NCBI GenBank assembly: GCA_934096265.1
Contig: CAKOLI010000001.1
Location: 141,512 to 205,511 of the forward strand
Reading direction: 5' to 3'
Source of the DNA: an uncultured Bacilli bacterium
GTDB lineage: Bacteria > Bacillota_I > Bacilli_A > RF39 > UBA660
Length of the DNA stretch: 64,000 nt
A program made the position numbers and the translations under genes. This document shows, piece by piece, positions 1-64,000 of this stretch; positions within the stretch are counted from its first letter, which is position 1, and each line of letters begins with the position of its first letter. The notes under the pieces were generated by a model, which searched no databases, had not been told where the DNA came from, and saw nothing but the letters and a program-made list of their open reading frames with translations.

Positions 1-367
1 TATCAATACTCTCAAAATAATTATTAGACAAACTAATTATCGCTTGCTTATTACCTGCATAAAAACCAATCCCAAGCCCAAGATCAAGCTCATCATCAGC
101 CTCAATACAATTCTTAAGTACATCATTAAATGTATTAATAGATAAAGGAAAACCAAATACATACCTATCATTTAATGAATCAATATCATTGGCAAAAGAA
201 TACTTATACTGTATCTCCTTCATATAAGAAATATTCTCAACAAACTCCTTCTTAGGTACAAAAATCTTCATATCATTACTAACATCCCCAAGTAAAAAAG
301 TACAAGGTTCTAACTTATATTCATCCTTAAATTTCTTTCTCTTAAAAATAATAACAACATCTTTCAC
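1..367 (-). CDS. hypothetical protein, partial (continues past window start)
   Basis: Open minus-strand frame from GTG at 367-365, preceded by AAGGTGA. It is absent from the ORF track because no stop lies in the window. It sits directly downstream of lexA on the same strand. No family recognised. Confidence 0.45.
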   Translation of the reverse strand, partial: MKDVVIIFKRKKFKDEYKLEPCTFLLGDVSNDMKIFVPKKEFVENISYMKEIQYKYSFANDIDSLNDRYVFGFPLSINTFNDVLKNCIEADDELDLGLGIGFYAGNKQAIISLSNNYFESID

Positions 368-454
368 ATATATCACCTTAAATAAATTATACATGACTAA
401 TTAAATATTTTTCATACATTTTACATAAACTTAACAAAAAAACAAGTTATATTC

Positions 455-1084
455 CTATAACTTGCGGTATAAACCAATAGCTTTTCCTAATATAGTAACA
501 TTATTCAAAATAATAGGAAGCATAAAATCATTCTCAGGTTGCAATCTAAAATATCCATCTTCTTTATAAAAAGTCTTTAAAGTAACCTCATTATCTTCAG
601 TCATCGCGACTACTTTCTCTCCATTTCTAGCAGTATTACATCTTTCTACTATAACAATATCTCCATCATATATCCCAGCATTAATCATACTCTCACCACT
701 AACCCTTAAAGTAAATACCTCACTTTTAGTAGGCACCAAATAAGAAGGCAGTTGAAAATATTCATTAGGCATCTCAATAGCCTCGATAGGGGACCCAGCA
801 GTAACCTTACCAAGAAGAGGAACCGAAACAACATCTTCTCCCTTATCTAAATACTCATTATCAACAAGTAACTCAATAGCTCTATTCTTAGTACTTTCTT
901 TCTTTATATATCCTTTATCCTCAAGATTATTCAAATGTACATACACCGTCGCAGGAGACTTAAGACCAATACTAGCACCTATCTCTCTAATTGAAGGAGG
1001 ATACTTATGTTCTGCAATAAACTCTTTAATATACTTTAAAACTTCCTCTTGTTTACTAGTAAGTCTTTCTTTCTTATTAACCAT
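455..1084 (-). CDS. lexA: LexA SOS repressor
   Basis: Translation from MVNKKERLTSKQ shows an N-terminal wHTH (PPSIREIG), an Ala-Gly cleavage region (KVTAGSP), the S24 Ser (SGESM) and Lys (TLKTF). The track start at 1165 is an upstream extension, so ATG 1084 is chosen. Confidence 0.9.
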   Translation of the reverse strand: MVNKKERLTSKQEEVLKYIKEFIAEHKYPPSIREIGASIGLKSPATVYVHLNNLEDKGYIKKESTKNRAIELLVDNEYLDKGEDVVSVPLLGKVTAGSPIEAIEMPNEYFQLPSYLVPTKSEVFTLRVSGESMINAGIYDGDIVIVERCNTARNGEKVVAMTEDNEVTLKTFYKEDGYFRLQPENDFMLPIILNNVTILGKAIGLYRKL

Positions 1085-1129
1085 CCTTTTCACCTCTACA
1101 AGCAGTATAACATAATAGATGTAAAATGT

Positions 1130-1144
1130 CAAACTTTTGTTCGA
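1130..1144. promoter_or_regulatory. imperfect LexA-type box cAAACttttGTTCga upstream of lexA
   Basis: Read directly. One mismatch to GAAC-N4-GTTC. Lies in the lexA 5' region, which fits autoregulation. Confidence 0.45.
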
Positions 1145-1151
1145 GAAAGTA

Positions 1152-1181
1152 TTGACAAAGAACATTTGTTCGTGTTATCAT
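1152..1181 (+). promoter_or_regulatory. sigma-A-like promoter with embedded perfect LexA (Cheo-type) box
   Basis: TTGACA at 1152-1157 and TATCAT at 1176-1181. aGAACatttGTTCg at 1159-1172 lies between -35 and -10 and reads towards the 1209 small ORF. Confidence 0.65.
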
Positions 1182-1208
1182 TGAAATACATTAAAGGAGG
1201 TAATAAAT

Positions 1209-1343
1209 ATGAATAAAATTAAAAAAAGCAAAGGAGTAATATTCTTCTATTTAATACTATTACTATCAACATTCTTTCTATGTAGTAATACAGACAAATA
1301 CAAAGAAAAAGAACACGAATATAATTTAGTATTACAAAAATAA
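1209..1343 (+). CDS. 44-aa small membrane peptide divergent from lexA
   Basis: ATG 1209 lies 8 nt after AAAGGAGG (1193-1200). Translation is MNKIKKSKGVIFFYLILLLSTFFLCSNTDKYKEKEHEYNLVLQK with one hydrophobic helix. It is below the ORF-track size cutoff. Confidence 0.45.
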   Translation: MNKIKKSKGVIFFYLILLLSTFFLCSNTDKYKEKEHEYNLVLQK

Positions 1344-1396
1344 AATTATATGGTATACTTATAGTAGTTTAAGAAAATATTATAAAAGGTGATTAT

Positions 1397-2155
1397 ATGA
1401 AATGTTTAATAACAGGAGCATCTTCTGGCATAGGGAAAGATATGGCTAATTACATGAGAAATCTAGGATATGATTTATATTTAGTATCTAAAGATAAAGA
1501 TAAATTAGATTCTTCATTTAAAGATGATAAACATATAACTAAAATAGCCCTAGATTTATCTAAAGAGATAAACTGTTATAAATTATATGATATGTTAAAA
1601 GATAAAGATATAGATATATTAATTAATAATGCTGGCTTTGGAGATGCAGGATACTTTACTTCCACTGATATATCTAAAGAATTAAATATGATTGACTTAA
1701 ACATAAAAGCATACCATATCCTAACTAAATTATTTTTAAAACTCTTTACAGAAAGAGACTATGGCCACATTCTAAATGTTGCCTCAATAGCAGGCTTTAT
1801 GCCAGGTCCCTTCATGGCGACCTATTATGCCACTAAATCATATGTACTAAATCTATCCCTTGCTATTAGTGAAGAACTAAAACAATCTAAATCAAAAGTA
1901 AAAATATCTATACTATGCCCAGGACCCGTTAAAACTAACTTTAATAAAACCGCTAATGTCAAATTCAACATATCATCAATAAGTAGTAAAAAATGTGCCA
2001 AAATAGCTATAGAAGAAATGTTTGAAGGACGCTTAATAATTATCCCATCTAAATTCATAAAACTAGGTAGAATAGCTTCAAAATTCTTACCTTTAAACTT
2101 AGTAATGTATATAAATTCTAAAATACAAAGAAAAAAGATATATAAAAATAAATAA
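1397..2155 (+). CDS. short-chain dehydrogenase/reductase (SDR) family oxidoreductase
   Basis: TGASSGIG cofactor motif, NNAG, and the catalytic YxxxK (YYATK). Confidence 0.85.
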   Translation: MKCLITGASSGIGKDMANYMRNLGYDLYLVSKDKDKLDSSFKDDKHITKIALDLSKEINCYKLYDMLKDKDIDILINNAGFGDAGYFTSTDISKELNMIDLNIKAYHILTKLFLKLFTERDYGHILNVASIAGFMPGPFMATYYATKSYVLNLSLAISEELKQSKSKVKISILCPGPVKTNFNKTANVKFNISSISSKKCAKIAIEEMFEGRLIIIPSKFIKLGRIASKFLPLNLVMYINSKIQRKKIYKNK

Positions 2156-2170
2156 CAAAAAACGTAAGAA

Positions 2171-2218
2171 AAAATACTATCTATAATCATAACGATTACT
2201 AGAAATAGTATTTTTTTT
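2171..2218. terminator. bidirectional intrinsic terminator between convergent genes
   Basis: Perfect 10-bp stem aaaatactat (2171-2180) / atagtatttt (2206-2215), flanked by an A-run and a T-run. Confidence 0.7.
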
Positions 2219-2238
2219 AAATACAAAAAAGCAAGTAC

Positions 2239-3492
2239 TTACTTAATTTTCCTTGCTTCTAAATAATATCTCTTATCATAACTATGACCCATAGAGAAAG
2301 TCTTTCTAGGTAAAGCACCATCTAAAATAACACTAGAGAATAACTCTTCCTTCTTCATAGGAGGAAGCAAAATACCTAAATTATTATCTTTATTTGCCAA
2401 ACTTCTAACAACATCATCTCCATGAATATAATCAATCTTACCATCATGATTACTCAAATACTCATCAATAAATATTTGTATAGAACCAACTGCCAAATTA
2501 GATTTAGGATTTTCTATATAAATAATCTTATCCATATCCTTAGAAACTAACTCTAACTTTTGACCATTACCATCTTCATTAATATTATAATACTTATATA
2601 AACTATCTATAAAATCATTAACATCTATATCAAATAACACTCTATGAATAGGTTCAAATTCTAATGCCTCACTATGGAGATTAACAACTTCTACAAGTGC
2701 ATATCTAGCTTTTTCTAATACTTTACTATCTGCACCACTTTCTTTTAAAGCTTCATAGCAAGCCTTCGCAGTAGCTAAAGAATGATTTCCATCTCCAACT
2801 GCGAATAACAACACACCCTTATCATTAACATTATACTTCTTATTAAAGTTATCTACATTAGCTAAACCATCAAGTTTATCCATAATATCATTAATAACTT
2901 CTTCACTTAGCCTATATCCCTTAATATGTCCACCATTTTGCATAAGAGGAGTATCATATACTAAATCCTTATCACTAACAATCTTATCTAAATTATCAAT
3001 AATACTCTTACTATCATCATCAATTAGTAACATAACATGAGGTAGTTCTATAAGGGCATTATTTCTTACTTTCATTCTAGGTGGTATCCTAGAAGTAACT
3101 GTCTTTTCAGTAGCCCTAATCATAGAATTAGAACCAACATTATAGTCATATTCTTCTAAGTCTATCATTCCAACAATTCCTTTTCTACACTTACCATCTA
3201 ATGTATATCTTTCTACATATATAAGACTATTATCCAACACAGAAAAAGTATCATCATCAAGGTATTTCTTCATAGTAGAATTAATATTATTAATCCTATC
3301 ACTAACATCATCATCTTCTAAATATACTTCAGGTAATATTAACTTCAAAGTAGATTTATTATCTGAAACAAATTCTGCCACATCACTCCAATACTTAGGC
3401 TCTGATGTATATTGATCACAAGCAACAACACACCATTTCTCCATATCAACATTCTTTGGTATTAAAATATCTGCTCTTTTAAATACTTTCAT
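2239..3492 (-). CDS. conserved protein, DUF1015/COG4198-like
   Basis: 417 aa from MKVFKRADIL (second ATG, preceded by AGGAAGG). The VVACDQYTS and C-terminal LPRKTFSMG..KRYYLE motifs resemble DUF1015 proteins. Assigned from memory only. Confidence 0.5.
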   Translation of the reverse strand: MKVFKRADILIPKNVDMEKWCVVACDQYTSEPKYWSDVAEFVSDNKSTLKLILPEVYLEDDDVSDRINNINSTMKKYLDDDTFSVLDNSLIYVERYTLDGKCRKGIVGMIDLEEYDYNVGSNSMIRATEKTVTSRIPPRMKVRNNALIELPHVMLLIDDDSKSIIDNLDKIVSDKDLVYDTPLMQNGGHIKGYRLSEEVINDIMDKLDGLANVDNFNKKYNVNDKGVLLFAVGDGNHSLATAKACYEALKESGADSKVLEKARYALVEVVNLHSEALEFEPIHRVLFDIDVNDFIDSLYKYYNINEDGNGQKLELVSKDMDKIIYIENPKSNLAVGSIQIFIDEYLSNHDGKIDYIHGDDVVRSLANKDNNLGILLPPMKKEELFSSVILDGALPRKTFSMGHSYDKRYYLEARKIK

Positions 3493-3599
3493 TTCTTTCC
3501 TTCCTTTCATACTAATTATTTTAACACTATTAAAAATATTTGCAAGCCTATTAATTTAAAAAAAGTGTAAAAAAATGTTAAACTTCCTCCTATAATTAA

Positions 3600-3628
3600 T
3601 TGACATATCATAAAATTCTAAGTATAAT
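3600..3628 (+). promoter_or_regulatory. consensus sigma-A promoter of the giant surface-protein gene
   Basis: TTGACA at 3600-3605, a 17-nt spacer, TATAAT at 3623-3628. The track's TTG start at 3600 is actually the -35 box. Confidence 0.65.
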
Positions 3629-3656
3629 TAATTTATCAAGTATAGGAGGTAAACTA

Positions 3657-6600
3657 ATGAAAGATGTAAGAAAGAAAAAGTTGACTTTAATAATAAGTAT
3701 AATTACAATAATCATTCTAGCTTTATCTGGTACTTATGCTCTATTTAAATGGAACTCTGATAACACAGATATTACCCTAGATGCCCATCTAGGCATCATT
3801 TATAAAAAAGAACACGATACCCTAACAGGAACATTAAATCCCGCTAATTCTAAAGATGAAGGATTATCTACCAACATAGAATTATGGACCACAACTACCA
3901 GAACTAAAGTATATGGAACCTTATTTTTTACAGTAAAAAGCATAGATTCCCCATTAAACCAAAATAGCATGCTAAAATGGGAACTTTGGAATAATGGAAA
4001 TAAATTAAATGAAGGAGATTTTAATGGCTTTGCAAATGGAGATATTGTAGAGTTATTAAAAGATACAGAACTATCTAACTCAAAAACAATATATACACTA
4101 TACGTATGGTTAGACGATAGCCGTATCACTTCAACTGACATAAGTGGTTCTACTATGGAAGTAGACGTTGGAGCTTCTGCAGTCCAAGTACCTACTAGTG
4201 AAAGCACTATTACTGTAGTAGATAATTCACCAGCTCAAACTACTTGGGTTAAAGATTACACATTATCCCTAAAAGCAACATCTACAGAATATAACATAAC
4301 AGGATATGCTGTAACGACATCTCCGGAAAAACCATCATCATACACTTCAGTAAGCACTCCAGGACTAACATATAACTTAAACTATACAGTAGATACTAAT
4401 GATAAATACTTCGTTTGGTTTAGAAATCAAAACAACAAAGTAGCTTATGCTACAGTAGACGTAAATAAAATAGATAATACTAAACCAGAAATAGATTTAA
4501 ATGGCACTTCTTCACCTAGTATTGCATCATCTAGTGCAACTATAAGCATTCCATTAAAAATAACCGATACCCAAAGTGGTATTAATACAAGCACATTTAC
4601 CTCTAATAGCTTAACTGTTAAAGTAGGAACAACTACTGTTAATCCAACCAAGACCATTACTTATCAAAAAGTAGAAAGTGGTATATACTCATACATACTT
4701 ACTCTAACTAACGTTACTGGTAATGGCAATATATCTTTAAACATACCTGCTTCCGCGATAAGCGATGTCGTTGGTAACACCAATAATAATAAAGATTTAA
4801 TTCCAAATATTGATATAGATAATACAGCTCCAGTAGTAAATAGCATAACAGCAGAACAATATACAAGCACTATTACAATTAGTGCTAACGCTACTGATAG
4901 CTATGGAACAATAGATACATATTGGTATAGCATAGATGGAGTAAACTACTATAGTTCTAATAATTCAAATTATACATTTACAAACGTATCATCTGGTAAC
5001 TATACAGCCTATGTATACGTCAAAGATAAAGCGGGCAATAAATCAAATACATATGAAAAAACAGTATTATTTGATAACATCCCACCTACATTAACATCTC
5101 TATTAGTAACTACCACATCTGGTACGTATGCAAATGGCAAAGCTATAGATATAACTGCAACTTACAGTGAAGATATAGTAAGTAGTACAGGTGCTACCAT
5201 AACATCAACTACTGCTCCAAAACTATCTCTAAAATTTGGTTCACAAACCGCAAGAGAAGCAACATTTAAAAGTGCTAGCTCAAACAAAATAAATTATCAA
5301 ATAGTAATAAATACTACTGACCTAGGATCATTAAGCTTATCTTCATATCAAGGAACAGTATATGATGCTGCAAATAACAGCCTAACATTATCAAACGTAA
5401 GCCTAGGAGGAAATGCGATTCAGGCATCTACTAAAGCAAAAATAGATACAACTTATTATACAACCCTAGCTTCTGCAATAAATACATCAAGTACTACAAA
5501 AACTATAACAATGGTAAATGATACAACCGAATGTGTAACAATACCAAGTAGTAATAATATAACTCTTGATTTATCAGGCAAAACAGTAACATGTACAACA
5601 TCTAACACTCCTCTAATAACTAACAATGGAACATTAACTATAAAATCTGGAACAACAGGGGGAACATTAAATAGTACTTACTATGCTATAGAAAATAAAG
5701 GTAGCCTAACACTTACAAGTGGTACAATCAAATCAACTAACAGCATCGCTGTAAATAATAACTCTACCGCTACAAATGCAAAAGGTGCATCATTATACGT
5801 AAATGGAGCAGAGGTAATCTCAACTAGTAATATAGGTATAAATAACGCGACAACAGGTATTATAACTATAGCATCTGGTACAGTAAAAGGTACCCAAAGT
5901 GGTATATACAATGTATCGACAGGAACAATAAATATAGGCTTATCAAGTGATACTTTAAGTACAACATCTCCTGCAATATATAACACAACAACATCTTCAT
6001 ATGGAGTATATATGAATAACGGAGGAACCCTAAATATTAATAATGGAGCTATCTACACTGCAAATACAAGCGTTGGAACAGCTTACTATAAAGGAACTTC
6101 AACCCTAACAGCAAGAAGTGGTTACCATGTTACAACATCAACTGAATCAGTATCTGGTGTAAGCAATAAAAAATCTTACCTAATAAGTGGAACAACACAA
6201 ATCCAATATCAATACAGGAATTATGACTCTTGTATAAAAAAAGAATGTGTAGGAGGAAATGTAACTAATTCTTCATGTGGATACGCAAGTTGTGTTAATA
6301 GTAATTGTTCTTGTGCTAAATGGAATTACACTACAACATGTGGATCATGGGTAGAAGGTACCTGTGAAAAATCTGGATATAATTTTGATACTACTGCGGA
6401 ATGTAATAGGCAAGGCACAAGTTGCACCGCATATACATCGTGTTCTGCTGGTGGTCAAGCTGGTAGCGGATATTATTGTTGCGATTACACTAGAACATGT
6501 ACCAAAAAGAAAACAAGTTGTAACACATATAATTCATGTCAAGATAGTTCATGTGGATACGCAACATGTTATGACTCCTGTGCAAATCTAGAATGTGTGG

Positions 6601-6728
6601 GAGGCTATACTGCTTGGACAAATTGGTCAACGAGCACTTTGTCTGGATACTCAAATTGTCAAAAGAGAACATGTAATCTAAACCCTGAAGGTGTAGTCAC
6701 TACATGTGGCACTGCTGGAAGTTGTTAG
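3657..6728 (+). CDS. giant exported modular protein: TasA/camelysin-like N-domain, Ig-like modules, beta-helix-like repeats, Cys-rich tail
   Basis: ATG 3657 follows AGGAGG (3644-3649). The N-terminus is KKK + TM + LSGTYALFKWNSD, resembling SipW-dependent signals. The N-domain ends YTLYVWLD..VDVGASAVQ. DNT(K/A)P-type Ig linkers and YVYVKDKAGN are present. GTL/GTI-x-I repeats span about aa 620-830. There are 24 Cys in the last 165 aa. Confidence 0.85.
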   Translation: MKDVRKKKLTLIISIITIIILALSGTYALFKWNSDNTDITLDAHLGIIYKKEHDTLTGTLNPANSKDEGLSTNIELWTTTTRTKVYGTLFFTVKSIDSPLNQNSMLKWELWNNGNKLNEGDFNGFANGDIVELLKDTELSNSKTIYTLYVWLDDSRITSTDISGSTMEVDVGASAVQVPTSESTITVVDNSPAQTTWVKDYTLSLKATSTEYNITGYAVTTSPEKPSSYTSVSTPGLTYNLNYTVDTNDKYFVWFRNQNNKVAYATVDVNKIDNTKPEIDLNGTSSPSIASSSATISIPLKITDTQSGINTSTFTSNSLTVKVGTTTVNPTKTITYQKVESGIYSYILTLTNVTGNGNISLNIPASAISDVVGNTNNNKDLIPNIDIDNTAPVVNSITAEQYTSTITISANATDSYGTIDTYWYSIDGVNYYSSNNSNYTFTNVSSGNYTAYVYVKDKAGNKSNTYEKTVLFDNIPPTLTSLLVTTTSGTYANGKAIDITATYSEDIVSSTGATITSTTAPKLSLKFGSQTAREATFKSASSNKINYQIVINTTDLGSLSLSSYQGTVYDAANNSLTLSNVSLGGNAIQASTKAKIDTTYYTTLASAINTSSTTKTITMVNDTTECVTIPSSNNITLDLSGKTVTCTTSNTPLITNNGTLTIKSGTTGGTLNSTYYAIENKGSLTLTSGTIKSTNSIAVNNNSTATNAKGASLYVNGAEVISTSNIGINNATTGIITIASGTVKGTQSGIYNVSTGTINIGLSSDTLSTTSPAIYNTTTSSYGVYMNNGGTLNINNGAIYTANTSVGTAYYKGTSTLTARSGYHVTTSTESVSGVSNKKSYLISGTTQIQYQYRNYDSCIKKECVGGNVTNSSCGYASCVNSNCSCAKWNYTTTCGSWVEGTCEKSGYNFDTTAECNRQGTSCTAYTSCSAGGQAGSGYYCCDYTRTCTKKKTSCNTYNSCQDSSCGYATCYDSCANLECVGGYTAWTNWSTSTLSGYSNCQKRTCNLNPEGVVTTCGTAGSC

Positions 6729-6738
6729 GAGGCATAAA

Positions 6739-7473
6739 ATGAAAAATATATTAAATAAAAATAATAATAAATTACTTTTAATACTTCTAGTATTAGTTAT
6801 TGGGGCGATTTTACTAATCGTCCTAATAAATACAGACAAAAAACAAAAAGATCCTTTTGATAATAACAAAAATGATAACAAAGAAATTGCAAACGTAACG
6901 CCAGATGATGTAAAAAAACTATACAACATATTAACTAGTAACACTTGCAATATCAAATATACATTTGATTTTAGTAATAATAAAACCATCAAAACAGAAG
7001 ATATGAGCGAAACTGATAAATTAACTATTATCTTCAATAACTTAAAATATAACAACATTATAAAAGATAAAATAAGTATAGAAGAGTATAATACCTATGC
7101 TAAAAATATCCTCGGTAATAGCACTAAAATACCTTCTACATTTAAAGACTTTAACTATGATGGTAATACTTACAATATAGAAAAAAATAAAATTATTAAA
7201 AATACCAGTACCTGCAATACCAAAGAAGAATATAAAAGCGCTCTTTATAGTTATTCATATAACTTATATGATCTAAGTATCTATATAAACTATATAGAAA
7301 TAAAAAATAATAAAGCATATGACTTAGATGGAAAACTAATAGATACATATACAAAAGAAAATGAAGAACGTATTATGAATAGTGCTACTAGTTATGTATA
7401 TAACTTTAAGAAAAATACAAATGGATATTACTTACAACAAGTATCTCTTGCAGTTAAAGAAACTAATAAATAA
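6739..7473 (+). CDS. membrane-anchored hypothetical protein
   Basis: ATG 6739 follows GGAGG, which overlaps the upstream stop. It has an N-terminal TM (LLLILLVLVIGAILLIVL) and an Asn/Lys-rich ectodomain with two Cys (TCN..TCN). Confidence 0.65.
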   Translation: MKNILNKNNNKLLLILLVLVIGAILLIVLINTDKKQKDPFDNNKNDNKEIANVTPDDVKKLYNILTSNTCNIKYTFDFSNNKTIKTEDMSETDKLTIIFNNLKYNNIIKDKISIEEYNTYAKNILGNSTKIPSTFKDFNYDGNTYNIEKNKIIKNTSTCNTKEEYKSALYSYSYNLYDLSIYINYIEIKNNKAYDLDGKLIDTYTKENEERIMNSATSYVYNFKKNTNGYYLQQVSLAVKETNK

Positions 7474-7511
7474 AAATAAAATAAAATAAATATAATATTA
7501 TAGGTGATTAT

Positions 7512-8522
7512 ATGAAAAAAATAACATTTATAATATTTTTCCTTTTTATAATAACATTAACAATACCCTTATCATCCCTAAAAAATACTAAAATAACATG
7601 TCAAAACACTAAAAAAGACAACATCGAAGCCCATTATCCTACATATAACATAAATAAACTAGATACTTATATAAAAAATCATATAAATAATATCATAAAT
7701 AATACCTCAAGTAATAATAACCTATATATAGATTATGATACTATAAATAATAAAGATAATATTAAAACAATAATATATACATATATAGATCAAAAAGGAT
7801 TAATAAAAAATAATATTACTGAAATTGATTATAATATAAAAACTAAAAATATAACTAAAGATATAAAAATAATAACCACTAGTAACAACTATAATATAGT
7901 AAATAACAAAGTAATTGATAAAAATAAAAAAATAATATCCTTCACCTTTGATGATGGCCCTAGTTATAACACCATAAAAATAGCAAACATTCTAAAGAAA
8001 TATAATGCTACTGCAACATTCTTTGTATTAGGTAATAAAGTAGAAAAATACGAAAAAACACTTAAATATTTAAAAGATAATAACATGGAAATAGGTAATC
8101 ATACATACACCCATAAATTCTTATCTAAATTAAAAGAAGAAGATATTATGCTAGAAATAAATAATACTCAAGAAGAAATATATAGAGTTACTAATACATA
8201 TCCAACATTATTTAGACCGAGTTATGGAACTGTATCTAATAAATTAAGAAGACTATCCCCAATGCCCCTTATTATATGGAACCTAGATACCTTAGATTGG
8301 AAATATCATAATTCTAATAAAATAGCAAATAAAATATTAAATAAAGTAAAAGATGGCGATATTATTCTTATGCATGATACATATTCCGCGACCGTAAATG
8401 CTGTAAATATAGTAATCCCTAAACTAATAGAACAAGGTTATGAAATAGTAAGCGTAAGTGAACTATTTTACTATAAAAACATAATTCCTACCTACGGCAA
8501 ATATTACGGACATATTAATTAA
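7512..8522 (+). CDS. polysaccharide (peptidoglycan) deacetylase, PdaC-like
   Basis: N-terminal signal/TM. NodB-homology motifs FTFDDGP, H-x-x-x-H (GNHTYTH), LFRPSYG and ILMHD. Confidence 0.85.
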   Translation: MKKITFIIFFLFIITLTIPLSSLKNTKITCQNTKKDNIEAHYPTYNINKLDTYIKNHINNIINNTSSNNNLYIDYDTINNKDNIKTIIYTYIDQKGLIKNNITEIDYNIKTKNITKDIKIITTSNNYNIVNNKVIDKNKKIISFTFDDGPSYNTIKIANILKKYNATATFFVLGNKVEKYEKTLKYLKDNNMEIGNHTYTHKFLSKLKEEDIMLEINNTQEEIYRVTNTYPTLFRPSYGTVSNKLRRLSPMPLIIWNLDTLDWKYHNSNKIANKILNKVKDGDIILMHDTYSATVNAVNIVIPKLIEQGYEIVSVSELFYYKNIIPTYGKYYGHIN

Positions 8523-8586
8523 TACATCTTGAAAAATAATTATATTTATTATATAATTATAATGTTTTAGTAAGTAGGGTGATAAA

Positions 8587-9153
8587 ATGAAAAACAAACT
8601 ATATAGATTTGTAAGAGCACTAGGAGTACCACTTTTTAAACTCCTATATAGACCAACAATTATTGGTATTAGTAACATTCCTACCTCAGGTAGAATCGTT
8701 CTAGCGGGAAATCACACTAATAATTTTGATTGTGCCCTCTTAATATCATCAACCAAAAGAACAATTCATTTCCTAGCTAAAAATGAATTACACAAAGGTA
8801 AACTAGGATGGTTCTTCACTTCAATGGGAACTATCCCAGTAGATAGAAATAATAAAGATACAAATGCATTATCAACTGCCATAGAAGTATTAAATAATAA
8901 TGAAGTAATTGGAATATTCCCAGAAGGTACAACTACCAAAGATGGAAGCCTTCTTCCCTTCAAAGTAGGCGCAGTAGTCATGGCAAATAGAACAAACTCA
9001 AAAATAGTTCCATTCGCAATTACAGGTGAATACAAACTATTTAGAAAAAACATTAAAATAACTTTTGCCTCTCCATATACTCCTAAAAACGATATCAGCT
9101 TAGCCAACGATGAACTAAGAAATAAAGTCATTAAACTAAAAGAGTCTAATTAG
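8587..9153 (+). CDS. lysophospholipid (1-acyl-glycerol-3-phosphate) acyltransferase family
   Basis: HX4D motif (NHTNNFD), FPEGT and FKVGA blocks. Confidence 0.8.
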   Translation: MKNKLYRFVRALGVPLFKLLYRPTIIGISNIPTSGRIVLAGNHTNNFDCALLISSTKRTIHFLAKNELHKGKLGWFFTSMGTIPVDRNNKDTNALSTAIEVLNNNEVIGIFPEGTTTKDGSLLPFKVGAVVMANRTNSKIVPFAITGEYKLFRKNIKITFASPYTPKNDISLANDELRNKVIKLKESN

Positions 9154-9167
9154 AAAGAAGAAAATCT

Positions 9168-10904
9168 ATGAAAAATTATTTAAATAAACTATATTATTAT
9201 CTTAAAAGAAAATTTAATAAAAGGAAACATGATGATGAAGAACCTATTAATATGCACCTAGAATATCCAGATATTAGCTTATATGAATTAATAGAAAATA
9301 CCGCGAATAAATATCCAAATAACATTGCCTATGAATACTATGGCCATGTTGTAACTTATAAAGATTTTATTAAGAAAATCAAAACCACTGCCTCTGCCTT
9401 AAAGAAAATAGGAGTTAAAAAAAAAGATAGAGTAACTATATGCATGCCTAATACCCCGAGTGCGGTTATCACTTTTTATGCCATAAACATGGTAGGAGCA
9501 ACTGCAAATATGATACACCCATTATCATCAGAAAATGAAATCCTAATGTACTTACAAATGGCAAAAAGCAAATACTTACTAGTAATAGATATGGATTATG
9601 AAAAAATCTGTAATATAATGGATAAAACAGAACTAGAACGCATCATAGTAAGCATACCCAACGAAGAAATGACAAACACTAAAAAAGCCCTTTACTGGTT
9701 CTTTACAGGAAGAAAAAACAAAATAAAACGCAACCCCAACACCATGCTATTTAAAGAATTTTATCATTTAGGGAACCCTAACGAAGATAATTTACTAACT
9801 CCTGCTTCCGCGGATGAAGAAGCGGTCATCCTATACAGTGGAGGAACCACCGGAGAACCTAAAGGCATAGTCTTATCAAATAGAAACTTTAACGCAGAAG
9901 CAATCGAATGCGAAGTAATGTGTAAAACTGCTAAAGAAGGAGACTCAATCTTATCTATAATGCCAATCTTCCATGCTTTTGGACTAGGTATATGTATTCA
10001 TACTATATTCTATATTGGCATGAAAGCAATATTAATCCCAACATTTAACGCCAAAAAATTTGGCTCACTAATTAAAAAGTATCATCCTAACTTTATAATT
10101 GGAGTACCTACCTTATTTGAAGCTCTACTTAAAAATAATAATCTAAAGAAAAATGACTTATCTTGTGTAACATGTGTTATCTCAGGCGGTGATAACCTAT
10201 CTTCTTCTCTAAAAGAAAAAGTAGACGAATTTTTAAAAACTCATGGTTCTAAAGCTCAAGTACGAGAAGGTTATGGATTAACTGAATGCGTTGGAGCTAG
10301 CTGTCTAACTCCATATAATAAATACAAAGAAAAAAGTATTGGACTTCCTTTACCAGATATAACCTACAAAATAGTAAAACCAACTACTCATGATGAAGTA
10401 GAACGTGGTATTGATGGAGAAATCTGTATAAATGGTCCAACCGTAATGATGGGATATTTAGATGACCCTAAAGAAACTTCTAACGTACTAAGAATACATG
10501 ACGATGGCAAACTTTGGCTACATACAGGAGACTTAGGATGCATGGATAGCGAAGGATTTGTCTACTTCAAACAAAGACTAAAAAGAATAATAGTATCATC
10601 AGGATATAACATCTATCCTAGCCATGTAGAAAATATTATCAACTCCCATCCACTAGTCCTAACATCAACCGTAATTGGTATTGACCATCCATACAAAGTC
10701 CAAGTAGCTAAAGCATATATTGTATTAAAAGAAAACGTAAAACCAAACTATACAACCAAAAAAAGCATCAAAGAACATTGCATCAAAAACTTAGCTAAAT
10801 ATTCCTTACCATACGAATATGTTTTTATTGATGAATTACCCAAAACTAAAATAGGCAAAATAGCATATAAAAAACTAGAACAAGATGCCTTAAAAAAAGA
10901 GTAA
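9168..10904 (+). CDS. AMP-dependent synthetase / long-chain fatty-acid-CoA ligase family
   Basis: AMP-binding motif YSGGTTGEPKG, plus GYGLTE, TGD and a C-terminal KxGK (KTKIGKI). Confidence 0.85.
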   Translation: MKNYLNKLYYYLKRKFNKRKHDDEEPINMHLEYPDISLYELIENTANKYPNNIAYEYYGHVVTYKDFIKKIKTTASALKKIGVKKKDRVTICMPNTPSAVITFYAINMVGATANMIHPLSSENEILMYLQMAKSKYLLVIDMDYEKICNIMDKTELERIIVSIPNEEMTNTKKALYWFFTGRKNKIKRNPNTMLFKEFYHLGNPNEDNLLTPASADEEAVILYSGGTTGEPKGIVLSNRNFNAEAIECEVMCKTAKEGDSILSIMPIFHAFGLGICIHTIFYIGMKAILIPTFNAKKFGSLIKKYHPNFIIGVPTLFEALLKNNNLKKNDLSCVTCVISGGDNLSSSLKEKVDEFLKTHGSKAQVREGYGLTECVGASCLTPYNKYKEKSIGLPLPDITYKIVKPTTHDEVERGIDGEICINGPTVMMGYLDDPKETSNVLRIHDDGKLWLHTGDLGCMDSEGFVYFKQRLKRIIVSSGYNIYPSHVENIINSHPLVLTSTVIGIDHPYKVQVAKAYIVLKENVKPNYTTKKSIKEHCIKNLAKYSLPYEYVFIDELPKTKIGKIAYKKLEQDALKKE

Positions 10905-10924
10905 TTATATAAATGAGGTGTAAA

Positions 10925-12337
10925 ATGACATTATTAGAAAAATACAAACAAGAATTTATAAAAAACTATAAACTATTCAAAAACAAGAAAACAAGAAAAC
11001 AAGAAATACCTAATATTTTAACATTATCAAGACTACTTTCTCCTATAATAATCATCCCCCTAGTATTAAAAAATAAATATAATCTAGCATTAATATTTAT
11101 CCTAATATTTGCATTAACAGATCTCCTAGATGGCTATATTGCAAGAAAATACAACTACGTTAGTAAATTAGGTAGAGAAATAGACCCTGTATGTGATAAA
11201 ATTTTTCTAGGAAGCTTACTTATTCCTTTAATCATCAAAAAACAATCACTACTTGTAAACATCCTCCTAGAACTTATAATTAGCATTATCTGTATAATTA
11301 ATAAAATTAAAGGTTATAACACTAAGGTAAATGGCTTTGGCAAATTCAAAACGGCTTTTATATACACATTAATTAGTTACACATACTTAAATCTATTTAT
11401 AAATACTAATAATAATATATATATAATCCTATACATCCTAACAATAATACTCCAAGTATCAACAATTATTACATATCTTACAAGAACTATAAAAAAAGAA
11501 CAAGAAGAAGATATACACATAAATAGCTTTGGTTATAAACTAATAAGACCTATATTTAAAGTATTTTTTAATCTCTACTTTAGACCTAAAGTAATAGGTA
11601 AAGAAAACATTCCTAAAGAAGGTCCATTCATTCTATGTGGTAACCATACCAACGTCCATGACCAATTTCCTATTATGATGAATACCAAAAGAGTAATACA
11701 CTACATCGCCAAAAAAGAATACTTTGACTCCAAAATGGGTTTCTTCTTCCGTTTTGTAGGACAAATACCAGTAGATAGAGAAAATAAAGATACAAATGCT
11801 AAAGAAGAAGCAATAGAAGTCCTAAAACATAATCATGCTCTAGGTATATTCCCAGAAGGAACAAGAAACGTCTTAGTATATAAAAATGACATTGTAAATA
11901 ATTTATACCCCCTTGTAGAACATACAGTAACTAAAGAACAATTTATCAAAATACTAAAAGATAACCAAACTAAATTATCTCAACTACATCTATTAGATAA
12001 ATTAAAAGAAACCTCTCGTATTAAACAAGAAGAATATAACTCATATCTCTTAGATTTACCAAACAAACTAAAACACTTACTAAAAAATAACGTCATAACT
12101 GAAGAAGAATATCGCAACTCATTACTTTTAGATTTTAAATATGGAGCAGTTTCTTTTGCTAGCAAAACAGATGCTTATATCTTACCATACGCCACATGTG
12201 GCAGATATCTTCATCATAGTAAAGATCTACGCATAATAATAGGAAAACCATTCAAAGTAGGAAATCTATCCCTAGAAGAAGCAAACCAAAAATTAAGAAA
12301 TACAATCATTGATATAATTATTAAAAATAGCAAATAA
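10925..12337 (+). CDS. fusion: CDP-alcohol phosphatidyltransferase (PgsA-like) + LPLAT acyltransferase with helical insert
   Basis: The N-terminal half has DLLDGYIARKYNYVSKLGREIDPVCD, which matches D-x2-DG-x2-AR-x8-G-x3-D-x3-D exactly. The C-terminal half has NHTNVHD (HX4D) and FPEGTRN. About 80 aa are inserted before FKYGAVSFA compared with the 8587 paralogue. ATG 10925 follows GAGGTG. Confidence 0.75.
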   Translation: MTLLEKYKQEFIKNYKLFKNKKTRKQEIPNILTLSRLLSPIIIIPLVLKNKYNLALIFILIFALTDLLDGYIARKYNYVSKLGREIDPVCDKIFLGSLLIPLIIKKQSLLVNILLELIISIICIINKIKGYNTKVNGFGKFKTAFIYTLISYTYLNLFINTNNNIYIILYILTIILQVSTIITYLTRTIKKEQEEDIHINSFGYKLIRPIFKVFFNLYFRPKVIGKENIPKEGPFILCGNHTNVHDQFPIMMNTKRVIHYIAKKEYFDSKMGFFFRFVGQIPVDRENKDTNAKEEAIEVLKHNHALGIFPEGTRNVLVYKNDIVNNLYPLVEHTVTKEQFIKILKDNQTKLSQLHLLDKLKETSRIKQEEYNSYLLDLPNKLKHLLKNNVITEEEYRNSLLLDFKYGAVSFASKTDAYILPYATCGRYLHHSKDLRIIIGKPFKVGNLSLEEANQKLRNTIIDIIIKNSK

Positions 12338-12353
12338 CACTTTGCTTTTTTTT
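12329..12353 (+). terminator. intrinsic terminator after the lipid operon
   Basis: Stem agcaaa (12329-12334) / tttgct (12341-12346) followed by a T8 run. It overlaps the stop codon. Confidence 0.5.
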
Positions 12354-12391
12354 CTTAATATGATAAAATTATAACTATAGGAGAGTGTAAT

Positions 12392-14323
12392 ATGAGAAAG
12401 AAAAACGGTTTTACCTTAATAGAAATAATAGTAATAATTTTACTAATTGCACTTATATCTACCATTACCATAATAACTGTCCAAGACAAAATAAATACCT
12501 CTAAAGATACAGCTCAAATACTTACTAATGATGCTCTTTTTCAAGCGGCTAATGGATATGTAACGGAATTTAAAAATAATTCTAACTCTTGGTATAAAGA
12601 ATATACAGGAAGCGTAGGGAACTATCAAGAAACAGGTAATGAATATGCTTGTACTACTATTCAAATGTTAATAGATAAAGGCTTTCTAAAAAATAACTTA
12701 AAAAATCCTTCTACTAAAGAAGATATAAATCATGATATATTTATAAAAGTAGTAAGAGATTCTCAAACTAAAGTAATCCAAAAACAAGTAATACTAGATA
12801 GTGAAGACTGTTCTAGCCTTGATGACGAACTCCCTAGTGTTACCTTTACTCCAAATGGCCTAGATATTCCACAAAGGCCACTTACAGTAACAATAACCCC
12901 TAAAGTAGGCCCATCAGGTATAAATAAAATGACATACTACCTAAAACAAGAAGGAAAAATAAAAACTACAGAGTACACCTCTACTAGTGAAGAAAATATA
13001 GAACTAAACATTGAAGGTACCGATATACATGTATGTGCAAATGTAATAAATGGTATTGACAAAACCAGTGGAGAAATATGCAGTAACTCGTTTATTATAG
13101 ATAATACTAGCCCAGTAGTTGAAAAGCTAGATTATACCCTAGGTTCTAACACAATTAAAGCCCACATTATCGAAAAAAACATAGACTCATACTGCATAAC
13201 CAAAGAAAATAATTCCACCTCTTGTACATGGCATAATATAAATGTAAATGACTTTGATATAACAGTATCAGAAAGTGCCACATACTACGTATACGTAAAA
13301 GATAAAGTAGATTTAATAAACGATAACACTACTAGTAATGTAGTAACAGTAAATATTGACTCTATCACACCATCTGTTAGTTTTAATCCTAATGGTAATA
13401 CCAATTACACAAATAGTAAAGAAGTAACAATTACCCCCGAAGTAGGAATATCATCAGTAAAAAGTATGAATTACTACATCAAAATAAATAATACTAAATA
13501 TAAAGAAAATACTTCAAATACAAAAGATGCAAAAACACTCTTAGTAGATATAGAAGGCTCTGATATATATGTATGTGCAAATATAACAAATGGTATTAAC
13601 ATACCAAGTGGAGAAATATGCAGTAACCCATTCATGATAGATAACACAAGCCCCATAGTAACCGCTACTTCCACAGTAGGTTCTTTAAATATAAATATCT
13701 CTGTAATAGAAAAAAATATTGACTCCTATTGTGTAACACAAGAAAATAGTTCCACTAATTGCACATGGACAAAAATAGCAGTAAATACATTTACTAAAGA
13801 AGCAGATGCAAGTGGCACATATAACATTTATGTAAAAGATAAAGCGGGTCACATTGGTAAAGGCCAAGTAACTATCATCCTAGAAAAAACAGCACAAATA
13901 ACCTGTACCGTCTCAAGTACAAGCAGTAGCTGTACAAAAACAGACACCATCAGTGACCTTAACAAAATAGTTAGCATAACTAGCGATACTGGTAGTGTAA
14001 ATTATACCCAAAATGGTACTTCACTAACCCTAAACTTTACAGGTGGTACCTACCAAGCAGGCACAGCCACATCATGTAACTGCACTACCACATCAACAAT
14101 ACAATGTGCATGTGGTGAGGAATGCTGTACCCCTCCAGGAGGAGGAGCCTCTGGAACATCTAGATGTGTAATGGGTCCTCCAGGAGGTTGCTTAAACTGT
14201 ACTGACATAAGCTGTGTCGCAGGAATGTGTCCATTTAATGACTGTGATACTAAAGAAACAACTTCTTGTAATACTTGTTATACATATAAATATACAGCAA
14301 CAATAAAATATATCCCAAAATAA
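12392..14323 (+). CDS. large modular type IV pilin-like protein (prepilin-type N-terminus, duplicated Ig-like module, Cys-rich tail)
   Basis: MRKKNG|FTLIEIIV is a class III signal with Gly-1, Phe+1 and Glu+5. A pilin-like head follows (..YACTTIQMLIDKGFL..). There are two 179-aa repeats and 16 Cys in the last 139 aa. Confidence 0.8.
   Translation: MRKKNGFTLIEIIVIILLIALISTITIITVQDKINTSKDTAQILTNDALFQAANGYVTEFKNNSNSWYKEYTGSVGNYQETGNEYACTTIQMLIDKGFLKNNLKNPSTKEDINHDIFIKVVRDSQTKVIQKQVILDSEDCSSLDDELPSVTFTPNGLDIPQRPLTVTITPKVGPSGINKMTYYLKQEGKIKTTEYTSTSEENIELNIEGTDIHVCANVINGIDKTSGEICSNSFIIDNTSPVVEKLDYTLGSNTIKAHIIEKNIDSYCITKENNSTSCTWHNINVNDFDITVSESATYYVYVKDKVDLINDNTTSNVVTVNIDSITPSVSFNPNGNTNYTNSKEVTITPEVGISSVKSMNYYIKINNTKYKENTSNTKDAKTLLVDIEGSDIYVCANITNGINIPSGEICSNPFMIDNTSPIVTATSTVGSLNINISVIEKNIDSYCVTQENSSTNCTWTKIAVNTFTKEADASGTYNIYVKDKAGHIGKGQVTIILEKTAQITCTVSSTSSSCTKTDTISDLNKIVSITSDTGSVNYTQNGTSLTLNFTGGTYQAGTATSCNCTTTSTIQCACGEECCTPPGGGASGTSRCVMGPPGGCLNCTDISCVAGMCPFNDCDTKETTSCNTCYTYKYTATIKYIPK
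12833..13906 (+). repeat. tandem in-gene duplication, 2 x 537 nt (12833-13369 and 13370-13906)
   Basis: Both units begin PSV(T/S)F(T/N)PNG. They share ..D I(H/Y)VCAN..SGEICSN..IDNTSP(V/I)V..IEKNIDSYC(I/V)T..YVKDK with clear nucleotide similarity. Confidence 0.8.
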
Positions 14324-14339
14324 AGAAAGGAATAATAAT

Positions 14340-14741
14340 ATGAAAGAAAAAAATAATTACCTAGCTATACTAGCTCTATCATTCTCAGTACTTTCTCTAA
14401 TATCAACAGTATTCTTATACTACGTAGTAACAAACAATTATAAAGAACTAAATGCTAATATAGATACTATAAAAAAAGAAAATACCAACACTCAAGATAA
14501 ACCAACCATGACCAAACTTCTAAATGACTTTGCCAGAAAACTAATTAATGATAACAAACTATCAAAAAAAGATTCCACTGATAACAAATTAACACTCACT
14601 TATAACGAAATGATTACTAAATACGGATTAAAAACAAACTACGAATGTATCGAAGAAGACACCTACGTAACATACACATTCTATTCTGAAAACGACAACG
14701 TTAAAGACATCTTAGTAAGTCAAAACTGTTATGAAAAATAA
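14340..14741 (+). CDS. small membrane-anchored secreted protein, paralogue of the 14731 gene
   Basis: N-terminal TM. Shares (A/Y)R(K)LIN..N(K/E)LTLT(Y/L)N(E/D)(M/L)I..C..(V/I)T(Y/I)TF..(Q/L)(N/S)C with the next gene. Confidence 0.65.
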   Translation: MKEKNNYLAILALSFSVLSLISTVFLYYVVTNNYKELNANIDTIKKENTNTQDKPTMTKLLNDFARKLINDNKLSKKDSTDNKLTLTYNEMITKYGLKTNYECIEEDTYVTYTFYSENDNVKDILVSQNCYEK

Positions 14742-15066
14742 AATAATACTCCTTATCTTAATCATCCTTACATCTACTGGTTGTAAGAAAAATACAGAAT
14801 ATAAAGAAGAAAGTATAAATACATTTATCTATAGACTAATAAATACAGGTAGTATAACTAATAAATCCGCTATCAACAATGAATTAACTCTAACATTAAA
14901 CGACCTAATAAATAACTACAACTACATCTATAAAGGTACTTGTAACAAAAATAATACAACCATAAAAATTACCTTTGATGAAGAAGGAAAAGTAGCAAAT
15001 ACAACTATAAATTTAAGCTGTGATATTAAAGAAGAAAGTAACATTCAAAATATTTATTTTGATTAA
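14731..15066 (+). CDS. small lipoprotein, paralogue of the 14340 gene
   Basis: Lipobox LTSTGC. The start overlaps the upstream stop by 11 nt. Two conserved Cys. Confidence 0.65.
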   Translation: MKNKIILLILIILTSTGCKKNTEYKEESINTFIYRLINTGSITNKSAINNELTLTLNDLINNYNYIYKGTCNKNNTTIKITFDEEGKVANTTINLSCDIKEESNIQNIYFD

Positions 15067-15123
15067 AAACATTGACAAAGCAAATTAAAAATATTATTAT
15101 ATAAATAGGTTTAAGGAGGAAAT

Positions 15124-15600
15124 ATGAAAAAAATATTTAAATTAGGAATTATTATCATATGCCTATTCATATTTACTGGATGTAATAAAAAAACAAATCA
15201 AGAAGAGCAAAAAGAATTTTATATGGGTGACACAATATCTATAAAAAACTTTGACATAACATTTTTAAATTACTCTATTAGAAAAGCTATCGGTTCTAAC
15301 GAAAAACATCAAGACTTAGTATTCTTAGAAGTAAATTTAAAAAATACTAGTAAAAAAGAGCAAAGGTTCACAAACAGTAGCTATAAAGTATTTGGACCAG
15401 ACAACACAGAACTAGATATTATATCAAATTCAAAATATACTACTTCTCTAAATAACGTAGGCAACATAAGAAGTGATGGTACCACCAGTGGACACCTTAT
15501 CTTTGAATATGCTGGATATGGTAAATATTACTTAGAATTTGTAAATACAAAAGGTTCTAAAGTAACATTAATACTTGATATCTATGAAAATATAGAATAG
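15124..15600 (+). CDS. lipoprotein, DUF4352-like
   Basis: Lipobox FTGC. The GDTISIKNFDITF..LVFLEVNLKNTS pattern is typical of DUF4352 Ig-like lipoproteins. Assigned from memory. Confidence 0.55.
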   Translation: MKKIFKLGIIIICLFIFTGCNKKTNQEEQKEFYMGDTISIKNFDITFLNYSIRKAIGSNEKHQDLVFLEVNLKNTSKKEQRFTNSSYKVFGPDNTELDIISNSKYTTSLNNVGNIRSDGTTSGHLIFEYAGYGKYYLEFVNTKGSKVTLILDIYENIE

Positions 15601-15649
15601 TAACTCCTAATGGATTACTATTTTTTTCATATGTTTTAGAAAGGAACTT

Positions 15650-16339
15650 ATGAATAATAATTTTAAAAACTTACCCAACGAAGAAAAACCCCGTGAAAGA
15701 CTAAAAAAATATGGAAGAGCAAATCTATCTAATGAAGAATTACTATCTATCATACTAAAAACAGGAACCCATAACGTACCTGTAGATGAACTATCCAAAA
15801 ACCTCCTAGTAGAATTAAAAAGCATTACTAATTTAAAAGATATAACCTTATCTAAATTAACAAGCATAAAAGGAATAGGGGAAGTAAAAGCCTTATCTCT
15901 ATATGCTTCAATCGAACTAGGAAGAAGAATTTTTCAGTCAAAACCACTTACTAAAAAATATAACATAAGTAACCCAATAGACATAATTAACTATTACAAC
16001 GACATACTAAAAGATAAATTACAAGAAGAATTTCATGTCCTATACCTAGATAGCAATAACACCATCATCTCATCCAAAAGACTCTTTATAGGAACCATCA
16101 ACCGTTCCATCGTTCATCCAAGAGAAATATTCAAAGAAGCCTATCTAAACTCTGCTTGTAAAATAGTCTGCATCCATAATCATCCATCAGGAAGTGTCAC
16201 TCCCAGCAAAGAAGATATAATGATTACTAAAAGCCTAGATGAAATAGGCAGAATACATGATATAAAACTAGTAGACCACTTAATAATAGGCCTAGACAAA
16301 TATTTTAGCTTTTATGAGAATAAATATTTAAAAAACTAA
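15650..16339 (+). CDS. radC: RadC-family JAB-domain protein
   Basis: N-terminal PRERL and HhH (IKGIGEVKA). JAMM motif HNHPSG with S..D. Confidence 0.9.
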   Translation: MNNNFKNLPNEEKPRERLKKYGRANLSNEELLSIILKTGTHNVPVDELSKNLLVELKSITNLKDITLSKLTSIKGIGEVKALSLYASIELGRRIFQSKPLTKKYNISNPIDIINYYNDILKDKLQEEFHVLYLDSNNTIISSKRLFIGTINRSIVHPREIFKEAYLNSACKIVCIHNHPSGSVTPSKEDIMITKSLDEIGRIHDIKLVDHLIIGLDKYFSFYENKYLKN

Positions 16340-16399
16340 ATTATACTTTTAAAAAAGATATTTATGTTATATAATAAAAATATACAAGGAGGATAAAAT

Positions 16400-17254
16400 A
16401 TGAATAAATTTAAAAAACTATCTATAAAACATATAATACTAATAATTATAGTTATCCTCCTAGGTTTACTTCTAATATTTAACTACACCCTAAAAAAAGA
16501 TAGAAAACTAAATCCCATTGAAGCCCTAGTAAAAGATACAATAACATGTGTAACCAAAGTAATACGTGCCCCAATAGACTATGTAGGCTCACTAATAAAA
16601 GACTTTAAAGAATTAAAAAATGTCCAAAAAGAAAACCAAATATTAAAAGATAAATTAGAAGAAATAGATTTTATAAATACCAAAAATACAGAACTTATGC
16701 GTCAAATAAAAAAACAACAAGAAGAACTAGGCATAGAATATAACCTAACAGAATATGAATACTTAAATAGTACTATAACAAATCGTAATATAGGATATTG
16801 GTATAACACAATTACAATCGATAAAGGAAGCTACAACGGAGTAAAAAAAGATATGCCCGTTGTAAACAAAAAAGGCTTAATAGGAAGAGTAGTAAGCACT
16901 ACTAACTTTACATCTACAGTAAAACTAATAACTACAACAGATACATCTAACAAACTATCAGTTCTAGTTACTAATCAAGAATACAATCTTTATGGTCTTC
17001 TTTATAAATATGATGAAAAAGAAAACGTCTTACTAGTAGAAGGAATAAGTAACACTGACAAAGTAAGTATAAATGACTTAGTCTATACAAGTGGCATGGG
17101 AGGTATATTTCCAAGTGGTATCTTAATAGGAAAAGTATCATCTATTAAAACAGACTCATATGGCTTATCTAAAATAATTAGAGTATCACCATCAGTAGAC
17201 TTTTCATCACTTAGTTATGTAACCATATTAAAAAGAAAGGATGAATTAAAATGA
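16400..17254 (+). CDS. mreC: rod shape-determining protein MreC
   Basis: TM plus coiled coil (ENQILKDKLEE), with beta-barrel motifs GLIGRV and GGIFPSGILIG. Confidence 0.85.
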   Translation: MNKFKKLSIKHIILIIIVILLGLLLIFNYTLKKDRKLNPIEALVKDTITCVTKVIRAPIDYVGSLIKDFKELKNVQKENQILKDKLEEIDFINTKNTELMRQIKKQQEELGIEYNLTEYEYLNSTITNRNIGYWYNTITIDKGSYNGVKKDMPVVNKKGLIGRVVSTTNFTSTVKLITTTDTSNKLSVLVTNQEYNLYGLLYKYDEKENVLLVEGISNTDKVSINDLVYTSGMGGIFPSGILIGKVSSIKTDSYGLSKIIRVSPSVDFSSLSYVTILKRKDELK

Positions 17255-17763
17255 TTTATCCTTTAATTATTATAACAATATCCTTCCTCCTAGATGGCCT
17301 AATATCCTCATACATAAACATATTCTCATCTAATATATCTATATTCTCAACAATCTATACAGTCCTAGCACTAAGCATGGTAACAAAATATATTAAAGAT
17401 GAAAAAAAATATTATCTAGTATACCTATTAACAGGCCTACTATTCGATATGGCTTATACAAACACATTTATACTTAACATGACAATATTCTTCCTCTTAG
17501 GATTAATAACAAAACACCTACTATATATCCTAACAGATAACCTTATAAATAACATCCTAATCTCATATATAAATATAGTAGTATACTACATAACTACCCA
17601 ACTAATATTAGTAATCTCAAACTATACCACTTTTAATAGTTATTTATTACTAAAAATAATTTATAGTAGCATAATTATGAGTATTATATATACTATCATA
17701 CTATATATATCAAATAGCCTATTTAAACAAAACAACTTTAAACATTACCACAAAAAGTTATAA
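17251..17763 (+). CDS. mreD: rod shape-determining protein MreD
   Basis: A 170-aa polytopic membrane protein. ATGA overlap with mreC. Position fits. Confidence 0.7.
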   Translation: MIYPLIIITISFLLDGLISSYINIFSSNISIFSTIYTVLALSMVTKYIKDEKKYYLVYLLTGLLFDMAYTNTFILNMTIFFLLGLITKHLLYILTDNLINNILISYINIVVYYITTQLILVISNYTTFNSYLLLKIIYSSIIMSIIYTIILYISNSLFKQNNFKHYHKKL

Positions 17764-17801
17764 ATAAACATAATCACTCATATTATTTACTGGTGAATAA
17801 T

Positions 17802-18404
17802 ATGGAAATAAATCTAAATAGTAAGTATCTAAAAAACAAAAAAGAAAACAAAAAAACATATAAAAAATATCTAGTAGGCCTATCATACCGCATATTAATT
17901 AGCGTCCTTATATTCCTATCTCTTGCCATATATATAAAAGCATCTAATAAAAATAAAGAAATAGTATACCAAAATATATATAACAATAACTTTCTATATA
18001 CCAAAGCTAAAAAATATTATGATAAATACTTAAAAGGAGTATATCCTTTCTCTAAAATATTTAAAGAAGATACCAACCTAGTATTTAATGAAACCCTACA
18101 TTATACTGCCCAAAATAAATACCTAGATGGAGTAAAATTAACTGTAGATACTAACTATTTAGTACCAGTATTAAAATCTGGTATAGTAATATATATTGGA
18201 GAAAAACCTAACTATGGTTCTACCGTAATAATCCAAGGAACTGATGAAATAGAAATATGGTACGCTAATATTTCAAATATAAACGTCTCACTATATGACT
18301 ATGTAACCATAGGAACCCTTCTAGGAGAAGTAAAAGATAATAATCTCTACTTAGTATATAGTCAAAATGGAAAGTATTTAAACTATGAAGAATTTCTTAA
18401 ATAA
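17802..18404 (+). CDS. degenerate M23/LytM-domain membrane protein, SpoIVFA-like by position
   Basis: TM plus a C-terminal LytM-like fold (..GIVIYIGEKPNYGSTVIIQG..IGTLLGEV..). The catalytic His residues are replaced. It sits between mreD and the M50 protease, as in Bacillus. Confidence 0.55.
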   Translation: MEINLNSKYLKNKKENKKTYKKYLVGLSYRILISVLIFLSLAIYIKASNKNKEIVYQNIYNNNFLYTKAKKYYDKYLKGVYPFSKIFKEDTNLVFNETLHYTAQNKYLDGVKLTVDTNYLVPVLKSGIVIYIGEKPNYGSTVIIQGTDEIEIWYANISNINVSLYDYVTIGTLLGEVKDNNLYLVYSQNGKYLNYEEFLK

Positions 18405-19164
18405 AATAGAATTTTCTAATTATTACTTACTCATGGCCTTAAGCTTTATCTTAATAGGCTACTACAAAAACCTATTAATCTTCACAACACTTATTATAAT
18501 TCATGAACTAGGCCATGCCATCTCAGCATCTTTCTTTAAAGTAAAAATAAACAAAATAATTATCTATCCCTACGGAGGACTAACTAAACTAGATAATTAT
18601 CTAAATATTAAAATAAACAAAGAACTAATTATTTCAATATCAGGCCTACTATCCCAAACTCTATTTTATTACCTAATGATTTTTATTAATAATAAATATC
18701 ATTTTTTTAACGACTACACCATAAATATCCTTACAATGTATCATAAAAGTATGTTTATATTTAACTTACTACCAGTAATTCCCTTAGATGGCTCTAAAAT
18801 ACTCTTATGTATACTTAATCGTATATTTCCATATAATTTAAGTAACTATCTAAGTATATACATATCTTTTATTACTCTAATAATATCTATCTATATAATA
18901 AGAGATAATATAAACTATACATATATAATGACCCTATGTATATGTCTTAAAAATATCTATAATTTCTATAAAGAATGCACCTATCTATTTAACAAATTTA
19001 TCCTAGAAAGATATCTATATCAATTTAACTTTAAACATATAAAAGTAATCAAAGACTATCATAATATGTATAAAGATTATAACCATATAATAAAAGATAA
19101 AACTAAATACCAAAAAGAAGCTGACTTTTTAACAAAAATGTTTGACATTCATAAGTATTTATGA
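18385..19164 (+). CDS. M50 site-2 protease, SpoIVFB-like
   Basis: HELGH (IIIHELGHA) and the NLLPVIPLDG motif. Polytopic. No CBS domain is evident. Confidence 0.75.
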   Translation: MKNFLNKIEFSNYYLLMALSFILIGYYKNLLIFTTLIIIHELGHAISASFFKVKINKIIIYPYGGLTKLDNYLNIKINKELIISISGLLSQTLFYYLMIFINNKYHFFNDYTINILTMYHKSMFIFNLLPVIPLDGSKILLCILNRIFPYNLSNYLSIYISFITLIISIYIIRDNINYTYIMTLCICLKNIYNFYKECTYLFNKFILERYLYQFNFKHIKVIKDYHNMYKDYNHIIKDKTKYQKEADFLTKMFDIHKYL

Positions 19165-19170
19165 TAAAAT
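19142..19170 (+). promoter_or_regulatory. promoter of the rplU operon
   Basis: TTGACA at 19142-19147, a 17-nt spacer, and extended -10 TGaTAAAAT at 19162-19170. Confidence 0.6.
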
Positions 19171-19176
19171 CTTATA

Positions 19177-19279
19177 TGTTTGTAAGACCTCTGTTGTTAA
19201 TTCAACCGCACTAAAAAGGTTATAAGTGATTAAATCCACCTCTAAGGCGAGTCTTATTTAAAATTTAAGGAGGTAAAAT
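19177..19279 (+). promoter_or_regulatory. structured 5' leader of rplU (candidate L21-leader type autoregulatory RNA)
   Basis: Long-range pairing gtaagac (19182-19188) / gtcttat (19251-19257) encloses about 60 nt. The position matches the Bacillota L21 leader. No covariance model was run. Confidence 0.4.
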
Positions 19280-19582
19280 ATGAAAGCAATAATTGAAACT
19301 GGTGGTAAACAATACTACGTATCAGAAGGCAGTGTTATCTATGTTGAAAAGCTAGATACTCCTAAAGATGGAGAAGTTATTTTTGACAAAGTACTATTAG
19401 TAGATGGCCAAGCAGGAAATCCTTATGTTGATAATGCTAAAGTATCAGGTGTTGTACTAAAACAAGGTAAGAACAAGAAAATTACTATCTTCAAGTACAA
19501 ACCAAAGAAAAAATCAACAAGAAGAAAAGTAGGTCATAGACAACCATACACTAAAGTTGAAATTAAATCAATTTCTAAGTAA
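19280..19582 (+). CDS. rplU: 50S ribosomal protein L21
   Basis: [12 protein letters not shown].. is a canonical L21. Confidence 0.95.
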
Positions 19583-19590
19583 GGTATATA

Positions 19591-19896
19591 ATGATTAAAG
19601 TAACAGTATCAAAAGATAATGAAGTAATTAAAAATATCACCATAAAAGGTCATGCTAATTATGCTCCCTATGGTAAAGATATTGTATGTGCAAGTGTTAG
19701 TACATTAGTAATTACTTCAATAAATAATATTATATCTCTTGATAACAAATCAGTAAAATATGATATTAAAAATGATAGTACGTATATTGAGTTACTTAGT
19801 AATAGTAATATTGCTATAAGTATTCTTAATAATATGATTAATTCTTTAATTGAATTAGAAAGTAACTATCCTAAAAACATAAAAGTAACTATGTAA
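19591..19896 (+). CDS. prp: ribosomal-processing cysteine protease Prp
   Basis: GHANYAPYGKDIVCASVS motif. Located between rplU and rpmA. Confidence 0.85.
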   Translation: MIKVTVSKDNEVIKNITIKGHANYAPYGKDIVCASVSTLVITSINNIISLDNKSVKYDIKNDSTYIELLSNSNIAISILNNMINSLIELESNYPKNIKVTM

Positions 19897-19908
19897 GGAG
19901 GGTAAAGA

Positions 19909-20202
19909 ATGCCAAAGTTTTTAAAGTTAAATATACAACTATTCGCTCATAAAAAAGGACAAAGTTCTACTAGCAATGGTAGAGATTCTGAATCTAAAAG
20001 ATTAGGTGCTAAAGCTAGTGATGGTGAATATATTACTGGAGGAAGTATTATATATCGTCAAAGAGGAACAAAAATTCATCCTGGAAATAATGTAAGAAGA
20101 GGTAAAGATGACACTTTATATACAACTATTTCAGGATATGTAAAATATGAACGTTTAGGTAAAGATAGAAAACAAGTTAGTGTTTATGAAGAAAGGGCAT
20201 AA
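19909..20202 (+). CDS. rpmA: 50S ribosomal protein L27 with Prp-cleaved N-terminal extension
   Basis: [13 protein letters not shown]|HKKGQSST.. carries the Bacillota-type propeptide. Confidence 0.95.
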
Positions 20203-20292
20203 TAAGCTCTTTTTTCTTTACACATACATAAAAAAATGTCTAAAAATATCAAATCATATGCTATAATAAGAGGTATAGTTAGGAGATGTAAC

Positions 20293-20760
20293 ATGATACA
20301 AAATATAAATAATTATTATATGAGTTTAGCTTATCTTGAAAAAGAAAAATCTACTTGTGTAAGAAGAGGAGTAGGGGCAATAATTGTAAAAGATAATCAC
20401 ATTATAGGACGTGGATTTAATCATACCGTAGTAGGAAGCAAGCCATGTACTATCGATACGTGTATCCGTTTAAAAAATAACATTAAAAGTGGTACAAGAC
20501 AAGAATATTGCGTAGCAACGCATGCTGAACAAGCTGCAATAATAGATGCATATAAAAATGGCTATAACCTAGAAGGAAGTTCTATATATATAACTGATTC
20601 TCCTTGTGTAATATGTGCAAGATTAATATGTGAATTTGGCATTAAAGAAGTATTCTTTAAAGATAGCTATCCTGATGAACTATCATTTGAAATATTAGAA
20701 AATGCAGGCATAACAGTAGAAAAAATATCTGATTACAAAGTTAAAAGAAGAATAAAGTAG
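20293..20760 (+). CDS. comEB: dCMP deaminase (ComEB family)
   Basis: HAEQAAI and PCVICARLI zinc motifs. ATG 20293 follows AGGAG; the track start at 20236 is judged an extension. Confidence 0.8.
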   Translation: MIQNINNYYMSLAYLEKEKSTCVRRGVGAIIVKDNHIIGRGFNHTVVGSKPCTIDTCIRLKNNIKSGTRQEYCVATHAEQAAIIDAYKNGYNLEGSSIYITDSPCVICARLICEFGIKEVFFKDSYPDELSFEILENAGITVEKISDYKVKRRIK

Positions 20761-20777
20761 ATGAGGATTTGATATAA

Positions 20778-22583
20778 ATGAACCAAGATAAAATAAGAAA
20801 TTTTAGCATTATAGCTCATATTGATCATGGTAAAAGTACTCTAGCAGACCGTATACTAGAACTAACTAATGCCGTTGATAAAAGACAAATGAAAGACCAA
20901 CTACTAGATAATATGGATATAGAAAGAGAAAGAGGCATAACCATAAAATTAAACGCAGTATCCTTAAAATATAAAGATTACACCTTAAACCTAATAGATA
21001 CACCAGGTCATGTAGATTTTACTTATGAAGTAAGTAGAAGCTTAGCAGCCTGTGAAGGAGCTGTTTTAGTTGTAGATGCTACTCAAGGTATCGAAGCCCA
21101 AACACTCGCTAATATATACCTAGCCCTAGATAATAACCTAGAAATAATTCCTGTTATAAATAAAATAGACCTACCTAATGCTGAACCTATGGTAAGAGCT
21201 AAAGAACTATGCGATACATTTGGCTTTAACATGGAAGATATAATATTCACTTCAGGCAAAACAGGCAAGGGTGTAGACCAACTACTAGATGCCATAATAT
21301 CTAAAGTACCAAGCCCTAAAGGCAATATTACAAGCCCATTAAGAGCACTAATCTTTGATAGCTACTTTGATGCATACCGTGGTGTAGTCTGCATGGTAAG
21401 AGTAGTAGATGGAAGCATTGAAGTAGGAAACACTATTAAAATGATGAGTACTAACGCCACATACGAAGTAGTAGAACTAGGTATAAATACTCCTAAAGAA
21501 GAACATAAAGACATTCTAATGCCTGGAGACGTCGGCTTTATCACCGCGGGTATTAAAAGCATAGAAGATGTAAAAGTAGGAGATACCATTACCCTAAATA
21601 AAAACCCATCTACAACCCCATTACCAGGATACAAAGAAATAAAACCAATGGTCTTCTGTGGATTATATCCAATCGATTCTAAAAAATACCCCAACTTACG
21701 TGAGGCTTTAGAAAAACTAAAACTAAATGACGCATCCTTAACCTTTGAACCAGAAACCTCAGTTAGTCTAGGCTTTGGTTATCGAACTGGCTTCCTAGGA
21801 CTATTACATATGGAAATAATAGAAGAAAGAATAGAAAGAGAGTTTGGTATTGACCTAATCGCAACCTCACCATCTGTAATCTATGAAATAAAACTAACAG
21901 ATGGAGAAGTAATAAGAGTAGATAATCCAACAAAATTTCCAGACAAAGTAAGAATAAAAGAAGTAAAAGAACCATATATTAAAACAAACATCTTCGTTCC
22001 TTCAAACTATATTGGTAGTGTTATGGAATTATGCCAAGAAAAAAGAGGCAACTACTTAAATATGGAATACGTAGATAACACAAGAGTAAATATCCATTAT
22101 GAACTCCCCCTATCAGAAATAGTATATGATTTCTTCAACAAATTAAAAAGCTATACCAAAGGATATGCCTCATTTGACTATGAACTAATAGGCTACAAAA
22201 CATCAGATTTAGTAAAACTAGATATATTAATAAACGGAGAAATAGTAGATGCTCTAAGCATAATTGTTCATAAAGACTTTACTTATAAACGTGGCAAAGT
22301 AATAGTAGAAAACCTAAAGAAAATTATCCCAAGACAAATGTTTGAAGTCCCTATTCAAGCAGTTATAGGTAGCAAAGTAATCGCAAGAAGTGATATCAAA
22401 GCAATGAGAAAAAATGTCTTAGCAAAATGCTACGGAGGAGACGTAACTAGAAAAAGAAAACTACTAGAACGCCAAAAAGAAGGAAAAAAGAGGATGAAAC
22501 AAATTGGTAGAGTAGAAATTCCACAAGAAGCATTCTTATCTATTCTAGCAACAGAAGAAAAAGAAATAAAAGAAAATAGTTAG
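20778..22583 (+). CDS. lepA: elongation factor 4 (LepA)
   Basis: [29 protein letters not shown], and the LepA C-terminal domain. Confidence 0.95.
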
Positions 22584-22592
22584 AAGGCCATT

Positions 22593-24398
22593 ATGAAAAA
22601 ATTAAATGTAATTGATGCTTTAGTAAATGGAAATAAAGAAAAATTAAAAACAATATGTACTATGTTAGAAGAAAATTTTGATACATCTATAGAAGAAATA
22701 TTTATATATATAAGTACTACAATCACAAGCTATGAAATAGAAGAACACGAAGTATTTAACTGTCTTAAAAATCTAAACTATATTTTAAAATCTAATTTAG
22801 ATAGCCATAAACTATCAATAATAATATCTAAATATGAAAAACTATTACAATGTTTCCCCAAAGATTCTAAATATTATAACTTTATAAACAGTACTATTAA
22901 TAAATGTAAAAATAAAAAACAAGAAGTAAATAATCTAGTAGCATATGAAACATTAAAATACATAATCTTTGAATTAAAAGATATAAACATAATAAAAAAA
23001 CTTCTAAATGATTACAAAAGCATTATCTATGATAAAGCATGTAATAATATCTTATATGATATTATTAAAACATACTTATCAACTAACAAAGATGAGTTTT
23101 ATTATAAACAAATAATAAATTCTATGCTATATAGAAAAGAAGTATTTATAAATAAAGATAATAAAAGTAAAATATATGATTTATTAAAGACTAATAAAAA
23201 GAATAAAAAATCAAAAGAAATAGAATGCATCTTAGATGAAAACGAATTAAAACTAAATAAATTAGGTATTAAAAACAGAAATAACCTATCTATAGATTAT
23301 AAGTTTACTAAAGAAGGAAGATATGACTTTACAGACCAATATGTAATTAGTATAGATGGAGAAGAAAGTATCTGTTTAGATGACGCTATTAGCTTAGTTA
23401 GTAATGAAGATGGTACCAATACCCTATATATTCATATAACAGATATCTATGACATCTTAAAAAATAATACAGAAGTAGATAAATATGCATATGAATTAGG
23501 AGAAACTCTCTATTTATATGATCAAGCTTATCCCATGCTTCCTTTTGAAATATCATACGACATTGGTTCATTACTCCATAACCAAATGAGAAATTCTATT
23601 ACTTTTGTAGTTAAACTAGATAATAATTATGACTTTATAGGTAGTAATATTACTGACTATTTTAGCATCGTAAAAGGAACTATCATAAACAAAGCTAGTC
23701 TAGCTTATCAACCAGTAGATGACATTCTAAAAAGAGGGTGTACTAATCCAAAACTCCAACAAATGCTAATTAATCTATCTCAAATAGCCTCTAAACTACA
23801 TAATGATAATCCTAATAAAGATATATATTATCAAGCACAAAATATTAAAAATAAAGAAATAGGACTATCTACTCCAGTAGAAAGTAACTATACAAATATA
23901 TACACTGGAGCTAGAATAGTAGAAGAATTAATGGTACTAATTAACAGACTATGCCCAGAATACTTTAATAAATTAGATTATCCCTTCTTATACAGAATAT
24001 GTGAAAATGAAGTAGCATCTAATAAAGACAACTTAAAAAATCTATTAGACAACTTTATAACCACAAGAAACATAGCACATAAAAAAATCAAATATAACAC
24101 AATCATGTCATACTTTAGTGACTTTCTAGCAGAAGCTAAATATTCTCCTGAAAATAAAGGTCATATAGGTGTTAAATGTGACTATTACGCACATGTAACT
24201 TGCCCCGCTAGAAGATATGCTGATATTATTAACCAAAAACTAATTTATGATATTATGTTTAATAAAAATACTAATCTATACTCTCTAAACTTATGGCATA
24301 ATAGACTAGAACAAATTGCTAGACATCTAAATGAACGTAGCAAAATTAATGAAGATATAGCAACACAATATTATCATGCAAAACAAAGAAAGAAATAA
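22593..24398 (+). CDS. RNB-domain (RNase II/R family) protein with non-canonical N-terminus
   Basis: ISIDGEESICLDDAISL and HVTCPARRYADII are RNB motifs. The N-terminal 240 aa are helical and Lys/Asn-rich with no cold-shock domains, and no S1 tail is visible. Confidence 0.7.
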   Translation: MKKLNVIDALVNGNKEKLKTICTMLEENFDTSIEEIFIYISTTITSYEIEEHEVFNCLKNLNYILKSNLDSHKLSIIISKYEKLLQCFPKDSKYYNFINSTINKCKNKKQEVNNLVAYETLKYIIFELKDINIIKKLLNDYKSIIYDKACNNILYDIIKTYLSTNKDEFYYKQIINSMLYRKEVFINKDNKSKIYDLLKTNKKNKKSKEIECILDENELKLNKLGIKNRNNLSIDYKFTKEGRYDFTDQYVISIDGEESICLDDAISLVSNEDGTNTLYIHITDIYDILKNNTEVDKYAYELGETLYLYDQAYPMLPFEISYDIGSLLHNQMRNSITFVVKLDNNYDFIGSNITDYFSIVKGTIINKASLAYQPVDDILKRGCTNPKLQQMLINLSQIASKLHNDNPNKDIYYQAQNIKNKEIGLSTPVESNYTNIYTGARIVEELMVLINRLCPEYFNKLDYPFLYRICENEVASNKDNLKNLLDNFITTRNIAHKKIKYNTIMSYFSDFLAEAKYSPENKGHIGVKCDYYAHVTCPARRYADIINQKLIYDIMFNKNTNLYSLNLWHNRLEQIARHLNERSKINEDIATQYYHAKQRKK

Positions 24399-24568
24399 CC
24401 GACAAATAATGTAAAATATATGTCAAATAAAGTAATTCTTTCTTTTTTTATGCTATACTTAACTTAATGATAGTGCACAGCCACTATTATAGTAGTATGA
24501 GATGGGGTGTATAGGGGGATTTGAATACTAAAAATAAAAACAAATATTAGTAATATAAGGAGGTAATT

Positions 24569-27241
24569 ATGAAAAAGAAAAAGAATACTTTAGCCAATAT
24601 CCTTTTAGTCTTAGCAGTAACAGTAGCACAATTTGTACCTAGCATACAAGTTTTCGCGGACGCTCTTACTGAAGAAGTAGGACTAACAGTAAGTATTAAA
24701 AATGAAGAAGATACTTATGTAAGTATATATGATAATTATACTGTTAATTACACTGGAACTGATATATACAAATACGATATTATGGTTAAAACTAATAATT
24801 ATACACTAGATGGTAATAATTATTTACTAGCTTTAGAAAATGATATTTATACTATCAACTATAATAAAAAAATATTAAGTAACAACGAAAGATATGTACT
24901 TTCTAAAGCATCAAACGACTATGTTATGGATAACATAAGTCTAACTGCTCTTAAATTTAATGGCAAAATGACTTTAAAATTAAAATTATATGAAATAGAT
25001 GACATATATGATGATATTAACAATGGAATAACAGACATATATGACGTTGACTTAACTAATAAAGAAGCTATATTAACTAAAGAAATTAGTATCATAAGCA
25101 CAGGTTATACTAATAAAATTAATATAAATTCAGTAAAATATCAAACAGATAATATCTTAGTAGATCAAAACGAAAACATATACACTATAGATGCTACTAA
25201 ATTAGCTACCAATGATATAGAACTTAACTTTATGCCTCTACTACAAAATGCTGATTTAGAAGAACCATACTATGTATATTACACCATTAATGGCTTATTT
25301 ATAGGATTAGATACAGTTAATTATAATGGTAACCAAAAAGTCCTATCAGACCTATCAAATCTTATAAATGGAGAATACAAATTAGATATTAACATAGTAG
25401 ATAAACTAAACAATGAAATTACATCTACATCACTTGACTTTAGCTTAGCAAATAGTAATAAAGTCCTAACCAAAGAAGACTTTAAAGAAGAAAATATTAA
25501 CCTATCAACATTACTAAGCTATAATAACCTATCAGATAGTGACAAAGAATCTTTATCACTTGATGATAAAGACTTAGAAAATATAGATAATCTAACTAAT
25601 TATTATAGTACAGATTATTATATAGATGAAAATATTAGTAGTACACTATCTAGTGCTAACTATTATATAGATAGTTTCTATAAAATAAAAGAAAATACTA
25701 CTAAAGTATTTATTGTAAATGGAACATTAAACCACATAGGCGCTAATGACAATCGTATCAATCTAAATATCTTAAACAATCTATTTACATCTTCAAATAA
25801 CAATGTAATAGTATTAGCATATGATGAAAATGGTGACAAATTAGATAATGATACATATCTTAAAACCAATATGACATTAGAGTTTTATGTAAATGGCCTA
25901 AAGAATACTTACAAAGTAGCCCTACTAGGTAATTTATCTAGTAAAGATGGTTATGTTAATCATGATGATATAATTAATATAATTGATATTGCTATTAATA
26001 GTAGTAAGCTTGGTGATATTTATAAACTAGTAAGTGATATTAATCATGATGGTAATACTAACATCTTAGATACTACTAATCTTATGAATTTACTTAAAAA
26101 TGGAGGCATTCCATTTACTAGCACAGAAAATCCAATTGTAAGTAATATAAAAGCAATTTTAAATCCAGATAAAACAGAAGTTAGAGTAGGAGATACTTTC
26201 GAACTTAGCCTTATTGTTAAAAACTTCAAAAATAACAAAATATCTGGCCTAGAAGGTATTATTAATTATGATAAAACATTAATAGAATGTACAAGTATAT
26301 TAAACATAAATGACTGGTATGGAAATATAAATGTAATTAATAATGACTCATATGGTAAATTCTTAACATCAGGTTATACTACCTTAGATAAAGATACTAC
26401 AGTACTAACATATACATTCAAAGCCTTAAAAGAAGGCGATGCTAAAGTATATATAGATAATCTAAAATCTGCATTAAATGGCATAGAAGTAACTCTAAAA
26501 GATACTAAAACAAACACCGTATCAGTAAAAATTAATAGAGCATTATATTCAAACAACAATATCAGTAGCATTAAATTCAGTACTGGTAAATTAAACCATC
26601 CATTTGATAAAGAAGTATTAAAATATACACTATATGTTGATTATCGTACAACAAGTATTAATATAAGTGGACTACTTGAAAATGAATTTGCCACTACTAC
26701 CGCTTTTAAAGAATACGACCTAACAGGTTATAGAACTACTATAACTATCCCTGTTACTGCCGAAGATGGCACAGTAAAAACTTATGTAATAGATGTAATT
26801 AAAGTAGATAACAGAAGCAGTAATAATTATCTAAAAGATTTAAAAATAGATGGTGCTAACATTGAATTTGATAAGAAAAATACTGAATATAGCATTATTG
26901 TAGAAAACCATATAACAGAATTATCAATATTAGCAACTGCTGAAGATGCTAAATCAGAAGTAACAATTACTGGTAACAAAGGCCTAAAAGTAGGAGATAA
27001 TACTATTGAAGTAAAAGTACAAGCCGAAAATGGCAGTACTAGAGTATACAAAATCAATGTTACTAGAAAAGATAAAGAAAAAGTAGTAGAAGAAGTAAAT
27101 AATAAAAATTCAAAATTAGTTCTAATAATTCTTATTGTTGCCACTTTAGCGGCATTAATATACCTAATATTTAAAGACAACAAAAAAGAAGAAAATAAAG
27201 AATTTAAATTAAAAGATAGACCATACAATAAAAAGCAATAG
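24569..27241 (+). CDS. membrane-anchored surface protein with dockerin-like, cohesin-like and two cadherin-like beta-sandwich modules
   Basis: Sec signal (..VFA|DA). Dockerin-like segments are SKDGYVNHDDIINIID and DINHDGNTNILDTTNLMNLL (about 25936-26100). A cohesin-like block runs VRVGDTFELSLIVKN..GIINYD..YTFKALKEGDAKVYI (about 26146-26500). There are two L..L...G...F....Y.. cadherin-like units and a C-terminal TM. Confidence 0.7.
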   Translation: MKKKKNTLANILLVLAVTVAQFVPSIQVFADALTEEVGLTVSIKNEEDTYVSIYDNYTVNYTGTDIYKYDIMVKTNNYTLDGNNYLLALENDIYTINYNKKILSNNERYVLSKASNDYVMDNISLTALKFNGKMTLKLKLYEIDDIYDDINNGITDIYDVDLTNKEAILTKEISIISTGYTNKININSVKYQTDNILVDQNENIYTIDATKLATNDIELNFMPLLQNADLEEPYYVYYTINGLFIGLDTVNYNGNQKVLSDLSNLINGEYKLDINIVDKLNNEITSTSLDFSLANSNKVLTKEDFKEENINLSTLLSYNNLSDSDKESLSLDDKDLENIDNLTNYYSTDYYIDENISSTLSSANYYIDSFYKIKENTTKVFIVNGTLNHIGANDNRINLNILNNLFTSSNNNVIVLAYDENGDKLDNDTYLKTNMTLEFYVNGLKNTYKVALLGNLSSKDGYVNHDDIINIIDIAINSSKLGDIYKLVSDINHDGNTNILDTTNLMNLLKNGGIPFTSTENPIVSNIKAILNPDKTEVRVGDTFELSLIVKNFKNNKISGLEGIINYDKTLIECTSILNINDWYGNINVINNDSYGKFLTSGYTTLDKDTTVLTYTFKALKEGDAKVYIDNLKSALNGIEVTLKDTKTNTVSVKINRALYSNNNISSIKFSTGKLNHPFDKEVLKYTLYVDYRTTSINISGLLENEFATTTAFKEYDLTGYRTTITIPVTAEDGTVKTYVIDVIKVDNRSSNNYLKDLKIDGANIEFDKKNTEYSIIVENHITELSILATAEDAKSEVTITGNKGLKVGDNTIEVKVQAENGSTRVYKINVTRKDKEKVVEEVNNKNSKLVLIILIVATLAALIYLIFKDNKKEENKEFKLKDRPYNKKQ

Positions 27242-27261
27242 CTAAAAGTCCTATTGCTTTT

Positions 27262-27573
27262 TTATATCATATACATATTACTATCTGGTTCATTATTATA
27301 TATATTAGTGGTATTTCCTCCATACTGACCTTCTAATCTACTAACTCTAGCATTAAGCCTACTTACTTGCTTTTCCAAATTACTAATTCTATTCTCATAA
27401 TTACCCATGTTATTATTCATCTGATTAGGCATCATCCCTTGACTAGGCATCATCATTCCCTGATTAGGTAACATTCCCTGGCTAGGCATCATCATCCCTT
27501 GATTAGGCATCATTCCAGCATACCCATAGTTAGAATAAAACATATCTCTATCCTTATTATCATTCATACGCAT
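27262..27573 (-). CDS. Met/Gln/Pro/Gly-repeat protein with C-terminal coiled coil
   Basis: GMMPNQGMMMPSQGMLPNQGMMMPSQGMMPNQ repeats (nt 27418-27516), followed by ENRISNLEKQVSRLNARVSRLEGQ. No signal peptide. Confidence 0.6.
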   Translation of the reverse strand: MRMNDNKDRDMFYSNYGYAGMMPNQGMMMPSQGMLPNQGMMMPSQGMMPNQMNNNMGNYENRISNLEKQVSRLNARVSRLEGQYGGNTTNIYNNEPDSNMYMI

Positions 27574-27682
27574 ATCACCTCTTATTCATAACTATTATAT
27601 GTCATAAAGAAAATAAAGATACTATATATTTACAAATTATATTCATTAGTGTATACTATATAAATAGATATAAGGAGGACCC

Positions 27683-28312
27683 ATGAGACTAAAAAACGTA
27701 AAAAATGCTAAAGAAATCATAGAAAAAGGAACATATTATTTACCTAACCCCAAAGATTATATTGGAAGGTATAAAGAACTATTTAACAACAACAATGAAA
27801 TTCATATAGAAATAGGCATGGGTAAAGGTAAGTTTATTATAGATAATGCTATAGCCCACAAAGACATAAACTATATAGGCATAGAAAAATATGACAGCGT
27901 CATCGTAAGAGCAATTCAAAAATCTAACCAACTAGAACTTCCAAACTTAAAACTAATAAAAATAGATGCATTAGAACTAGACCAAATATTTAATAAAGAA
28001 GTAGACCTAATTTACCTAAATTTCTCTGATCCATGGCCTAAAGATAGACATACCAAAAGACGATTAACTAGCCCGACATTCTTATCTATCTATGATAAAA
28101 TATCTAAAAATAAACCACATATTATTCAAAAAACAGACAACATAGACCTATTTAACTATTCACTAGATACCTTAAAAGATAATGGCTATGAAATACTATC
28201 TATAACTAATGACTTACACAGTACAAACATTCCTAATATAAATACTGAATACGAAGACAAGTTTGTTAGTAACAATATCAAAATCAACAGATTAGAAGCT
28301 ATTAAAAAATAA
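27683..28312 (+). CDS. trmB: tRNA (guanine46-N7)-methyltransferase
   Basis: IEIGMGKG and FSDPWPKDRHTKRRL motifs. Confidence 0.9.
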   Translation: MRLKNVKNAKEIIEKGTYYLPNPKDYIGRYKELFNNNNEIHIEIGMGKGKFIIDNAIAHKDINYIGIEKYDSVIVRAIQKSNQLELPNLKLIKIDALELDQIFNKEVDLIYLNFSDPWPKDRHTKRRLTSPTFLSIYDKISKNKPHIIQKTDNIDLFNYSLDTLKDNGYEILSITNDLHSTNIPNINTEYEDKFVSNNIKINRLEAIKK

Positions 28313-28320
28313 AATATCAA

Positions 28321-28355
28321 AATATAGTAAATTCATTCTTTACTATATTTTTTTT
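28321..28355 (+). terminator. intrinsic terminator after trmB
   Basis: Perfect 10-bp stem aatatagtaa / ttactatatt followed by a T-run. Confidence 0.75.
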
Positions 28356-28406
28356 AAAATTTTTACTACATAAATCTACATAAATTGTCTAATTTCTTCC
28401 ACTTCA

Positions 28407-28436
28407 TTGCAAATATTTTAAAAAATAGTGTATAAT
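28407..28436 (+). promoter_or_regulatory. promoter of the murG-rseP cell-envelope operon
   Basis: TTGCAA at 28407-28412 and TATAAT at 28431-28436, preceded by TG. Confidence 0.5.
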
Positions 28437-28454
28437 TAAATAAAGAGGTGTCAT

Positions 28455-29549
28455 ATGAAAGTAATAATTAGTGCAGGAGGTACAGGAGGACATATATATC
28501 CTGCCTTAGCTATTATAAATAAAATTAAAGAAAAAGAAAAAGATAGTGAATTTTTATATGTAGGAACCCATAATAGAATGGAAAAAGATTTAATACCAAA
28601 ACTAAACATAAAATATATCCCACTAGAAATAATTGGCTTTAATAGGAAAAAACTATTAAGCAATTTCAAAACAATTAAACTTTTCTTAAAAGCAAGAAAA
28701 AAGTCAAAACAAATTATAAAAGAATTTAAACCAGATGTTGTAATCGGTTGTGGTGGATACGTAACAGCTCCCTTAATAAGTGAAGCTAGTGCCTTAGGTA
28801 TTCCTACCTTTATACATGAACAAAATAGTGTAGTAGGTCTTAGTAATAAGTTCTTAAGTAGATATGCTACTAAAATAGGTGTATCCTTTGAAAGCACCAT
28901 TTCATCATTTCCAAAAGGCAAAGCCATCTATACAGGAAATCCATGTAGTGAAAATGCCTTCAACATCAAACCCGCGACCAAAAAAGAATTTGGAGTAAAT
29001 ATAACCTCTAAACTAGTATTAATAGTAATGGGAAGCCTAGGTTCAACATCCGTAAATGACAAAATAGTAAAAATTATTCCCAAATTTAAAGACAAAAAAT
29101 ATGAAATCATCTTTGTAACTGGAAATAATTACTATGAAAAAATAAAAGATATAAAAGTACCTAAAAACATTCATATCCTCCCATATGTATCTGATATGCC
29201 TAGATTAATGAAAATAACAGACCTAATGGTCTCACGAGCAGGAGCATCTACAATGAGTGAAATAAGTGCCTTAGAAATACCAACAATCTTTATACCAAGC
29301 CCATACGTTCCAAATAATCATCAGTACAAAAATGCCTATGACTGGGTAACAAAAGAAAGTGCTATGTTACTAGAAGAAAAAGATTTAAACGAAAATAACT
29401 TAATAGAAATGATTGATAATCTATTAAATGATAAAGAAAAATACAACAAAATTAAAAATAATCTAAGTAAACTAAAAGTAACAGATAGTGCACTTAGAAT
29501 ATATAATATCATAAAGGAAATGGTTGATAACAATGGAAGAGTTAATTAA
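28455..29549 (+). CDS. murG: UDP-GlcNAc:lipid I GlcNAc transferase MurG
   Basis: GGTGGHIYPALA, and GGYV..P with RAGAST motifs. Confidence 0.9.
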   Translation: MKVIISAGGTGGHIYPALAIINKIKEKEKDSEFLYVGTHNRMEKDLIPKLNIKYIPLEIIGFNRKKLLSNFKTIKLFLKARKKSKQIIKEFKPDVVIGCGGYVTAPLISEASALGIPTFIHEQNSVVGLSNKFLSRYATKIGVSFESTISSFPKGKAIYTGNPCSENAFNIKPATKKEFGVNITSKLVLIVMGSLGSTSVNDKIVKIIPKFKDKKYEIIFVTGNNYYEKIKDIKVPKNIHILPYVSDMPRLMKITDLMVSRAGASTMSEISALEIPTIFIPSPYVPNNHQYKNAYDWVTKESAMLLEEKDLNENNLIEMIDNLLNDKEKYNKIKNNLSKLKVTDSALRIYNIIKEMVDNNGRVN

Positions 29550-30432
29550 AATAATAAGAAAAAATAAACTAGGTAAATTATTAGAAAGTGTCTCACTAAA
29601 AATATTTAATACATACAAACTTTCTCCCCAAGCAAGAGTTATTTATTATACTAAAGATATCCCTTCACTAATTTATGTTTTAACTTATTTAAAAGAACAT
29701 AACTTAAAATACATAATACTAGGAAAAGGAAGCAATGTAATATTTAATTTTGACTATTATGATGGAATGATTATCAAACTAGACTATTTAAACAGTTTAG
29801 AAATTAATGGAACAACAGTTACCGTAGGAAGTGGCTATTCTCTTCCTAAACTAGCAATGCATACTGCTAAACTTGGATTATCTGGCTTAGAATTTGCTCA
29901 AGGTATCCCAGGAACAGTAGGAGGTTCCATCTATATGAACGCAGGTGCCTATAAAAAAGATATGGGCTATATCGTTACTAAAATTAAAGTTTTAACACCA
30001 GATTTAAAAGTAAAAACCATGTATAACAAAGATTTAAACTTCCATTATCGCACATCCTTCTTAAAAGAACATAAAGATTACATATGCCTAGAAGCAACAC
30101 TAAAATTAGCAAGACAAGATAAAGAAGAAATATTAAATTTAATAAAAACAAGAAGAGCCAAAAGACTAGAATCACAACCACTAGAATATCCTTCCGCAGG
30201 AAGTGTATTTCGTAACCCAGAAAATAATTATGCAGGTAAACTTATTGAAGATTTAAACCTAAAAGGTTATAATATTAATGGAGCAGAAATATCTACCAAA
30301 CATGCAAACTTCATTATTAACAAAAATAAATGTAGTGGTAAAGATATTGTTAGCTTAATAAACCTAATTAAAGATAAAGTATATGAAGAATATAAAATAA
30401 ACTTAGTACTAGAACAAGAAATAATCGAATAA
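29533..30432 (+). CDS. murB: UDP-N-acetylenolpyruvoylglucosamine reductase MurB
   Basis: FAD-binding GKGSN. YPSAGSVFRNP and HANFIIN motifs. TTG 29524 is an alternative start. Confidence 0.88.
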   Translation: MEELIKIIRKNKLGKLLESVSLKIFNTYKLSPQARVIYYTKDIPSLIYVLTYLKEHNLKYIILGKGSNVIFNFDYYDGMIIKLDYLNSLEINGTTVTVGSGYSLPKLAMHTAKLGLSGLEFAQGIPGTVGGSIYMNAGAYKKDMGYIVTKIKVLTPDLKVKTMYNKDLNFHYRTSFLKEHKDYICLEATLKLARQDKEEILNLIKTRRAKRLESQPLEYPSAGSVFRNPENNYAGKLIEDLNLKGYNINGAEISTKHANFIINKNKCSGKDIVSLINLIKDKVYEEYKINLVLEQEIIE

Positions 30433-30442
30433 AGAGGACATT

Positions 30443-31135
30443 ATGCCAAAAAAAATAAAAGTAACCGTAAAAAAAAGAAAAATAAACACTAAAAAAGTAC
30501 TATTATTCTTACTAATTATCTATATTATCTTCTATATAGTTATAGAAATAATAGACTATCCTATAAAAAACATCTATATAATAGGTAACAACACTATAAG
30601 TGACTATGAAATAATCACATCATCAGGCCTATCTTCTTATCCATCACTAATTAAAACAAGTACTAAAAAAGTAGAAAAAAAATTGCTTACTAACAACTAC
30701 ATAAAAAACGTATCTATTAAAAAGAAATTCAAAAGTAAATTAATAATAGAAATAGAAGAAAGAAGATTACTGTGCCTAACTACAAATAATAAAATAATCA
30801 CTAACGATGGAGTATACTTAGATAATATATATACTATAAAAGACTTACCTACATTAATAAACGAAATACCAAGTGATATCTTTGAAAAATTTTATAAAAA
30901 CTTTGACAAAGTAGATGATAATATTCTAAATAAAATATCTCAAATAGAATATGCAACTACTCAAGTAGATAAAGAAAGATTTTTATTATACATGAATGAT
31001 GGTAACTATGTATATATCACATTAGATAAAATAACAAAATTAAATAAATATGATGAAATATACAAAGAATTAGAAGGTAAAAAAGGAATTTTAAATTTAG
31101 ATTCTGGTAATTCTTTTGAAATAAAGGAGGCTTAA
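30443..31135 (+). CDS. divIB: cell division protein DivIB/FtsQ (POTRA)
   Basis: Short cytoplasmic tail, TM, then POTRA-like I..I.I.GN......I. Position after murB. Confidence 0.7.
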   Translation: MPKKIKVTVKKRKINTKKVLLFLLIIYIIFYIVIEIIDYPIKNIYIIGNNTISDYEIITSSGLSSYPSLIKTSTKKVEKKLLTNNYIKNVSIKKKFKSKLIIEIEERRLLCLTTNNKIITNDGVYLDNIYTIKDLPTLINEIPSDIFEKFYKNFDKVDDNILNKISQIEYATTQVDKERFLLYMNDGNYVYITLDKITKLNKYDEIYKELEGKKGILNLDSGNSFEIKEA

Positions 31136-31136
31136 T

Positions 31137-31862
31137 ATGAAAGAAGAAAACATACCTATGCATGTAGGTATCATAGTAGATGGCAATGGAAGATGGGCAA
31201 AAGAAAAAGGACTAAGTAGAAGTAAAGGTCACTTAGCAGGTAGCAAAAATCTAAAAAAAATAGCTCTATATGCCTTTAAAAGAGGCATAAAAGTCCTAAG
31301 CGTCTTTGTCTTTTCAACAGAAAACTTCAAAAGAAGTAAAGAAGAAGTAGACTACCTAATGAATTTATTCATAAAAGCCTTTAAAACTGACTTTAAAATA
31401 TTTCATGAAAAAGACGTAAAAGTAATCTTTTCAGGTGAAAAAGAAGGATTACCTAAAGAAGTTATAAACACCATGGAAACCATGGAAGAAAAGACTAAAA
31501 ACAATCAAAGTGGAATTTTAAATGTATGCATTAACTATGGAGGAAGAAGAGAAATAGTTAATACCACTAAAAAACTAATTAACAAAGTTTTAAATAATGA
31601 ACTAAACATAAACGATATAGACGAAGAATGTATAAGAAAAAATCTATATTATGATTTACCTGATATTGACTTATTAATTAGAACTAGTGGAGAATTAAGA
31701 CTAAGCAATTTTATGCTATATCAATCTTCATATGCAGAATTATATTTCACTAAAGTATACTTCCCATCTTTTAGTGAAAAAGACTTTGATACTGCCATAA
31801 CAGAATATAACAAAAGAAATAGAAGATACGGAGGAATAAACAATGAAAAAACGAATCATTAG
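31137..31862 (+). CDS. uppS: undecaprenyl diphosphate synthase
   Basis: HVGIIVDGNGRWA and RTSGELRLSNFMLYQ motifs. Confidence 0.92.
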   Translation: MKEENIPMHVGIIVDGNGRWAKEKGLSRSKGHLAGSKNLKKIALYAFKRGIKVLSVFVFSTENFKRSKEEVDYLMNLFIKAFKTDFKIFHEKDVKVIFSGEKEGLPKEVINTMETMEEKTKNNQSGILNVCINYGGRREIVNTTKKLINKVLNNELNINDIDEECIRKNLYYDLPDIDLLIRTSGELRLSNFMLYQSSYAELYFTKVYFPSFSEKDFDTAITEYNKRNRRYGGINNEKTNH

Positions 31863-32619
31863 TGCTATCATAATCATACTAATATTTATAATATCTTTAT
31901 GCGTAAACAAAATATTCTTTACCTTATTAATGACCCTATGTGGAATATTAGCCTTAAAAGAATTATTAAAAGTACATAACATAGAATCATTATCCCTATT
32001 AAATCTCTTATCATACTTAAATTTAATTGTTATAATTCTAAGTAATAACATAATAAAAATAAATACAACATATCCTATTATCTTAACTATTTTAATATCT
32101 CTTATGCTATTAGTATTTTATAATGATAACAAAAAATATAATATAAATAATGCCTTATATGTAATGGGCTGCATAATTCTATTAGGACTTAGCTTTAATA
32201 ACATAATCAATTTTAGAATAACATCAGTAAGCTTATGCATATATATATTCTTACTATCATCAATCACTGATACATTTGCTTATATCGGAGGCTCATTAAT
32301 AGGGAAACACAAACTAACAGAAATCTCTCCTAAAAAAACATGGGAAGGCAGCATAGTGGGAACCGTTATGGGAAGCATCTTTAGTATAATGTATTACATA
32401 ACTGTAGTAAATAACTTACCATTAATCCCAGTAATTATAATGAGCATCTTACTAACTATCTTATCCCAAATAGGGGACTTAGTATTCAGTGATATAAAAA
32501 GATATTTTAACATAAAAGACTATTCTAATATAATACCAGGACACGGAGGAATATTAGACAGATTTGATAGTATTATTTTTGTATCCTTAGGATTAACATT
32601 AATATTAGAATTATTATAG
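31843..32619 (+). CDS. cdsA: phosphatidate cytidylyltransferase
   Basis: SDIKRYFNIKDYSNIIPGHGGILDRFDS signature. Confidence 0.9.
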   Translation: MKKRIISAIIIILIFIISLCVNKIFFTLLMTLCGILALKELLKVHNIESLSLLNLLSYLNLIVIILSNNIIKINTTYPIILTILISLMLLVFYNDNKKYNINNALYVMGCIILLGLSFNNIINFRITSVSLCIYIFLLSSITDTFAYIGGSLIGKHKLTEISPKKTWEGSIVGTVMGSIFSIMYYITVVNNLPLIPVIIMSILLTILSQIGDLVFSDIKRYFNIKDYSNIIPGHGGILDRFDSIIFVSLGLTLILELL

Positions 32620-32628
32620 GAGGTAATT

Positions 32629-33666
32629 ATGACATTAATATATTTTATTTTAATACTAGGAGCTATAGTATTTGTCCATGAACTAGGACATTTTATCTTT
32701 GCTAGATTATCAGGAGTATACGTATACGAATTTTCAATAGGCATGGGTAAAAAAATTCTATCATACAAGAAAAAAGATGGTGAAACAGAATATTGCCTAA
32801 GACTAGTTCCACTAGGAGGATTTTGCCAAATTGCAGGAGAAAATGGTGATATTGAAGAAGACAAAATACCAAAAGACAGAAAAATGTGCAACAAATCATT
32901 CATCCAAAGATTTGCAATATTATTCTTTGGAGCAGGTTTTAACTTTATCTTTGCATACATCTTACTATTTACAATAGGCTTATGTTATGGAAGCATAAAT
33001 GAAAAACCAATAATTGGTGCAATCATGGAAGATTACCCAGCATATCAAGCAGGACTACAAAAAGATGATATAATAATCTCTTTAAATAACAAAAAAGTAT
33101 CTACTTGGGATGACGTACTATGGGAATTAGATACAAACAAAGAAAAAACTATAACATTCAAAATAGAAAGAAATAGTGAAATAAAAGAAATAGAAGTAAC
33201 ACCCAAAAAAGTAATCCAAGATGATACAGAAAGCTATGTATATGGTATATCAAGAAATGTAAAAAGAGAAAAAGGCTTTCTAAATGCCATAAATTATGCT
33301 ACCGTTAAAACAAAATCATTATTTAGAATGATGTCTAACACCGTAAAAAGTCTATTCACAGGAAAAGTAGGTGTAAAAGATTTATCAGGCCCAGTTGGTA
33401 TATATAACATAGTAGGTACCCAAGCCCAAGCGGGTTTAGAAAGCATAATATATCTAATTGCATTCCTATCCATAAACGTAGGCTTTATAAACCTAATACC
33501 ATTACCCGCTTTTGACGGAGGAAGAATACTATTCTTAATAATTGAAAAAATAATAGGAAAACCATTAAATCCTAAAGTAGAAGGAATAATACACACAGTA
33601 GGCTTCTTCCTACTAATATTACTAATGATATATGTAACATTTAATGATATACTTAAATTATTTTAA
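32629..33666 (+). CDS. rseP: RIP metalloprotease RseP/RasP (M50, PDZ)
   Basis: HELGHF, a PDZ segment, and NLIPLPAFDGG. Confidence 0.9.
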   Translation: MTLIYFILILGAIVFVHELGHFIFARLSGVYVYEFSIGMGKKILSYKKKDGETEYCLRLVPLGGFCQIAGENGDIEEDKIPKDRKMCNKSFIQRFAILFFGAGFNFIFAYILLFTIGLCYGSINEKPIIGAIMEDYPAYQAGLQKDDIIISLNNKKVSTWDDVLWELDTNKEKTITFKIERNSEIKEIEVTPKKVIQDDTESYVYGISRNVKREKGFLNAINYATVKTKSLFRMMSNTVKSLFTGKVGVKDLSGPVGIYNIVGTQAQAGLESIIYLIAFLSINVGFINLIPLPAFDGGRILFLIIEKIIGKPLNPKVEGIIHTVGFFLLILLMIYVTFNDILKLF

Positions 33667-33671
33667 AATCA

Positions 33672-33700
33672 TTGTCAATAACTAGAACTTATGATATAAT
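33672..33700 (+). promoter_or_regulatory. promoter of LRR paralogue 1
   Basis: TTGTCA at 33672-33677, a 17-nt spacer, and extended -10 TGaTATAAT at 33692-33700. Confidence 0.6.
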
Positions 33701-33739
33701 TTTATACATAAGATATCTAAAAGTGATAGTGGTGTATAT

Positions 33740-33796
33740 AAATCTATTACTTTAAATAATAGTTATTAAAACTATACTTTTAGTAATAGATTTTTT
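33740..33796 (+). terminator. terminator-like hairpin + T-run inside the 5' leader of LRR paralogue 1
   Basis: Stem aaatctattact (33740-33751) / agtaatagattt (33782-33793), with an inner stem atagtt/aactat, followed by TTTTTT. Confidence 0.6.
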
Positions 33797-33839
33797 ATTT
33801 ACGTCTTTATCTTCATCATAAAAAGGGAGTGTGTTATAC

Positions 33840-34409
33840 ATGGATAACAACAAAAAAGTATATCTAGTAATAGCCATAATATCCATAATAATGTTAGCAA
33901 TGGGAGTAACTACTGCGTGGTTTACTTGGAGAAGTAGTATTAATACAGATGTAACATTTAATGTAGAAGGCTTAGATATTACCTATACAGGAGATGCTAA
34001 TATTCTAAATAAAAAGCTATATCCTACAGCCTCAATGACTAATACTGATAATATAATACATAATTTTAGTCTAGTAACAACATCAAATATAGATATATAT
34101 ACTAAAATATCACTAGATATAATTAAGTTAGATGATAATTTAAAAGATGTATCATTTAGATGGGATTTATATAAAGAAAACACATCTATTGCAAGTGGAG
34201 ATATCAGCAGTGCTACAGTAGGTAGTGACTTACTACTTACTCCATATGAAAAAATAACTACAACTCCAACTAATTACACATTATATATCTGGATAGATGG
34301 AGAACACTACAATAACCCCCTTGCCATGGGAGGTAAAGAGTTTTACTTCAAATTAAAACTAGACGCAGGCCAACAAGACTATACAACACAAAGTGATTGT
34401 TTTACATTT
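33840..34409 (+). repeat. direct repeat copy A (5' 570 nt shared with 42722-43291)
   Basis: Collinear codon-for-codon with copy B. 33911-34032 is identical to 42793-42914 (122 nt). I count about a dozen mismatches over 33900-34200. Confidence 0.85.
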
Positions 34410-35345
34410 GATGAAACTACAGGTACTATAACAGGTTACTTATGCACAAAAGGAAATAGCAATAACCTACCTGAACTAACAGAAATAGTAATACCAAGAA
34501 CCATAAATAACAAGGAAGTAACAATACTAAAATCATCAATCTTTCGTAATAAAGGTCTTACAAAAGTAGTCTTACCAACTACCTTAAAAACAATTGAAGA
34601 TGGATGCTTTGCCATAAATAATCTAAAAGAAATAATAATACCAGATGGTGTTACCAAAATAGGAGGTACCAGTTTCTGGGGAAACTCCTTAGAAAAAGTA
34701 AGTATTCCATCAACCGTCCTATCAATCGGAGGACAAGCCTTTAATAAGAATAACCTACCAGAAGAATATGCTTATATATATGCTAGAAAAGATGAAAACA
34801 AAGATGGTATTGCTGAGATAGATTATACCCAAATAGTAAGTTATGGGGGAACAAACACAAATATAGTAATACCAAATACTGTAAAAACTATTGGCACACA
34901 AGCTTTCTATAGCACTAACATAAATACCATAACCATACCAGAAGGTGTTACTAACTTAGGATATGCTTCCCTTGCAAATAATAACCTGACAAGTATAACT
35001 TTACCAGAAAGCATAACCAACATAGATACCTTAGCTCTTGCCAACAACAAATTAACTACCGTAACTATTCCTAAAAATGTAAAAGCAATAGGAACACTTG
35101 CTTTTGAAGGAAACATTTTAACATCAATATATTTATCCAAAGATATAAGCAAAGACCTAAGAATAAACACAAAATCATTCATTGTAAATGCCACTAATAA
35201 TCCAAATCTACAAGTAATATATAACCTTGCTAACTTATCCCTAGATTGGAACTTAGCTATAACTGGTACATATGGCACCGCTTTCGTAAGTGGCACAGTA
35301 ACAACCTCTGATGGAAGAACAATAACTATAACTACCAGTGAGTAA
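33840..35345 (+). CDS. surface protein: TasA/camelysin-like N-domain + BspA-type leucine-rich repeats (paralogue 1)
   Basis: TM plus MGVTTAWFTWRSS (SipW-type-like). The N-domain ends YTLYIWIDG..FKLKLDAGQQ. LRR units follow the pattern IP..V..IG..AF....L. Conserved tail GTAFVSGTVTTSDGRTITITTSE. Confidence 0.8.
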   Translation: MDNNKKVYLVIAIISIIMLAMGVTTAWFTWRSSINTDVTFNVEGLDITYTGDANILNKKLYPTASMTNTDNIIHNFSLVTTSNIDIYTKISLDIIKLDDNLKDVSFRWDLYKENTSIASGDISSATVGSDLLLTPYEKITTTPTNYTLYIWIDGEHYNNPLAMGGKEFYFKLKLDAGQQDYTTQSDCFTFDETTGTITGYLCTKGNSNNLPELTEIVIPRTINNKEVTILKSSIFRNKGLTKVVLPTTLKTIEDGCFAINNLKEIIIPDGVTKIGGTSFWGNSLEKVSIPSTVLSIGGQAFNKNNLPEEYAYIYARKDENKDGIAEIDYTQIVSYGGTNTNIVIPNTVKTIGTQAFYSTNINTITIPEGVTNLGYASLANNNLTSITLPESITNIDTLALANNKLTTVTIPKNVKAIGTLAFEGNILTSIYLSKDISKDLRINTKSFIVNATNNPNLQVIYNLANLSLDWNLAITGTYGTAFVSGTVTTSDGRTITITTSE

Positions 35346-35369
35346 AGAGAGCTAAAAAAGCTCTTTTTT
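35344..35369 (+). terminator. intrinsic terminator after LRR paralogue 1
   Basis: Stem aaagagagc / gctcttttt with a 7-nt A loop and a T-run. Confidence 0.65.
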
Positions 35370-35424
35370 ATACTAGCAATATTTATAAAAATAATATATA
35401 CTAATACATAAGAGGTGACCAACT

Positions 35425-36510
35425 ATGAGAAGTGTATATATTCATATTCCCTTTTGCAGCAACATATGTAGCTACTGTGATTTTGCTAAAGTATATTATA
35501 ATAACAATATAGTAGAAAAATACTTAAAATCATTATCAAACGAAGTATCTAAAAGATATAAAAATAATCTAATAAACACTCTCTATATAGGAGGAGGAAC
35601 ACCCAGTAGTCTTAGTATAGAAAACTTATCTGTTTTATTTAAAATAATAAACAAACTAAACCTAACCAAAGACTGTGAAATAACATTTGAATGTAACATA
35701 GATGATACTACCTATGATAAATTACTATTCTTATATAATAATAATGTAAATAGATTAAGCTTTGGAATACAATCTTTTAATCCTAAATTACTAAAAATAC
35801 TAAATAGAACTCACACTAAAGAAGATATATATAGAGTAATTAACATGGCAAAAGAAATAGGATTTAAAAATATCAATGTAGATTTAATTTATGGTATTAA
35901 CAAAGAAACAATAAATGATGTAAAAGAAGAACTAGATAACTTCTTATCTTTAAATATAAATCATATATCTACCTATGCTCTAATAATAGAACCAAACACC
36001 ATACTAAGTAATAATAACTATAAAAATATAAATGAAGATACAGAATATAAAATGTATAAATATATAAATAAAACCCTTACTAAAAATAACTATACTAACT
36101 ATGAATTTGCTAACTATGCTAAAGATAATACTTATTCTAAACATAACCTAGTATATTGGAATAACCTAGAATACTATGGCTTTGGCCTAGGAGCAGTATC
36201 ATATTTAAATAAAAGAAGAATAACTAATACTAGAAACTTAACTACATATTTAAAAAATAAATATATATATACTAATATATATGAAGATAAAAATACTACT
36301 ATGAGTAACGAAATGATTCTAGGACTAAGAAAAATACAAGGAGTAAATGAAGATGAATTTTATAAAAAATATAATCTAAAAATTGAAGATGTATTTGATA
36401 TAAATAAACTCCTTCAAGATAGATTATTAATTAAAGAAAAAGGATATTTAAAAATAAATAAAGATTATCTCTATCTATCAAATGAAATTCTTGTTAATTT
36501 TATCATCTAA
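35425..36510 (+). CDS. hemW: radical SAM heme chaperone HemW (HemN-like)
   Basis: HIPFCSNICSYCDF is a CxxxCxxC motif, followed by GGGTPS. Confidence 0.88.
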   Translation: MRSVYIHIPFCSNICSYCDFAKVYYNNNIVEKYLKSLSNEVSKRYKNNLINTLYIGGGTPSSLSIENLSVLFKIINKLNLTKDCEITFECNIDDTTYDKLLFLYNNNVNRLSFGIQSFNPKLLKILNRTHTKEDIYRVINMAKEIGFKNINVDLIYGINKETINDVKEELDNFLSLNINHISTYALIIEPNTILSNNNYKNINEDTEYKMYKYINKTLTKNNYTNYEFANYAKDNTYSKHNLVYWNNLEYYGFGLGAVSYLNKRRITNTRNLTTYLKNKYIYTNIYEDKNTTMSNEMILGLRKIQGVNEDEFYKKYNLKIEDVFDINKLLQDRLLIKEKGYLKINKDYLYLSNEILVNFII

Positions 36511-36564
36511 CTATTTAAAAAAATATTAATTTGGTGTAAAATAATTATACAAGGAAGTGATACT

Positions 36565-37161
36565 ATGTTACAACATACCATGCATAACATAATAGATGCT
36601 ATATGGCCACTTATAATTATTGTAATCGTAGTACTTACATCCTTTAGAATAATGGACATATTAATTAATAAAAAGAATTTTATATTATATAAAGACTTAA
36701 TGACAGTACTATTTATAATATATATAATATCTCTATTCTATATAGTAACATTCCAAGATGTTAACTATGGTAGTTCTAACTTTGTTCCATTTAAAGAAAT
36801 AAATAGATACACATTCTTATCTAATCTATTTATCAAAAATGTAATGGGTAACGTCTTACTATTTATCCCCTTTGGCTTCTTTACCGCATACTTTTTAAAT
36901 ACCAAAAAAATATTTCCCCCAATAATACTAACAATAATTACTTCAATAACCATAGAAACAGTTCAACTAAAAATCGGTAGAGTATTTGATATAGATGATA
37001 TCATTTTAAATGTTCTAGGGGGCATCTTTGGATTTATACTATTCATACTTTTTAGCTATATTAAAAAAATAATTCCTAAATACCTAAAAAAAGAATGGTT
37101 AATAAATATTATATTAAGTCTTCTTATTATATTAACCCTATATATAATATTACATATATAA
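36565..37161 (+). CDS. VanZ-family membrane protein
   Basis: NVLLFIPFGFF and DIDDIILNVLGG motifs. Confidence 0.75.
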   Translation: MLQHTMHNIIDAIWPLIIIVIVVLTSFRIMDILINKKNFILYKDLMTVLFIIYIISLFYIVTFQDVNYGSSNFVPFKEINRYTFLSNLFIKNVMGNVLLFIPFGFFTAYFLNTKKIFPPIILTIITSITIETVQLKIGRVFDIDDIILNVLGGIFGFILFILFSYIKKIIPKYLKKEWLINIILSLLIILTLYIILHI

Positions 37162-37187
37162 AACTAGTCTATCATAGGAGGTATATC

Positions 37188-37625
37188 ATGTTTGAAATAG
37201 ACAATATAAGTAGTAAAGAAATAGATACTACTAAATTAAAAGAATTTATAAACTTTGTTGTAACTAAAGAAAACTTAGAAGAAGCAATATTTAATATTAT
37301 CTTTGTAGATAATGAAGAAATAAAGAAAATTAACAAAGAATATAGAAACATAGATGCATACACAGATGTAATTAGCTTTGCCCTAGAAGATAACGAAGAT
37401 AATTATGAATGTGCATATAGAGTACTAGGAGATATATATATATCTATAGATAAAGCTATAGAACAAGCTAATCTATATAACCACAGCCTAGAAAGAGAAA
37501 TATCTTTCTTAGCCATACATGGACTATTACATCTATTAGGATATGACCATATGGTAAAAACAGAAGAAGAAATAATGTTTAAAAAGCAAGAAGATTACTT
37601 AAATCTTTTTGGATTAAAGAGGTAA
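37188..37625 (+). CDS. ybeY: rRNA maturation endoribonuclease YbeY
   Basis: HGLLHLLGYDH zinc motif. ATG 37188 follows AGGAGG. Confidence 0.9.
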   Translation: MFEIDNISSKEIDTTKLKEFINFVVTKENLEEAIFNIIFVDNEEIKKINKEYRNIDAYTDVISFALEDNEDNYECAYRVLGDIYISIDKAIEQANLYNHSLEREISFLAIHGLLHLLGYDHMVKTEEEIMFKKQEDYLNLFGLKR

Positions 37626-37627
37626 TT

Positions 37628-38017
37628 ATGAAAGAAAAATTAATTAAATTATTAGACTTATCTTACAGTCCATACTCAAACTTTAAAGTAAGTAGCATAG
37701 CCATTATGAAAGATGGTAAAGAATTCACAGGAGTTAATATAGAAAACGCTTCATACTCCGCGACTATATGTGCAGAAAGAGTAGCCATATTTAAAGCAAT
37801 ATCAGAAGGTTATACTAAAAAAGATTTCCATAAACTATATGTAATGTCATCATCAAACAACATAACTCCTAGTTGCTTTATATGTAGACAAGTAATTACA
37901 GAGTTCTTTGATAGTGAAAGTGAAATAATATTTATAACACCTACAGGAAAAACAGCAACCTACAAAGTAAAAGATGTCTGCCCACTACCATTTAACTCAT
38001 CAAGTCTAGAAGGATAA
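37628..38017 (+). CDS. cdd: cytidine deaminase
   Basis: CAERVAIF and PCFICRQV zinc motifs. 129 aa. Confidence 0.9.
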   Translation: MKEKLIKLLDLSYSPYSNFKVSSIAIMKDGKEFTGVNIENASYSATICAERVAIFKAISEGYTKKDFHKLYVMSSSNNITPSCFICRQVITEFFDSESEIIFITPTGKTATYKVKDVCPLPFNSSSLEG

Positions 38018-38020
38018 ACA

Positions 38021-38383
38021 ATGCAAGTCAAAGAAGGTTATACCTTAAATATACTAAAAGATGAAGATGGCATTATAAGAGTAATTATAAATAGTATTAA
38101 TGATATCCTAGTATTAGAAGATACATTTGCATATATATTTCTAAGCGAATACAAATATATATTAAATTACATAGAAGCAAACTATAGTTTTAGACTAAAA
38201 CAAATAGATAACGACTACGAAGCTCTAATCTATAAAATAGAAGATAAAAAAGGTAAACTAAAACCAAGATATATAACTAAAACAAAACATAAAATTGTTG
38301 AGTACGTACTATATATGTTAAATACAAACTTAAAAGAAAGAGATAAGTTAAAACAAAACTTAACTCTAATAAAAAGGAAGTGA
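38021..38383 (+). CDS. hypothetical protein
   Basis: A 120-aa ORF tightly packed between cdd and era. No family recognised. Confidence 0.5.
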   Translation: MQVKEGYTLNILKDEDGIIRVIINSINDILVLEDTFAYIFLSEYKYILNYIEANYSFRLKQIDNDYEALIYKIEDKKGKLKPRYITKTKHKIVEYVLYMLNTNLKERDKLKQNLTLIKRK

Positions 38384-38387
38384 TATA

Positions 38388-39278
38388 ATGAAAAGTGGCT
38401 TTGTTGGCTTAATAGGTCGTCCTAACGTAGGCAAATCTACACTAATGAATAGCATCCTTGGTAAAAAGGTAGCTATTACCTCAAGCAAACCTCAAACTAC
38501 TAGAAATATTATTCAAGGAATATATAATGAAGAAGATACCCAAATAATCTTTGTAGACACTCCAGGTATTCATAAACCACAGTCTAAACTAGGTAAATTT
38601 CTAAATGAAGAAGCATTCTTCTCTATAAATGATGTAGATGTAATACTATTTGTAACAGATGTATCAGTTCCTCTAGGTAAAGGAGATCAATATATAATTA
38701 ATCTATTTAAAGAAATAACCACTCCTGTAATCTTAGTTCTAAATAAAATAGATAAACTACCTAAAGAAGAAATATTACTAAAAATAGATGAATACAAAGA
38801 TTTATATAACTTCACAGAAATAGTACCAATATCTTCTATAAAAAAAGATAACATCGATAGATTAATCGAAGTACTAAAAAAATATTTAAAAGATAACATT
38901 AGGTACTTTGATAAAAATACATATACATCTAGTCCTATAAACTTCATTATAAGTGAATTAATAAGAGAGAAAGTATTTAACTTAACAGAAGAAGAAATAC
39001 CTCACACCATAGCGACATACATAGAAAATATAGAAGACAAAAACAATGCCGTCACCATAAACGGTGTAATAGTAACAGATAGAGAAAACATAAAAAAAAT
39101 AATCATAGGCAAACAAGGCTCCATGATTAAAGAAATAGGCACACAAGCAAGAAAAGATATAGAATCATTACTAGGAAAAAAAGTATACTTAGAACTATTC
39201 GTAAAAGTAATACCTAAATGGAGAGATAAAGAAAGATATTTAAAAGAATTAGGATTTAGAAAGAGCGATTTTGAATAA
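38388..39278 (+). CDS. era: GTPase Era
   Basis: GRPNVGKST, DTPG, NKID, and a KH domain (IIGKQGSMIK). Confidence 0.95.
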   Translation: MKSGFVGLIGRPNVGKSTLMNSILGKKVAITSSKPQTTRNIIQGIYNEEDTQIIFVDTPGIHKPQSKLGKFLNEEAFFSINDVDVILFVTDVSVPLGKGDQYIINLFKEITTPVILVLNKIDKLPKEEILLKIDEYKDLYNFTEIVPISSIKKDNIDRLIEVLKKYLKDNIRYFDKNTYTSSPINFIISELIREKVFNLTEEEIPHTIATYIENIEDKNNAVTINGVIVTDRENIKKIIIGKQGSMIKEIGTQARKDIESLLGKKVYLELFVKVIPKWRDKERYLKELGFRKSDFE

Positions 39279-39316
39279 CTTTAAATAAAATGACCATAAT
39301 GATAATAGGTGATAAT

Positions 39317-39400
39317 ATGAATAAGAAAGATTTATGGAATTTATTTAAACAAACAGGCAAAATCGAATACTATCTTGATTATAAAAATAAAAGAAAGTAG
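39317..39400 (+). CDS. yqzL: YqzL-like small protein
   Basis: A 27-aa peptide, MNKKDLWNLFKQTGKIEYYLDYKNKRK. It sits between era and recO as in Bacillus. The W.(L/V)F..TG.I..YL motif is recalled from YqzL. Confidence 0.5.
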   Translation: MNKKDLWNLFKQTGKIEYYLDYKNKRK

Positions 39401-39407
39401 AGAAAAC

Positions 39408-40145
39408 ATGATTAGAAAAGTAGAAGGCATAGTTATAAAAGAAACAGACTATAAAGAAACAAGTAAAATAATAAATATCTTTACTAAAGAAGGTATCATT
39501 GGCATATTAGCAAAAGGGGCAAAAAGATTAAAAAGCCCCTTCGTAGGAGCTACTAGCAAACTAACATACGCCTATTTTCATATAAACTATAAAGAAAATA
39601 GCATGTCTACTTTAATAGAAGTAGATATCATAGATACATTAAAAAATTTAAAAAAAGATATAACCAAAATTAGTTATGCTTCCTTTATAACTGACCTTAC
39701 TTATCAAGTATATAAACACGAAAACAACAACTCTCTATACGAACTATATAAAAGCAGCATCATTAAAATTAATGAAGGCTACGACCCCCTTGTCATAACA
39801 AACATCCTAGAATTAAAATACTTAGACTATTTAGGAATAAGACCCATTATTTCTAAATGTGTCATATGTGGCAAAGATAAAAACATAATAACAATATCCA
39901 GTTATAAAGGTGGATACATATGTAAATCATGCCATACCAACGAAAAAATTATAAGCCTAAAAGCTCTAAAGCTAATTAAGATGTTTTATTACATAGACAT
40001 ATCTAAAATTACCAAAACAGATATAAGTGCTAATGTAAAAAAAGAAATCAATACTTTTATAGATGAATACTATGACAGATATGCAGGATTATACTTAAAA
40101 AGTAAAAGCTTTTTAAATAACCTATCTAAAGCTAACATTATCTAA
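39408..40145 (+). CDS. recO: DNA repair protein RecO
   Basis: An OB-fold N-terminus (EGIVIKETDYKETSKII) and a CxxC..CxxC zinc finger (CVICG..CKSCH). Confidence 0.88.
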   Translation: MIRKVEGIVIKETDYKETSKIINIFTKEGIIGILAKGAKRLKSPFVGATSKLTYAYFHINYKENSMSTLIEVDIIDTLKNLKKDITKISYASFITDLTYQVYKHENNNSLYELYKSSIIKINEGYDPLVITNILELKYLDYLGIRPIISKCVICGKDKNIITISSYKGGYICKSCHTNEKIISLKALKLIKMFYYIDISKITKTDISANVKKEINTFIDEYYDRYAGLYLKSKSFLNNLSKANII

Positions 40146-40494
40146 ATTCTAAAAGTATATTATACAACATATTGATATAGATATCATCATAAAATCTACA
40201 AGATTATTTTTAGAAGAAGCTAACTAGAAGTTATGAGTTAGTTTCTTTTTTATATCTTCTTAACCTACAAAAAAAGAAGAAATCAACTCAAGTTAATTCC
40301 TTCATTATACAATTAATCTAGCTAATTTTAAAAAATGTATTATACTAACAATTAATTAAAATCAACTAAAAAAATTATATATCATTTTTTATAAATATCA
40401 ACAAAAACTAAAAAATATAAATTTATCTATTTTACACATATCCTTTCTTTTTTCTTATAAATATTATATAATTGTAATAGAAAGAGGCGATATC

Positions 40495-41445
40495 ATGAAG
40501 AAAGTTGTTGTATTAGGAGGAGGAACTGGCCTATCAGTACTCCTAAAAGGACTAAAAGAGTTTCCCGTAGATATCACCGCGATTGTTACTGTATCAGATG
40601 ATGGCAGATCAACAGGCAGACTAAGAAGTGAATTCAATATCCCAGCAGTAGGGGACTTAAGAAATGTCTTAGCATCCCTATCCAAAGAAGAACCTCTAGT
40701 AGAAGAACTACTTCAATACCGCTTTCAAACAAGCAGTGACCTAAACAACCATGCCCTAGGAAACCTTCTTTTAACAGCTCTCTACAATATAACAGGCAAC
40801 CTAACCAAATCAATGGAATCCCTAGGCAGAATATTAAATATAAAAGGTAGAATATTACCTCTTACCGAAGACAAAGCTACCTTAATCGCACACACCAAAG
40901 ATAATGAAACCATAATAGGTGAATCTAACATCACCAAAGCGGGAAAAGTAATAACCAAACTAGAATACCAAAAAGAAATAAAAGTAACCAAAGAAGTAAA
41001 AAAAGCAATTAAAGAAGCAGACTTAATCATTTTTGGTATAGGTAGTCTATATACAAGCATTCTTCCTAATATCATAAATAGTGAAATAAGACAGTGCCTA
41101 ATAAACTCAAAAGGCAAAAAAATGTATATATGTAACGCAATGACTGAACACGGAGAAACAGACAACTTCAAAGTATCTGACTGTATCAAAACAATAAATA
41201 ACTACATAAAAGATAACTTCATAGAAGTAGTCATCGCTAACTCTAAAAAAATAGATAGCAAAATAAAAAAAATATACAAAGAAAAAGAATACAGTACCCC
41301 AATAGAAATAGATAGTGAAAACATAAAAAAACTAAACGTAGAACTTATTAGTGATGAATTAATAGTAATTAAAAATAACCAAGTAAGACATAACAGTCTA
41401 AAAACAGCCTTCCTAATATTTTCATACCTAATGAATGGAGAATAA
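40495..41445 (+). CDS. yvcK: YvcK/GlmR-family (CofD-like) protein
   Basis: VVVLGGGTGLSVLLKGLK and VSDDGRSTGRLR motifs. Confidence 0.9.
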   Translation: MKKVVVLGGGTGLSVLLKGLKEFPVDITAIVTVSDDGRSTGRLRSEFNIPAVGDLRNVLASLSKEEPLVEELLQYRFQTSSDLNNHALGNLLLTALYNITGNLTKSMESLGRILNIKGRILPLTEDKATLIAHTKDNETIIGESNITKAGKVITKLEYQKEIKVTKEVKKAIKEADLIIFGIGSLYTSILPNIINSEIRQCLINSKGKKMYICNAMTEHGETDNFKVSDCIKTINNYIKDNFIEVVIANSKKIDSKIKKIYKEKEYSTPIEIDSENIKKLNVELISDELIVIKNNQVRHNSLKTAFLIFSYLMNGE

Positions 41446-41447
41446 TT

Positions 41448-42377
41448 ATGAGTTTTTCAATGGATATAAAACAAGAAGTAACCAAACTAGATAGCACCAA
41501 AACTGAATATATAAGTGAACTTTCTGCAATAGTAAGAAATACATCTATAATTACCTCATCTAGCCTCGTAATCAACCTAGAAAACAACTCTGTAGCAAGA
41601 AGAATATATAAACTATTTAAAAACGTATATGGAGTAACACCCATAATCACAGTAAGAAAAAGATATAACTTTAATAAAAATCTAAACTACATACTAGAAA
41701 TAAAACACAAAGTAGATAAAATATTAAAAGACCTATCTATATTAGATGATCACTCTAAATATATGAATATACCTAAAAACTATATAATATCAGACGAAGA
41801 AGAAATTCGTGCCTACCTAAGAGGAGTCTTTATATCAGTAGGAAGTGTAAACGACCCTAAAACATCCAGATACCACTTAGAACTAAGCCTAGATAACTTA
41901 GAATATGCTAAATTTATAAATAACTTACTAAATAAACATTACCTAAATAGCAAAATATTAAAAAGAGAAAAATGTTACATGGTATATATAAAAGAAGCAG
42001 AAAAAATAAGTGACTTTCTAAGAATAATTAAAGCATATAATGCTGTGATGTACTATGAAGATATAAGAATTTATAGAGACCATAAAAACATGACAAATAG
42101 ATTAAATAACTGTGAACAAGCTAACATAGACAAAATCTTTATAACATCAAACAAACAAATAAAAGATATAAACATCATAAAAGAAAATGATATGTTAGAT
42201 TTACTAGATGATAAATTACTAGAAGCTATAAACTACAGATTAAAATATCCAGAAACCTCCCTACAAGAACTAAGCGAAATAATTACAATAGAAACAGGTA
42301 ATAAAATAACCAAATCAGGACTTAACCACCGCTTTAGAAAAATAAAAGATATAGCTACTAACATAAAACAAAACTAA
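41448..42377 (+). CDS. whiA: DNA-binding protein WhiA
   Basis: N-terminal MSFS..K.E. Degenerate LAGLIDADG halves (YLRGVFISVGS). C-terminal HTH (SGLNHRFRKI). Confidence 0.9.
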   Translation: MSFSMDIKQEVTKLDSTKTEYISELSAIVRNTSIITSSSLVINLENNSVARRIYKLFKNVYGVTPIITVRKRYNFNKNLNYILEIKHKVDKILKDLSILDDHSKYMNIPKNYIISDEEEIRAYLRGVFISVGSVNDPKTSRYHLELSLDNLEYAKFINNLLNKHYLNSKILKREKCYMVYIKEAEKISDFLRIIKAYNAVMYYEDIRIYRDHKNMTNRLNNCEQANIDKIFITSNKQIKDINIIKENDMLDLLDDKLLEAINYRLKYPETSLQELSEIITIETGNKITKSGLNHRFRKIKDIATNIKQN

Positions 42378-42402
42378 TTTACAAACATTTTAATAAAAAT
42401 AC

Positions 42403-42431
42403 TTGCAACTTATAACTACTTGTGTTATTAT
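42403..42431 (+). promoter_or_regulatory. promoter of LRR paralogue 2
   Basis: TTGCAA at 42403-42408, a 17-nt spacer, and extended -10 TGtTATTAT at 42423-42431. The transcript starts with the same tacataagata as paralogue 1. Confidence 0.55.
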
Positions 42432-42508
42432 TAGTACATAAGATAAGTGAGTTAAAAAATACCAAAAAATTCACAAATTTTAGATAAAAATTAATAAGAT
42501 TTTAGGAG

Positions 42509-42619
42509 TTGATAGTGATGAGCAAAGTTAACCAAAAGTGCCCTAAAACCCATATTTTACTAGGGGGGCAATTACAAAGCCTTATAAATAAAGGGCTTAA
42601 GCCTCATTTTAACTATCAA
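42509..42619 (+). other. inverted-repeat-bounded, G+C-enriched insert in the leader (candidate structured RNA / miniature element)
   Basis: TTGATAGT (42509-42516) pairs with ACTATCAA (42612-42619), and atgag (42518-42522) with ctcat (42603-42607). Inner hairpins are tgCCC..CCC..GGGGGGca (42539-42570) and aagcctt/aagggctt (42577-42598). The insert is absent from the paralogue-1 leader. Confidence 0.4.
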
Positions 42620-42640
42620 AAAAATCATAAAAAAATATAT

Positions 42641-42697
42641 AAATCTATATTAGAGATATAGCAGTTTTGCTATATTCTTTAATGTAGATTTTTTTTT
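42641..42697 (+). terminator. terminator-like hairpin + T-run immediately upstream of the RBS of LRR paralogue 2
   Basis: Outer stem aaatctatattagag / ctttaatgtagattt. Inner perfect stem atatagca/tgctatat. A T9 run ends about 14 nt before AGGAGG. Confidence 0.6.
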
Positions 42698-42721
42698 AAT
42701 ATTTAAATAGGAGGAATTATT

Positions 42722-43291
42722 ATGAATAATAACAAGAGAGTATATTTAATAATAGGGGTAATAACTATTACTATGCTAATAATGGGAGTAACCACTGCGT
42801 GGTTTACTTGGAGAAGTAGTATTAATACAGATGTAACATTTAATGTAGAAGGCTTAGATATTACCTATACAGGAGATGCTAATATTCTAAATAAAAAGCT
42901 ATATCCTACAGCCTCGATGACTAATACAGATAATGTAATACATAAATTTAGTCTAGTAACAACATCTAATATAGATATATATACTAAAATATCACTAGAT
43001 ATAATAAAACTAGATGATAACTTAAAAGATGTATCATTTAGATGGGATTTATATAAAGAAGATACATCTATTGCTAGTGGTAACTTTACCACTGCTACAG
43101 TAGGAAGTAATATGCTACTAACACCATATGAAATGATAACAACAACACCAACTAACTACACATTATATATCTGGATAGATGGAGAAAACTACAGTAACCC
43201 AATAGCCATGGGAGGCAAAGAATTTAACTTTAAACTAAAACTAGAAGCAGGGCAACAAGCATACGTAACACCTAGTACATGTTTTACGTAC
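42722..43291 (+). repeat. direct repeat copy B (matches 33840-34409)
   Basis: See copy A. The last 110 nt or so (44054-44164) also match 35235-35345. Confidence 0.85.
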
Positions 43292-44164
43292 TTGGATAAT
43301 TATGAATATACAATTAATGAAACTACATGTTTAAGTATTTATGGCAATTTATTCAATACATATTTAGGAAGCGATGCTGGAGAAATGATATGCAAAGGAA
43401 ACAAAGAAAAATATGGAGACCTTATAACCTTAACAAATGCCTACGGTGTTAGCAAAGACCAGTTAATTAGTCAAGGAGTAATAACAATAAGTGATGGAAA
43501 CAAAAATGGCAATGGTACTATAAGTATAGTGAATTATACTTGTGGTGGAACTGCAGACTCTACTTCAAAAGGAGAATACATGGATGTAGTAGTACCAGAA
43601 ACTATAGATAGTAAATCTGTTACTAGAATAGGTGCAATGTCTTTCGCAGGTTATGACTTAGAGGGAAATGCCAAGACGGGGACATTAATAAACTCTGTGC
43701 TAATACCTGACTCTGTTATCGCAATAGAAACAACTGCTTTTTGGAAAAATAACCTTGTTGATGCAACTATTTCAAATAATGTAAATTCAATAGGCAACTA
43801 CGCTTTTTATAACAATAAATTAACAAACGTAATTATTCCAAACAGTGTGACCATAATAGGAGATAATGCTTTTCAAAATAACAATTTAACAAATATAAGT
43901 ATTTCAGAAAATGTAACTTCAATAGGAGACTATGCCTTCGCTAACAACAATAGCCTAACAACTGTATATATAAACCAAAATTCCAAATTAAGCATAATAG
44001 GTAAGCAATCATTATACTCTGCTAGCTTAACTACAATATATAATCTAGGTAGTAAGTCATTAGATTGGAATTATGCTATAAATGGTTCATCAGGCACCGC
44101 TTTCGTAAGTGGTACAATAACTACTACTGATGGAAGAACAGTAACCATCACTACCAAAGAATAA
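42722..44164 (+). CDS. surface protein: TasA/camelysin-like N-domain + BspA-type leucine-rich repeats (paralogue 2)
   Basis: Same N-terminal 190 aa and C-terminal tail (GTAFVSGTITTTDGRTVTITTKE) as the 33840 gene. The central LRR cassette differs. Confidence 0.8.
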   Translation: MNNNKRVYLIIGVITITMLIMGVTTAWFTWRSSINTDVTFNVEGLDITYTGDANILNKKLYPTASMTNTDNVIHKFSLVTTSNIDIYTKISLDIIKLDDNLKDVSFRWDLYKEDTSIASGNFTTATVGSNMLLTPYEMITTTPTNYTLYIWIDGENYSNPIAMGGKEFNFKLKLEAGQQAYVTPSTCFTYLDNYEYTINETTCLSIYGNLFNTYLGSDAGEMICKGNKEKYGDLITLTNAYGVSKDQLISQGVITISDGNKNGNGTISIVNYTCGGTADSTSKGEYMDVVVPETIDSKSVTRIGAMSFAGYDLEGNAKTGTLINSVLIPDSVIAIETTAFWKNNLVDATISNNVNSIGNYAFYNNKLTNVIIPNSVTIIGDNAFQNNNLTNISISENVTSIGDYAFANNNSLTTVYINQNSKLSIIGKQSLYSASLTTIYNLGSKSLDWNYAINGSSGTAFVSGTITTTDGRTVTITTKE

Positions 44165-44171
44165 CATAAGA

Positions 44172-44206
44172 AAATAAGTAGTCACCCTTACTACTTATTT
44201 CTTTTT
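44172..44206. terminator. bidirectional terminator between convergent genes
   Basis: Perfect 10-bp stem aaataagtag (44172-44181) / ctacttattt (44191-44200), with A/T runs on both sides. Confidence 0.7.
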
Positions 44207-45651
44207 ATATATATAAGATATGGAGCCCTAGGATTAGGAGTATTATGATATTCTTCTATACAAAATCCATCTATCTTTAATTTTAAAATAGCTCTAGCTT
44301 CCTTAACACCCTCTTCATGAGGATACACTACCACTAATATAAATCCCTTATTATTTAATAACTTAATACCACTCATAATACTAGCTATAGTACTATCTTT
44401 CTTAGTAACAATACTCTTATCCCCATTAGGTAAATATCCCAAATTATATACAATTGCACTAACTTTACCTTCCATATCCCTTAACTCATCATATATATAC
44501 TCATGACTCTTATTAAATAGAGTATAGTTAGTAATATTATTATCATCTAATAACTTCTTTGTATTATAAATAGCCTTGCTCTGAATATCAAAACCATATA
44601 CATATCCTTTTCTTACAATATTAGCTAAATACAACGTATCATTCCCATTTCCTACAGTAGCATCTACGACAATATCTGATACACATATATTCTTATCTAA
44701 TATCCTTCTAAATTCATTTAACACACACTTTTTAAATCCTTGATATGTTCCTCTTCTTTCTAACTCTTTATCTATATCATTTAAAACTCCAAACTTCTTA
44801 ACTAACCAAGAAGGTTCTATCAAATCATCAATCTTAGGATCAGCGGTTATCCTATGAATAACCACCTTGGGACTTAAAAGCTCTAACTGGTCACATACAA
44901 TATTAATATATTCTTCTTTAGATAACATATGAAAATGTTCTTCTTCATACATCTTATGAAGCTTAGTACCCTTAATAATATTTAACATATGTATCTTTAT
45001 TCCATCTATCTTTAACTTATCTAAATACCTAACAGTATCTAACATCATTTCCTTACTCTCATATGGAAGACCATTTATAATATGAACAACAACATTAATA
45101 TTCCTCTTTTTAAGCTTATCCACCATATCCCTAAAGCACTCTAAACTATGACACCTATTAATAAGCTTACTAGTTTCCTCATGAATAGTTTGAAGCCCTA
45201 ACTCTACCGTCAAAAAAGTCCTCTTATTAACTTCATCTAAATAATCTAACACATCATCATCTATACAATCACACCTAGTTGCAATAGATATACCAACCAC
45301 ATCAGGAAGATTAAGTACAGACTCATACTTTTTTCTTAAAACACATACAGGAGCATAAGTATTACTATGAGCTTGAAAATACGGTATATATTTAGCATCC
45401 TTCCACTTACCTTTAAGTACCTCTTTAATCTTATTAAACTGTGTAACTAAATCATCATGAACATCTCCCCCGAATTCAGCGGACCCACTAGAAGAACAAT
45501 ATATACATCCTCCTATACCTACCTTACCATCAATATTAGGACAACTAAACCCAGCATTTAAACTAACTTTACATACCTTAGAATTAAACTTATTCTTATA
45601 AAAATAATTTAATGTATGATACCTCTTATTATCTAAACTATATTTAAACAT
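44191..45651 (-). CDS. fusion of TIGR01212-type radical SAM protein (YtqA/MnmL-like) with class I SAM methyltransferase (YtqB/MnmM-like)
   Basis: The N-terminal half has CPNIDGKVGIGGCIYC and the radical SAM TIM barrel. The C-terminal 190 aa has a VVDATVGNGNDT SAM-binding motif. Confidence 0.75.
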   Translation of the reverse strand: MFKYSLDNKRYHTLNYFYKNKFNSKVCKVSLNAGFSCPNIDGKVGIGGCIYCSSSGSAEFGGDVHDDLVTQFNKIKEVLKGKWKDAKYIPYFQAHSNTYAPVCVLRKKYESVLNLPDVVGISIATRCDCIDDDVLDYLDEVNKRTFLTVELGLQTIHEETSKLINRCHSLECFRDMVDKLKKRNINVVVHIINGLPYESKEMMLDTVRYLDKLKIDGIKIHMLNIIKGTKLHKMYEEEHFHMLSKEEYINIVCDQLELLSPKVVIHRITADPKIDDLIEPSWLVKKFGVLNDIDKELERRGTYQGFKKCVLNEFRRILDKNICVSDIVVDATVGNGNDTLYLANIVRKGYVYGFDIQSKAIYNTKKLLDDNNITNYTLFNKSHEYIYDELRDMEGKVSAIVYNLGYLPNGDKSIVTKKDSTIASIMSGIKLLNNKGFILVVVYPHEEGVKEARAILKLKIDGFCIEEYHNTPNPRAPYLIYIKRNK

Positions 45652-45749
45652 AAAATCACATCCATAAGTATTATAACATCAAATTAATTTCTTTACACAT
45701 AATAAATATATTTTTATCTAAATAATCCATACTACTAATAGGTGATACT

Positions 45750-46841
45750 ATGGATAATTACAAAAAATACAATATCTTTCTTGGAATATCTTCCTTATCA
45801 AGAAGCATACTAGATATATTTTCATCAGTATTCCTATACCAAAAAGGCTACAGTATCAAAAACATAATGCTCTTCTATGCTATCTTATACTTATTTGGTA
45901 TAATAGTAAACATTATCTCTCTAAGAATAGTTAAATATATAAATGGTAAATATATATTAATACTATCATCACTATTATTTGTCTATTCTTTCTATTACTT
46001 TAACACTATCTCTAACAATATAACTAATTTAATAATATTTAGCTTATTACTATCAACATCATCATACATGTATCACTCCATGAGACACTACTACGCTATG
46101 GAAATACTTCCTAAAGAAAATAAATCTAGTAAAACATTCTTAATACTAATAATTAGCTACATACCATTAATAATATCTCCATATATAGGAGGATTTATAA
46201 CTGATAAATATGGACTATATATAACCATGATAATAAGTGGAATACTATCTTTAATAGGCATAATCCCTATCCTTAAAATAAATATATATAAAAACCTATT
46301 CAAAGAAAACAAAATAACCAAAGTACTAAAACAAATCCCACGTAGTAAAATGACCTTCTTCATCCTAGAACAATTTAAAGTAATATTTATCACCCTTCAA
46401 CCTCTATATCTATACTTATATATAAATAAAGATTTAAAATACGTAGGTATCTTTAACATAATACTAGGTATAGCATCATTAATATGCATATACATATTTG
46501 TAAAAAGTATAAAAATAAATAAACACTTCTTAATCATAAACACTATATTTACTATAATTCTACTTCTAAAATTAAATATCTATAACAACACTATCCTCCT
46601 AGTATTAGCCTTCTTTGAAGGCCTATTCTTAAAAATATATGAAACCCTAAGTCTAACTAATATATATAACAAAGATAAATCAGACATAATTAATTACCTA
46701 AGCATATGTGAAATAATATTTTGCTTAGTAAGAGGCTTAATCTGTATAAGCTGTATTTTCATACAAGATATAAAAATAATTATGTATATAATGATTTTAG
46801 GTATATTCCTTTCATCATTTCCTAAATTAGACTATAATTAA
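45750..46841 (+). CDS. polytopic membrane protein, MFS-like transporter
   Basis: About 10-11 hydrophobic helices in two halves. No strong signature motif. Confidence 0.45.
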   Translation: MDNYKKYNIFLGISSLSRSILDIFSSVFLYQKGYSIKNIMLFYAILYLFGIIVNIISLRIVKYINGKYILILSSLLFVYSFYYFNTISNNITNLIIFSLLLSTSSYMYHSMRHYYAMEILPKENKSSKTFLILIISYIPLIISPYIGGFITDKYGLYITMIISGILSLIGIIPILKINIYKNLFKENKITKVLKQIPRSKMTFFILEQFKVIFITLQPLYLYLYINKDLKYVGIFNIILGIASLICIYIFVKSIKINKHFLIINTIFTIILLLKLNIYNNTILLVLAFFEGLFLKIYETLSLTNIYNKDKSDIINYLSICEIIFCLVRGLICISCIFIQDIKIIMYIMILGIFLSSFPKLDYN

Positions 46842-46897
46842 ATTTACAACCACAAAAATACATGATATAATAAAACTAAGAAAGAAAGTGGTATTAA

Positions 46898-47800
46898 ATG
46901 GATTTAATAATAGGTAGTCATGTTACTTATAATAAAGAACAAGGCTTAGTAGGAAGCGTTAAAGAAGCTCTATCTTATGGTGCTAATACATATATGTTTT
47001 ATACAGGAGCACCCCAAAACACTATAAGAAGTAAAATAGATAATAACAATGTATCTATTGCCAAATGCCTAATGAAAGAAAATAATATTGATATAAATAA
47101 TGTAATAGTACATGCCCCATATATCATTAATCCCGCTAGTGGAAGTGATTTTGCCATTTCCTTTTTACATCAAGAAATAGAAAGATGTAACCAACTAGGA
47201 ATAAACAAACTAGTCCTTCATCCAGGTAATTATCTAAAACTAAGTAAAAAAGAAGCCTTAGATAACATTGTATTTTCTCTTGATATGGCTTTAAACAACA
47301 CCAAAGAAGTAATGATACTATTAGAAACTATGTCAGGAAAAGGAACAGAATTAGGCTGCTCATTTGAAGAATTAAGCTGCATAATTAATCATGTAAAAGA
47401 TAGTACTAGAGTTTGTGTATGCCTAGATACTTGTCACATAAATGACTATGGCTACGATTTAAATAATCCTGATGAAATACTTGATAAATTTAATGACATA
47501 ATAGGCCTAGATAAACTAAAGTGTATTCATATAAATGATAGCAAAAACATAAAAGGAAGCCATAAAGATAGACACGAAAACATAGGCCTTGGGACCATAG
47601 GCTTTGATAACCTACTAAAATTTATATATCATGAAAAACTAAAAAACATTCCCAAAATATTAGAAACCCCATATGTAACAAAAGATGAAAATACAAAAGA
47701 AAAAGCATACCCTCCATACAAATATGAAATAGATATGATTAAGAAAAAGAAATTTAATAATAACTTACTAGAGGATATAAGATTATCCTATAAATCATAA
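46898..47800 (+). CDS. nfo: endonuclease IV
   Basis: HAPYIINPAS, LVLHPG, CLDTCH and HINDS metal-site motifs. Confidence 0.9.
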   Translation: MDLIIGSHVTYNKEQGLVGSVKEALSYGANTYMFYTGAPQNTIRSKIDNNNVSIAKCLMKENNIDINNVIVHAPYIINPASGSDFAISFLHQEIERCNQLGINKLVLHPGNYLKLSKKEALDNIVFSLDMALNNTKEVMILLETMSGKGTELGCSFEELSCIINHVKDSTRVCVCLDTCHINDYGYDLNNPDEILDKFNDIIGLDKLKCIHINDSKNIKGSHKDRHENIGLGTIGFDNLLKFIYHEKLKNIPKILETPYVTKDENTKEKAYPPYKYEIDMIKKKKFNNNLLEDIRLSYKS

Positions 47801-48054
47801 TTATTTAATTTACTCCTATATTCTTTATATAAAGCTTCTATCTTATTATAAGTAAGTGGTTCTACCTTTTCTTTAATTTCATCTAAATATCCCTTAGGAT
47901 TACCAAATATAAAAGTCTTATAATAATTTTTAATATACTCATATATAATATTTACTTCATACTCAGTTAAAACAATTCCCTCTTTTAAAGCAAAATTCTT
48001 AATATCACTAGTTTTAAGTCTCTTAACATATTCACTTATTAAAAATAAATTCAT
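47788..48054 (-). CDS. small conserved protein, DUF2624/YqfT-like
   Basis: An 88-aa protein next to nfo, as yqfT is in Bacillus. Sequence pattern recalled only loosely. Confidence 0.4.
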   Translation of the reverse strand: MNLFLISEYVKRLKTSDIKNFALKEGIVLTEYEVNIIYEYIKNYYKTFIFGNPKGYLDEIKEKVEPLTYNKIEALYKEYRSKLNNYDL

Positions 48055-48116
48055 TTTATTTCACCCAATTAATATTATGTATAAGTACTAATAATATGAA
48101 AGAAAGGAGTAGAATA

Positions 48117-50177
48117 ATGAAACGCAAACTAAATAAAACACCATCTCATAGATACTTAAAAGAAATAATCGAAAAAAGATCTATCTATCTAATTGGAGTA
48201 ATCATCTTCTTATTTAGTATCATTATAGCTAGATTATTCTACTTACAAGTATTAAAAAATAATACCTATATGACATCCCTAAAAGAATCTACCATGGTAA
48301 CAATTACCTCAACAAGTGCTCCAAGAGGAAGAATATATGATAGAAACTATAAATTAATCGTAGATAACGTAGCTATAAAAACTATATACTATAAAAAGCC
48401 TTCAGGCATAACTAAAGAAGAAGAAATATCTTTAGCTAAAAAAATAAGTAATATTATAGATATAGATTATAGTAAACTAAACAAAGAAGATTTAAAAAAA
48501 TTCTGGATATACGAACACAGTAAAGAAGCAAGTACAAAAATTACTGAAGAAGAACTAGATAAATATAATAAAAGAAAACTAACATCTGATGATATATTAA
48601 AACTAAAAATAGAGAGAATTACCGATGAAGATTTAAGTATATATAAAGATGAAGACTTAAAATATATATATATCTATTATCTTATGAATAAAGGATATTC
48701 ATATGCGGAAAAAATAATTAAAAATAATAATGTTACTGAAGAAGAATATGCCTACATATCAGAAAATATAAGTAACCTAAATGGCTTTAATACCAAACTA
48801 GATTGGGAAAGAGTATACCCCTATAAAGAAGTATTTAGAAGTATCCTAGGTAAAATATCCTCAACTACTCAAGGAATACCTAAAGAATTAGTAGAAGATT
48901 ACCTAGAAAAAGGATACTCTCTAAACGATAGAGTAGGTATCAGTTACCTAGAATATCAATACGAGGACTACCTAAAAGGAGAAAAAGCTAAATATAAACT
49001 AAATAGTGATAACTCATATACTTTAATTAGTGATGGTAAACGCGGTAATGATATAGTCCTAACTATAGATATAGATTTACAAAGTAAAGTAGAAGAAATA
49101 TTATCTTATGAAGTACTAAATGCTAAATACGAAAAAAATACCAAGTATTATAATAGATCTTTTGCTATCATTCAAGATCCTAAAACTGGTCAAATACTAG
49201 CAATGTCAGGCAAACAAGTACTAGAAGATGAAAATAAATCTCTCTATATTGTAGATTACACCCCAGGTATTATGACCCTTCCCGTAACTCCAGGCTCTAT
49301 TGTCAAAGGAGCAAGCATCTCTGTAGGCTATAAATATGGTGCCATCGATATAAATAGCACCATTAACGATACTTGTATTAAAATTAAATCAACTCCCATA
49401 AAATGTTCTTGGAAAAATCTAGGTACTATAAATGATATCAAAGCTCTAGCATACTCATCTAATATATATCAGTTCATGATAGCTATAAAAGTAGGTGGAG
49501 GAACATACAAATATAATGAAGCCCTAAAAATAGATGATGATGCCTTTAATAAATATAGAAGTATGTATGCTTCCTACGGTCTAGGAGTTAAAACAGGAAT
49601 TGATTTACCAGTAGAAAGCTTAGGCTATGTAGGTACCTCTAAACTAAGTGGTCACTTACTAGATTATTCCATAGGCCAGTATGATACCTATACTCCAATT
49701 CAACTATCTACATACATTAGCACCATCGCTAACAATGGAACTAGAGTACAACCATATCTTCTAAAAGAAGTATATGCTCCTAATATGGAAGATGATAGTA
49801 AATTTGGAGAAAACATGTATAAGTCCACTACTAAAGTACTAGGCCATGCAGACTTAGATACTAAATATATAAGTAGAATCCAAGAAGGCTTTAATGCTTG
49901 TATGAGTGCTCTATGCAGTGGTTACATGGGTAACTATACCACCTCCGCGGGCAAAACAGGAACTAGCCAAAGCTTTATTGATACTGATGGAGATGGCATC
50001 GTAGATACTGAAACAATTACTAATACCTTTGGAGGCTACGCTCCCTATAAAGACCCTAAAATGAGCATCGTAGTAGTCAGCCCAGATATAAGTTATAACA
50101 GTAATATTACATATAATAGTAGTGTTAATAAAAGAATATCTGCAAAAATTGTTAATAAATTCTTTGAAATTTACTAA
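48117..50177 (+). CDS. class B penicillin-binding protein (transpeptidase)
   Basis: N-terminal TM. SxxK (GSIVKGAS), SSN (AYSSNIY) and KTGT (AGKTGTSQ). ATG 48117 follows AAAGGAG. Confidence 0.88.
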   Translation: MKRKLNKTPSHRYLKEIIEKRSIYLIGVIIFLFSIIIARLFYLQVLKNNTYMTSLKESTMVTITSTSAPRGRIYDRNYKLIVDNVAIKTIYYKKPSGITKEEEISLAKKISNIIDIDYSKLNKEDLKKFWIYEHSKEASTKITEEELDKYNKRKLTSDDILKLKIERITDEDLSIYKDEDLKYIYIYYLMNKGYSYAEKIIKNNNVTEEEYAYISENISNLNGFNTKLDWERVYPYKEVFRSILGKISSTTQGIPKELVEDYLEKGYSLNDRVGISYLEYQYEDYLKGEKAKYKLNSDNSYTLISDGKRGNDIVLTIDIDLQSKVEEILSYEVLNAKYEKNTKYYNRSFAIIQDPKTGQILAMSGKQVLEDENKSLYIVDYTPGIMTLPVTPGSIVKGASISVGYKYGAIDINSTINDTCIKIKSTPIKCSWKNLGTINDIKALAYSSNIYQFMIAIKVGGGTYKYNEALKIDDDAFNKYRSMYASYGLGVKTGIDLPVESLGYVGTSKLSGHLLDYSIGQYDTYTPIQLSTYISTIANNGTRVQPYLLKEVYAPNMEDDSKFGENMYKSTTKVLGHADLDTKYISRIQEGFNACMSALCSGYMGNYTTSAGKTGTSQSFIDTDGDGIVDTETITNTFGGYAPYKDPKMSIVVVSPDISYNSNITYNSSVNKRISAKIVNKFFEIY

Positions 50178-50224
50178 AAGTCTGATATAATAGAGAAGTG
50201 TTTTATGCGAAAGGAGGAAGTACC

Positions 50225-50392
50225 ATGGCTAAAAAGAATGAAAATAGAAACTTAGTTTCCTTAAAATGTACTGAATGTAAAGAAGCTAACTATACTACTA
50301 GTAAAAATAAAAAAAATACTACAGAACGTTTAGAATTAAATAAATATTGCTCTAGATGTGGCAAAACAACATTACATAAAGAATCTAAATAG
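50225..50392 (+). CDS. rpmG: 50S ribosomal protein L33
   Basis: [43 protein letters not shown] is the Zn-ribbon type. ATG 50225 follows AGGAGG. Confidence 0.92.
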
Positions 50393-50405
50393 GAGGTAAA
50401 TACAT

Positions 50406-50963
50406 ATGATAAATGTAAATGATTTTAAAACAGGTGTAACCATTACCTTAGACGGTGCTCTATACCAAGTATTAGAATTTCAACACGTAAAACCTGGTAA
50501 AGGAGCCGCTATAGTAAAAGCAAAACTTAAAAATATGCGTACTGGATCAATAGTAGAAAACACATTTAACGCAGGTGTTAAAGTAGAAACTGCTCACATC
50601 GACAAACAAAAAATGCAATTTCTATATAGTGATGCTGATAACTACAACTTCATGGATATGGAAACATACGAACAAATTACTATCAACAAATCTCTTATCG
50701 AATATGAATCAAAATTTCTAAAAGAAAACTTAGAAGTATATATCACATTCTATAATGGAGAAATGTTAGGTATAGAATTACCTGATAAAGTAGATATGGT
50801 AATTACTCATACAGAACCAGCAGTAAAAGGAAATACTACTACTAACGCTCTAAAAGATGCTATTGTAGAAACAGGTCTATTAGTTAAAGTACCTTTATTT
50901 ATAAATGAAGGAGAAACAATAATAGTATCTACTAGTGATGGTAAATATGTATCAAGAAAATAA
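50406..50963 (+). CDS. efp: elongation factor P
   Basis: FQHVKPGKGAA loop. 185 aa. Confidence 0.95.
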   Translation: MINVNDFKTGVTITLDGALYQVLEFQHVKPGKGAAIVKAKLKNMRTGSIVENTFNAGVKVETAHIDKQKMQFLYSDADNYNFMDMETYEQITINKSLIEYESKFLKENLEVYITFYNGEMLGIELPDKVDMVITHTEPAVKGNTTTNALKDAIVETGLLVKVPLFINEGETIIVSTSDGKYVSRK

Positions 50964-50997
50964 CTATGAATTATAAAAAATATTTCATAGTTTTTTT
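50962..50997 (+). terminator. intrinsic terminator after efp
   Basis: Stem aactatgaa / ttcatagtt followed by T7. Confidence 0.7.
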
Positions 50998-51077
50998 AAT
51001 ACCTACTTGATGTAAAATAACAACTAAATCTATACAAAAATCTAAAATATATGATAAAATAAAACTAGGTGATAGAA

Positions 51078-52307
51078 ATGAGTAAAATAAAAAATATTAG
51101 AGCAAGAGAAATATTAGATTCAAGAGGTAATCCTACTGTAGAAGTAGATGTAACCATAGAAAGTGGCTATACTGCAACCGCATCTGTGCCAAGTGGAGCT
51201 TCAACAGGAATTAACGAAGCCCTAGAACTAAGAGATAACAATAAAGATAGATACTTAGGTAAAGGTGTCTTAAAAGCGGTATCTAACGTAAATGAAATAA
51301 TTAAACCTAAATTACTAGGCATGGATGTCTTAAATCAACGCTTAATAGATGAGACTCTAATCAAATTAGATGGCACCAAAAACAAAAGCAGACTTGGAGC
51401 TAACGCTATCTTAGGAGTATCCATAGCATGTTTAAAAGCAGCTGCATTATACAAACATATGGAACTATATGAATATATTGGTAAAGGTACAATCATCCCA
51501 AGACCGATGATGAATATACTAAACGGAGGTGCTCATGCTGACAATGGTCTAGACTTCCAAGAATTTATGATTATGCCCATGACAAGAGACTTTAGAACTA
51601 ACCTAAGAATGGGTTCAGAAATATTTCATAACCTAAAAACAATATTAAAAAACTCTTTATATAACACAGGAGTAGGGGACGAAGGAGGCTTTGCTCCATC
51701 TATAAATAGTACCGAAGAAGCCTTAAATCTAATACTAGACGCCATCAAAGCATCAGGATATATTCCAGGCAAAGACGTCTACCTTGCCCTAGATGTTGCT
51801 GCTTCAGAATTTTATAACGACTCTAAATACTCTTTTGAAGGCAAAACCAAAACTAGTAAAGAACTAACTGACTACTATGAGTATCTATGTGAAAAATATC
51901 CAATCATCTCTATAGAAGACCCTATGGCGGAAGATGACTACGAAGGATGGGCTCTAATAACAAAAAGCCTAGGAAAAAAAATCCAACTAGTCGGAGACGA
52001 TTTATTTGTAACTAACAAAGCTCTATTCCAAAAAGGAATAGAAAACCATCTCGCTAACGCTATACTAATCAAACCTAACCAAATAGGTACCGTAACAGAA
52101 ACAATAGAAACTATAATGCTTGCTAAAAAAGAAAGATATAATACTATCATTTCCCATAGAAGTGGGGAAACAGAAGACACCTTTATCGCAGACCTTGCCG
52201 TAGGCCTAAACCTAGGCCAAATTAAAACAGGCTCACTATGCAGAAGTGAAAGAACAGCCAAATATAACAGATTACTTAGAATATTTGAAAAAATATATAA
52301 AAGCTAA
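51078..52307 (+). CDS. eno: enolase
   Basis: [24 protein letters not shown] and [10 protein letters not shown] motifs. ATG 51078 chosen. Confidence 0.95.
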
Positions 52308-52328
52308 TATAACAAAGAAGGAATAATT

Positions 52329-54101
52329 ATGAGCCATATAAAAGTAATGGACGAAAATCTAGCTAATAAAATAAATGCTGGAGAAGTAGTAGAAAAATGT
52401 GTATCAATAGTAAAAGAACTAGTGGAAAACAGTATAGATGCAGGTAGTACCGATATCAAAATATACTTACAAGAATCAGGCTTAAGAGAAATAAAAGTAA
52501 TAGATAACGGTTCTGGTATGGATAAAAATGATGCCTTATTATGCTTTCAAAGACATGCTACTTCTAAAATTATAACTGATGATGATTTATTCAACATCCA
52601 CACTCTAGGCTTTAGAGGAGAAGCCCTTCCTTCCATCGCGGCTATCTCTGAAGTAATATTAAAAACCGCGACCAAAGAAGAAGGTACCCTAGTACACATC
52701 AAAGGTGGCCACCTATTAGAACACACCGCATGTGAACTTAGAAATGGAACTAGCATTAGTATAAGTAACATGTTCTATAATACTCCCGCCAGACTAAAAC
52801 ATCTAAAAAGCCCCTACAGCGAACTAGCTTCTATCGTTGACTACGTAAACAAAATAGCTCTAAGCTATCCTAATATTAAATTCAAATTAACCTCAGATGA
52901 TAAAGAAATATTAAACACAGATGGAAGCAATAACCTACTTAAAGTAATAAAAGAAATATATGGATTAAACGTAGCTAAAAAAATGATACCTATAAATAAT
53001 GAAAATGACGATTATACCATAAAGGGCTATATATCATTGCCAGAAGTAACTAGAACTACTAAAAATAGTATAATAACTCTAGTTAATGGAAGAGTAGTTA
53101 AAAACTATGAATTAAATAAAACTATTAACGAATCTTATCATACTTATAAAGAAGATAGCAGATATCCAATCGTAGTAATAGATATTAAAACAGACCCATC
53201 CCTAATAGATGTAAACATCCATCCATCTAAATTAGATATCAAATTCTCTAACTTTACCGAACTAAACGAACTAATTAGAACTACTATCATCGCAGCTATT
53301 AAAACTAAATTATTAATCCCTAATGTAGAAGCCAAAACACCACCTACTATAAAACCCATTCAAAATAACATTGACTTTACAGTAGGAGAAAGTGACCCCG
53401 CATATAACAAATTATTAGATGACTACTTTAAAAATGACCAAATAGATGAAGGTATCATCCACAATGAAGAAAATAACGAAGAAGAAACTATAAAAGAAAT
53501 AACTTCTCCTAGTGATAAATTACCAGAACTATACCCAATAGCTCTAGCTCTAGGAACATACATCATCTGCCAAAACAACCAAGGTATCTACTTAATAGAC
53601 CAACATGCCGCTAAAGAAAGAATAAACTATGAAAAATATAAAGATGCTATTCTAAATCCTAAAAAAGATACCATCTCTATGCTTTTTCCGATCGTTATAG
53701 AATATCCTTACAACGAATTTATCATCATAAAAGAAAACTTAGACTTTATAAAAAGCTTTGGAATAAACATAGAAGAATTTGGTAGTAACAGCATAAGAAT
53801 AACAGAACATCCTACATGGTTACCTACTGGTAGTGAAGAAGAAGCACTAAGAAAAATACTAGATTTAATCATCACCAAAGAAAAAAACTTTAGCCCATCT
53901 GTTTTTAATGACCGCGTCGCGATGACAGTAAGCTGTAAAATGAGTAAAAAAGCTAATACTTATTCTAGTATAGAAGAAATGGAACGCTTAATAAAAGACT
54001 TAAGAAAATGTGACAATCCATATCATTGTCCTCATGGAAGACCAACCATCATATTCTATAGCATATATGAACTAGAAAAACTATTCAAAAGGAGTATCTA
54101 A
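52329..54101 (+). CDS. mutL: DNA mismatch repair protein MutL
   Basis: GHKL ATPase motifs (VVKELVENSIDAG, DNGSGM, GFRGEAL). The C-terminal endonuclease motif region has CPHGRP. Confidence 0.92.
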   Translation: MSHIKVMDENLANKINAGEVVEKCVSIVKELVENSIDAGSTDIKIYLQESGLREIKVIDNGSGMDKNDALLCFQRHATSKIITDDDLFNIHTLGFRGEALPSIAAISEVILKTATKEEGTLVHIKGGHLLEHTACELRNGTSISISNMFYNTPARLKHLKSPYSELASIVDYVNKIALSYPNIKFKLTSDDKEILNTDGSNNLLKVIKEIYGLNVAKKMIPINNENDDYTIKGYISLPEVTRTTKNSIITLVNGRVVKNYELNKTINESYHTYKEDSRYPIVVIDIKTDPSLIDVNIHPSKLDIKFSNFTELNELIRTTIIAAIKTKLLIPNVEAKTPPTIKPIQNNIDFTVGESDPAYNKLLDDYFKNDQIDEGIIHNEENNEEETIKEITSPSDKLPELYPIALALGTYIICQNNQGIYLIDQHAAKERINYEKYKDAILNPKKDTISMLFPIVIEYPYNEFIIIKENLDFIKSFGINIEEFGSNSIRITEHPTWLPTGSEEEALRKILDLIITKEKNFSPSVFNDRVAMTVSCKMSKKANTYSSIEEMERLIKDLRKCDNPYHCPHGRPTIIFYSIYELEKLFKRSI

Positions 54102-54103
54102 TT

Positions 54104-55882
54104 ATGAAAGACATACAATCAATCAATAAAATGCCTAAAGAAGAAAAAATTAAATACTTAAAAGATATAAATATCAAAAGAGAGTACTTCAAAAAAGAAA
54201 ATCATTATGAATTCATCTGGCTAGTCCAAGAATTACAAGATGATATTCTCTTATTTTTAGATGATGATACTACAAATATGCTAAAAAATGACCCACGCTT
54301 AGAAGATAAATTAAATGCCATCATCACAAGTGGTAACCCTCTTGTAAATAAATATTTAAAAGAAGAAAAACTAATAACATTAATAAATCAATTCCATAGT
54401 CTAGATATATATCTTACATCCTTAAATATAGAATTTGGAATAAACTACTTTAACTACATTATAAAAAATAACTGCATAGACTGTTTTTCTAATCTAAATC
54501 CACATGTCCAGCTAGAAATACTTAAAGATAAAAAGAACCTAGATACTCTAAAATCTATAGATTTACCATCAACATTCTTAACTGATATAAACGTAGAATG
54601 CATACAGTACTTATTAAAAGACAACTACTTTGAAAATATCTTCCTTAACCTAGATATATTTGAAATAGATAAAATGGTTAAAAAAGGTCTAATTATCCCT
54701 AATAATCTAATAGAAAAAAGATTAATAAATAAATATCTTCAAATTAATGATATAAATATCCTATATGATGTATTATCTTCCTTAGAATTAAATAATTCTC
54801 ATCTACTTGAGTATCTAACTAATAAAATAAAAGATAAATTTAAAGAACAAATTAACAACATAGATAGAAATCTAGGTATATTTAAAGAATATAAAGACCT
54901 AATAACCTCTTTAAATCATAATAACTGTAATATTAGCTTGTATCTAAAGTTACAAGAAGTAAATAACCAAGAAGGAAGATTAAAAATCTTACAAGATTAT
55001 ACTACTAAGACTATGCTAGAAATGACTATTCTATCTTCCTATAATGATTTAGCCTATAACTTTTTAAAAAACATAAACATAATTATTAACTATATAAATA
55101 ATAATAAAAATCATCTTATTCCTAAAGAAAGATTAGATATATATAATAAATTACATAATTATTATACTCTAAGTATAGAAGATAAAATAAATCTATTTAA
55201 CACCCTTATAACTACTGACAATATATCTACCTTCTACGATGATTTTAAATCTTGCCTAAATGATTCATATCAAAGTATAAAAGATACTTGCTTTAAGATA
55301 GATAAAAATAAAACTTTCAATGTAGATAATCTACCTATCTATAAACTAGATGGAGAAAAATTTAAAATGCTAATAAATCATACAACAATATCAAGGTATG
55401 ATGATTGTCATCCATATTGGTCTAATAACAAAAAATATATCTCCACCAGCTTAATCGGAGATACTTACCTAGGAACATTCAGAAATCCACAAGATAATGT
55501 TATCTTAGGCTTTACTGATTTTAATATTGAAAATATTATGCACATGTATGAATCAGACTCATATAGTAGCAAAGAATATGGAAGTGCTAAAATACCTACT
55601 ATAGATACACCAGATAATCTCCTAAGTAGAACTAAAGCATATAACGAAATATTAATTAAAGGTAGTAATGAACTAAAACCAAGCTATATAGTTTGCTACG
55701 ACAGTATTAAAGAAGGAGATATTATAACTAGTAAATATTTTAATAATATCCCCCTAGTAATTATAAATACCAAGAAATATAACACTACCAAAACATCTAT
55801 TAATACTGATATAGAACATAATAGATCCTACATAGAACCAAGCAGTGCCTATCTTATTGATACCTATAAAAGAAATTCATAA
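54104..55882 (+). CDS. hypothetical 592-aa protein translationally coupled to mutL
   Basis: ATG lies 2 nt after the mutL stop. Soluble and Asn/Lys/Ile-rich. No family recognised. Confidence 0.6.
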   Translation: MKDIQSINKMPKEEKIKYLKDINIKREYFKKENHYEFIWLVQELQDDILLFLDDDTTNMLKNDPRLEDKLNAIITSGNPLVNKYLKEEKLITLINQFHSLDIYLTSLNIEFGINYFNYIIKNNCIDCFSNLNPHVQLEILKDKKNLDTLKSIDLPSTFLTDINVECIQYLLKDNYFENIFLNLDIFEIDKMVKKGLIIPNNLIEKRLINKYLQINDINILYDVLSSLELNNSHLLEYLTNKIKDKFKEQINNIDRNLGIFKEYKDLITSLNHNNCNISLYLKLQEVNNQEGRLKILQDYTTKTMLEMTILSSYNDLAYNFLKNINIIINYINNNKNHLIPKERLDIYNKLHNYYTLSIEDKINLFNTLITTDNISTFYDDFKSCLNDSYQSIKDTCFKIDKNKTFNVDNLPIYKLDGEKFKMLINHTTISRYDDCHPYWSNNKKYISTSLIGDTYLGTFRNPQDNVILGFTDFNIENIMHMYESDSYSSKEYGSAKIPTIDTPDNLLSRTKAYNEILIKGSNELKPSYIVCYDSIKEGDIITSKYFNNIPLVIINTKKYNTTKTSINTDIEHNRSYIEPSSAYLIDTYKRNS

Positions 55883-55954
55883 AAAAACATCTAAATACTA
55901 GTATTAAAACAAAAAATGTAGTATAATATTTATATAAGTAAAGGAGGATAAAAC

Positions 55955-56518
55955 ATGAATGCAGGTACAATTACATTAATTATTATTTTTGCTATTATTG
56001 CTTTAATACTTTTCTGGGGAGTTGGTGTATATAACAAACTAGTAAATAGAAGAAACAAAGTAAAAGATCAATTTGCACAAGTAGACGTACAATTAAAAAG
56101 AAGATTTGACTTAATACCTAACATAGTAGAAACAGTAAAAGGATATGCACATCATGAAGAAGAAACTTTAACTAAAGTAATAGAAGCAAGAAATAAATTT
56201 ACTACTGCAAACTCAATTAATGAAGAGCTTGACGCGAATAACATGCTAACTGGTGCTCTAAACAAATTATTTGCACTATCTGAAAGCTATCCAGAATTAA
56301 AAGCAAACGAAAACTTTTTATCACTTCAAAAAGATTTAAAAGATACTGAAGACAAAATTTCTTATGCAAGACAATTCTACAATGATACTGTACTTACTTA
56401 TAACAACTTAAGAGAAATGTTTCCATCAAACATTATAGCAAGTATATTCAAATTTGAAGCATTTGAGTTTTTCAAAGTGGATGAAGCTTCAAAAGAAGCA
56501 CCAAAAGTTAAATTTTAA
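55955..56518 (+). CDS. lemA: LemA family protein
   Basis: N-terminal TM. YNKLVNRRNKV..QVDVQLKRRFDLIPN..ARQFYND. Confidence 0.9.
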   Translation: MNAGTITLIIIFAIIALILFWGVGVYNKLVNRRNKVKDQFAQVDVQLKRRFDLIPNIVETVKGYAHHEEETLTKVIEARNKFTTANSINEELDANNMLTGALNKLFALSESYPELKANENFLSLQKDLKDTEDKISYARQFYNDTVLTYNNLREMFPSNIIASIFKFEAFEFFKVDEASKEAPKVKF

Positions 56519-56519
56519 G

Positions 56520-56541
56520 GCTTACATTGTAAGCTTTTTTT
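56520..56541 (+). terminator. short hairpin + T-run after lemA
   Basis: Stem gcttac/gtaagc with a 3-nt loop, followed by T7. The loop is marginal. Confidence 0.45.
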
Positions 56542-56560
56542 AAGAAATAAGGAGGAAAAA

Positions 56561-58606
56561 ATGAAGAAATATATATTATTTTTTCTACTTTTAATAATCC
56601 CTTTTAAAGTATACGCCAGTTACACATCTAAATATTATGTAGATGTAACAGTAAACGAAGATGGCTCTTTAACATTTAAAGAAATGATTTCTTTTGATGG
56701 AAGCTATAACTACTTTGAAAGAAGATTATACTTAAAAGGAAATTATAAACAATTTACCGGTAATAGTCCATCTGACTTCTATGGTACAGACATATATAAT
56801 GCAAGTGAAATAACTAACATCTGTGCTTCATCAGTACCAAAAGAAATAACAGACTTTGGCTATATAGATAACCATAACTATTGTTTTGATTTAACCACAA
56901 ATGGCTACAAAGGCCAAAAAAACAAATATACCTATGACGATACTACAAGCAATAAAATAATTAGAATATATAATCCTAGTAGTCAAAATGAAAACTTTTA
57001 CCTAGAATATACTATAAAAGATGCTGTAGTAATACATAATGACGTTGCGGAATTACTCTATAACTTTGAATGGTCAGAAGATATCTTAGATTACCAAGTA
57101 TATTTACACCTTCCAAACGACAGTACAACATTTAGAATATATTCTCACGGTCCCATGCAAGGGGAAAACAGCCTAATAGATAAAAAAACCGCTTATGCCT
57201 ACTGGAAAGATTTAGAAGCCAATGCCAAGACGGATATTAGAATTATCTTTGATAAATCCCTAGTACCAAACGGAAATAAAAAAAGTAACGTAGACGCCCT
57301 AGATAAAATAGTTAGCTATGAAACAGATTTAGCCAACACCCAAAACGAATTAAGAGAAAACCTAAAACAAGACCTAATAAGAAATGCCGTATACTACACA
57401 GAATACGCCGAACAACATCCTACTAGATCTTCGTATAATAATGCCTATAATTATGTAGAACTATTAGAAGAGACTACCTTAAAACAAGAACTACTAGAAA
57501 GATTAGAAAAAGTATTAGATAAAGTTTCAAGACAAGAAAAAATAGTAAGAACAATAAACTTAACTATTATAAGTATTTGGTTTCTAGGACTAATATATTT
57601 ACTATATAAATTCTATAAATATCATGATAAAGAATATGCTAACAATCTACCTAGTGAATACTATAGAGACCTACCTAATACCTATGGTCCTGAAATACTA
57701 GGATACTTACTAACTAGAAGCAATATCAAAAGTGACTATCTATCTGCCTCAATCATGGAATTAATAAGAAAGAAAAGCTTAAAAATCGATAATGACTATA
57801 GTGATAAAAAGAAATTCAAAATAATAGATTTAAAAAATGAAGAAGTAGATAAAGATTTAACATCCTCTGAAATACTACTAAAAAAATGGTTTATAAATGA
57901 TGTTGGTAATGGAGAATACGTCACTAATGACGATATTAAAAAAGCAAGTAAAAATGATTATGAAGACTTCCTTAGTAACTATAGTACTTGGAAAAATGAC
58001 GTAATCGCAAGAGGAAAAGCTATGAACTTCTATGAAAACAACACTTGGAACAAAACAAAATATAGCTTGTACTGCTTACTAGGAATACTAATCTACTTAT
58101 TAGTAATTAAAATAGATAATACCTCTAATTACACATTAATATACGCCTTATGCCTACCTATAAGTATCATAAGCTTCATATACATAGTATTTTCTGCCAA
58201 AAAAACTAAAGAAGGAAATGATGACTATAACAAATGGATGGCCTTTAAAAAATTCTTACTTGACTTTGGAAGATTCCAAGAAAAAGAACTACCAGAAATA
58301 TACTTATGGGAACACTTCCTAGTATACGCTACCGCCTTTGGCATCGCAGACAAAGTAAGAAAATCTATGGAAATGAAAATAAAAGAATATAACCTAGATA
58401 CCTCAAATACATATATACCAGTATTCTATACCAACAATGTCGTAATAGGGGATACTATCAAAAATAGCATCACTACAGGTATTAACAAAGCTCAAGCAGA
58501 ATATAACAAAGCCCACTCATCATCATCATCCTCAGGTGGCTTCGGAGGAGGAGCATCATTCGGAGGTGGAGGAGGAGGCTTCGGAGGAGGAGGAGGCCGT
58601 GGGTAA
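56561..58606 (+). CDS. DUF2207-family membrane protein
   Basis: Signal peptide, a large ectodomain, central TMs, and a Ser/Gly tail (SSSSSGGFGGGASFGGGGGGFGGGGGRG). Usual partner of lemA. Confidence 0.8.
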   Translation: MKKYILFFLLLIIPFKVYASYTSKYYVDVTVNEDGSLTFKEMISFDGSYNYFERRLYLKGNYKQFTGNSPSDFYGTDIYNASEITNICASSVPKEITDFGYIDNHNYCFDLTTNGYKGQKNKYTYDDTTSNKIIRIYNPSSQNENFYLEYTIKDAVVIHNDVAELLYNFEWSEDILDYQVYLHLPNDSTTFRIYSHGPMQGENSLIDKKTAYAYWKDLEANAKTDIRIIFDKSLVPNGNKKSNVDALDKIVSYETDLANTQNELRENLKQDLIRNAVYYTEYAEQHPTRSSYNNAYNYVELLEETTLKQELLERLEKVLDKVSRQEKIVRTINLTIISIWFLGLIYLLYKFYKYHDKEYANNLPSEYYRDLPNTYGPEILGYLLTRSNIKSDYLSASIMELIRKKSLKIDNDYSDKKKFKIIDLKNEEVDKDLTSSEILLKKWFINDVGNGEYVTNDDIKKASKNDYEDFLSNYSTWKNDVIARGKAMNFYENNTWNKTKYSLYCLLGILIYLLVIKIDNTSNYTLIYALCLPISIISFIYIVFSAKKTKEGNDDYNKWMAFKKFLLDFGRFQEKELPEIYLWEHFLVYATAFGIADKVRKSMEMKIKEYNLDTSNTYIPVFYTNNVVIGDTIKNSITTGINKAQAEYNKAHSSSSSSGGFGGGASFGGGGGGFGGGGGRG

Positions 58607-59261
58607 TATAGAATATACCTACAAAGGCCAAACATTTCCCGTAAACATAATCCGCAAAAACAACAAAAACACATATATAAGAGTAGATGATAACCTAAAT
58701 ATAAATATAACAACTTCCTACTTAGTAAGTAAAACAATCATAAAAGACATACTAACAAAAAACACTAAATCAATTAACAAAATGATAGATAATAAAATAA
58801 CCAAACTAGAAAAAATAAATAGTATTAACGAAAACAACATCTTACTCTTTGGCAAAAGAATATACGTAGTCTATAGTGATTCTTTTAAAGATACAGAAAT
58901 GATTAACGACACAATTTATACCACTGATATAAAAAAACTAAATAAATATCTAAATAACATAATAACAAAAACATACCTTGCCAACCTAAACTGTTGTTAT
59001 AATACCTTTGAAGAAAACATACCTTATCCAACCTTAAAAATCCGCAAAATGAAAACAAGATGGGGGGTATGTAACTACAAAAAGAATATCGTAACTCTTA
59101 ATTTAGAATTAATAAATTATGATATTAGTTGCTTAAACTACGTTATTATCCATGAATTATCTCATTTCATCTACCAAGATCACTCTAAACATTTTTGGGC
59201 CATTGTAAACAAATACTGCCCTAACTACAAAGAAATACGTAACATTTTGAAAAAAACCTAA
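58599..59261 (+). CDS. YgjP-like (DUF45, M48 superfamily) zinc metallopeptidase
   Basis: HELSH motif (VIIHELSHF). GTG 58599 overlaps the DUF2207 stop by 8 nt. Upstream GGAGGAGGAGG serves as a Shine-Dalgarno. The track start at 58536 is judged an extension. Confidence 0.7.
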   Translation: MGNIEYTYKGQTFPVNIIRKNNKNTYIRVDDNLNINITTSYLVSKTIIKDILTKNTKSINKMIDNKITKLEKINSINENNILLFGKRIYVVYSDSFKDTEMINDTIYTTDIKKLNKYLNNIITKTYLANLNCCYNTFEENIPYPTLKIRKMKTRWGVCNYKKNIVTLNLELINYDISCLNYVIIHELSHFIYQDHSKHFWAIVNKYCPNYKEIRNILKKT

Positions 59262-59298
59262 AGAAAGAAATTGATAACAACAAATTAACAAAATAGTA

Positions 59299-59327
59299 TT
59301 GATTTATATAAAAAAAAGTGATAAAAT
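59299..59327 (+). promoter_or_regulatory. promoter of the right-hand segment
   Basis: TTGATT at 59299-59304, a 17-nt spacer, and extended -10 TGaTAAAAT at 59319-59327. Confidence 0.55.
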
Positions 59328-59356
59328 ATTGATTAAATTAATTTAGGAGGGCTATT

Positions 59357-59506
59357 ATGAGCAGACTGACTAATAAAACAAGAAATTGTTATTTAGAAGT
59401 ATTAAGCGTTAAAACCAAATATCATATTAACGCTGTTTGCTTACACCCATATTTCAACATAAAGAATAATAATGCAGTATTGACGGTGCTTAGAGAAACA
59501 TTGTAG
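59357..59506 (+). CDS. 49-aa leader ORF
   Basis: ATG lies 6 nt after AGGAGG (59345-59350). Translation is MSRLTNKTRNCYLEVLSVKTKYHINAVCLHPYFNIKNNNAVLTVLRETL. The stop TAG (59504-59506) lies in the loop of the downstream terminator. Confidence 0.35.
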   Translation: MSRLTNKTRNCYLEVLSVKTKYHINAVCLHPYFNIKNNNAVLTVLRETL

Positions 59507-59528
59507 TGTTTCTTTTGGCACCGTTTTT
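59484..59528 (+). terminator. strong intrinsic terminator upstream of the relA/spoT-like gene (attenuator candidate)
   Basis: Stems cggtgc..agagaaaca / tgtttcttt..gcaccg followed by TTTTT. RBS AGGAGG and GTG 59552 follow directly. Confidence 0.7.
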
Positions 59529-59551
59529 CTGTTATTTAGGAGGTGCTATTA

Positions 59552-60991
59552 GTGAACGACATTACATTACAGAACTTATTATTCAAATTAAAATAATATA
59601 GTAATGAGGACAAAGAAACTGTAAAAAAAGCATACACTTACGCCGATTATTTACATAATGGTCAAACTAGGCAGAGTGGGGAACCTTATATTAGTCATCC
59701 GTTAAATGTAGCTTATATACTTGCTGAAATGCATGCGGATAAAGATACAATATGTGCTGGACTGCTTCATGATACCTTAGAAGACACAAGTATAACTAAA
59801 GAAGATATTGCTCATGAATTTAATCAAAATATTGCTACTTTAGTAGATGGAGTAACAAAAATAAGTAAAATGAATTTTTCTTCTAAACAAGACCAAAATT
59901 ATGCGAATACAAGAAAGATAATAACAGGAATAGCAGAAGATGTTCGGATTATTGTAATTAAACTTGCAGATAGACTTCACAATATGAGAACACTAGGATT
60001 TAAGTCGGAATTCAAACAAAAAGAGAATGCACTTGAAACTATGGAAATATTTGTCCCTCTTGCTTATTATATTGGAGCATACAGAATAAAGAGTGAACTA
60101 GAAGATTTGTCACTGCAATATTTAAAACGTGAAGTATATAAAAAAATAGAAGAAAGAAAAATAAAACTAGAAGAATCAAGTAAATCTTGTTTAGAAGAAA
60201 TGCTACAAAGAATAGAAGAACTATTAGAACACAAAAAGATTTCAAATGAAATAAAGATTAGAACTAAAAATATATATGGCATATATAAAAGATTAAACGA
60301 AGGACACAAACTATCTGATATACATGATTTGTTATCATTAAAGATAATGGTAGAAAAAGTAGAAAATTGTTATATTACACTAGGATTAATTCGCAAAGAG
60401 TATCATCCAATAAATGAAAGGTTTAAGGATTATATTTGCAATCCCAAGACAAATATGTATCAGAGTTTACATACAACAGTGTATGGACCAGATGACAGAT
60501 TAGTGCAAACACAAATAAGGACATTTGATATGGACAAGGTTGCGTCATTTGGACTTACAGCTTATTGGGAATCACAAACAGGTAATGCAAGAGATATAAT
60601 GCAAAATGATTTAAAACAGAAATTTCAGTTTTTCAAATCATTAGTAGAAATAAATTCCATGTTTGGAGATAATCAACAATTTGTAAATCAAATAAAAACA
60701 GAGCTATTTGCAGACAAAGTATACGTGTATACAACAAAAGGTAATGTTGTAGAACTTCCTAAAGGGGCAACTGCAATAGATTTTGCGTATAAAATACACA
60801 CAGACATTGGAAATACAATGGTGGGAGTATTTGTAAATGATAGGTTTGTACCAGTAGATTACGTTTTAAAAAACAAAGATAGAGTAAGAATAGTAACAAA
60901 TGACTTATCTTATGGCCCTAGGGAAGATTGGATAGATAAAGCACAAACAAGTTTAGCAAAAAGAAAAATTAGAGAATTTAATAGAAGATAA
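59552..60991 (+). pseudogene. short RelA/SpoT homologue (HD + synthetase-like + TGS) interrupted by in-frame TAA
   Basis: GTG 59552 follows AGGAGG. An in-frame TAA at 59594-59596 (codon 15) falls inside sequence that aligns with the Rel N-terminus (..KAYTYADYLHNGQTRQSGEPYISHP..). HD motif LLHDTLED, then RLHNMRT, RFKDYI..YQSLHT, and QTQIRT in place of E(V/I)QIRT. TGS is present. The protein ends about 30 aa after TGS. Confidence 0.6.
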
Positions 60992-61013
60992 ATAAATTTA
61001 AAGGAGAGAAAAC

Positions 61014-62042
61014 ATGAAAAACTATATACCCAATACATGGAAAAATAAAAAAACGCATTATATGAAAGTTATTGATGAACCTTGGTATAAACTATTAGTA
61101 AAACTAGAAAATTTGTTAACAGTGGAGACTGTAAAGTTTTATGAAAAAATCGGAATAAGTACAATGCATTTGCCTGTAACGACAGAATCAATTTCGAGCC
61201 CCATGGGCAGGGGGAGTGATTCACTTCCTGTAAAAGTGAATTTAAATGGGGTAGAAACATATTTAGCTGACTCGATGCAATTTTTCCTTGAATATGGTTG
61301 CCGTTTAACTAATAAAGGTGTTTACTATATTATGCCATCTTTTAGAGGAGAAAAAGCAGACAAGAGGCACTTGTGTCAATTTTATCATAGTGAAGCAGAA
61401 ATTATTGGAAGTTTAAACGATGTCATGAACTTGATTGAAAAATATATAAAATATTTGTCTAAACAAATAATTAAACAATTAGGTTCAGAAATTAAAGATA
61501 TGATTGGAGATATATCACATATAGAAAAAATAGCTACATATAAAGGGCACTTTCCAAAGATAACATTTGACGAAATGGAAAAAAAACTCAAAGATAAATA
61601 TCCAAACGAAATTGAAAAATATATTGAGTATAATGACGGATGGAGAAACATGACACACGAAGGAGAAAAAAAGATAATGAGCATGTATAATGGTATAGTC
61701 TGGGTCACTAATTATGATATTTTAACCGTTCCATTCTACCAAAAATACGATGATGTTATTAAAGGTACAGCAAAAAATGCTGATTTATTAATGGGAATTG
61801 GGGAAACAGTAGGATGTGGAGAAAGGCATAACGATTATAAAGGTTTGTTAGATTCGCTAGAATTTCACGAAGTAGATATTAAAGAGTACAAATGGTATAT
61901 AAATATGAAAAAATGCAAGCCACTAAACACATCAGGGTTTGGTATGGGTACAGAAAGATTCTTAATGTGGGTGCTTAAATGTGATGATATTAGGAACATG
62001 CAAATATGCTTAAGATTTAACGGAGAGGATGTAAATCCATAA
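61014..62042 (+). CDS. stand-alone class II aaRS catalytic core, AsnRS-like (possible AsnRS-derived asparagine synthetase or other ligase)
   Basis: Motif 2 is SFRGEKADKRHLCQFYHSEAEI. ADLLMGIGETVGCGER is present. Motif 3 is SGFGMGTERFLMWVL. EYKWYINMKK matches the AsnRS EYWWYLDLR block. There is no N-terminal OB anticodon-binding domain. Confidence 0.7.
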   Translation: MKNYIPNTWKNKKTHYMKVIDEPWYKLLVKLENLLTVETVKFYEKIGISTMHLPVTTESISSPMGRGSDSLPVKVNLNGVETYLADSMQFFLEYGCRLTNKGVYYIMPSFRGEKADKRHLCQFYHSEAEIIGSLNDVMNLIEKYIKYLSKQIIKQLGSEIKDMIGDISHIEKIATYKGHFPKITFDEMEKKLKDKYPNEIEKYIEYNDGWRNMTHEGEKKIMSMYNGIVWVTNYDILTVPFYQKYDDVIKGTAKNADLLMGIGETVGCGERHNDYKGLLDSLEFHEVDIKEYKWYINMKKCKPLNTSGFGMGTERFLMWVLKCDDIRNMQICLRFNGEDVNP

Positions 62043-62046
62043 TACA

Positions 62047-62946
62047 ATGATAATTGATTCACATAGCCACATTGGGAAAGATTGTTATTGGCAAGAATCA
62101 TCGCTAGATAATTACATTTCGTTATGCCAAAAGTTGAATATCGAATATTCTATTTTGATGCCTGTACCAAACCCAGTAACCCAAGACATAGGCCTAAAAT
62201 GTATATATTGGGAGTATAATAACAATAGATACATTTATAAAAGCGACATAGATGTATTTGACAATCCATATAAATTAATAAATGATTACACATATGACTT
62301 ACTTAAAAAATCATCAATAAAAGAAAAATTTGGATTCGTGCCAATGGTTCATCCTATTTTAGATTCCATTGAATATATAAATGAAATAATAGAAAAATAT
62401 AATCCACTTGCAATAAAAATACATGGAATATCAACAGCAACTGGTCCATATGATATAAGTGAGGAATTAATAAAATTATTACATAAAAAAGACATTCCAC
62501 TTATAGTTCACACAGATTATTGTAAAAAGCCAACAAATGCAATTGAATTTTTGAGAAAAAAAAATAATCCGTATGATTGGGCTATGTTCTTCATTAATAA
62601 TGAGATAAAAGGATATCTAACACACGGTGCAAGAATGGATAAAAAAGTGTTTGATTTAGTAAATTCTCATGACAATTTAGTTATTGGAATAGGGCCAGAT
62701 TTCAAAATAAACTTAGAGAGAACAAGATGGGTAGAGGCAAGTGACGATGATTATCTAAATATAATCAGAGACAGCGTTGATACAAATAAGATATTGTTTG
62801 ACATTGATTACAGCTGGAATATTGATAGTTCAAAAAAATTAGAAACAAATCAAATATGTAGAATAAAAAAAATATTTACACCAAAAGAAAAGAAAAAAAT
62901 ATTAGCAAAAAACGCAATTAATTTTTTTAATATAAAGGAGAAATAA
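62047..62946 (+). CDS. metal-dependent amidohydrolase (TIM-barrel, Amidohydro_2-like)
   Basis: N-terminal IIDSHSHIG. Internal HG and HTD His residues. C-terminal KILAKNAINFF. Confidence 0.65.
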   Translation: MIIDSHSHIGKDCYWQESSLDNYISLCQKLNIEYSILMPVPNPVTQDIGLKCIYWEYNNNRYIYKSDIDVFDNPYKLINDYTYDLLKKSSIKEKFGFVPMVHPILDSIEYINEIIEKYNPLAIKIHGISTATGPYDISEELIKLLHKKDIPLIVHTDYCKKPTNAIEFLRKKNNPYDWAMFFINNEIKGYLTHGARMDKKVFDLVNSHDNLVIGIGPDFKINLERTRWVEASDDDYLNIIRDSVDTNKILFDIDYSWNIDSSKKLETNQICRIKKIFTPKEKKKILAKNAINFFNIKEK

Positions 62947-62949
62947 TAT

Positions 62950-63456
62950 ATGAAATTAGAAAAAATAAGTTTAAAACACAAAGAAATGATTGAAGATATA
63001 AAGAAAGAGTATGATACGTTAAATGAAGACTATAATGGAGCCTTTTTCATAAAAGAATACACCGATTATAACAAACTAATTAATGATTTAGATAATTATT
63101 CAAATGGAATAATAAATAATCCAAACTATGTACCATACACATGTTATGTATTAATTAATGACAATAAAATAATAGGAGTAGGGTCAATTAGACATTATTT
63201 AAATGAATATCTCGAAAACTTCGGAGGACACATAGGTTATAGCATAGTACCATCAGCTAGATTAAAAGGTTATGGCACAAAATTATTAAACCTTCTATTA
63301 AAAGAAGCTAAATCAAAAAAAATAGATAAAGTATTAATAACTTGCTCAGATACAAACATAGGCTCAAAAAAAGTAATTGAAAATAACCATGGCAAACTAA
63401 TTAACAAAATAGAAAATAATAATAAATTAACCTGTAGATATATAATCAGTTTATAA
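62950..63456 (+). CDS. GNAT-family N-acetyltransferase
   Basis: IIGVGSIRH...GHIGYSIVPSARLKGYGTKLL is an acetyl-CoA-binding R/Q-x-x-G-x-G/A-like motif. Confidence 0.7.
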   Translation: MKLEKISLKHKEMIEDIKKEYDTLNEDYNGAFFIKEYTDYNKLINDLDNYSNGIINNPNYVPYTCYVLINDNKIIGVGSIRHYLNEYLENFGGHIGYSIVPSARLKGYGTKLLNLLLKEAKSKKIDKVLITCSDTNIGSKKVIENNHGKLINKIENNNKLTCRYIISL

Positions 63457-63509
63457 AAGATAAATATGGTAGCAGAAAATATTAAAGCAAGAGGAAGAGT
63501 GCCAAAAGT

Positions 63510-64000
63510 ATGAATAATGGAAAAAAAGTTTTTAATTTAAGAAAAAAAATATTTAAAAAAAGTAAATATAAAGATTATGATGATATATTAAATGATTTAT
63601 TTATACCGAAATACTATAATTATAAGTCATGTATTCCAAAATGCTTCAGTAACAAAGATTATGATAAAATTAACGTGTTTAACCATGAAAAATACTTGCC
63701 TATTTATGAGAAAGTATTATATGATATTGAAAAAATAAACAAACAAAAAACTGATAAAAATGTTATATTTATAATACATCCATTTTATCCGCTGTTAAGA
63801 CATTGCAATTTTCTTATTGAAAACACGGAATATTTAAACAAATATATAGAATATGAAAAAAAAATAATAAAGTTGTTAAAGTTCTCAAAAAGGGAGTTAG
63901 TTCTTGTGGAATCTCCTGACTCCTTTATGAATTACACTTATACATTTTTGAAATACGGAAGAATAAAGCATGTTTTATTAACAAGGCATTCAGAAGGTTT
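63510..64000 (+). CDS. hypothetical protein, partial (continues past window end)
   Basis: Open frame from ATG 63510 (MNNGKKVFNLRKKIFKK..) to the window edge. Preceded by AGAGGAAGAG. No family recognised. Confidence 0.5.
   Translation, partial: MNNGKKVFNLRKKIFKKSKYKDYDDILNDLFIPKYYNYKSCIPKCFSNKDYDKINVFNHEKYLPIYEKVLYDIEKINKQKTDKNVIFIIHPFYPLLRHCNFLIENTEYLNKYIEYEKKIIKLLKFSKRELVLVESPDSFMNYTYTFLKYGRIKHVLLTRHSEG

Follow-up and report, generated by a model that had tools for sequence, protein, structure and literature searches.

Two predicted adhesins with different N-terminal carriers flank conserved envelope enzymes in an uncultured low-GC gut bacterium

Modular type IV pilins comprise more than 1200 proteins in 264 architectures and are, as a class, expected to be tip-displayed adhesins (PMC8179133); in Streptococcus sanguinis, PilB and PilC are pilins of this kind that carry a vWA or lectin module (Raynaud et al. 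2021, PMC8179133). TasA, CalY, BsaA and AbpA form matrix fibres by donor-strand exchange and are made with SipW-type signal peptides (PMC9674648, PMC9245690, PMC11580942), AbpA being a TasA-like bundling pilin (7ueg). Members of the BsaA/TasA family diverge strongly from one another, occur as tandem paralogs and have an N-terminal donor loop that is disordered, and the Clostridium perfringens locus reads sipW-bsaA-bsaB-bsaC with srtB adjacent (PMC11580942).

The DNA analyzed here comes from an uncultured gut bacterium of low GC content; by the window we mean the whole 64-kb stretch. Its genes from 3657 to 15600 all lie on one strand, with short gaps between them:

3600..3628, + strand: promoter-like site TTGACA-17-TATAAT, 12/12 consensus, just 5' of the 3657 ATG
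3657..6728, + strand: secreted modular surface protein, 1023 aa (signal, N-domain, Ig-like modules, repeats, Cys tail)
6739..7473, + strand: membrane-anchored protein, 244 aa, with a TM segment and a Cys pair 70/159
7512..8522, + strand: secreted polysaccharide/peptidoglycan deacetylase (Polysacc_deac_1, 113.9 bits)
8529..8557, + strand: promoter-like site 5' of plsC, 11/12 consensus match
8587..9153, + strand: PlsC-type acyltransferase (Acyltransferase, 98.4 bits)
9168..10904, + strand: acyl-AMP-forming ligase (AMP-binding + AMP-binding_C)
10913..12337, + strand: fusion of a CDP-alcohol phosphatidyltransferase (PgsA-like) and a PlsC-like acyltransferase (CDP-OH_P_transf + Acyltransferase)
12392..14323, + strand: modular type IV pilin, 643 aa (N_methyl match, leader, modules)
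14340..14741, + strand: TM-anchored protein, 133 aa, Cys pair 103/130
14731..15066, + strand: predicted lipoprotein, 111 aa, LTSTGC lipobox, Cys pair 71/97
15124..15600, + strand: DUF4352 lipoprotein, 158 aa, preceded by a separate promoter-like site (15072-15100)

We read this 12-kb region not as a single machine but as two fast-evolving genes for large, disulfide-rich secreted adhesins that have conserved enzymes as neighbors, and we hold this reading, the carrier mechanisms proposed below included, with about even confidence. In both adhesins an N-terminal carrier precedes swappable cargo, with Ig-like modules and then a Cys-rich tail. The descriptive observations behind the original prediction are all confirmed at the positions it gave. 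The same-strand run probably comprises two or three transcription units. Promoter-like sites are as numerous in the region as in shuffled sequence, and the intergenic site at 3600-3628 is the sole perfect consensus match; because of its 12/12 agreement with the sigma-70 consensus, we favor the ATG at 3657 over a TTG at 3600 as the start of the first adhesin. The site at 8529-8557 marks a probable transcription-unit boundary.

The 12392 protein can be assigned solidly, from its sequence, to the modular type IV pilins. Its leader reads MRKKNG|FTLIE, Pfam N_methyl passes at 22.7 bits against a gathering score of 21.2, and no other ORF in the window carries a prepilin motif; the original prediction of a textbook prepilin signal is thus upheld by the N-terminal check that it proposed. 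Its suggestion that the arrangement is undescribed fails for this half of the locus, modular pilins being a widespread described class (PMC8179133). The leader is followed by a pilin head that contains Cys87/Cys140, by a two-Ig unit of ~180 aa present twice (49% identity between copies) and by a tail with 16 Cys in aa 505-629 that ends in CYTYKYTATIKYIPK; all homologs retain a KGFTLIE leader, the pilin head, modules and a Cys-rich tail. As in S. sanguinis PilB and PilC, a class III signal and a pilin module precede bulky modules, and both organisms are monoderm. The 12392 cargo differs in that it consists of the duplicated two-Ig unit and the 16-Cys tail, neither of which bears a Pfam signature, and the gene adjoins lipid-synthesis genes rather than a pil/com cluster, with assembly genes absent from the window. 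Motif scans and inspection of all ORFs of at least 110 aa revealed no T2SSE, T2SSF or A24 motif in the window, and the same inspection together with phmmer, using the SipW of a relative, found no SipW-type peptidase there, in agreement with the machinery reported missing at the outset. A prepilin peptidase encoded elsewhere would cleave the protein after Gly6; through its hydrophobic helix it would then enter a filament of the type IV or Com type, probably at the tip, and the filament would present the Cys knot together with the Ig modules.

The carrier of the 3657 protein is of another kind, shared with two paralogs in the window:

3657..3740, + strand: predicted cleavable signal peptide, aa 1-28 (KKK, 15-residue h-region, SGTYA|LF)
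3741..4202, + strand: N-domain, 9-strand beta-sandwich, aa ~29-182 (AF2 model and family profile)
6231..6725, + strand: Cys-rich tail, 24 Cys, aa 859-1023 (conserved end QKRTCNL..EG.VT.CG.AG.C)
33840..35345, + strand: paralog with the same signal and N-domain as 3657 and BspA-type leucine-rich repeats
42722..44164, + strand: paralog with the same signal and N-domain as 3657 and BspA-type leucine-rich repeats

The 3657 protein begins with MKDVRKKK, a hydrophobic stretch and SGTYALFKWNSD, and its signal peptide is expected to be cleaved. In the AF2 model of the N-domain (pLDDT 88.3, pTM 0.81) a conserved extension, the first ~18 mature residues, is unstructured and unpacked before the beta-sandwich. 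Big_13-type Ig-like modules and a Thr/Ser/Gly-rich repetitive region, beta-helix-like in appearance by eye, make up further parts of the protein. The N-domain defines a large, widespread and unannotated family in which it is always N-terminal: its profile matches 1732 clusters at 50% identity with E<=1e-3 (942 with E<=1e-10), no Pfam or NCBIfam model covers it, and in 210/211 matches it starts within the first 45 residues of proteins of 150-4162 aa. Sizes range from stand-alone forms of ~180 aa up to the 4162-aa extreme, with cargo as diverse as LRR_5, DUF285, Flg_new, Dockerin, ALK_LTK glycine-rich and Big_13; small and large paralogs form tandem arrays at 8 loci, and the window itself holds no stand-alone small subunit. 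The consensus is GG[TS]YA[YF]W[TS]WxS..NKNVVFNT, preceded by an h-region with a median of 17 residues (range 13-21); position -1 is Ala in 158/167 members and Ser in the remainder, and position -3 is Thr/Ser in 164/167.

Is this domain related to TasA? The original prediction of TasA/camelysin-type N-termini draws some support from relatives, through near-threshold matches and gene context, but none from models in the window, whose proteins match neither the Peptidase_M73, TasA and camelysin models nor the SipW-signal model. The SipW-cognate signal model TIGR04088 scores 15.4-17.3 bits in four relatives and 10.7 in a fifth, against a cut-off of 19. Peptidase_M73 matches, even weakly, only 1/60 family members. 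A paralog at L021:16880-17608 reaches 19.5 bits with Peptidase_M73 (cut-off 22.5, E 1e-3) and 31.5 bits with the N-domain profile, which suggests a bridge between the two families. With hhalign the signal regions of the N-domain family and TasA align, and the alignment of the mature N-domain with TasA is not significant; the family profile finds no match among PDB sequences. Among PDB folds AbpA (7ueg) matches best, though weakly, at E 1.8e-3 and TM 0.37; TasA itself is missing from the best 50 fold matches, and the remaining matches are generic CBM-type jelly rolls.

Gene context adds to this. A stand-alone N-domain gene in L020 has a SipW-type peptidase gene 1.4 kb 5' of it (TIGR02228, 76.7 bits vs 51.85) and a class-B-sortase-like gene directly 3', an arrangement that mirrors C. 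perfringens sipW-bsaA-bsaB-bsaC with srtB. A sortase-B-like gene adjoins an N-domain gene in four relatives; SipW adjacency occurs in 1 of ~21 loci, the orthologous L011, L025 and L026 having no SipW neighbor. The N-domain thus resembles TasA, CalY, BsaA and AbpA in a signal ending GG-T-aromatic-A-aromatic, in a beta-sandwich of ~150-200 aa, in a conserved N-terminal segment that the monomer model leaves disordered, in its tandem paralogs and in the L020 neighborhood. It differs from TasA/Peptidase_M73 in lacking a significant sequence or profile match, in its weak fold match and in the absence of sipW from the window, and from stand-alone matrix subunits in mostly heading long multi-module proteins. 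Its kinship with TasA-like fibre subunits is suggestive and, if real, would be distant.

We propose that the signals of the 3657, 33840 and 42722 proteins are cleaved (after Ala28 in 3657), probably by a SipW-type (ER/archaeal-type) signal peptidase, and that the new N-terminus, strongly conserved and unstructured in the model, would act as a donor strand or docking peptide. It would join one N-domain subunit to the next, in the manner of TasA/BsaA/AbpA fibres, or else attach the N-domain to a partner bound to the cell, for which the 244-aa protein encoded next door is a candidate, and the Ig-like, repeat-rich and Cys-rich cargo would thereby be kept at the cell surface. Two other readings seem unlikely, and to us equally so. 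The N-domain could be a CBM-like jelly roll that binds wall or glycan non-covalently after ordinary signal-peptidase cleavage, with no polymer: most Foldseek matches are CBM35, CBM4-2, CBM32, CBM61 and the BcsB carbohydrate-binding domain, with TM-scores equal to or above that of AbpA, and some family members have glycosyltransferase and LtaS-type genes beside them. The proteins carry no LPXTG, so another retention device is needed. All these fold matches are weak, however (E >1e-3, TM <=0.5), and wall binding leaves unexplained the extreme conservation across and after the cleavage site, the tandem arrays of stand-alone ~180-aa forms with larger paralogs, and the SipW-type peptidase and sortase-B-like neighbors. 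The hydrophobic segment could instead remain uncleaved, as the original prediction had it, making type II membrane proteins whose N-domain is a stalk displaying cargo beyond the wall. An aromatic-rich YAFWSW motif that could sit at the membrane interface, the lack of a dedicated peptidase in the window, and residues 2-24 forming one continuous helix in the first AF2 model are consistent with such an anchor. Yet the h-region is short for a stable one, and the helix-breaking Gly-Gly followed by near-invariant T/S at -3 and A at -1 is a small-x-small signature of cleavage; a membrane-tethered domain of ~150 aa would, moreover, barely cross a Gram-positive wall.

Far less probable still, in our judgment, is that the whole 12 kb is one system whose enzymes make a special lipid to anchor or modify both adhesins. 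The deacetylase, acyltransferase, ligase and CDP-alcohol transferase genes originally noted between the adhesins are present, all well over Pfam cut-offs, the genes are co-oriented with short gaps, and gene order is retained in L001 and L002. Only close relatives, as these two are (enzymes 73-83% identical, adhesins 53-64%), showed synteny, however, and it is therefore expected by descent; distant N-domain genes lie in unrelated contexts, with no pilin gene nearby, and most N-domain genes elsewhere are without a neighboring lipid gene. Archaeal sorting systems employ a dedicated CDP-alcohol phosphatidyltransferase, for which the NCBIfam model anchor_synt_A exists, and that model has a match in the window, but only at E 0.11. 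Another PgsA-like gene is found in L011, L020, L025 and L026, two genes 3' of stand-alone N-domain genes. Against a single system, the run is divided by strong promoter-like sites, three unrelated opposite-strand genes are inserted in L002 exactly at the deacetylase/plsC junction, and PlsC and PgsA are core phospholipid enzymes of which the window shows no further copy. The enzymes are most likely slowly evolving envelope and phospholipid housekeeping functions that simply neighbor the adhesins, and the claim of one system with an embedded lipid operon is not supported.

The small Cys-pair partners noticed originally are real features of 6739 (TM), 14340 (TM) and 14731 (lipobox). Cys70/Cys159 of the 6739 protein, which has no family match in Pfam or NCBIfam searches, is invariant in 4 homologs. 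N-domain genes repeatedly have this gene beside them: L001 and L002 carry it downstream of their 3657 orthologs, and the distant L010 has it upstream of an N-domain gene. The 14340 and 14731 proteins are paralogs (33% identity, E 1e-5), and for the DUF4352 lipoprotein gene at 15124 a connection with the adhesins is improbable.

The paralogs at 33840 and 42722, and many other family members, carry cargo repeats that also occur in Firmicutes and Mollicutes, in surface proteins of the BspA-type LRR, Listeria-Bacteroides-repeat and DUF285 kinds. Descriptions of such proteins usually give them ordinary signal peptides and LPXTG, choline-binding or lipoprotein anchors; they are not known to begin with an N-domain. 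Nor did we find giant cargo-bearing members of a TasA-type family described in the literature on TasA/BsaA/AbpA fibres. In Bacillus subtilis the accessory protein TapA, a product of the tapA-sipW-tasA operon, is 253 aa long and its short tail is disordered; it has a TasA-like N-terminal part that gives strand complementation and a C-terminal extension. N-domain proteins fit, by description, the idea of such a specialized cargo-bearing subunit at a fibre end.

The 3657 and 12392 proteins are only weakly similar overall (26-27% identity, E ~8e-4). Both nevertheless contain the common Ig-like motifs first noted, IDNT(A/S)P(V/I)V (IDNTAPVV, IDNTSPVV, IDNTSPIV) and YV(Y)VKDKAG (YVYVKDKAG, YVYVKDKV, IYVKDKAG), and the reported 24 and 16 Cys of their tails are exact counts. 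A segment of the 3657 protein (residues 271-394) matches residues 506-629 of P0092, a 1602-aa protein with a prepilin leader, at 54.8% identity (E 4e-26), and this match indicates that cargo does move between N-domain and prepilin carriers. Of the original picture of cargo grafted onto two polymerizing scaffolds, the TasA-type scaffold is no more than suggestive, and what holds is the prepilin, the carrier-plus-cargo build and the exchange of cargo between the two kinds of carrier.

The N-domain, which lies behind the signal peptide of the 1023-aa protein encoded at 3657, belongs to a large family without annotation. The first ~180 residues of this protein are shared with two LRR proteins encoded at 33840 and 42722 (29% identity, E 3e-11). 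A family profile built from 8 sequences and searched exhaustively retrieved at least 1732 clusters, defined at 50% identity, with E<=1e-3, and 942 of them with E<=1e-10; no model in Pfam or NCBIfam covers the domain. Of 211 proteins retrieved, 210 have its start among their first 45 residues. The proteins behind 196 full-length matches have lengths of 177 to 4162 aa; stand-alone forms shorter than 260 aa account for 30, and 79 have at least 700 aa. Cargo in the family includes BspA-type LRR, DUF285, Listeria-Bacteroides repeats, dockerin, ALK/LTK-type glycine-rich domains and Big_13. A TTG start at 3600 for the 3657 gene was rejected in favor of the ATG, given the perfect promoter-like site at 3600-3628 and public calls of the 1023-aa product. 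The 291-aa protein P0249 (59% identical to the 3657 N-domain) was not counted as a stand-alone subunit: it occupies the position of the full-length gene in the related locus L001 and lies 0.7 kb from a contig end, so that truncation or fragmentation of the gene is more probable.

The N-terminus follows a strict pattern. Across 167 members the consensus is M-x-KKK, ~17 hydrophobic residues, and then GG[TS]YA[YF]W[TS]WxSxxNKNVVFNT. The predicted -1 residue is Ala in 158 of them and Ser in the others, and the predicted -3 residue is Thr or Ser in 164. This is a predicted signal-peptidase site, unusually conserved on both sides, at which the proteins would be cleaved. AF2, given a 35-sequence alignment, models the N-domain confidently as a 9-strand beta-sandwich (pLDDT 88.3, pTM 0.81), with the first ~18 mature residues, including much of the conserved N-terminal motif, left unpacked in the monomer. 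Against PDB sequences, the family profile gave chance tubulin matches only (E 0.1), and the full-length 3657 protein gave no match at E <= 0.01.

The original prediction had assigned this N-terminus to the TasA/camelysin type. The 3657, 33840 and 42722 proteins do not match Peptidase_M73 (PF12389), and no protein of the window matches the SipW-signal model TIGR04088. Membership of the family in Peptidase_M73 was rejected because only one of 60 short members scanned with Pfam matched, weakly (E 0.026). In relatives the signals come closer to threshold. TIGR04088 reaches 15.4-17.3 bits in four of them and 10.7 in a fifth, against a cut-off of 19. A paralog in locus L021 bridges the two families, since it scores on both profiles (Peptidase_M73 19.5 bits, cut-off 22.5; N-domain 31.5 bits). 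With a TasA query whose sequence was verified against 8AUR, hhalign aligned the signal region alone (E 0.004, probability 8.7%), and the mature N-domain gave no significant alignment; SGTYA|LF of the 3657 protein resembles GGGTWA|AF of TasA. The top Foldseek match in the PDB is AbpA (7ueg), a TasA-like archaeal bundling pilin, but the match is weak (E 1.8e-3, TM 0.37), generic CBM jelly rolls score similarly, and TasA itself (5of1, 8aur) is absent from the top 50.

The direct comparisons are thus negative or weak, whereas the near-threshold scores and the bridging paralog in relatives point the other way, as does genomic context in some of them. No SipW-type peptidase gene was found in the window or in the loci L001 and L002 of two relatives. 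In locus L020 a signal peptidase of ER/archaeal type (L020:5188-5787; TIGR02228 76.7 bits against 51.85; 53.9 bits on the Bacillus SipW model) is encoded 1.4 kb upstream of a stand-alone N-domain gene, with two small secreted proteins between them and a class-B-sortase-like gene directly downstream of the N-domain gene. Moreover, small (187-199 aa) and larger N-domain genes stand in tandem in eight loci, a layout that resembles an operon of major and minor subunits:

Tandem N-domain arrays
L014:9411-11614
L016:9411-11611
L017:8438-11536
L018:6217-9785
L019:9932-12235
L021:9283-10510 and 16116-18245
L023:401-2571
L005:6144-18172

Sequences diverge strongly within the BsaA/TasA family, paralogs often stand in tandem, and polymerisation proceeds through a disordered N-terminal loop that turns into a donor strand (PMC11580942). 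The C. perfringens locus sipW-bsaA-bsaB-bsaC has srtB next to it (PMC11580942), and L020, with its sortase-B-like gene, is of similar flavour. We lean, without great confidence, towards regarding the 3657-type N-terminus as a divergent TasA/BsaA-like head with a SipW-type signal. That N-domains polymerise by strand exchange is a possibility to which we give somewhat less than an even chance; the one pointer to donor-strand exchange is that the conserved extension at the N-terminus stays unpacked when the monomer is modelled.

The second large adhesin of the region, the 643-aa protein encoded at 12392, is of a different kind. Its leader in MRKKNG|FTLIE is short and basic and ends in Gly, with a hydrophobic residue occupying +1 and Glu +5; no other ORF of the window has a prepilin motif. 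The protein passes the Pfam model N_methyl (PF07963; 22.7 bits, cut-off 21.2) and falls below the stricter TIGR02532 (14.0, cut-off 16.3). The textbook prepilin signal proposed for it holds. Matches to the NCBIfam pseudopilin models GspH, GspG and ComGC are weak and below cut-off, and Pfam GspH gives 24.5 bits against 21, yet no single stretch passes alone. A pilin module of ~145 aa, whose predicted head contains the pair Cys87/Cys140, is followed by two repeat units of ~180 aa and a Cys-rich tail. Each repeat unit comprises two Ig-like modules and two Cys pairs (215/230, 268/278, 395/410 and 447/457), and the two units arose by tandem duplication:

Repeat in the 12392 protein
12812-13900 (aa 141-505), tandem duplication of a two-Ig unit of ~180 aa; 49% identical, E 2e-49

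The tail holds 16 Cys and that of the 3657 protein 24, exactly as originally counted. All six homologs have a KGFTLIE leader, a predicted pilin head that contains the conserved segment ...C.T(I/V)QMLIDKG(F/Y)L..., Ig-like modules and Cys-rich tails; the motif ...TTIQMLIDKGFLKN... is conserved in homologs as well, and in the three nearest homologs the tail finishes with a conserved strand rich in Tyr and Thr. The full-length protein has no match among PDB sequences at E <= 0.01. Modular pilins, defined as an N-terminal pilin module plus at least one non-pilin module in one polypeptide, are reported to be widespread (>1200 proteins, 264 architectures) and are probable tip-displayed adhesins (Raynaud et al. 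2021, PMC8179133). The 12392 protein, a pilin module with extra modules, belongs to this class. The suggestion that the arrangement is undescribed thus does not hold for its pilin half.

The core idea of adhesin cargo carried on two different N-terminal types is supported by a shared module. The 3657 protein, in residues 271-394, matches residues 506-629 of the prepilin-leader protein P0092 (1602 aa) with 54.8% identity (E 4e-26), and because of this identity we conclude that both N-terminal types carry the same adhesin modules. Neither 3657 (ending ...TTCGTAGSC) nor 12392 (ending ...TATIKYIPK) has an LPXTG-type sorting signal, and both lack a hydrophobic segment at the C-terminus. The 3657 N-domain is plausibly a divergent carrier of TasA/BsaA type for giant adhesins, and the 12392 pilin would be incorporated into a filament. 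As noted, the window lacks assembly genes: motif search and ORF inspection found neither a SipW-type peptidase nor motifs of a prepilin peptidase, a pilus ATPase or a platform protein. The flanks (~10 kb) hold housekeeping genes alone, and neither SipW nor pilus genes occur there; the relatives' loci examined likewise yielded no assembly ATPase, platform protein or prepilin peptidase, and no pilus machinery lies within 7 kb downstream of P0092. A third anchoring style for big surface proteins occurs elsewhere in the window, in an 890-aa protein (24569-27241) with a standard signal peptide and a TM anchor at the C-terminus. Big_2 and Cadherin-like proteins are encoded upstream of the 3657 ortholog in L001.

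Both adhesin genes are followed, as had been noted, by genes for small proteins with TM or lipobox N-termini and Cys pairs, two of which (g14340 and g14731) are paralogs. The gene of g6739, a 244-aa membrane-anchored protein, follows 3657 in the window and the 3657 orthologs in L001 and L002; in the distant L010 a homolog (29% identical) is encoded before an N-domain gene, and two Cys are invariant among homologs. The protein may have an accessory or docking role. A metagenome scan with its alignment returned two short contigs, which were uninformative on a general partnership with N-domain genes. Membrane-anchored thioredoxin-like proteins are encoded a few genes from N-domain genes in L010 (1377-1853, with the CxxC motif CGYC) and L004 (2335-2811, annotated PedC-like/Thioredoxin_2); they may bear on the adhesins' many extracellular Cys pairs. 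A different neighbourhood is conserved in four MAGs, where a 187-aa N-domain protein, itself lacking an LPXTG-type C-terminus, is encoded before a class-B-sortase-like protein and a CDP-alcohol phosphatidyltransferase of ~230 aa:

N-domain/sortase-B-like/CDP-alcohol phosphatidyltransferase triads
L011:9998-12201
L020:7216-9688
L025:9998-12323
L026:83-2221

Among these loci, L020 alone has an apparent insertion upstream of the triad (L020:2508-7028). It encodes a 513-aa AAA/McrB-like protein (by eye; no significant Pfam match), a DUF2357 protein, the SipW-type signal peptidase and the two small secreted proteins, whose signals end in NTYAWF and NTYAKY and which match no model.

It had been proposed that the two adhesin genes and an embedded lipid operon form one system. 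All genes of the 12-kb region lie on the + strand with short gaps, at the positions first noted, and Pfam confirms the deacetylase, the two acyltransferase domains, the acyl-AMP ligase and the CDP-alcohol phosphatidyltransferase:

Genes and promoter-like sites between the adhesin genes and around them
3600-3628, perfect sigma-70 consensus directly before the ATG at 3657; the only perfect match
7512-8522, + strand, Polysacc_deac_1
8529-8557, promoter-like match (11/12) before plsC
8587-9153, + strand, Acyltransferase
9168-10904, + strand, AMP-binding
10913-12337, + strand, fusion of CDP-OH_P_transf and Acyltransferase
15072-15100, promoter-like match (11/12) before the DUF4352 lipoprotein gene

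The gene order from 3657 to the pilin gene is kept in L001 and L002, but these are close relatives (enzymes 73-83% and adhesins 53-64% identical to those of the window), and in more distant genomes N-domain genes have unrelated housekeeping neighbours and no pilin gene. In L002, three genes on the opposite strand are inserted exactly between the deacetylase gene and plsC. The promoter sites, this insertion, synteny confined to close relatives and the unrelated distant contexts all make the lipid genes look like neighbours. The 12-kb stretch is thus probably not one unit, and the lipid genes are most likely conserved housekeeping neighbours whose position is incidental. Co-transcription of the pilin gene with these lipid genes is possible. 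A functional link between lipid genes and adhesins would draw on a different PgsA-like gene: in L011, L020, L025 and L026 it is the second gene downstream of a stand-alone N-domain gene, with the sortase-B-like gene in between, which is curious when taken together with the arrangement in the window. Inherited synteny explains this adjacency equally well, and we assign the link a low probability.

Identical copies of the window proteins come from metagenome assemblies alone, and the nearest genomes are MAGs of uncultured gut "Bacilli" or "Tenericutes". The window has a GC content of ~28% and contains housekeeping genes read from translations (radC, mreC, mreD, spoIVFA/B-like, murG, murB, a PBP2 gene and others); a GPR spore protease and a SASP gene are present in relatives. 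Together these features indicate that the host is an uncultured, low-GC gut Firmicute with a cell wall that probably forms spores. The Rfam scan detected no RNA element in the adhesin/lipid-gene region and a single match in the window:

RNA element
19194-19264, L21 leader RNA (RF00559; 52.1 bits), upstream of ORF 19280

The three small ORFs behind it are, by eye, rplU (ORF 19280), ysxB and rpmA. Elsewhere in the window, a RelA/SpoT-like ORF (59729-60991) seems by eye to start within its HD domain (MHADKDTICAGLLHDTLEDT...), and its N-terminal part may be missing or frameshifted. The GNAT protein encoded at 62950-63456 has an identical copy in L031, L032 and L033, there directly downstream of two LtaS-type genes; because its context in the window differs, rearrangement or strain-level variation is suggested near the 3' end of the window.

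Taken together, these observations permit a joint reading that we offer tentatively and consider unlikely to hold in full: an unrecognised divergent branch of TasA/BsaA donor-strand proteins would serve as a universal N-terminal carrier in uncultured human-gut Bacilli. Small stand-alone N-domain subunits would build a fibre, and paralogs with the same head and up to ~4000 aa of adhesin cargo would be woven into it or cap it. The system would be a second, independent counterpart of the modular type IV pilins in the same genomes, with cargo modules exchanged between the two carriers and a possible link to the sortase-B-like enzyme and a PgsA-like lipid enzyme. Whatever its mechanism, a model of the N-domain would let thousands of giant proteins from human-gut metagenomes, now called "hypothetical", be annotated as surface adhesins. 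If the N-domain polymerises or docks, this would explain how a large group of gut bacteria, uncultured and low in GC, present their largest surface proteins without LPXTG anchors; the fibre principle of TasA/BsaA would then extend from plain matrix subunits to cargo-bearing ones, the same evolutionary trick as in type IV pilins.

Follow-up and report, generated by a model that had tools for sequence, protein, structure and literature searches.

In modular pilins, the pilin module of a type IV pilin is extended C-terminally by at least one further module whose use is not restricted to type IV filament biology (Raynaud et al. 2021, PMC8179133). The same survey of 2021 reported more than 1,200 of them, so that they are not the rarity for which our preliminary description had taken them; they function in adhesion, and exposure at the filament tip has been proposed for them (PMC8179133). 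Among the closest described systems are PilB and PilC of the Firmicute Streptococcus sanguinis, minor pilins of a monoderm that start with a class III signal of the short-leader type, continue with a small pilin module and end in a bulky cargo, vWA in PilB and lectin in PilC (PMC8179133; PMC9934059). They are proposed to mediate adhesion while displayed on the filament, probably at its tip. CofB, the tip minor pilin of the type IVb pili of enterotoxigenic Escherichia coli, is also built of a pilin module and beta-rich domains without signature, namely a beta-repeat and then a beta-sandwich, of which the distal sandwich binds (PMC6048534; PMC8179133).

We analyzed a window of 64,000 nucleotides (the whole stretch of DNA under study) from an uncultured Bacilli bacterium. 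The 643-aa product of the open reading frame at 12392-14323 (plus strand) is likely, judging from its sequence, to be a modular minor type IV pilin. It shares with S. sanguinis PilB and PilC the short-leader class III signal, the small pilin module and the bulky cargo, with sequence similarity found in alpha1 only. Unlike their single vWA or lectin domain, the cargo here consists of four Ig-like domains and a Cys-rich sandwich without Pfam family, and the gene lies outside a pil operon and is followed by conserved small genes encoding proteins with two cysteines. CofB differs in that it belongs to the type IVb pilins, comes from a diderm and has its gene in the cof operon; it forms a trimer that binds the secreted CofJ and has no Cys-rich insert (PMC6048534; PMC8179133). 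The locus as first described is partly confirmed, and the core reading of the product as a modular type IV pilin is supported.

Class III signals combine a short positive leader ending in Gly(-1), Phe or Met at +1, Glu at +5 and about 20 hydrophobic residues. All of these features are present in the N-terminus of the 643-aa protein, MRKKNG/FTLIEIIVIILLIALISTITIITV, where the slash marks the PilD cleavage predicted after Gly6: the six-residue leader (12392-12409, plus strand) is followed by FTLIE and then by a hydrophobic stretch of 24 residues. Seven nucleotides upstream of the ATG, a Shine-Dalgarno sequence, GGAGA (12380-12384, plus strand), can be read from the DNA. The Pfam model N_methyl (PF07963 / IPR012902) matches at 22.7 bits, above its cut-off of 21.2, which bears out the canonical class III signal with Glu+5 noted at the outset; the NCBIfam model TIGR02532 scores 14.0, slightly under its cut-off of 16.3. 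By scanning all six frames of the 861-kb genome with a regular expression we found five such GFTLIE-type motifs in all, each at most about 15 residues from an ORF start, and the motif of the pilin is therefore no chance match. A looser expression for divergent prepilin motifs returned noise alone.

The signal leads into alpha1 (residues 7-60; 12410-12571, plus strand), which has Phe+1, Glu+5, a hydrophobic alpha1N and an amphipathic alpha1C, as indicated by AlphaFold and by the family profile. AlphaFold predicts a helix of about 50 residues (9 to 58/60) and then a small beta-sheet head; the 'lollipop' fold of type IV pilins is defined by an extended alpha1 of about 50 residues packed on a beta-sheet head. 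In the model of the head alone, alpha1 reaches a pLDDT of about 89-95, the mean is 84 and the head (residues 61-146; 12572-12829, plus strand) has four strands. The head motif ACTTIQMLIDKGFLKN is kept across homologues, as are C87, L93 and C140, which are invariant or nearly so and include the conserved pair C87/C140; K96 and G97 reach this level among closer homologues only. When compared with solved filament-forming pilins, the family profile matches their N-terminal helix, the dozen best matches having E-values between 3e-13 and 5e-7. Geobacter PilA-N (2.9e-13), a PilA (2.3e-11) and a PilE1 (4.7e-11) come first, followed by MshA, other PilA-type pilins, PpdD and GspG. Foldseek returned nothing significant for the head-only model against the PDB (best E-value 0.4), such long-helix 'lollipop' models being hard for this program.

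Membership in two other groups of pilin-like proteins was rejected. The matches to the GspH/FimT/FimU pseudopilins are too weak and partial: PF12019 reaches 24.5 bits over the whole protein with no single stretch passing, the best covering residues 120-169 only, and TIGR01708, with a cut-off of 80, gives just 22.9 over alpha1N alone. Flp/Tad pilins, which have the signal G/xxxxEY and a length of about 50-80 aa, were ruled out by the GFTLIE motif and the 643 aa of this protein.

AlphaFold predicts that the head, about 140 aa long, is continued by four Ig-like domains and then by a terminal sandwich, which places the protein within the definition of a modular pilin. Nucleotides 495-916 of the gene match nucleotides 1032-1453 with 69.6% identity at an offset of 537 nt, or 179 aa. 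This delimits repeat 1 (residues 147-325; 12830-13366, plus strand; cysteine pairs C215/C230 and C268/C278) and repeat 2 (residues 326-504; 13367-13903, plus strand; C395/C410 and C447/C457), which share 50% amino acid identity in their self-match (E-value 5e-49). The tandem arrangement and the 179-aa length are as first described; each repeat, however, comprises two predicted Ig-like beta-sandwiches (pLDDT mostly 78-92) rather than one module, and the duplication does not appear to be recent. The two copies are 52% identical to each other and 55% and 50% identical to the orthologue of the sister species, which also carries two copies. Since the divergence between copies is close to that from the sister orthologue, the duplication is best read as old and common to the sister species. 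Copy number varies across homologues, as the preliminary description had proposed to check, and the metagenome protein P0003 has a single copy. Many surface proteins that lack a pilin N-terminus also contain the repeat module, as do other proteins with a pilin head. A Foldseek search with the full model returned generic Ig-domain arrays only (E-values around 1e-11), which gave no functional clue.

The protein ends in a predicted beta-sandwich (residues 505-643; 13904-14320, plus strand), whose strands at residues 499-555 and 631-642 have a pLDDT of 79-87 and whose last strand, YTYKYTATIKYIPK, closes the fold in the AlphaFold model. Within it lies a Cys-rich insert (residues 557-629; 14060-14278, plus strand) with CxC, CC and CxxC motifs and a pLDDT of only 32-38. 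The Cys-rich tail noticed initially is real: 14 of the 26 cysteines of the protein fall within residues 562-629, and all 14 are kept in the 52%-identical orthologue. This domain, the putative ligand-binding part, matches no family. Together with its conserved terminal strand, Y.Y.Y..T(I/V)KY, it occurs only in the metagenome proteins P0002, P0003, P0029 and P0051, one of which matches the sister-species genome (G002).

Within the window we found no match to T2SSE, T2SSF or Peptidase_A24, in agreement with the original remark that no pilus assembly gene is near the pilin. The genome does encode a cognate two-domain prepilin peptidase, PilD (254 aa; contig C2, 1965-2729, minus strand; A24_N_bact 109.6 bits and Peptidase_A24 50.4 bits), the platform protein PilC (contig C2, 2739-4148; two T2SSF matches, 175.7 bits) and four short GFTLIE pilins besides the 643-aa one. 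The genome-wide search for pilus machinery suggested in the preliminary description was therefore successful for peptidase, platform and short pilins, but a PilB-type ATPase was not found in this 80%-complete assembly, where T2SSE matches solely a TadA-like protein (212 bits) and a 370-aa ATPase (95 bits). All nine searched genomes of the same family that are at least 81% complete have a PilB-type ATPase (403-430 bits), including a congener (G001), in which a short PilB of 425 aa is encoded on its own next to genes for minor pilins. The neighbors of pilB in this congener (thiI, RNase J, ung and proS) are all missing from our genome (G000) by tblastn too, so that the absence of PilB looks like the effect of an unassembled region. 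The genome also holds two Tad-like loci and ComEC; a candidate Flp pilin and TadE-like genes (contig C1, 86866-87836) were recognized by N-terminal motif and gene context only.

The label 'orphan', first given to the pilin gene, is correct in that the gene stands alone and misleading in that this is not peculiar, as all five GFTLIE pilin genes of the genome sit among housekeeping genes. The genes of the large modular pilins of related MAGs from uncultured gut Bacilli (P0067-P0105) are likewise isolated among housekeeping genes. These proteins show the traits of the same head family, namely GFTLIE, the motif ...C.T...L...GY... and, some 50 residues further on, another Cys. Their cargo, 300-1,200 aa long, is of the Ig-like, Flg_new, Y_Y_Y or TSP1 type, without the Cys-rich C-terminal domain of the pilin described here. 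Scattered 'orphan' pilin genes are normal for this clade.

To assess how the gene evolves, we compared it with its homologues. A 98%-identical copy was seen on several contigs, and in a Hadza gut metagenome, for which sample ERZ4560067 is an example, it lies in the same synteny. Between the two strains, the dN/dS of the pilin gene is 0.23. The cargo has a dS of 0.03-0.09, compared with 0.011 for the head and 0.005-0.008 for the flanking genes, and the head shows zero non-synonymous changes. The pilin gene is under purifying selection, and its cargo is diverging faster. The orthologue is about 52-53% identical where MreC is 79% identical, and full-length orthologues are confined to the genus. 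No close relatives of the pilin were found among named genomes, and the relatives found via MreC are MAGs labeled 'Bacilli bacterium' or 'uncultured Tenericutes'. These comparisons point to a functional gene that evolves in the manner of genes for surface proteins. That it is instead a non-functional relic, its pilin motif serving no machinery, is highly improbable. PilB was not found in this assembly and the gene is far from the machinery genes, as a relic might be, but its 643-codon frame is intact and preceded by a good ribosome-binding site, and the low dN/dS, the nearly identical copy on several contigs and the retention at 52% identity of both the two-copy architecture and all tail cysteines argue against decay. 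The preliminary description had tied this reading to a genome devoid of prepilin peptidase and filament machinery, and machinery is present both in this genome, with PilD and PilC, and in the clade.

Immediately downstream of the pilin gene lie two small genes, the second of which overlaps the first by 11 nt. Partner 1 (133 aa; 14340-14741, plus strand) is a bitopic membrane protein in which a pair of cysteines is invariant, and its homologues follow the pilin elsewhere; partner 2, its paralogue, is a 111-aa lipoprotein with the lipobox LTSTGC (14731-15066, plus strand). In their alignment (A4), T87, C103 and C130 are invariant. Of the five other metagenome loci, four have a small gene for a membrane protein or lipoprotein with two cysteines directly after the pilin, as does the copy in the genome of the sister species, and the surroundings of these gene pairs differ among loci. 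The partners thus appear to be co-inherited with this kind of pilin. Searches of Pfam, NCBIfam and PDB sequences returned nothing significant for them, and a search with the partner family recovered only proteins already in the set. The idea that they are pilin-head-like domains was rejected on present evidence, as the hhalign probability between their alignment and that of the heads (A5) is 0.1%.

The syntenic locus of the congener hosts a pilin with a different cargo, and cargo has therefore been replaced at this locus between species. This 610-aa cargo resembles a non-pilin surface protein of our window, encoded 6 kb upstream of the pilin (3600-6728, plus strand; 1042 aa as translated), which has a non-pilin N-terminus, Ig-like modules, a repetitive Gly/Thr/Ser/Asn-rich stretch and a different Cys-rich tail. 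Between residues 372-1042 of the surface protein and residues 207-816 of the congener pilin, sequence identity is 56%. The description of the N-terminus of the surface protein as 'TasA-like' was discarded, as it reflects a by-eye likeness of the signal motif with no support from Pfam, NCBIfam or PDB sequences.

The occurrence in the genus of the same kind of cargo on a non-pilin N-terminus may mean that the anchor is interchangeable. The 643-aa protein could then be a membrane-anchored surface protein, processed by PilD and retained by alpha1N, that displays its Ig stalk without entering a filament. The class III signal would serve export and anchoring only, and the two-cysteine partners would perhaps hold the protein. 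The lack of assembly genes nearby and the conservation of small membrane and lipoprotein partners beside the gene agree with this, as does the precedent of class III signals on non-filament proteins in the Sulfolobus bindosome, where sugar-binding proteins with such signals are proposed to be displayed while held in the membrane (PMC3047682). We consider both the anchored form and this role of signal and partners unlikely, as the protein has kept Glu+5 and all of alpha1 in the way that polymerizing pilins do, the head with its Cys pair is the most constrained part of the protein and the clade keeps the full PilB/PilC/PilD set. Even less probable is a minor pilin of a Com-type DNA-uptake pilus feeding ComEC, with a cargo that binds DNA or a partner cell and not host material. 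ComEC is indeed present, the congener PilB is short and isolated beside minor pilin genes, and scavenging of DNA or nutrients is plausible in a small genome. Yet the competence pilin models ComGC, ComGD, ComGE and ComGF score 13-19 bits against NCBIfam cut-offs of 49-80 and cover alpha1N only, so that membership in these families was dismissed. Moreover, the Ig stalk and the Cys-rich domain match no DNA-binding family, and the strong variation of the cargo between species is typical of adhesins.

Returning to the modular minor pilin, we propose that it is probably a PilD-processed subunit at the filament tip that acts as an adhesin, by analogy with the known systems. The class III signal would insert the precursor into the membrane, where the PilD of this genome would cleave after Gly6 and probably N-methylate Phe+1. 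Through its hydrophobic alpha1, the subunit would be placed by the PilB/PilC machinery into a filament for which one of the four short GFTLIE pilins would supply most of the subunits. With about 500 residues of cargo on a 140-residue head, a position at the filament tip is the most likely. The four Ig-like domains could form a rigid stalk that holds out the terminal beta-sandwich, and its 70-residue loop with 14 cysteines is the likely ligand-contacting part, which would make the protein an adhesin. Both partners probably act with the pilin in folding, anchoring or priming. Against this reading speak the PilB-type ATPase not found in this assembly, the head model with no significant Foldseek match to a solved pilin, the poorly modeled Cys-rich insert and the negative search of this assembly for Thioredoxin_4/DsbA-like, DsbB and VKOR genes, in spite of the 26 cysteines in conserved pairs, which may form disulfides or bind metal. 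A further, rather doubtful possibility is that these gut Bacilli with reduced genomes maintain a shared pool of large adhesive cargos, some with a Cys-rich domain at the end, that move between a pilin head and a non-pilin TasA/SipW-like N-terminus, the pilin version forming a cassette with the two-cysteine partners. In that case, given the negative search for Dsb-type oxidases, folding, anchoring or ligand capture could fall to these partners or to a metal-thiolate cluster formed by the 14 cysteines of the loop. If true, this would represent an undescribed accessory system for tip pilins.

The pilin is one more representative of a known and widespread design and brings in no new principle. It illustrates clearly how modules are grafted onto type IV pilins in an uncultured lineage of the human gut with genomes of roughly 1 Mb, a lineage that appears to retain a complete set of pilus genes, dispersed over the genome. 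The swaps of cargo between species at a fixed locus, and the presence of related cargos on both pilin and non-pilin carriers, suggest a strong diversifying pressure on surface adhesion.

The pilin gene (12392-14323, + strand, 643 aa) has a GGAGA ribosome-binding site upstream of its start codon (12380-12384, +), and its product starts with MRKKNG|FTLIEIIVIILLIALISTITIITV. The Pfam N_methyl model matches this N-terminus above its cut-off (22.7 and 21.2 bits, respectively). A six-frame regular-expression scan of the whole 861-kb genome returned only five such prepilin motifs, all of them within ~15 residues of an ORF start and behind a Lys/Arg-rich leader, so the match is not due to chance. The family profile matches the alpha1 helix of solved filament-forming pilins, led by Geobacter PilA-N (2.9e-13), a PilA (2.3e-11) and a PilE1 (4.7e-11), and followed by MshA, more PilA-type pilins, PpdD and GspG. 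These data bear out the class III signal. The preliminary description is essentially correct as an observation, and its core reading, a modular type IV pilin, is supported. The GspH model of Pfam matches only in part. The GspH and ComG models of NCBIfam score far below their cut-offs, and every NCBIfam match is restricted to alpha1N. ComEC is encoded in the genome; we consider it very unlikely that the protein is a minor pilin of a competence pilus.

Behind the head, the gene carries a tandem duplication, in which nucleotides 495-916 and 1032-1453 are 69.6% identical at an offset of 537 nucleotides (179 aa) and the encoded copies share 50% identity (E 5e-49). The AlphaFold model of the full protein (23-sequence alignment, mean pLDDT 76) predicts an alpha-helix at residues 9-58, a small head and four beta-sandwich domains, mostly with pLDDT 78-92. 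Each 179-aa repeat, described at first as one Ig-like module, is therefore predicted to consist of two Ig-like domains. The predicted C-terminal sandwich is made of residues 499-555 and a last strand at 631-642, and the Cys-rich residues 557-626 form an insert without a usable model (pLDDT 32-38). When the head was modeled separately (33 sequences, pLDDT 84), a helix at residues 9-60 was followed by four strands. Foldseek found no significant match to the head model in the PDB, and with the full model it retrieved nothing but Ig/fn3-like domain arrays (E ~1e-11), including those of the grappling-hook protein GhpA and of cell-surface receptors. The tail is Cys-rich as claimed, with 14 cysteines within residues 562-629. 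The total of 26 is even, and the twelve cysteines outside the tail comprise a conserved head pair (C87/C140) and one close pair per predicted beta-sandwich. In several secreted proteins of this genome, the pilin among them, each domain has a conserved Cys pair; genes for DsbA-like (Thioredoxin_4), DsbB or VKOR proteins were not found in the 80%-complete assembly.

Full-length orthologues occur within the genus only. The one from a Hadza gut metagenome has 98% identity and identical synteny, and that of the sister species G002 has 53% identity, as compared to 79% for MreC. The two-copy duplication is common to the pilin and the G002 orthologue, and the paralogous copies (52% identical) are about as diverged as the orthologous copies of the two species (55% and 50%). 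The duplication is therefore old, and not recent as initially proposed. Copy number does vary among homologues, since the metagenome protein P0003 (40% identical) has a single repeat. The same repeat, with the motifs IDSYC.T..N.S..C.W and Y.YVKDKAGN, recurs several times per protein in many large surface proteins, and it is also part of a dozen others that have a pilin head. Between this strain and the near-identical Hadza strain the dN/dS of the gene is 0.23, which indicates purifying selection, and a relic is extremely improbable. Between the same two strains dS is 0.011 in the head, 0.03-0.09 in the cargo and 0.005-0.008 in the flanking genes, a pattern that, with small counts, fits a recombining surface-protein gene.

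The pilin had been called an orphan, and its reading hinged on type IV filament machinery encoded elsewhere in the genome. Prepilin peptidase, platform protein and further pilins are indeed present in the assembly (15 contigs, 861 kb, estimated 80% complete), of which the window covers C1:141512-205511. The only Peptidase_A24 gene, with A24_N_bact and Peptidase_A24 domains, encodes the prepilin peptidase PilD (contig C2:1965-2729) and lies directly 3' of the gene for the platform protein PilC (C2:2739-4148). Four short GFTLIE pilins (118-166 aa) are each solitary amid housekeeping genes. A Tad-type locus (C1:86866-91664) encodes an ATPase of the CpaF/TadA type and two proteins with T2SSF domains. 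On their 5' side lie a gene for a ParA-like protein and three small genes, whose products have N-termini that look, by eye, Flp- and TadE-prepilin-like. A second, Tad-like locus (C3:12820-18650) encodes an RcpC/CpaB-like protein, an ATPase of 370 aa and a pair of polytopic membrane proteins, neither matched by any T2SSF model. What the 80%-complete assembly lacks is a PilB-type assembly ATPase. This ATPase is encoded (403-430 bits) in nine out of nine searched genomes of the family that are at least 81% complete, including the congener G001, and is missing only here and in one 70%-complete congener. In G001, pilB (425 aa) stands by itself, with two pilin-like genes divergently oriented next to it, and its housekeeping neighbors thiI, RNase J, ung and proS (prolyl-tRNA synthetase) are also all missing from our assembly by tblastn. 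The absence of PilB is therefore likely an assembly gap. We regard a filament-independent, membrane-anchored display protein as unlikely.

The syntenic locus of G001, 3' of the same PgsA/PlsC fusion gene, encodes an 816-aa pilin (L036:6499-8949, on G001 contig C70) with a head 34% identical to that of our pilin. Its cargo (residues 207-816) shares 56% identity over ~670 aa with residues 372-1042 of a window surface protein (3600-6728, +, 1042 aa), which has a non-pilin N-terminus (signal ending GTYALFKW) and a Cys-rich tail unlike that of the pilin. The shared part includes this tail, which ends in CQKRTCNL..EGVVT.CG.AGSC. Within the genus, large cargos are thus exchanged between carriers with and without a pilin head. 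The genome also encodes a paralogous surface-protein family of at least seven members with the N-terminus ...NKRVYLIIGVITITML.MGVTTAWFTW (window 33831-35345, +; C1:83382-85175, C1:279388-281190, C2:28749-30527, C2:34030-35379, C2:82529-84334 and C8:39226-41031). Its signal resembles the TasA/SipW type by eye, which no family model confirmed. The window member has leucine-rich repeats (HupY/LrrG-like, E 1e-25), and further members have STYAMY- or SSYAMF-type N-termini (C1:220275-224471 and C8:18230-19924).

Two small partner genes, overlapping by 11 nucleotides, lie directly 3' of the pilin gene (14340-14741 and 14731-15066, +). A small gene (97-133 aa) follows the pilin also in the G002 copy and in four of five other metagenome loci (L011, the Hadza strain copy; L013, the contig of the orthologue P0002; L014; L015), whereas at the fifth (L012) the only candidate in this position is a doubtful lipoprotein of 174 aa. 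The association recurs despite differing wider neighborhoods. The partner proteins are TM-anchored or lipoproteins; their Cys pair is invariant, and an LTLT..L..YG motif is conserved. They show no detectable relationship to the pilin head or, in Pfam, NCBIfam and PDB-sequence searches, to any known family. Directly 5' of the pilin, the fusion of CDP-alcohol phosphatidyltransferase and PlsC-type acyltransferase (10913-12337, +; 90 and 72 bits), which comes after genes for an acyl-AMP ligase and another acyltransferase, is retained in each of the genus's three species. On the 3' side, a DUF4352 lipoprotein gene (15124-15600, +; 26.8 bits, cut-off 25.9) has its own strong promoter-like site (15072-15100, 11/12 matches); the Hadza strain and G002 also have it beside the cassette, and more distant homologues do not.

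A profile search returned ~40 more large pilin-headed proteins (322-1,216 aa) from uncultured MAGs, with Y_Y_Y, Big_13, Flg_new and fn3 cargos and, in some, thrombospondin type-1 repeats. Their genes are also scattered amid housekeeping genes, with one 23-kb stretch holding three. Modular pilins, first stated to be rare, are widespread: a published survey counted >1,200 of them in 264 architectures (PMC8179133). In a related MAG, locus L045 (ERZ28654015 scaffold_10, 348 kb; positions 4635-23264) has three giant genes with pilin heads (1087, 1080 and 1273 aa) within ~19 kb, together with a 1144-aa Flg_new protein and interleaved housekeeping and two-component genes; an unannotated ORF is 3' of each of the two complete pilin genes. 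TSP1_ADAMTS matches the related pilin-headed metagenome proteins P0026 (residues 400-457) and P0071 (residues 938-988) with 25.4 and 26.6 bits (Pfam cut-off 23.8); here an adhesive module of eukaryote type is joined to a bacterial type IV pilin. In a relative ('Bacilli bacterium' chromosome CP091726.1, 6000-8700), radC and mreC homologues are apparently split into short ORFs under table 11, which may reflect TGA read as a sense codon or frameshifts.

We consider it likely that the protein is a PilD-processed modular minor pilin that serves as an adhesin. The analysis itself shows the signal and the predicted architecture, the machinery genes, selective constraint on the gene and turnover of the cargo at this locus. 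For the remainder, PilB/PilC of S. sanguinis and CofB of ETEC serve as analogues: PilD would process the precursor, the mature pilin would enter a type IV filament, probably at its tip, and the distal Cys-rich domain would mediate adhesion. This design is already known and widespread, and its two accessories here are a terminal domain rich in Cys and the small 2-Cys partners.

Follow-up and report, generated by a model that had tools for sequence, protein, structure and literature searches.

In the genome of an uncultured gut Bacilli bacterium, two genes for leucine-rich-repeat (LRR) proteins, A1 and A2, have similar ends and different central parts, and enclose a block of housekeeping genes. 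The sequence-only reading of this locus regarded them as an 8.9-kb-spaced pair of direct repeats exchanging segments with each other. The question is whether the similarity of their ends is a property of this pair or of a wider set of genes. The DNA analyzed (the window, 64,000 nt) was compared with the rest of the genome and with the same locus in other strains; the features discussed are listed in Table 1.

Table 1. Features of the A1-A2 locus and of one distant family member (positions in the window)
Feature	Position	Strand	Description
Giant protein	3657..6728	+	Distantly related N-module (~30% identity, E 2e-13); outside the recombining set
A1 promoter-like site	33672..33700	+	TTGTCA, 17 nt, TATAAT; similar to the family promoter motif; read from the sequence
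A1 5'-region hairpin, then T-run	33740..33799	+	Predicted fold with 12-bp outer stem; whole region only z = -1.9
Gene A1, 501 aa	33840..35345	+	N-terminal hydrophobic helix, ~155-aa beta-sandwich N-module, BspA-type LRR solenoid, conserved C-terminal cap
122-nt perfect run A1/A2	33912..34033 = 42794-42915	+	Within a ~120-280-nt high-identity tract of A1, A2 and partly A5
Housekeeping block	35425..42377	+	hemW, vanZ-like, ybeY, cdd, unknown 120-aa gene, era, recO, yvcK, whiA (NCBIfam)
A2 family leader cassette, ~340 nt	42378..42721	+	Precedes almost every A- and B-type paralogue; missing before A1
A2 leader promoter-like site	42403-42431	+	TTGCAA-17-TATTAT
A2 leader mini-ORF, 47 codons	42518..42661	+	RBS AGGAG at 42504-42508; stop TAG at 42659-42661, within the hairpin's 5' arm
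Poly-G tract in mini-ORF	42563..42568	+	G6 in the window
Terminator-like hairpin, ~22 bp, then T9	42643..42697	+	-25 kcal/mol, z = -6.6; kept in 9 distinct copies
Gene A2, 480 aa	42722..44164	+	N-module as in A1, different central part, LRR_5, C-terminal cap
47-nt run identical to A5	42746..42792	+	Coincides with the difference between window strain and L011 at 42757-42793; candidate recent conversion tract
49-nt run identical to A3	44033..44081	+	Lies in the tract 43899-44085, in which L011 and L012 differ from the window

The gene family

The explanation that best accounts for the data as a whole, and which we consider probable, is that A1 and A2 belong to a multigene family, dispersed over the genome, that encodes secreted or surface proteins. 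The host has a reduced genome (~1 Mb, 28% GC), represented by an assembly of 861 kb (80% complete). In these 861 kb, phmmer and six-frame searches detect at least 18-21 dispersed copies of the N-terminal module: 7 of the LRR type (subfamily A), 6 with another C-terminal part (subfamily B), plus distant members and fragments. The earlier estimate of at least three members was far too low, and the giant protein supposed to carry the same N-domain has a related copy, albeit a distant one.

Family members are modular. An N-terminal helix and the ~155-aa beta-sandwich 'carrier' module are followed by a variable 'cargo': in subfamily A a BspA-type LRR_5 repeat region closed by a conserved cap, in subfamily B another domain. 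Many relatives are stand-alone ~180-aa proteins. Both LRR reading frames are real. A1 and A2 both match Pfam LRR_5 above threshold in their C-terminal half, and the AF2 model of A1 (pLDDT 82) matches the structures of the LRR proteins 4h09, 4fdw and 4fs7.

Variation between strains

The flanks of A1 and A2 differ between strains by 0.1-0.6%. A1 is nearly invariant (501 aa in 7 of 7 strain contigs, 0.4-1.5% different), and its allele differences are mostly synonymous. The A2 slot is hypervariable, with alleles of 480, 482 and 681 aa between near-identical strains (99.1-99.6% identity in the flanks). A2 differs by 5-26% between strains in clusters at 42696-42758, 42757-42793 and 43899-44085; A2 is thus neither static nor uniformly diverged along its length.

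In two of the variant tracts the version found in the window is identical to paralogues of the same genome, A5 (47 nt) and A3 (49 nt). The signal-region tract of strain L011 is a 'type II' variant, also present in A1, A3 and A7, and A2 of strain L012 is a patchwork of segments resembling L013, the window or L011. The replacement that produced the 681-aa allele of strain L013 spans 42696 to 44134, with background SNPs only outside it; its breakpoints fall in family-shared sequence, one at the leader terminator and the other within the final 30 nt of A2. The strain comparison shows that A2 differences consist of short tracts and one whole-allele swap, whose breakpoints lie in the conserved family ends.

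These exchanges are probably performed by RecA-dependent gene conversion between paralogues, possibly alongside some import of alleles between strains. As for the recombination machinery, RecO is encoded inside the window, MutS is present, and RecA was found in 12 of the 12 relatives searched; against this, a search of the present assembly returned no RecA.

Alternatively, A2 variation could be derived mainly from uptake and recombination of DNA of other strains or species, instead of conversion from paralogues of the same genome. Import as the main source seems to us rather unlikely, although lineages do differ in the slots occupied by family members and L012 resembles a recombinant between allele types. 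In the genome assembly no source was found for the 681-aa allele or for the tracts that vary in L011, L012 and L013 (best matches 77-84%); with 80% completeness the donors may merely be missing, so for these sequences import and intragenomic conversion are inseparable. Against a predominant role of import, however, the breakpoints lie in family-shared sequence while the unique flanks stay at background divergence, the window-specific tracts are identical to A5 and A3, and mosaicism within the genome is significant (see below).

Similarity between A1 and A2

As described earlier, the first 570 nt of A1 and A2 are collinear (gap-free, offset 8882, 496/570 = 87% identity), the 3' ends are conserved (last ~130 nt 78% identical at offset 8819), and the central LRR regions differ in both length and sequence. 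The similarity ends exactly at the A1 start codon and at both stop codons. The reported 122-nt identical run exists, displaced by one base from the coordinates first given, since position 33911 is a mismatch. This run is not a chance event: it comprises 29 consecutive concordant polymorphic sites (p<0.0002, permutation test) and is the most significant run among all pairs.

Such a run, together with the same orientation of both genes and the location of Era, YbeY and other housekeeping genes between them, could be expected if A1 and A2 exchanged mainly with each other, the essential genes channelling the outcomes to conversion or amplification. The gene content of the intervening block was assigned correctly, NCBIfam adding a VanZ-like protein and a 120-aa unknown. 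Exchange restricted mainly to the pair is nevertheless improbable. Over nt 61-120 the tract is also present in A5, at 98-100% identity, and beyond nt 61-300 A1 and A2 are each nearer to other paralogues, which in most segments are equally close or closer partners. The longest perfect run of A2 (133 nt, in the upstream leader) recurs in a paralogue of a different contig, not in A1. Furthermore, A1 is static in 7 strains, and none of the variant A2 tracts has A1 as its best match. Neither deletion nor duplication between the genes occurs in the three contigs spanning both, and no amplification and no A1/A2 chimera was found among the strains compared.

The origin of the two slots also argues against pairwise exchange. 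In a sister species both sites are empty, with synteny otherwise intact and the housekeeping genes in the same order. A1 and A2 are lineage-specific, recent insertions at unrelated sites, and their arrangement as 8.9-kb-spaced direct repeats flanking era and ybeY is incidental. At the 3' ends of A1 and A2, dS reaches 0.87, which indicates protein constraint and not recent exchange between them; throughout the family, 3' similarity mostly reflects protein-level constraint on the LRR cap. That deletion of the intervening block would be lethal is a reasonable expectation, which the data do not require. What remains of the earlier interpretation is exchange through conserved ends, in a family of ~20 dispersed copies instead of a pair.

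Mosaicism among paralogues

Exchange across the family is reflected in the paralogues of the genome itself. Incompatible pairs account for 1612 of the 3486 pairs of informative sites (46%), the PHI test is significant at short range (p=0.0015), and concordant-run tests are significant for 10 pairs besides A1-A2 (p<=0.013). The nearest relative changes along the gene: for nt 91-345 of A1 it is A2 (96%), and for nt 346-560 A3 and A4 (86-87%, versus 81% for A2). In 60-nt windows, identity alternates between 100% and <80% with different paralogues. Synonymous divergence is 0.14-0.30 in the first part of the N-module versus 0.4-1.2 in the C-terminal cap, and tracts at 0.14-0.17 adjoin tracts at 0.5-0.7. 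At the level of sequence, these comparisons demonstrate that the 5' similarity (leader, signal region and N-module) persists because many paralogues repeatedly exchange short tracts (~40-280 nt) in a non-reciprocal manner.

A history without recombination, in which purifying selection holds the ends of recent duplicates (signal and N-module, LRR cap) and the middles have diverged fast, would agree with the structural constraint on N-module and cap, with the high dS and low dN of the cap and with the mostly synonymous changes in A1 alleles. It is very hard to reconcile, however, with the frequency of incompatible sites, the significant PHI and run tests, the fall of synonymous divergence beside more diverged tracts, the 122-133-nt perfect runs, which cover non-coding leader sequence too, and the clustered strain differences that agree with paralogues. 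Least credible of all is an assembly artefact, with co-occurring strains joined into chimeras or repeats collapsed. Every sequence compared comes from a metagenome assembly, where repeats of this kind can be mis-joined; contig ends fall at the leader, the poly-G tract and the 3' cap, and one contig fuses the A2 body to the flank of another paralogue over a 133-nt identical stretch. The 501-aa A1, however, was recovered in 7 independent assemblies; of the A2 alleles, the one of 480 aa was found in 3 samples, the one of 482 aa in 2 and the one of 681 aa in one contig only. Consistent flanks surround these alleles, which are carried by long contigs (up to 204 kb).

The leader cassette of A2

The leader cassette with its poly-G core is present in at least 14 copies in the genome. 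At the A2 locus the tract is G6 in the window and G10 or G12 in other strains, and in most other family copies it is G9-G10; the exact G10 of many copies could partly be caused by sequencing or assembly limits. Three contigs terminate exactly at the tract. The mini-ORF reads into the hairpin only with 6, 9 or 12 Gs, and its stop lies in the 5' arm in one frame only.

Judging from this arrangement, the slippery G run ahead of A2 probably switches the gene on and off. Slippage would change the frame of the mini-ORF; only in the 6/9/12 frame would the ribosome enter the terminator hairpin and transcription continue into A2, which would amount to a stochastic ON/OFF switch analogous to that of Streptococcus gallolyticus pil1. 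Leader-peptide attenuation requires coupling of transcription to translation, and the weakness of this coupling in some Firmicutes counts against the switch. Several copies contain a second promoter-like insert 3' of the terminator, and the A2 alleles of L012 and L013 contain a shorter one; such inserts could bypass the switch.

The 5' region of A1 is different. Its hairpin region contains neither a small ORF nor poly-G. Apart from the promoter-like site, no copy of the 173-nt upstream region was found elsewhere in the genome, and its similarity to the family leader is not significant.

Relation to known systems

The babA/babB/babC genes of Helicobacter pylori (Hop family) are adhesin paralogues at separate loci with conserved 5' and 3' ends and divergent middles. 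Interlocus gene conversion yields chimeric bab alleles and strain-specific locus occupancy, and one copy has a repeat-based phase switch at its 5' end. In Neisseria, about a dozen dispersed opa loci are each independently phase-variable via a repeat tract, and recombination between loci and between strains produces mosaic alleles. The present family resembles bab in its conserved ends and divergent middles, dispersed loci, probable conversion between loci, locus occupancy and putative 5' repeat switch, and opa in its dispersed loci, repeat tracts and mosaic alleles. In contrast to the ~20 loci found here, bab has 2-3, its CT repeat lies in the coding region instead of a poly-G in a separate leader ORF, and Bab proteins are Gram-negative outer-membrane proteins without LRR. 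The CTCTT repeat of opa acts translationally in the signal-peptide coding region, whereas here the tract is in a separate mini-ORF before a terminator, and the proteins are unrelated.

In their C-terminal LRR_5 half, A1 and A2 correspond to BspA-type surface proteins (Tannerella forsythia BspA; 4h09, 4fdw, 4fd0, 4gt6, 4fs7), on which the model superposes; BspA-type proteins, however, do not have the present N-terminal module. We know of no recombining multigene family of BspA-type LRR_5 proteins in bacteria. The N-terminal motif G-x-T-T-A-W-F-T resembles the signals of SipW-processed, donor-strand-exchanged fibre subunits such as Bacillus subtilis TasA and AbpA (7ueg), and the host has genes for 2-3 signal peptidases of the archaeal type. 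Among PDB folds, the N-module is matched best by the archaeal bundling pilin AbpA, although weakly (TM 0.37) and hardly better than by generic jelly-roll domains; no sequence match to Peptidase_M73 or TIGR04088 was found. Unlike those fibre subunits, the present proteins show no sign of polymerising.

The closest counterpart of the leader is found in the pil1 and pil3 loci of S. gallolyticus, where a repeat tract in a leader-peptide ORF is followed by a stem-loop terminator before the structural genes; there, longer leader peptides were shown experimentally to bring the ribosome into the terminator and increase transcription (Danne et al. 2014, PMC3894217). All three sequence features recur in the A2 leader, for which a similar function is predicted. 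This leader differs in having a G homopolymer instead of the GCAGA repeat, and in belonging to a cassette of at least 14 copies per genome exchanged along with the 5' coding end. The mechanisms of exchange and switching are thus already known; the family itself is new. Their net outcome for the organism would be a variable repertoire of LRR adhesins.

The gene pair and its family

The host assembly (861 kb, 15 contigs, 28% GC, 80% complete) carries in the window (C1:141512–205511) two LRR-type genes, A1 and A2 (Table). The identity profile of the two genes at offsets 8882 and 8819 shows that the sequence-only reading had described them correctly in substance, with minor corrections. Their first 570 nt are collinear as claimed, with 496 of 570 positions identical (87%) and no gap at offset 8882, and the 3′ ends are conserved as well (78% over the last 130 nt, offset 8819). 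The perfect run does have the reported length of 122 nt; its position is 33912–34033 = 42794–42915, one base away from that first assigned. The similarity begins exactly at the A1 start codon and ends at the stop codons.

Both proteins match PF13306 (Pfam LRR_5), with 131.7 bits for A1 and 101.7 bits for A2 at a gathering cut-off of 27.7. The predicted AF2 model of the solenoid from this locus (pLDDT 82) resembles solved LRR_5 surface proteins, as judged by Foldseek (4h09, 4fdw, 4fd0, 4gt6 and 4fs7, E 7e-8 to 4e-6).

Features of the A1/A2 region and members of the gene family (window positions unless a contig is named)
Feature	Position	Size	Description
A1	33840–35345	501 aa	N-terminal hydrophobic helix, ~155-aa beta-sandwich, BspA-type LRR_5 solenoid, conserved C-terminal cap
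A2	42722–44164	480 aa	Helix, ~155-aa beta-sandwich, BspA-type LRR_5 solenoid and conserved C-terminal cap, as in A1
Genes separating A1 from A2			hemW, vanZ-like, ybeY, cdd, small unknown gene, era, recO, yvcK, whiA
A2 leader	42378–42721	344 nt	Copies precede nearly all A and B members, not A1; order: promoter-like site, RBS and mini-ORF, poly-G inside mini-ORF, hairpin with T9
Leader mini-ORF	42518–42661		RBS AGGAG
Poly-G tract	42563–42568	G6 in window	Within mini-ORF
Terminator hairpin	42643–42689, with T9 to 42697	22 bp	−25 kcal/mol, z = −6.6; conserved across copies
A1–A7		393–696 aa	Seven LRR-type genes; C-terminal cap common to all
B1–B6		~600 aa	Six genes; signal region shared with A genes, C-part different
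Stand-alone N-module copy		197 aa	
Distant N-module members			Three, including the giant protein (3657–6728); ~30% identity
N-module fragments			Several, with stop codons
Degenerate A-type copies	C1:56251–57650, C1:109177–109817, C10:19841–20026		With stop codons; outside the window
Clustered A2 differences, L011	42757–42793		Versus window
Clustered A2 differences, L012 and L013	42696–42758		Versus window
Clustered A2 differences, L011 and L012	43899–44085		Versus window

The pair had been presented as special; instead, it belongs to a family with 18–21 copies in the genome, on at least five contigs, of the N-module, the beta-sandwich that follows the N-terminal helix (from phmmer on the complete ORF set and from a six-frame search). 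The degenerate A-type copies may be in decay or may act as silent donors. Two of them still keep the leader cassette, the segment that precedes A2 and most paralogues.

A profile of the module retrieves 3006 public protein clusters at 50% identity (E ≤ 1e-3). In these clusters the module is always N-terminal, either alone (~180 aa; 175–200 aa in many members) or with 100–800 aa of other sequence after it. Sequence searches of Pfam, NCBIfam and PDB gave no model covering it. The N-module is a large protein family without annotation, and it merits a structure.

Another surface protein is probably encoded at 24569–27241, upstream of the murG-murB-divIB-uppS-cdsA-rseP block; it is 890 aa long and has Pfam matches of the Cohesin and Cadherin-like types.

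Exchange among paralogues within the genome

The nearest neighbours of A1 and A2 change along the genes. Over nt 91–345 A1 is closest to A2 (96%); over nt 346–560 it is closest to A3 and A4 (86–87%, versus 81% for A2). In its signal region, A2 is 92–94% identical to A4, A5 and A6 and only 80% to A1. In 60-nt windows, identity swings from 100% to below 80% with differing partners. Genes A1–A6 contain 84 parsimony-informative sites, 46% of the site pairs being incompatible, and the PHI statistic reaches significance over short distances (p=0.0015). The A1–A2 run of concordant sites comprises 29 sites at nt 75–194 (p<0.0002, permutation test on polymorphic sites), and 11 of the 15 gene pairs, A1–A2 included, have significant runs (p≤0.013).

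Synonymous divergence rises from 0.14–0.30 in the N-module's first part to 0.36–0.71 in its second, and is 0.4–1.2 in the C-terminal cap. The shifting neighbours, the incompatibility, the run tests and this divergence show that the 5′ similarity reflects homogenisation. Neither gene has the other as its nearest relative at the 3′ end, where A1 pairs best with A6 (93%) and A2 with A3 and A5; the 3′ similarity is mainly due to selection on the protein. For the central part of either gene, the genome contains no close relative.

A search of the host assembly for RecA (TIGR02012) found nothing. Since this assembly is 80% complete and all 12 of the 12 relatives searched possess RecA, the missing gene is read as assembly incompleteness and not as true absence. 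MutS is present in the host genome.

Strain comparison of the two slots

Contigs of related strains were collected from independent gut metagenomes via the flanking HemW, WhiA, MnmL and MFS proteins; whole-protein look-ups with WhiA and MnmL added few further strains. The flanks of these contigs (L-numbered here) are 99.1–99.6% identical to the window.

Static genes with uniform divergence along their length are not what is seen. A1 encodes 501 aa in all seven contigs, with 6–22 differing bases, mostly synonymous; the A2 slot is variable, and its differences fall in clustered tracts (Table). The slot holds alleles of 480 aa (window, L023, L024), 482 aa (L011, L012) and 681 aa (L013), the flanking genes differing by 0.1–0.6%. 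The L012 allele is a mosaic that resembles L013 at its 5′ end, the window in the middle and L011 in the 3′ tract. The first L011 tract coincides with a 47-nt identity of the window A2 to A5, and L011 carries there the alternative signal-region variant, as found in A1, A3 and A7. Inside the 3′ tract, the window A2 matches A3 perfectly over 49 nt (44033–44081).

In the A1 haplotype of L011 and L014–L017, 22 of 22 differences lie within 34268–35028 (760 nt) and none elsewhere in the gene. Three synonymous changes of that haplotype occur within 7 nt (34268, 34271, 34274), and L013 has them too.

The 681-aa allele bears out the suggested recombination through conserved ends: the replaced stretch runs from 42696, just past the leader's terminator, as far as 44134, which is 30 nt short of the stop codon, and beyond these breakpoints only background SNPs are present, so exchange uses the conserved ends of the family as homology arms. 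No donor above ~84% for the variant tracts of L011, L012 and L013 was found in this incomplete genome, and therefore import of alleles from other strains is a possible contributor. In the contigs that span both genes, A1 and A2 form no chimera, and there is neither deletion nor duplication.

The features of opa/bab-type gene-converting surface families found here are dispersed paralogues whose ends are shared, a recombination signature and allele tracts matching paralogues.

Origin of the slots

A sister species from the same genus (assembly G002, contig C9, L043) has the block rseP-hemW...whiA-mnmL-MFS intact and both slots empty, with 98 nt separating rseP from hemW and 28 nt separating whiA from mnmL. 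Gene order is otherwise identical; A1, and A2 along with its leader, are therefore separate, lineage-specific insertions. Comparison of window regions 33667–35424 and 42378–44190 with L043 revealed no evident target-site duplication at the slots. The direct-repeat geometry of the pair is incidental.

The intergenic slots held by family members differ between lineages. The closest non-identical relative of A1, P0005 (500 aa, 87% identity in the N-module), is encoded in another lineage (L048, ERZ28594856) between tsf and the transketolase gene (tkt). Because it occupies this different slot, it was rejected as an A1 allele.

The leader cassette and its predicted switch

The reading frame of the leader mini-ORF depends on the length of the poly-G tract. 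A tract of 6, 9 or 12 Gs places the end of the mini-ORF at a TAG within the hairpin's 5′ arm. One of 10 Gs leaves 25 codons before a stop well ahead of the hairpin, and 11 Gs, as we read the sequence, likewise bring an early stop. Strains differ at the A2 locus: the window and L022 have G6, L011–L013 have G10 and L023 has G12. Most other copies have G10 and two have G9; three contigs end at the tract.

In the pil1 pilus operon of Streptococcus gallolyticus, longer leader peptides were shown experimentally to destabilise the terminator (PMC3894217). The A2 leader has the same design, with a leader ORF repeat, a terminator and length variation between strains, and by analogy it is predicted to be a pil1-type leader-repeat attenuator switch. 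No match in the leader was found in Rfam. The longest perfect run involving A2 (133 nt) lies in the leader and is common to B4.

Some family copies and the A2 alleles of L012 and L013 contain a promoter-like insert after the terminator, which may serve as a second promoter bypassing the switch. The L012 and L013 insert (at 42703) is ~32 nt long with a TATAAT-like motif; a ~65-nt version occurs in other paralogues. The leader ORF of L011–L013 lacks 12 nt of the window sequence (42618–42629), and the frame is kept. The region upstream of A1 was considered as a deleted family leader and rejected, save for a promoter-like motif, the global alignment score being 58 versus 52 ± 6 for shuffles.

Assembly breaks and possible rearrangement

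Beyond the window, contigs break off at the poly-G leader cassette or within it (C8:41185, C10:28902, C11:10181, C9:2–252 and C15:1–231). Logan contigs from other samples end in the last ~110–130 nt of A2 or ~50 nt past the A1 stop.

In sample ERZ27286926 (L024/L027, L022), the A2 body is attached in one contig to the flank upstream of B4 and to the G9 leader of that gene. A second contig carries whiA, an A2-type G6 leader and then the start of a B1/B6-type gene, where it ends. The switch point falls within 133 bases identical between the leaders (window 42563–42695). This junction could be a mis-join or a real leader-mediated rearrangement; the contig joining the A2 body to the B4 flank was rejected as proof of rearrangement, being indistinguishable from a mis-join across the 133 identical bases. 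The family is a main cause of assembly breaks in the host organism.

The N-module as a possible fibre subunit

Behind the helix lies the motif G-V-T-T-A-W-F-T, which recalls SipW-type signals, a likeness confined to the motif. Eleven N-modules gave no match to PF12389 (Peptidase_M73, TasA/camelysin) at E≤10, nor did the model match anywhere in the genome; one remote N-module relative reaches E 0.16, in the signal region only. TIGR04088 (SipW-dependent signal) does not match A1 or A2 and reaches E 2.2 (8.5 bits, below the cut-off of 19) with the 197-aa stand-alone paralogue. Archaeal-type signal peptidase I (TIGR02228) has two matches above the cut-off and one weak match, all on contig C5.

The best PDB fold match of the N-module is 7ueg_A (AbpA, a TasA-like archaeal bundling pilin) with E 3.5e-4, but the TM score is 0.37, and the generic jelly-rolls of CBM35, BclA and BcsB score nearly as high; 7pnb is also among the structure matches. 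It is conceivable, if rather doubtful, that the N-module is TasA/AbpA-like, SipW-type-cleaved and polymerises by donor-strand exchange. The ~20 paralogues would then be interchangeable subunits that differ in their LRR or lectin-like cargo, each with its own independent poly-G switch and continually re-assorted by conversion through leader and N-module. This idea is a lead rather than a finding; if true, it would place an opa-like contingency repertoire on a fibre scaffold in a gut bacterium with a ~1-Mb genome.

Significance of the family

The mechanisms are of known kinds, namely an opa/bab-like recombining family and a predicted pil1-like leader switch. What is new is the family with its carrier module, and with it the leader cassette, which exists in multiple copies and is exchanged along with the 5′ coding end. 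These genes break assemblies and vary between otherwise identical-looking strains, so strain-tracking and pangenome analyses misjudge them.

Human and animal guts commonly harbour uncultured Bacilli with reduced genomes. To our knowledge, almost nothing has been learned of how the surface of such bacteria copes with pressure from host and phage. Here ~3–4% of a ~1-Mb genome is spent on one adhesin-like family. Both its expression and its sequence seem designed to change fast and stochastically, by a combination of two mechanisms already described in pathogens, namely recombination among paralogues and a repeat switch in a leader ORF.
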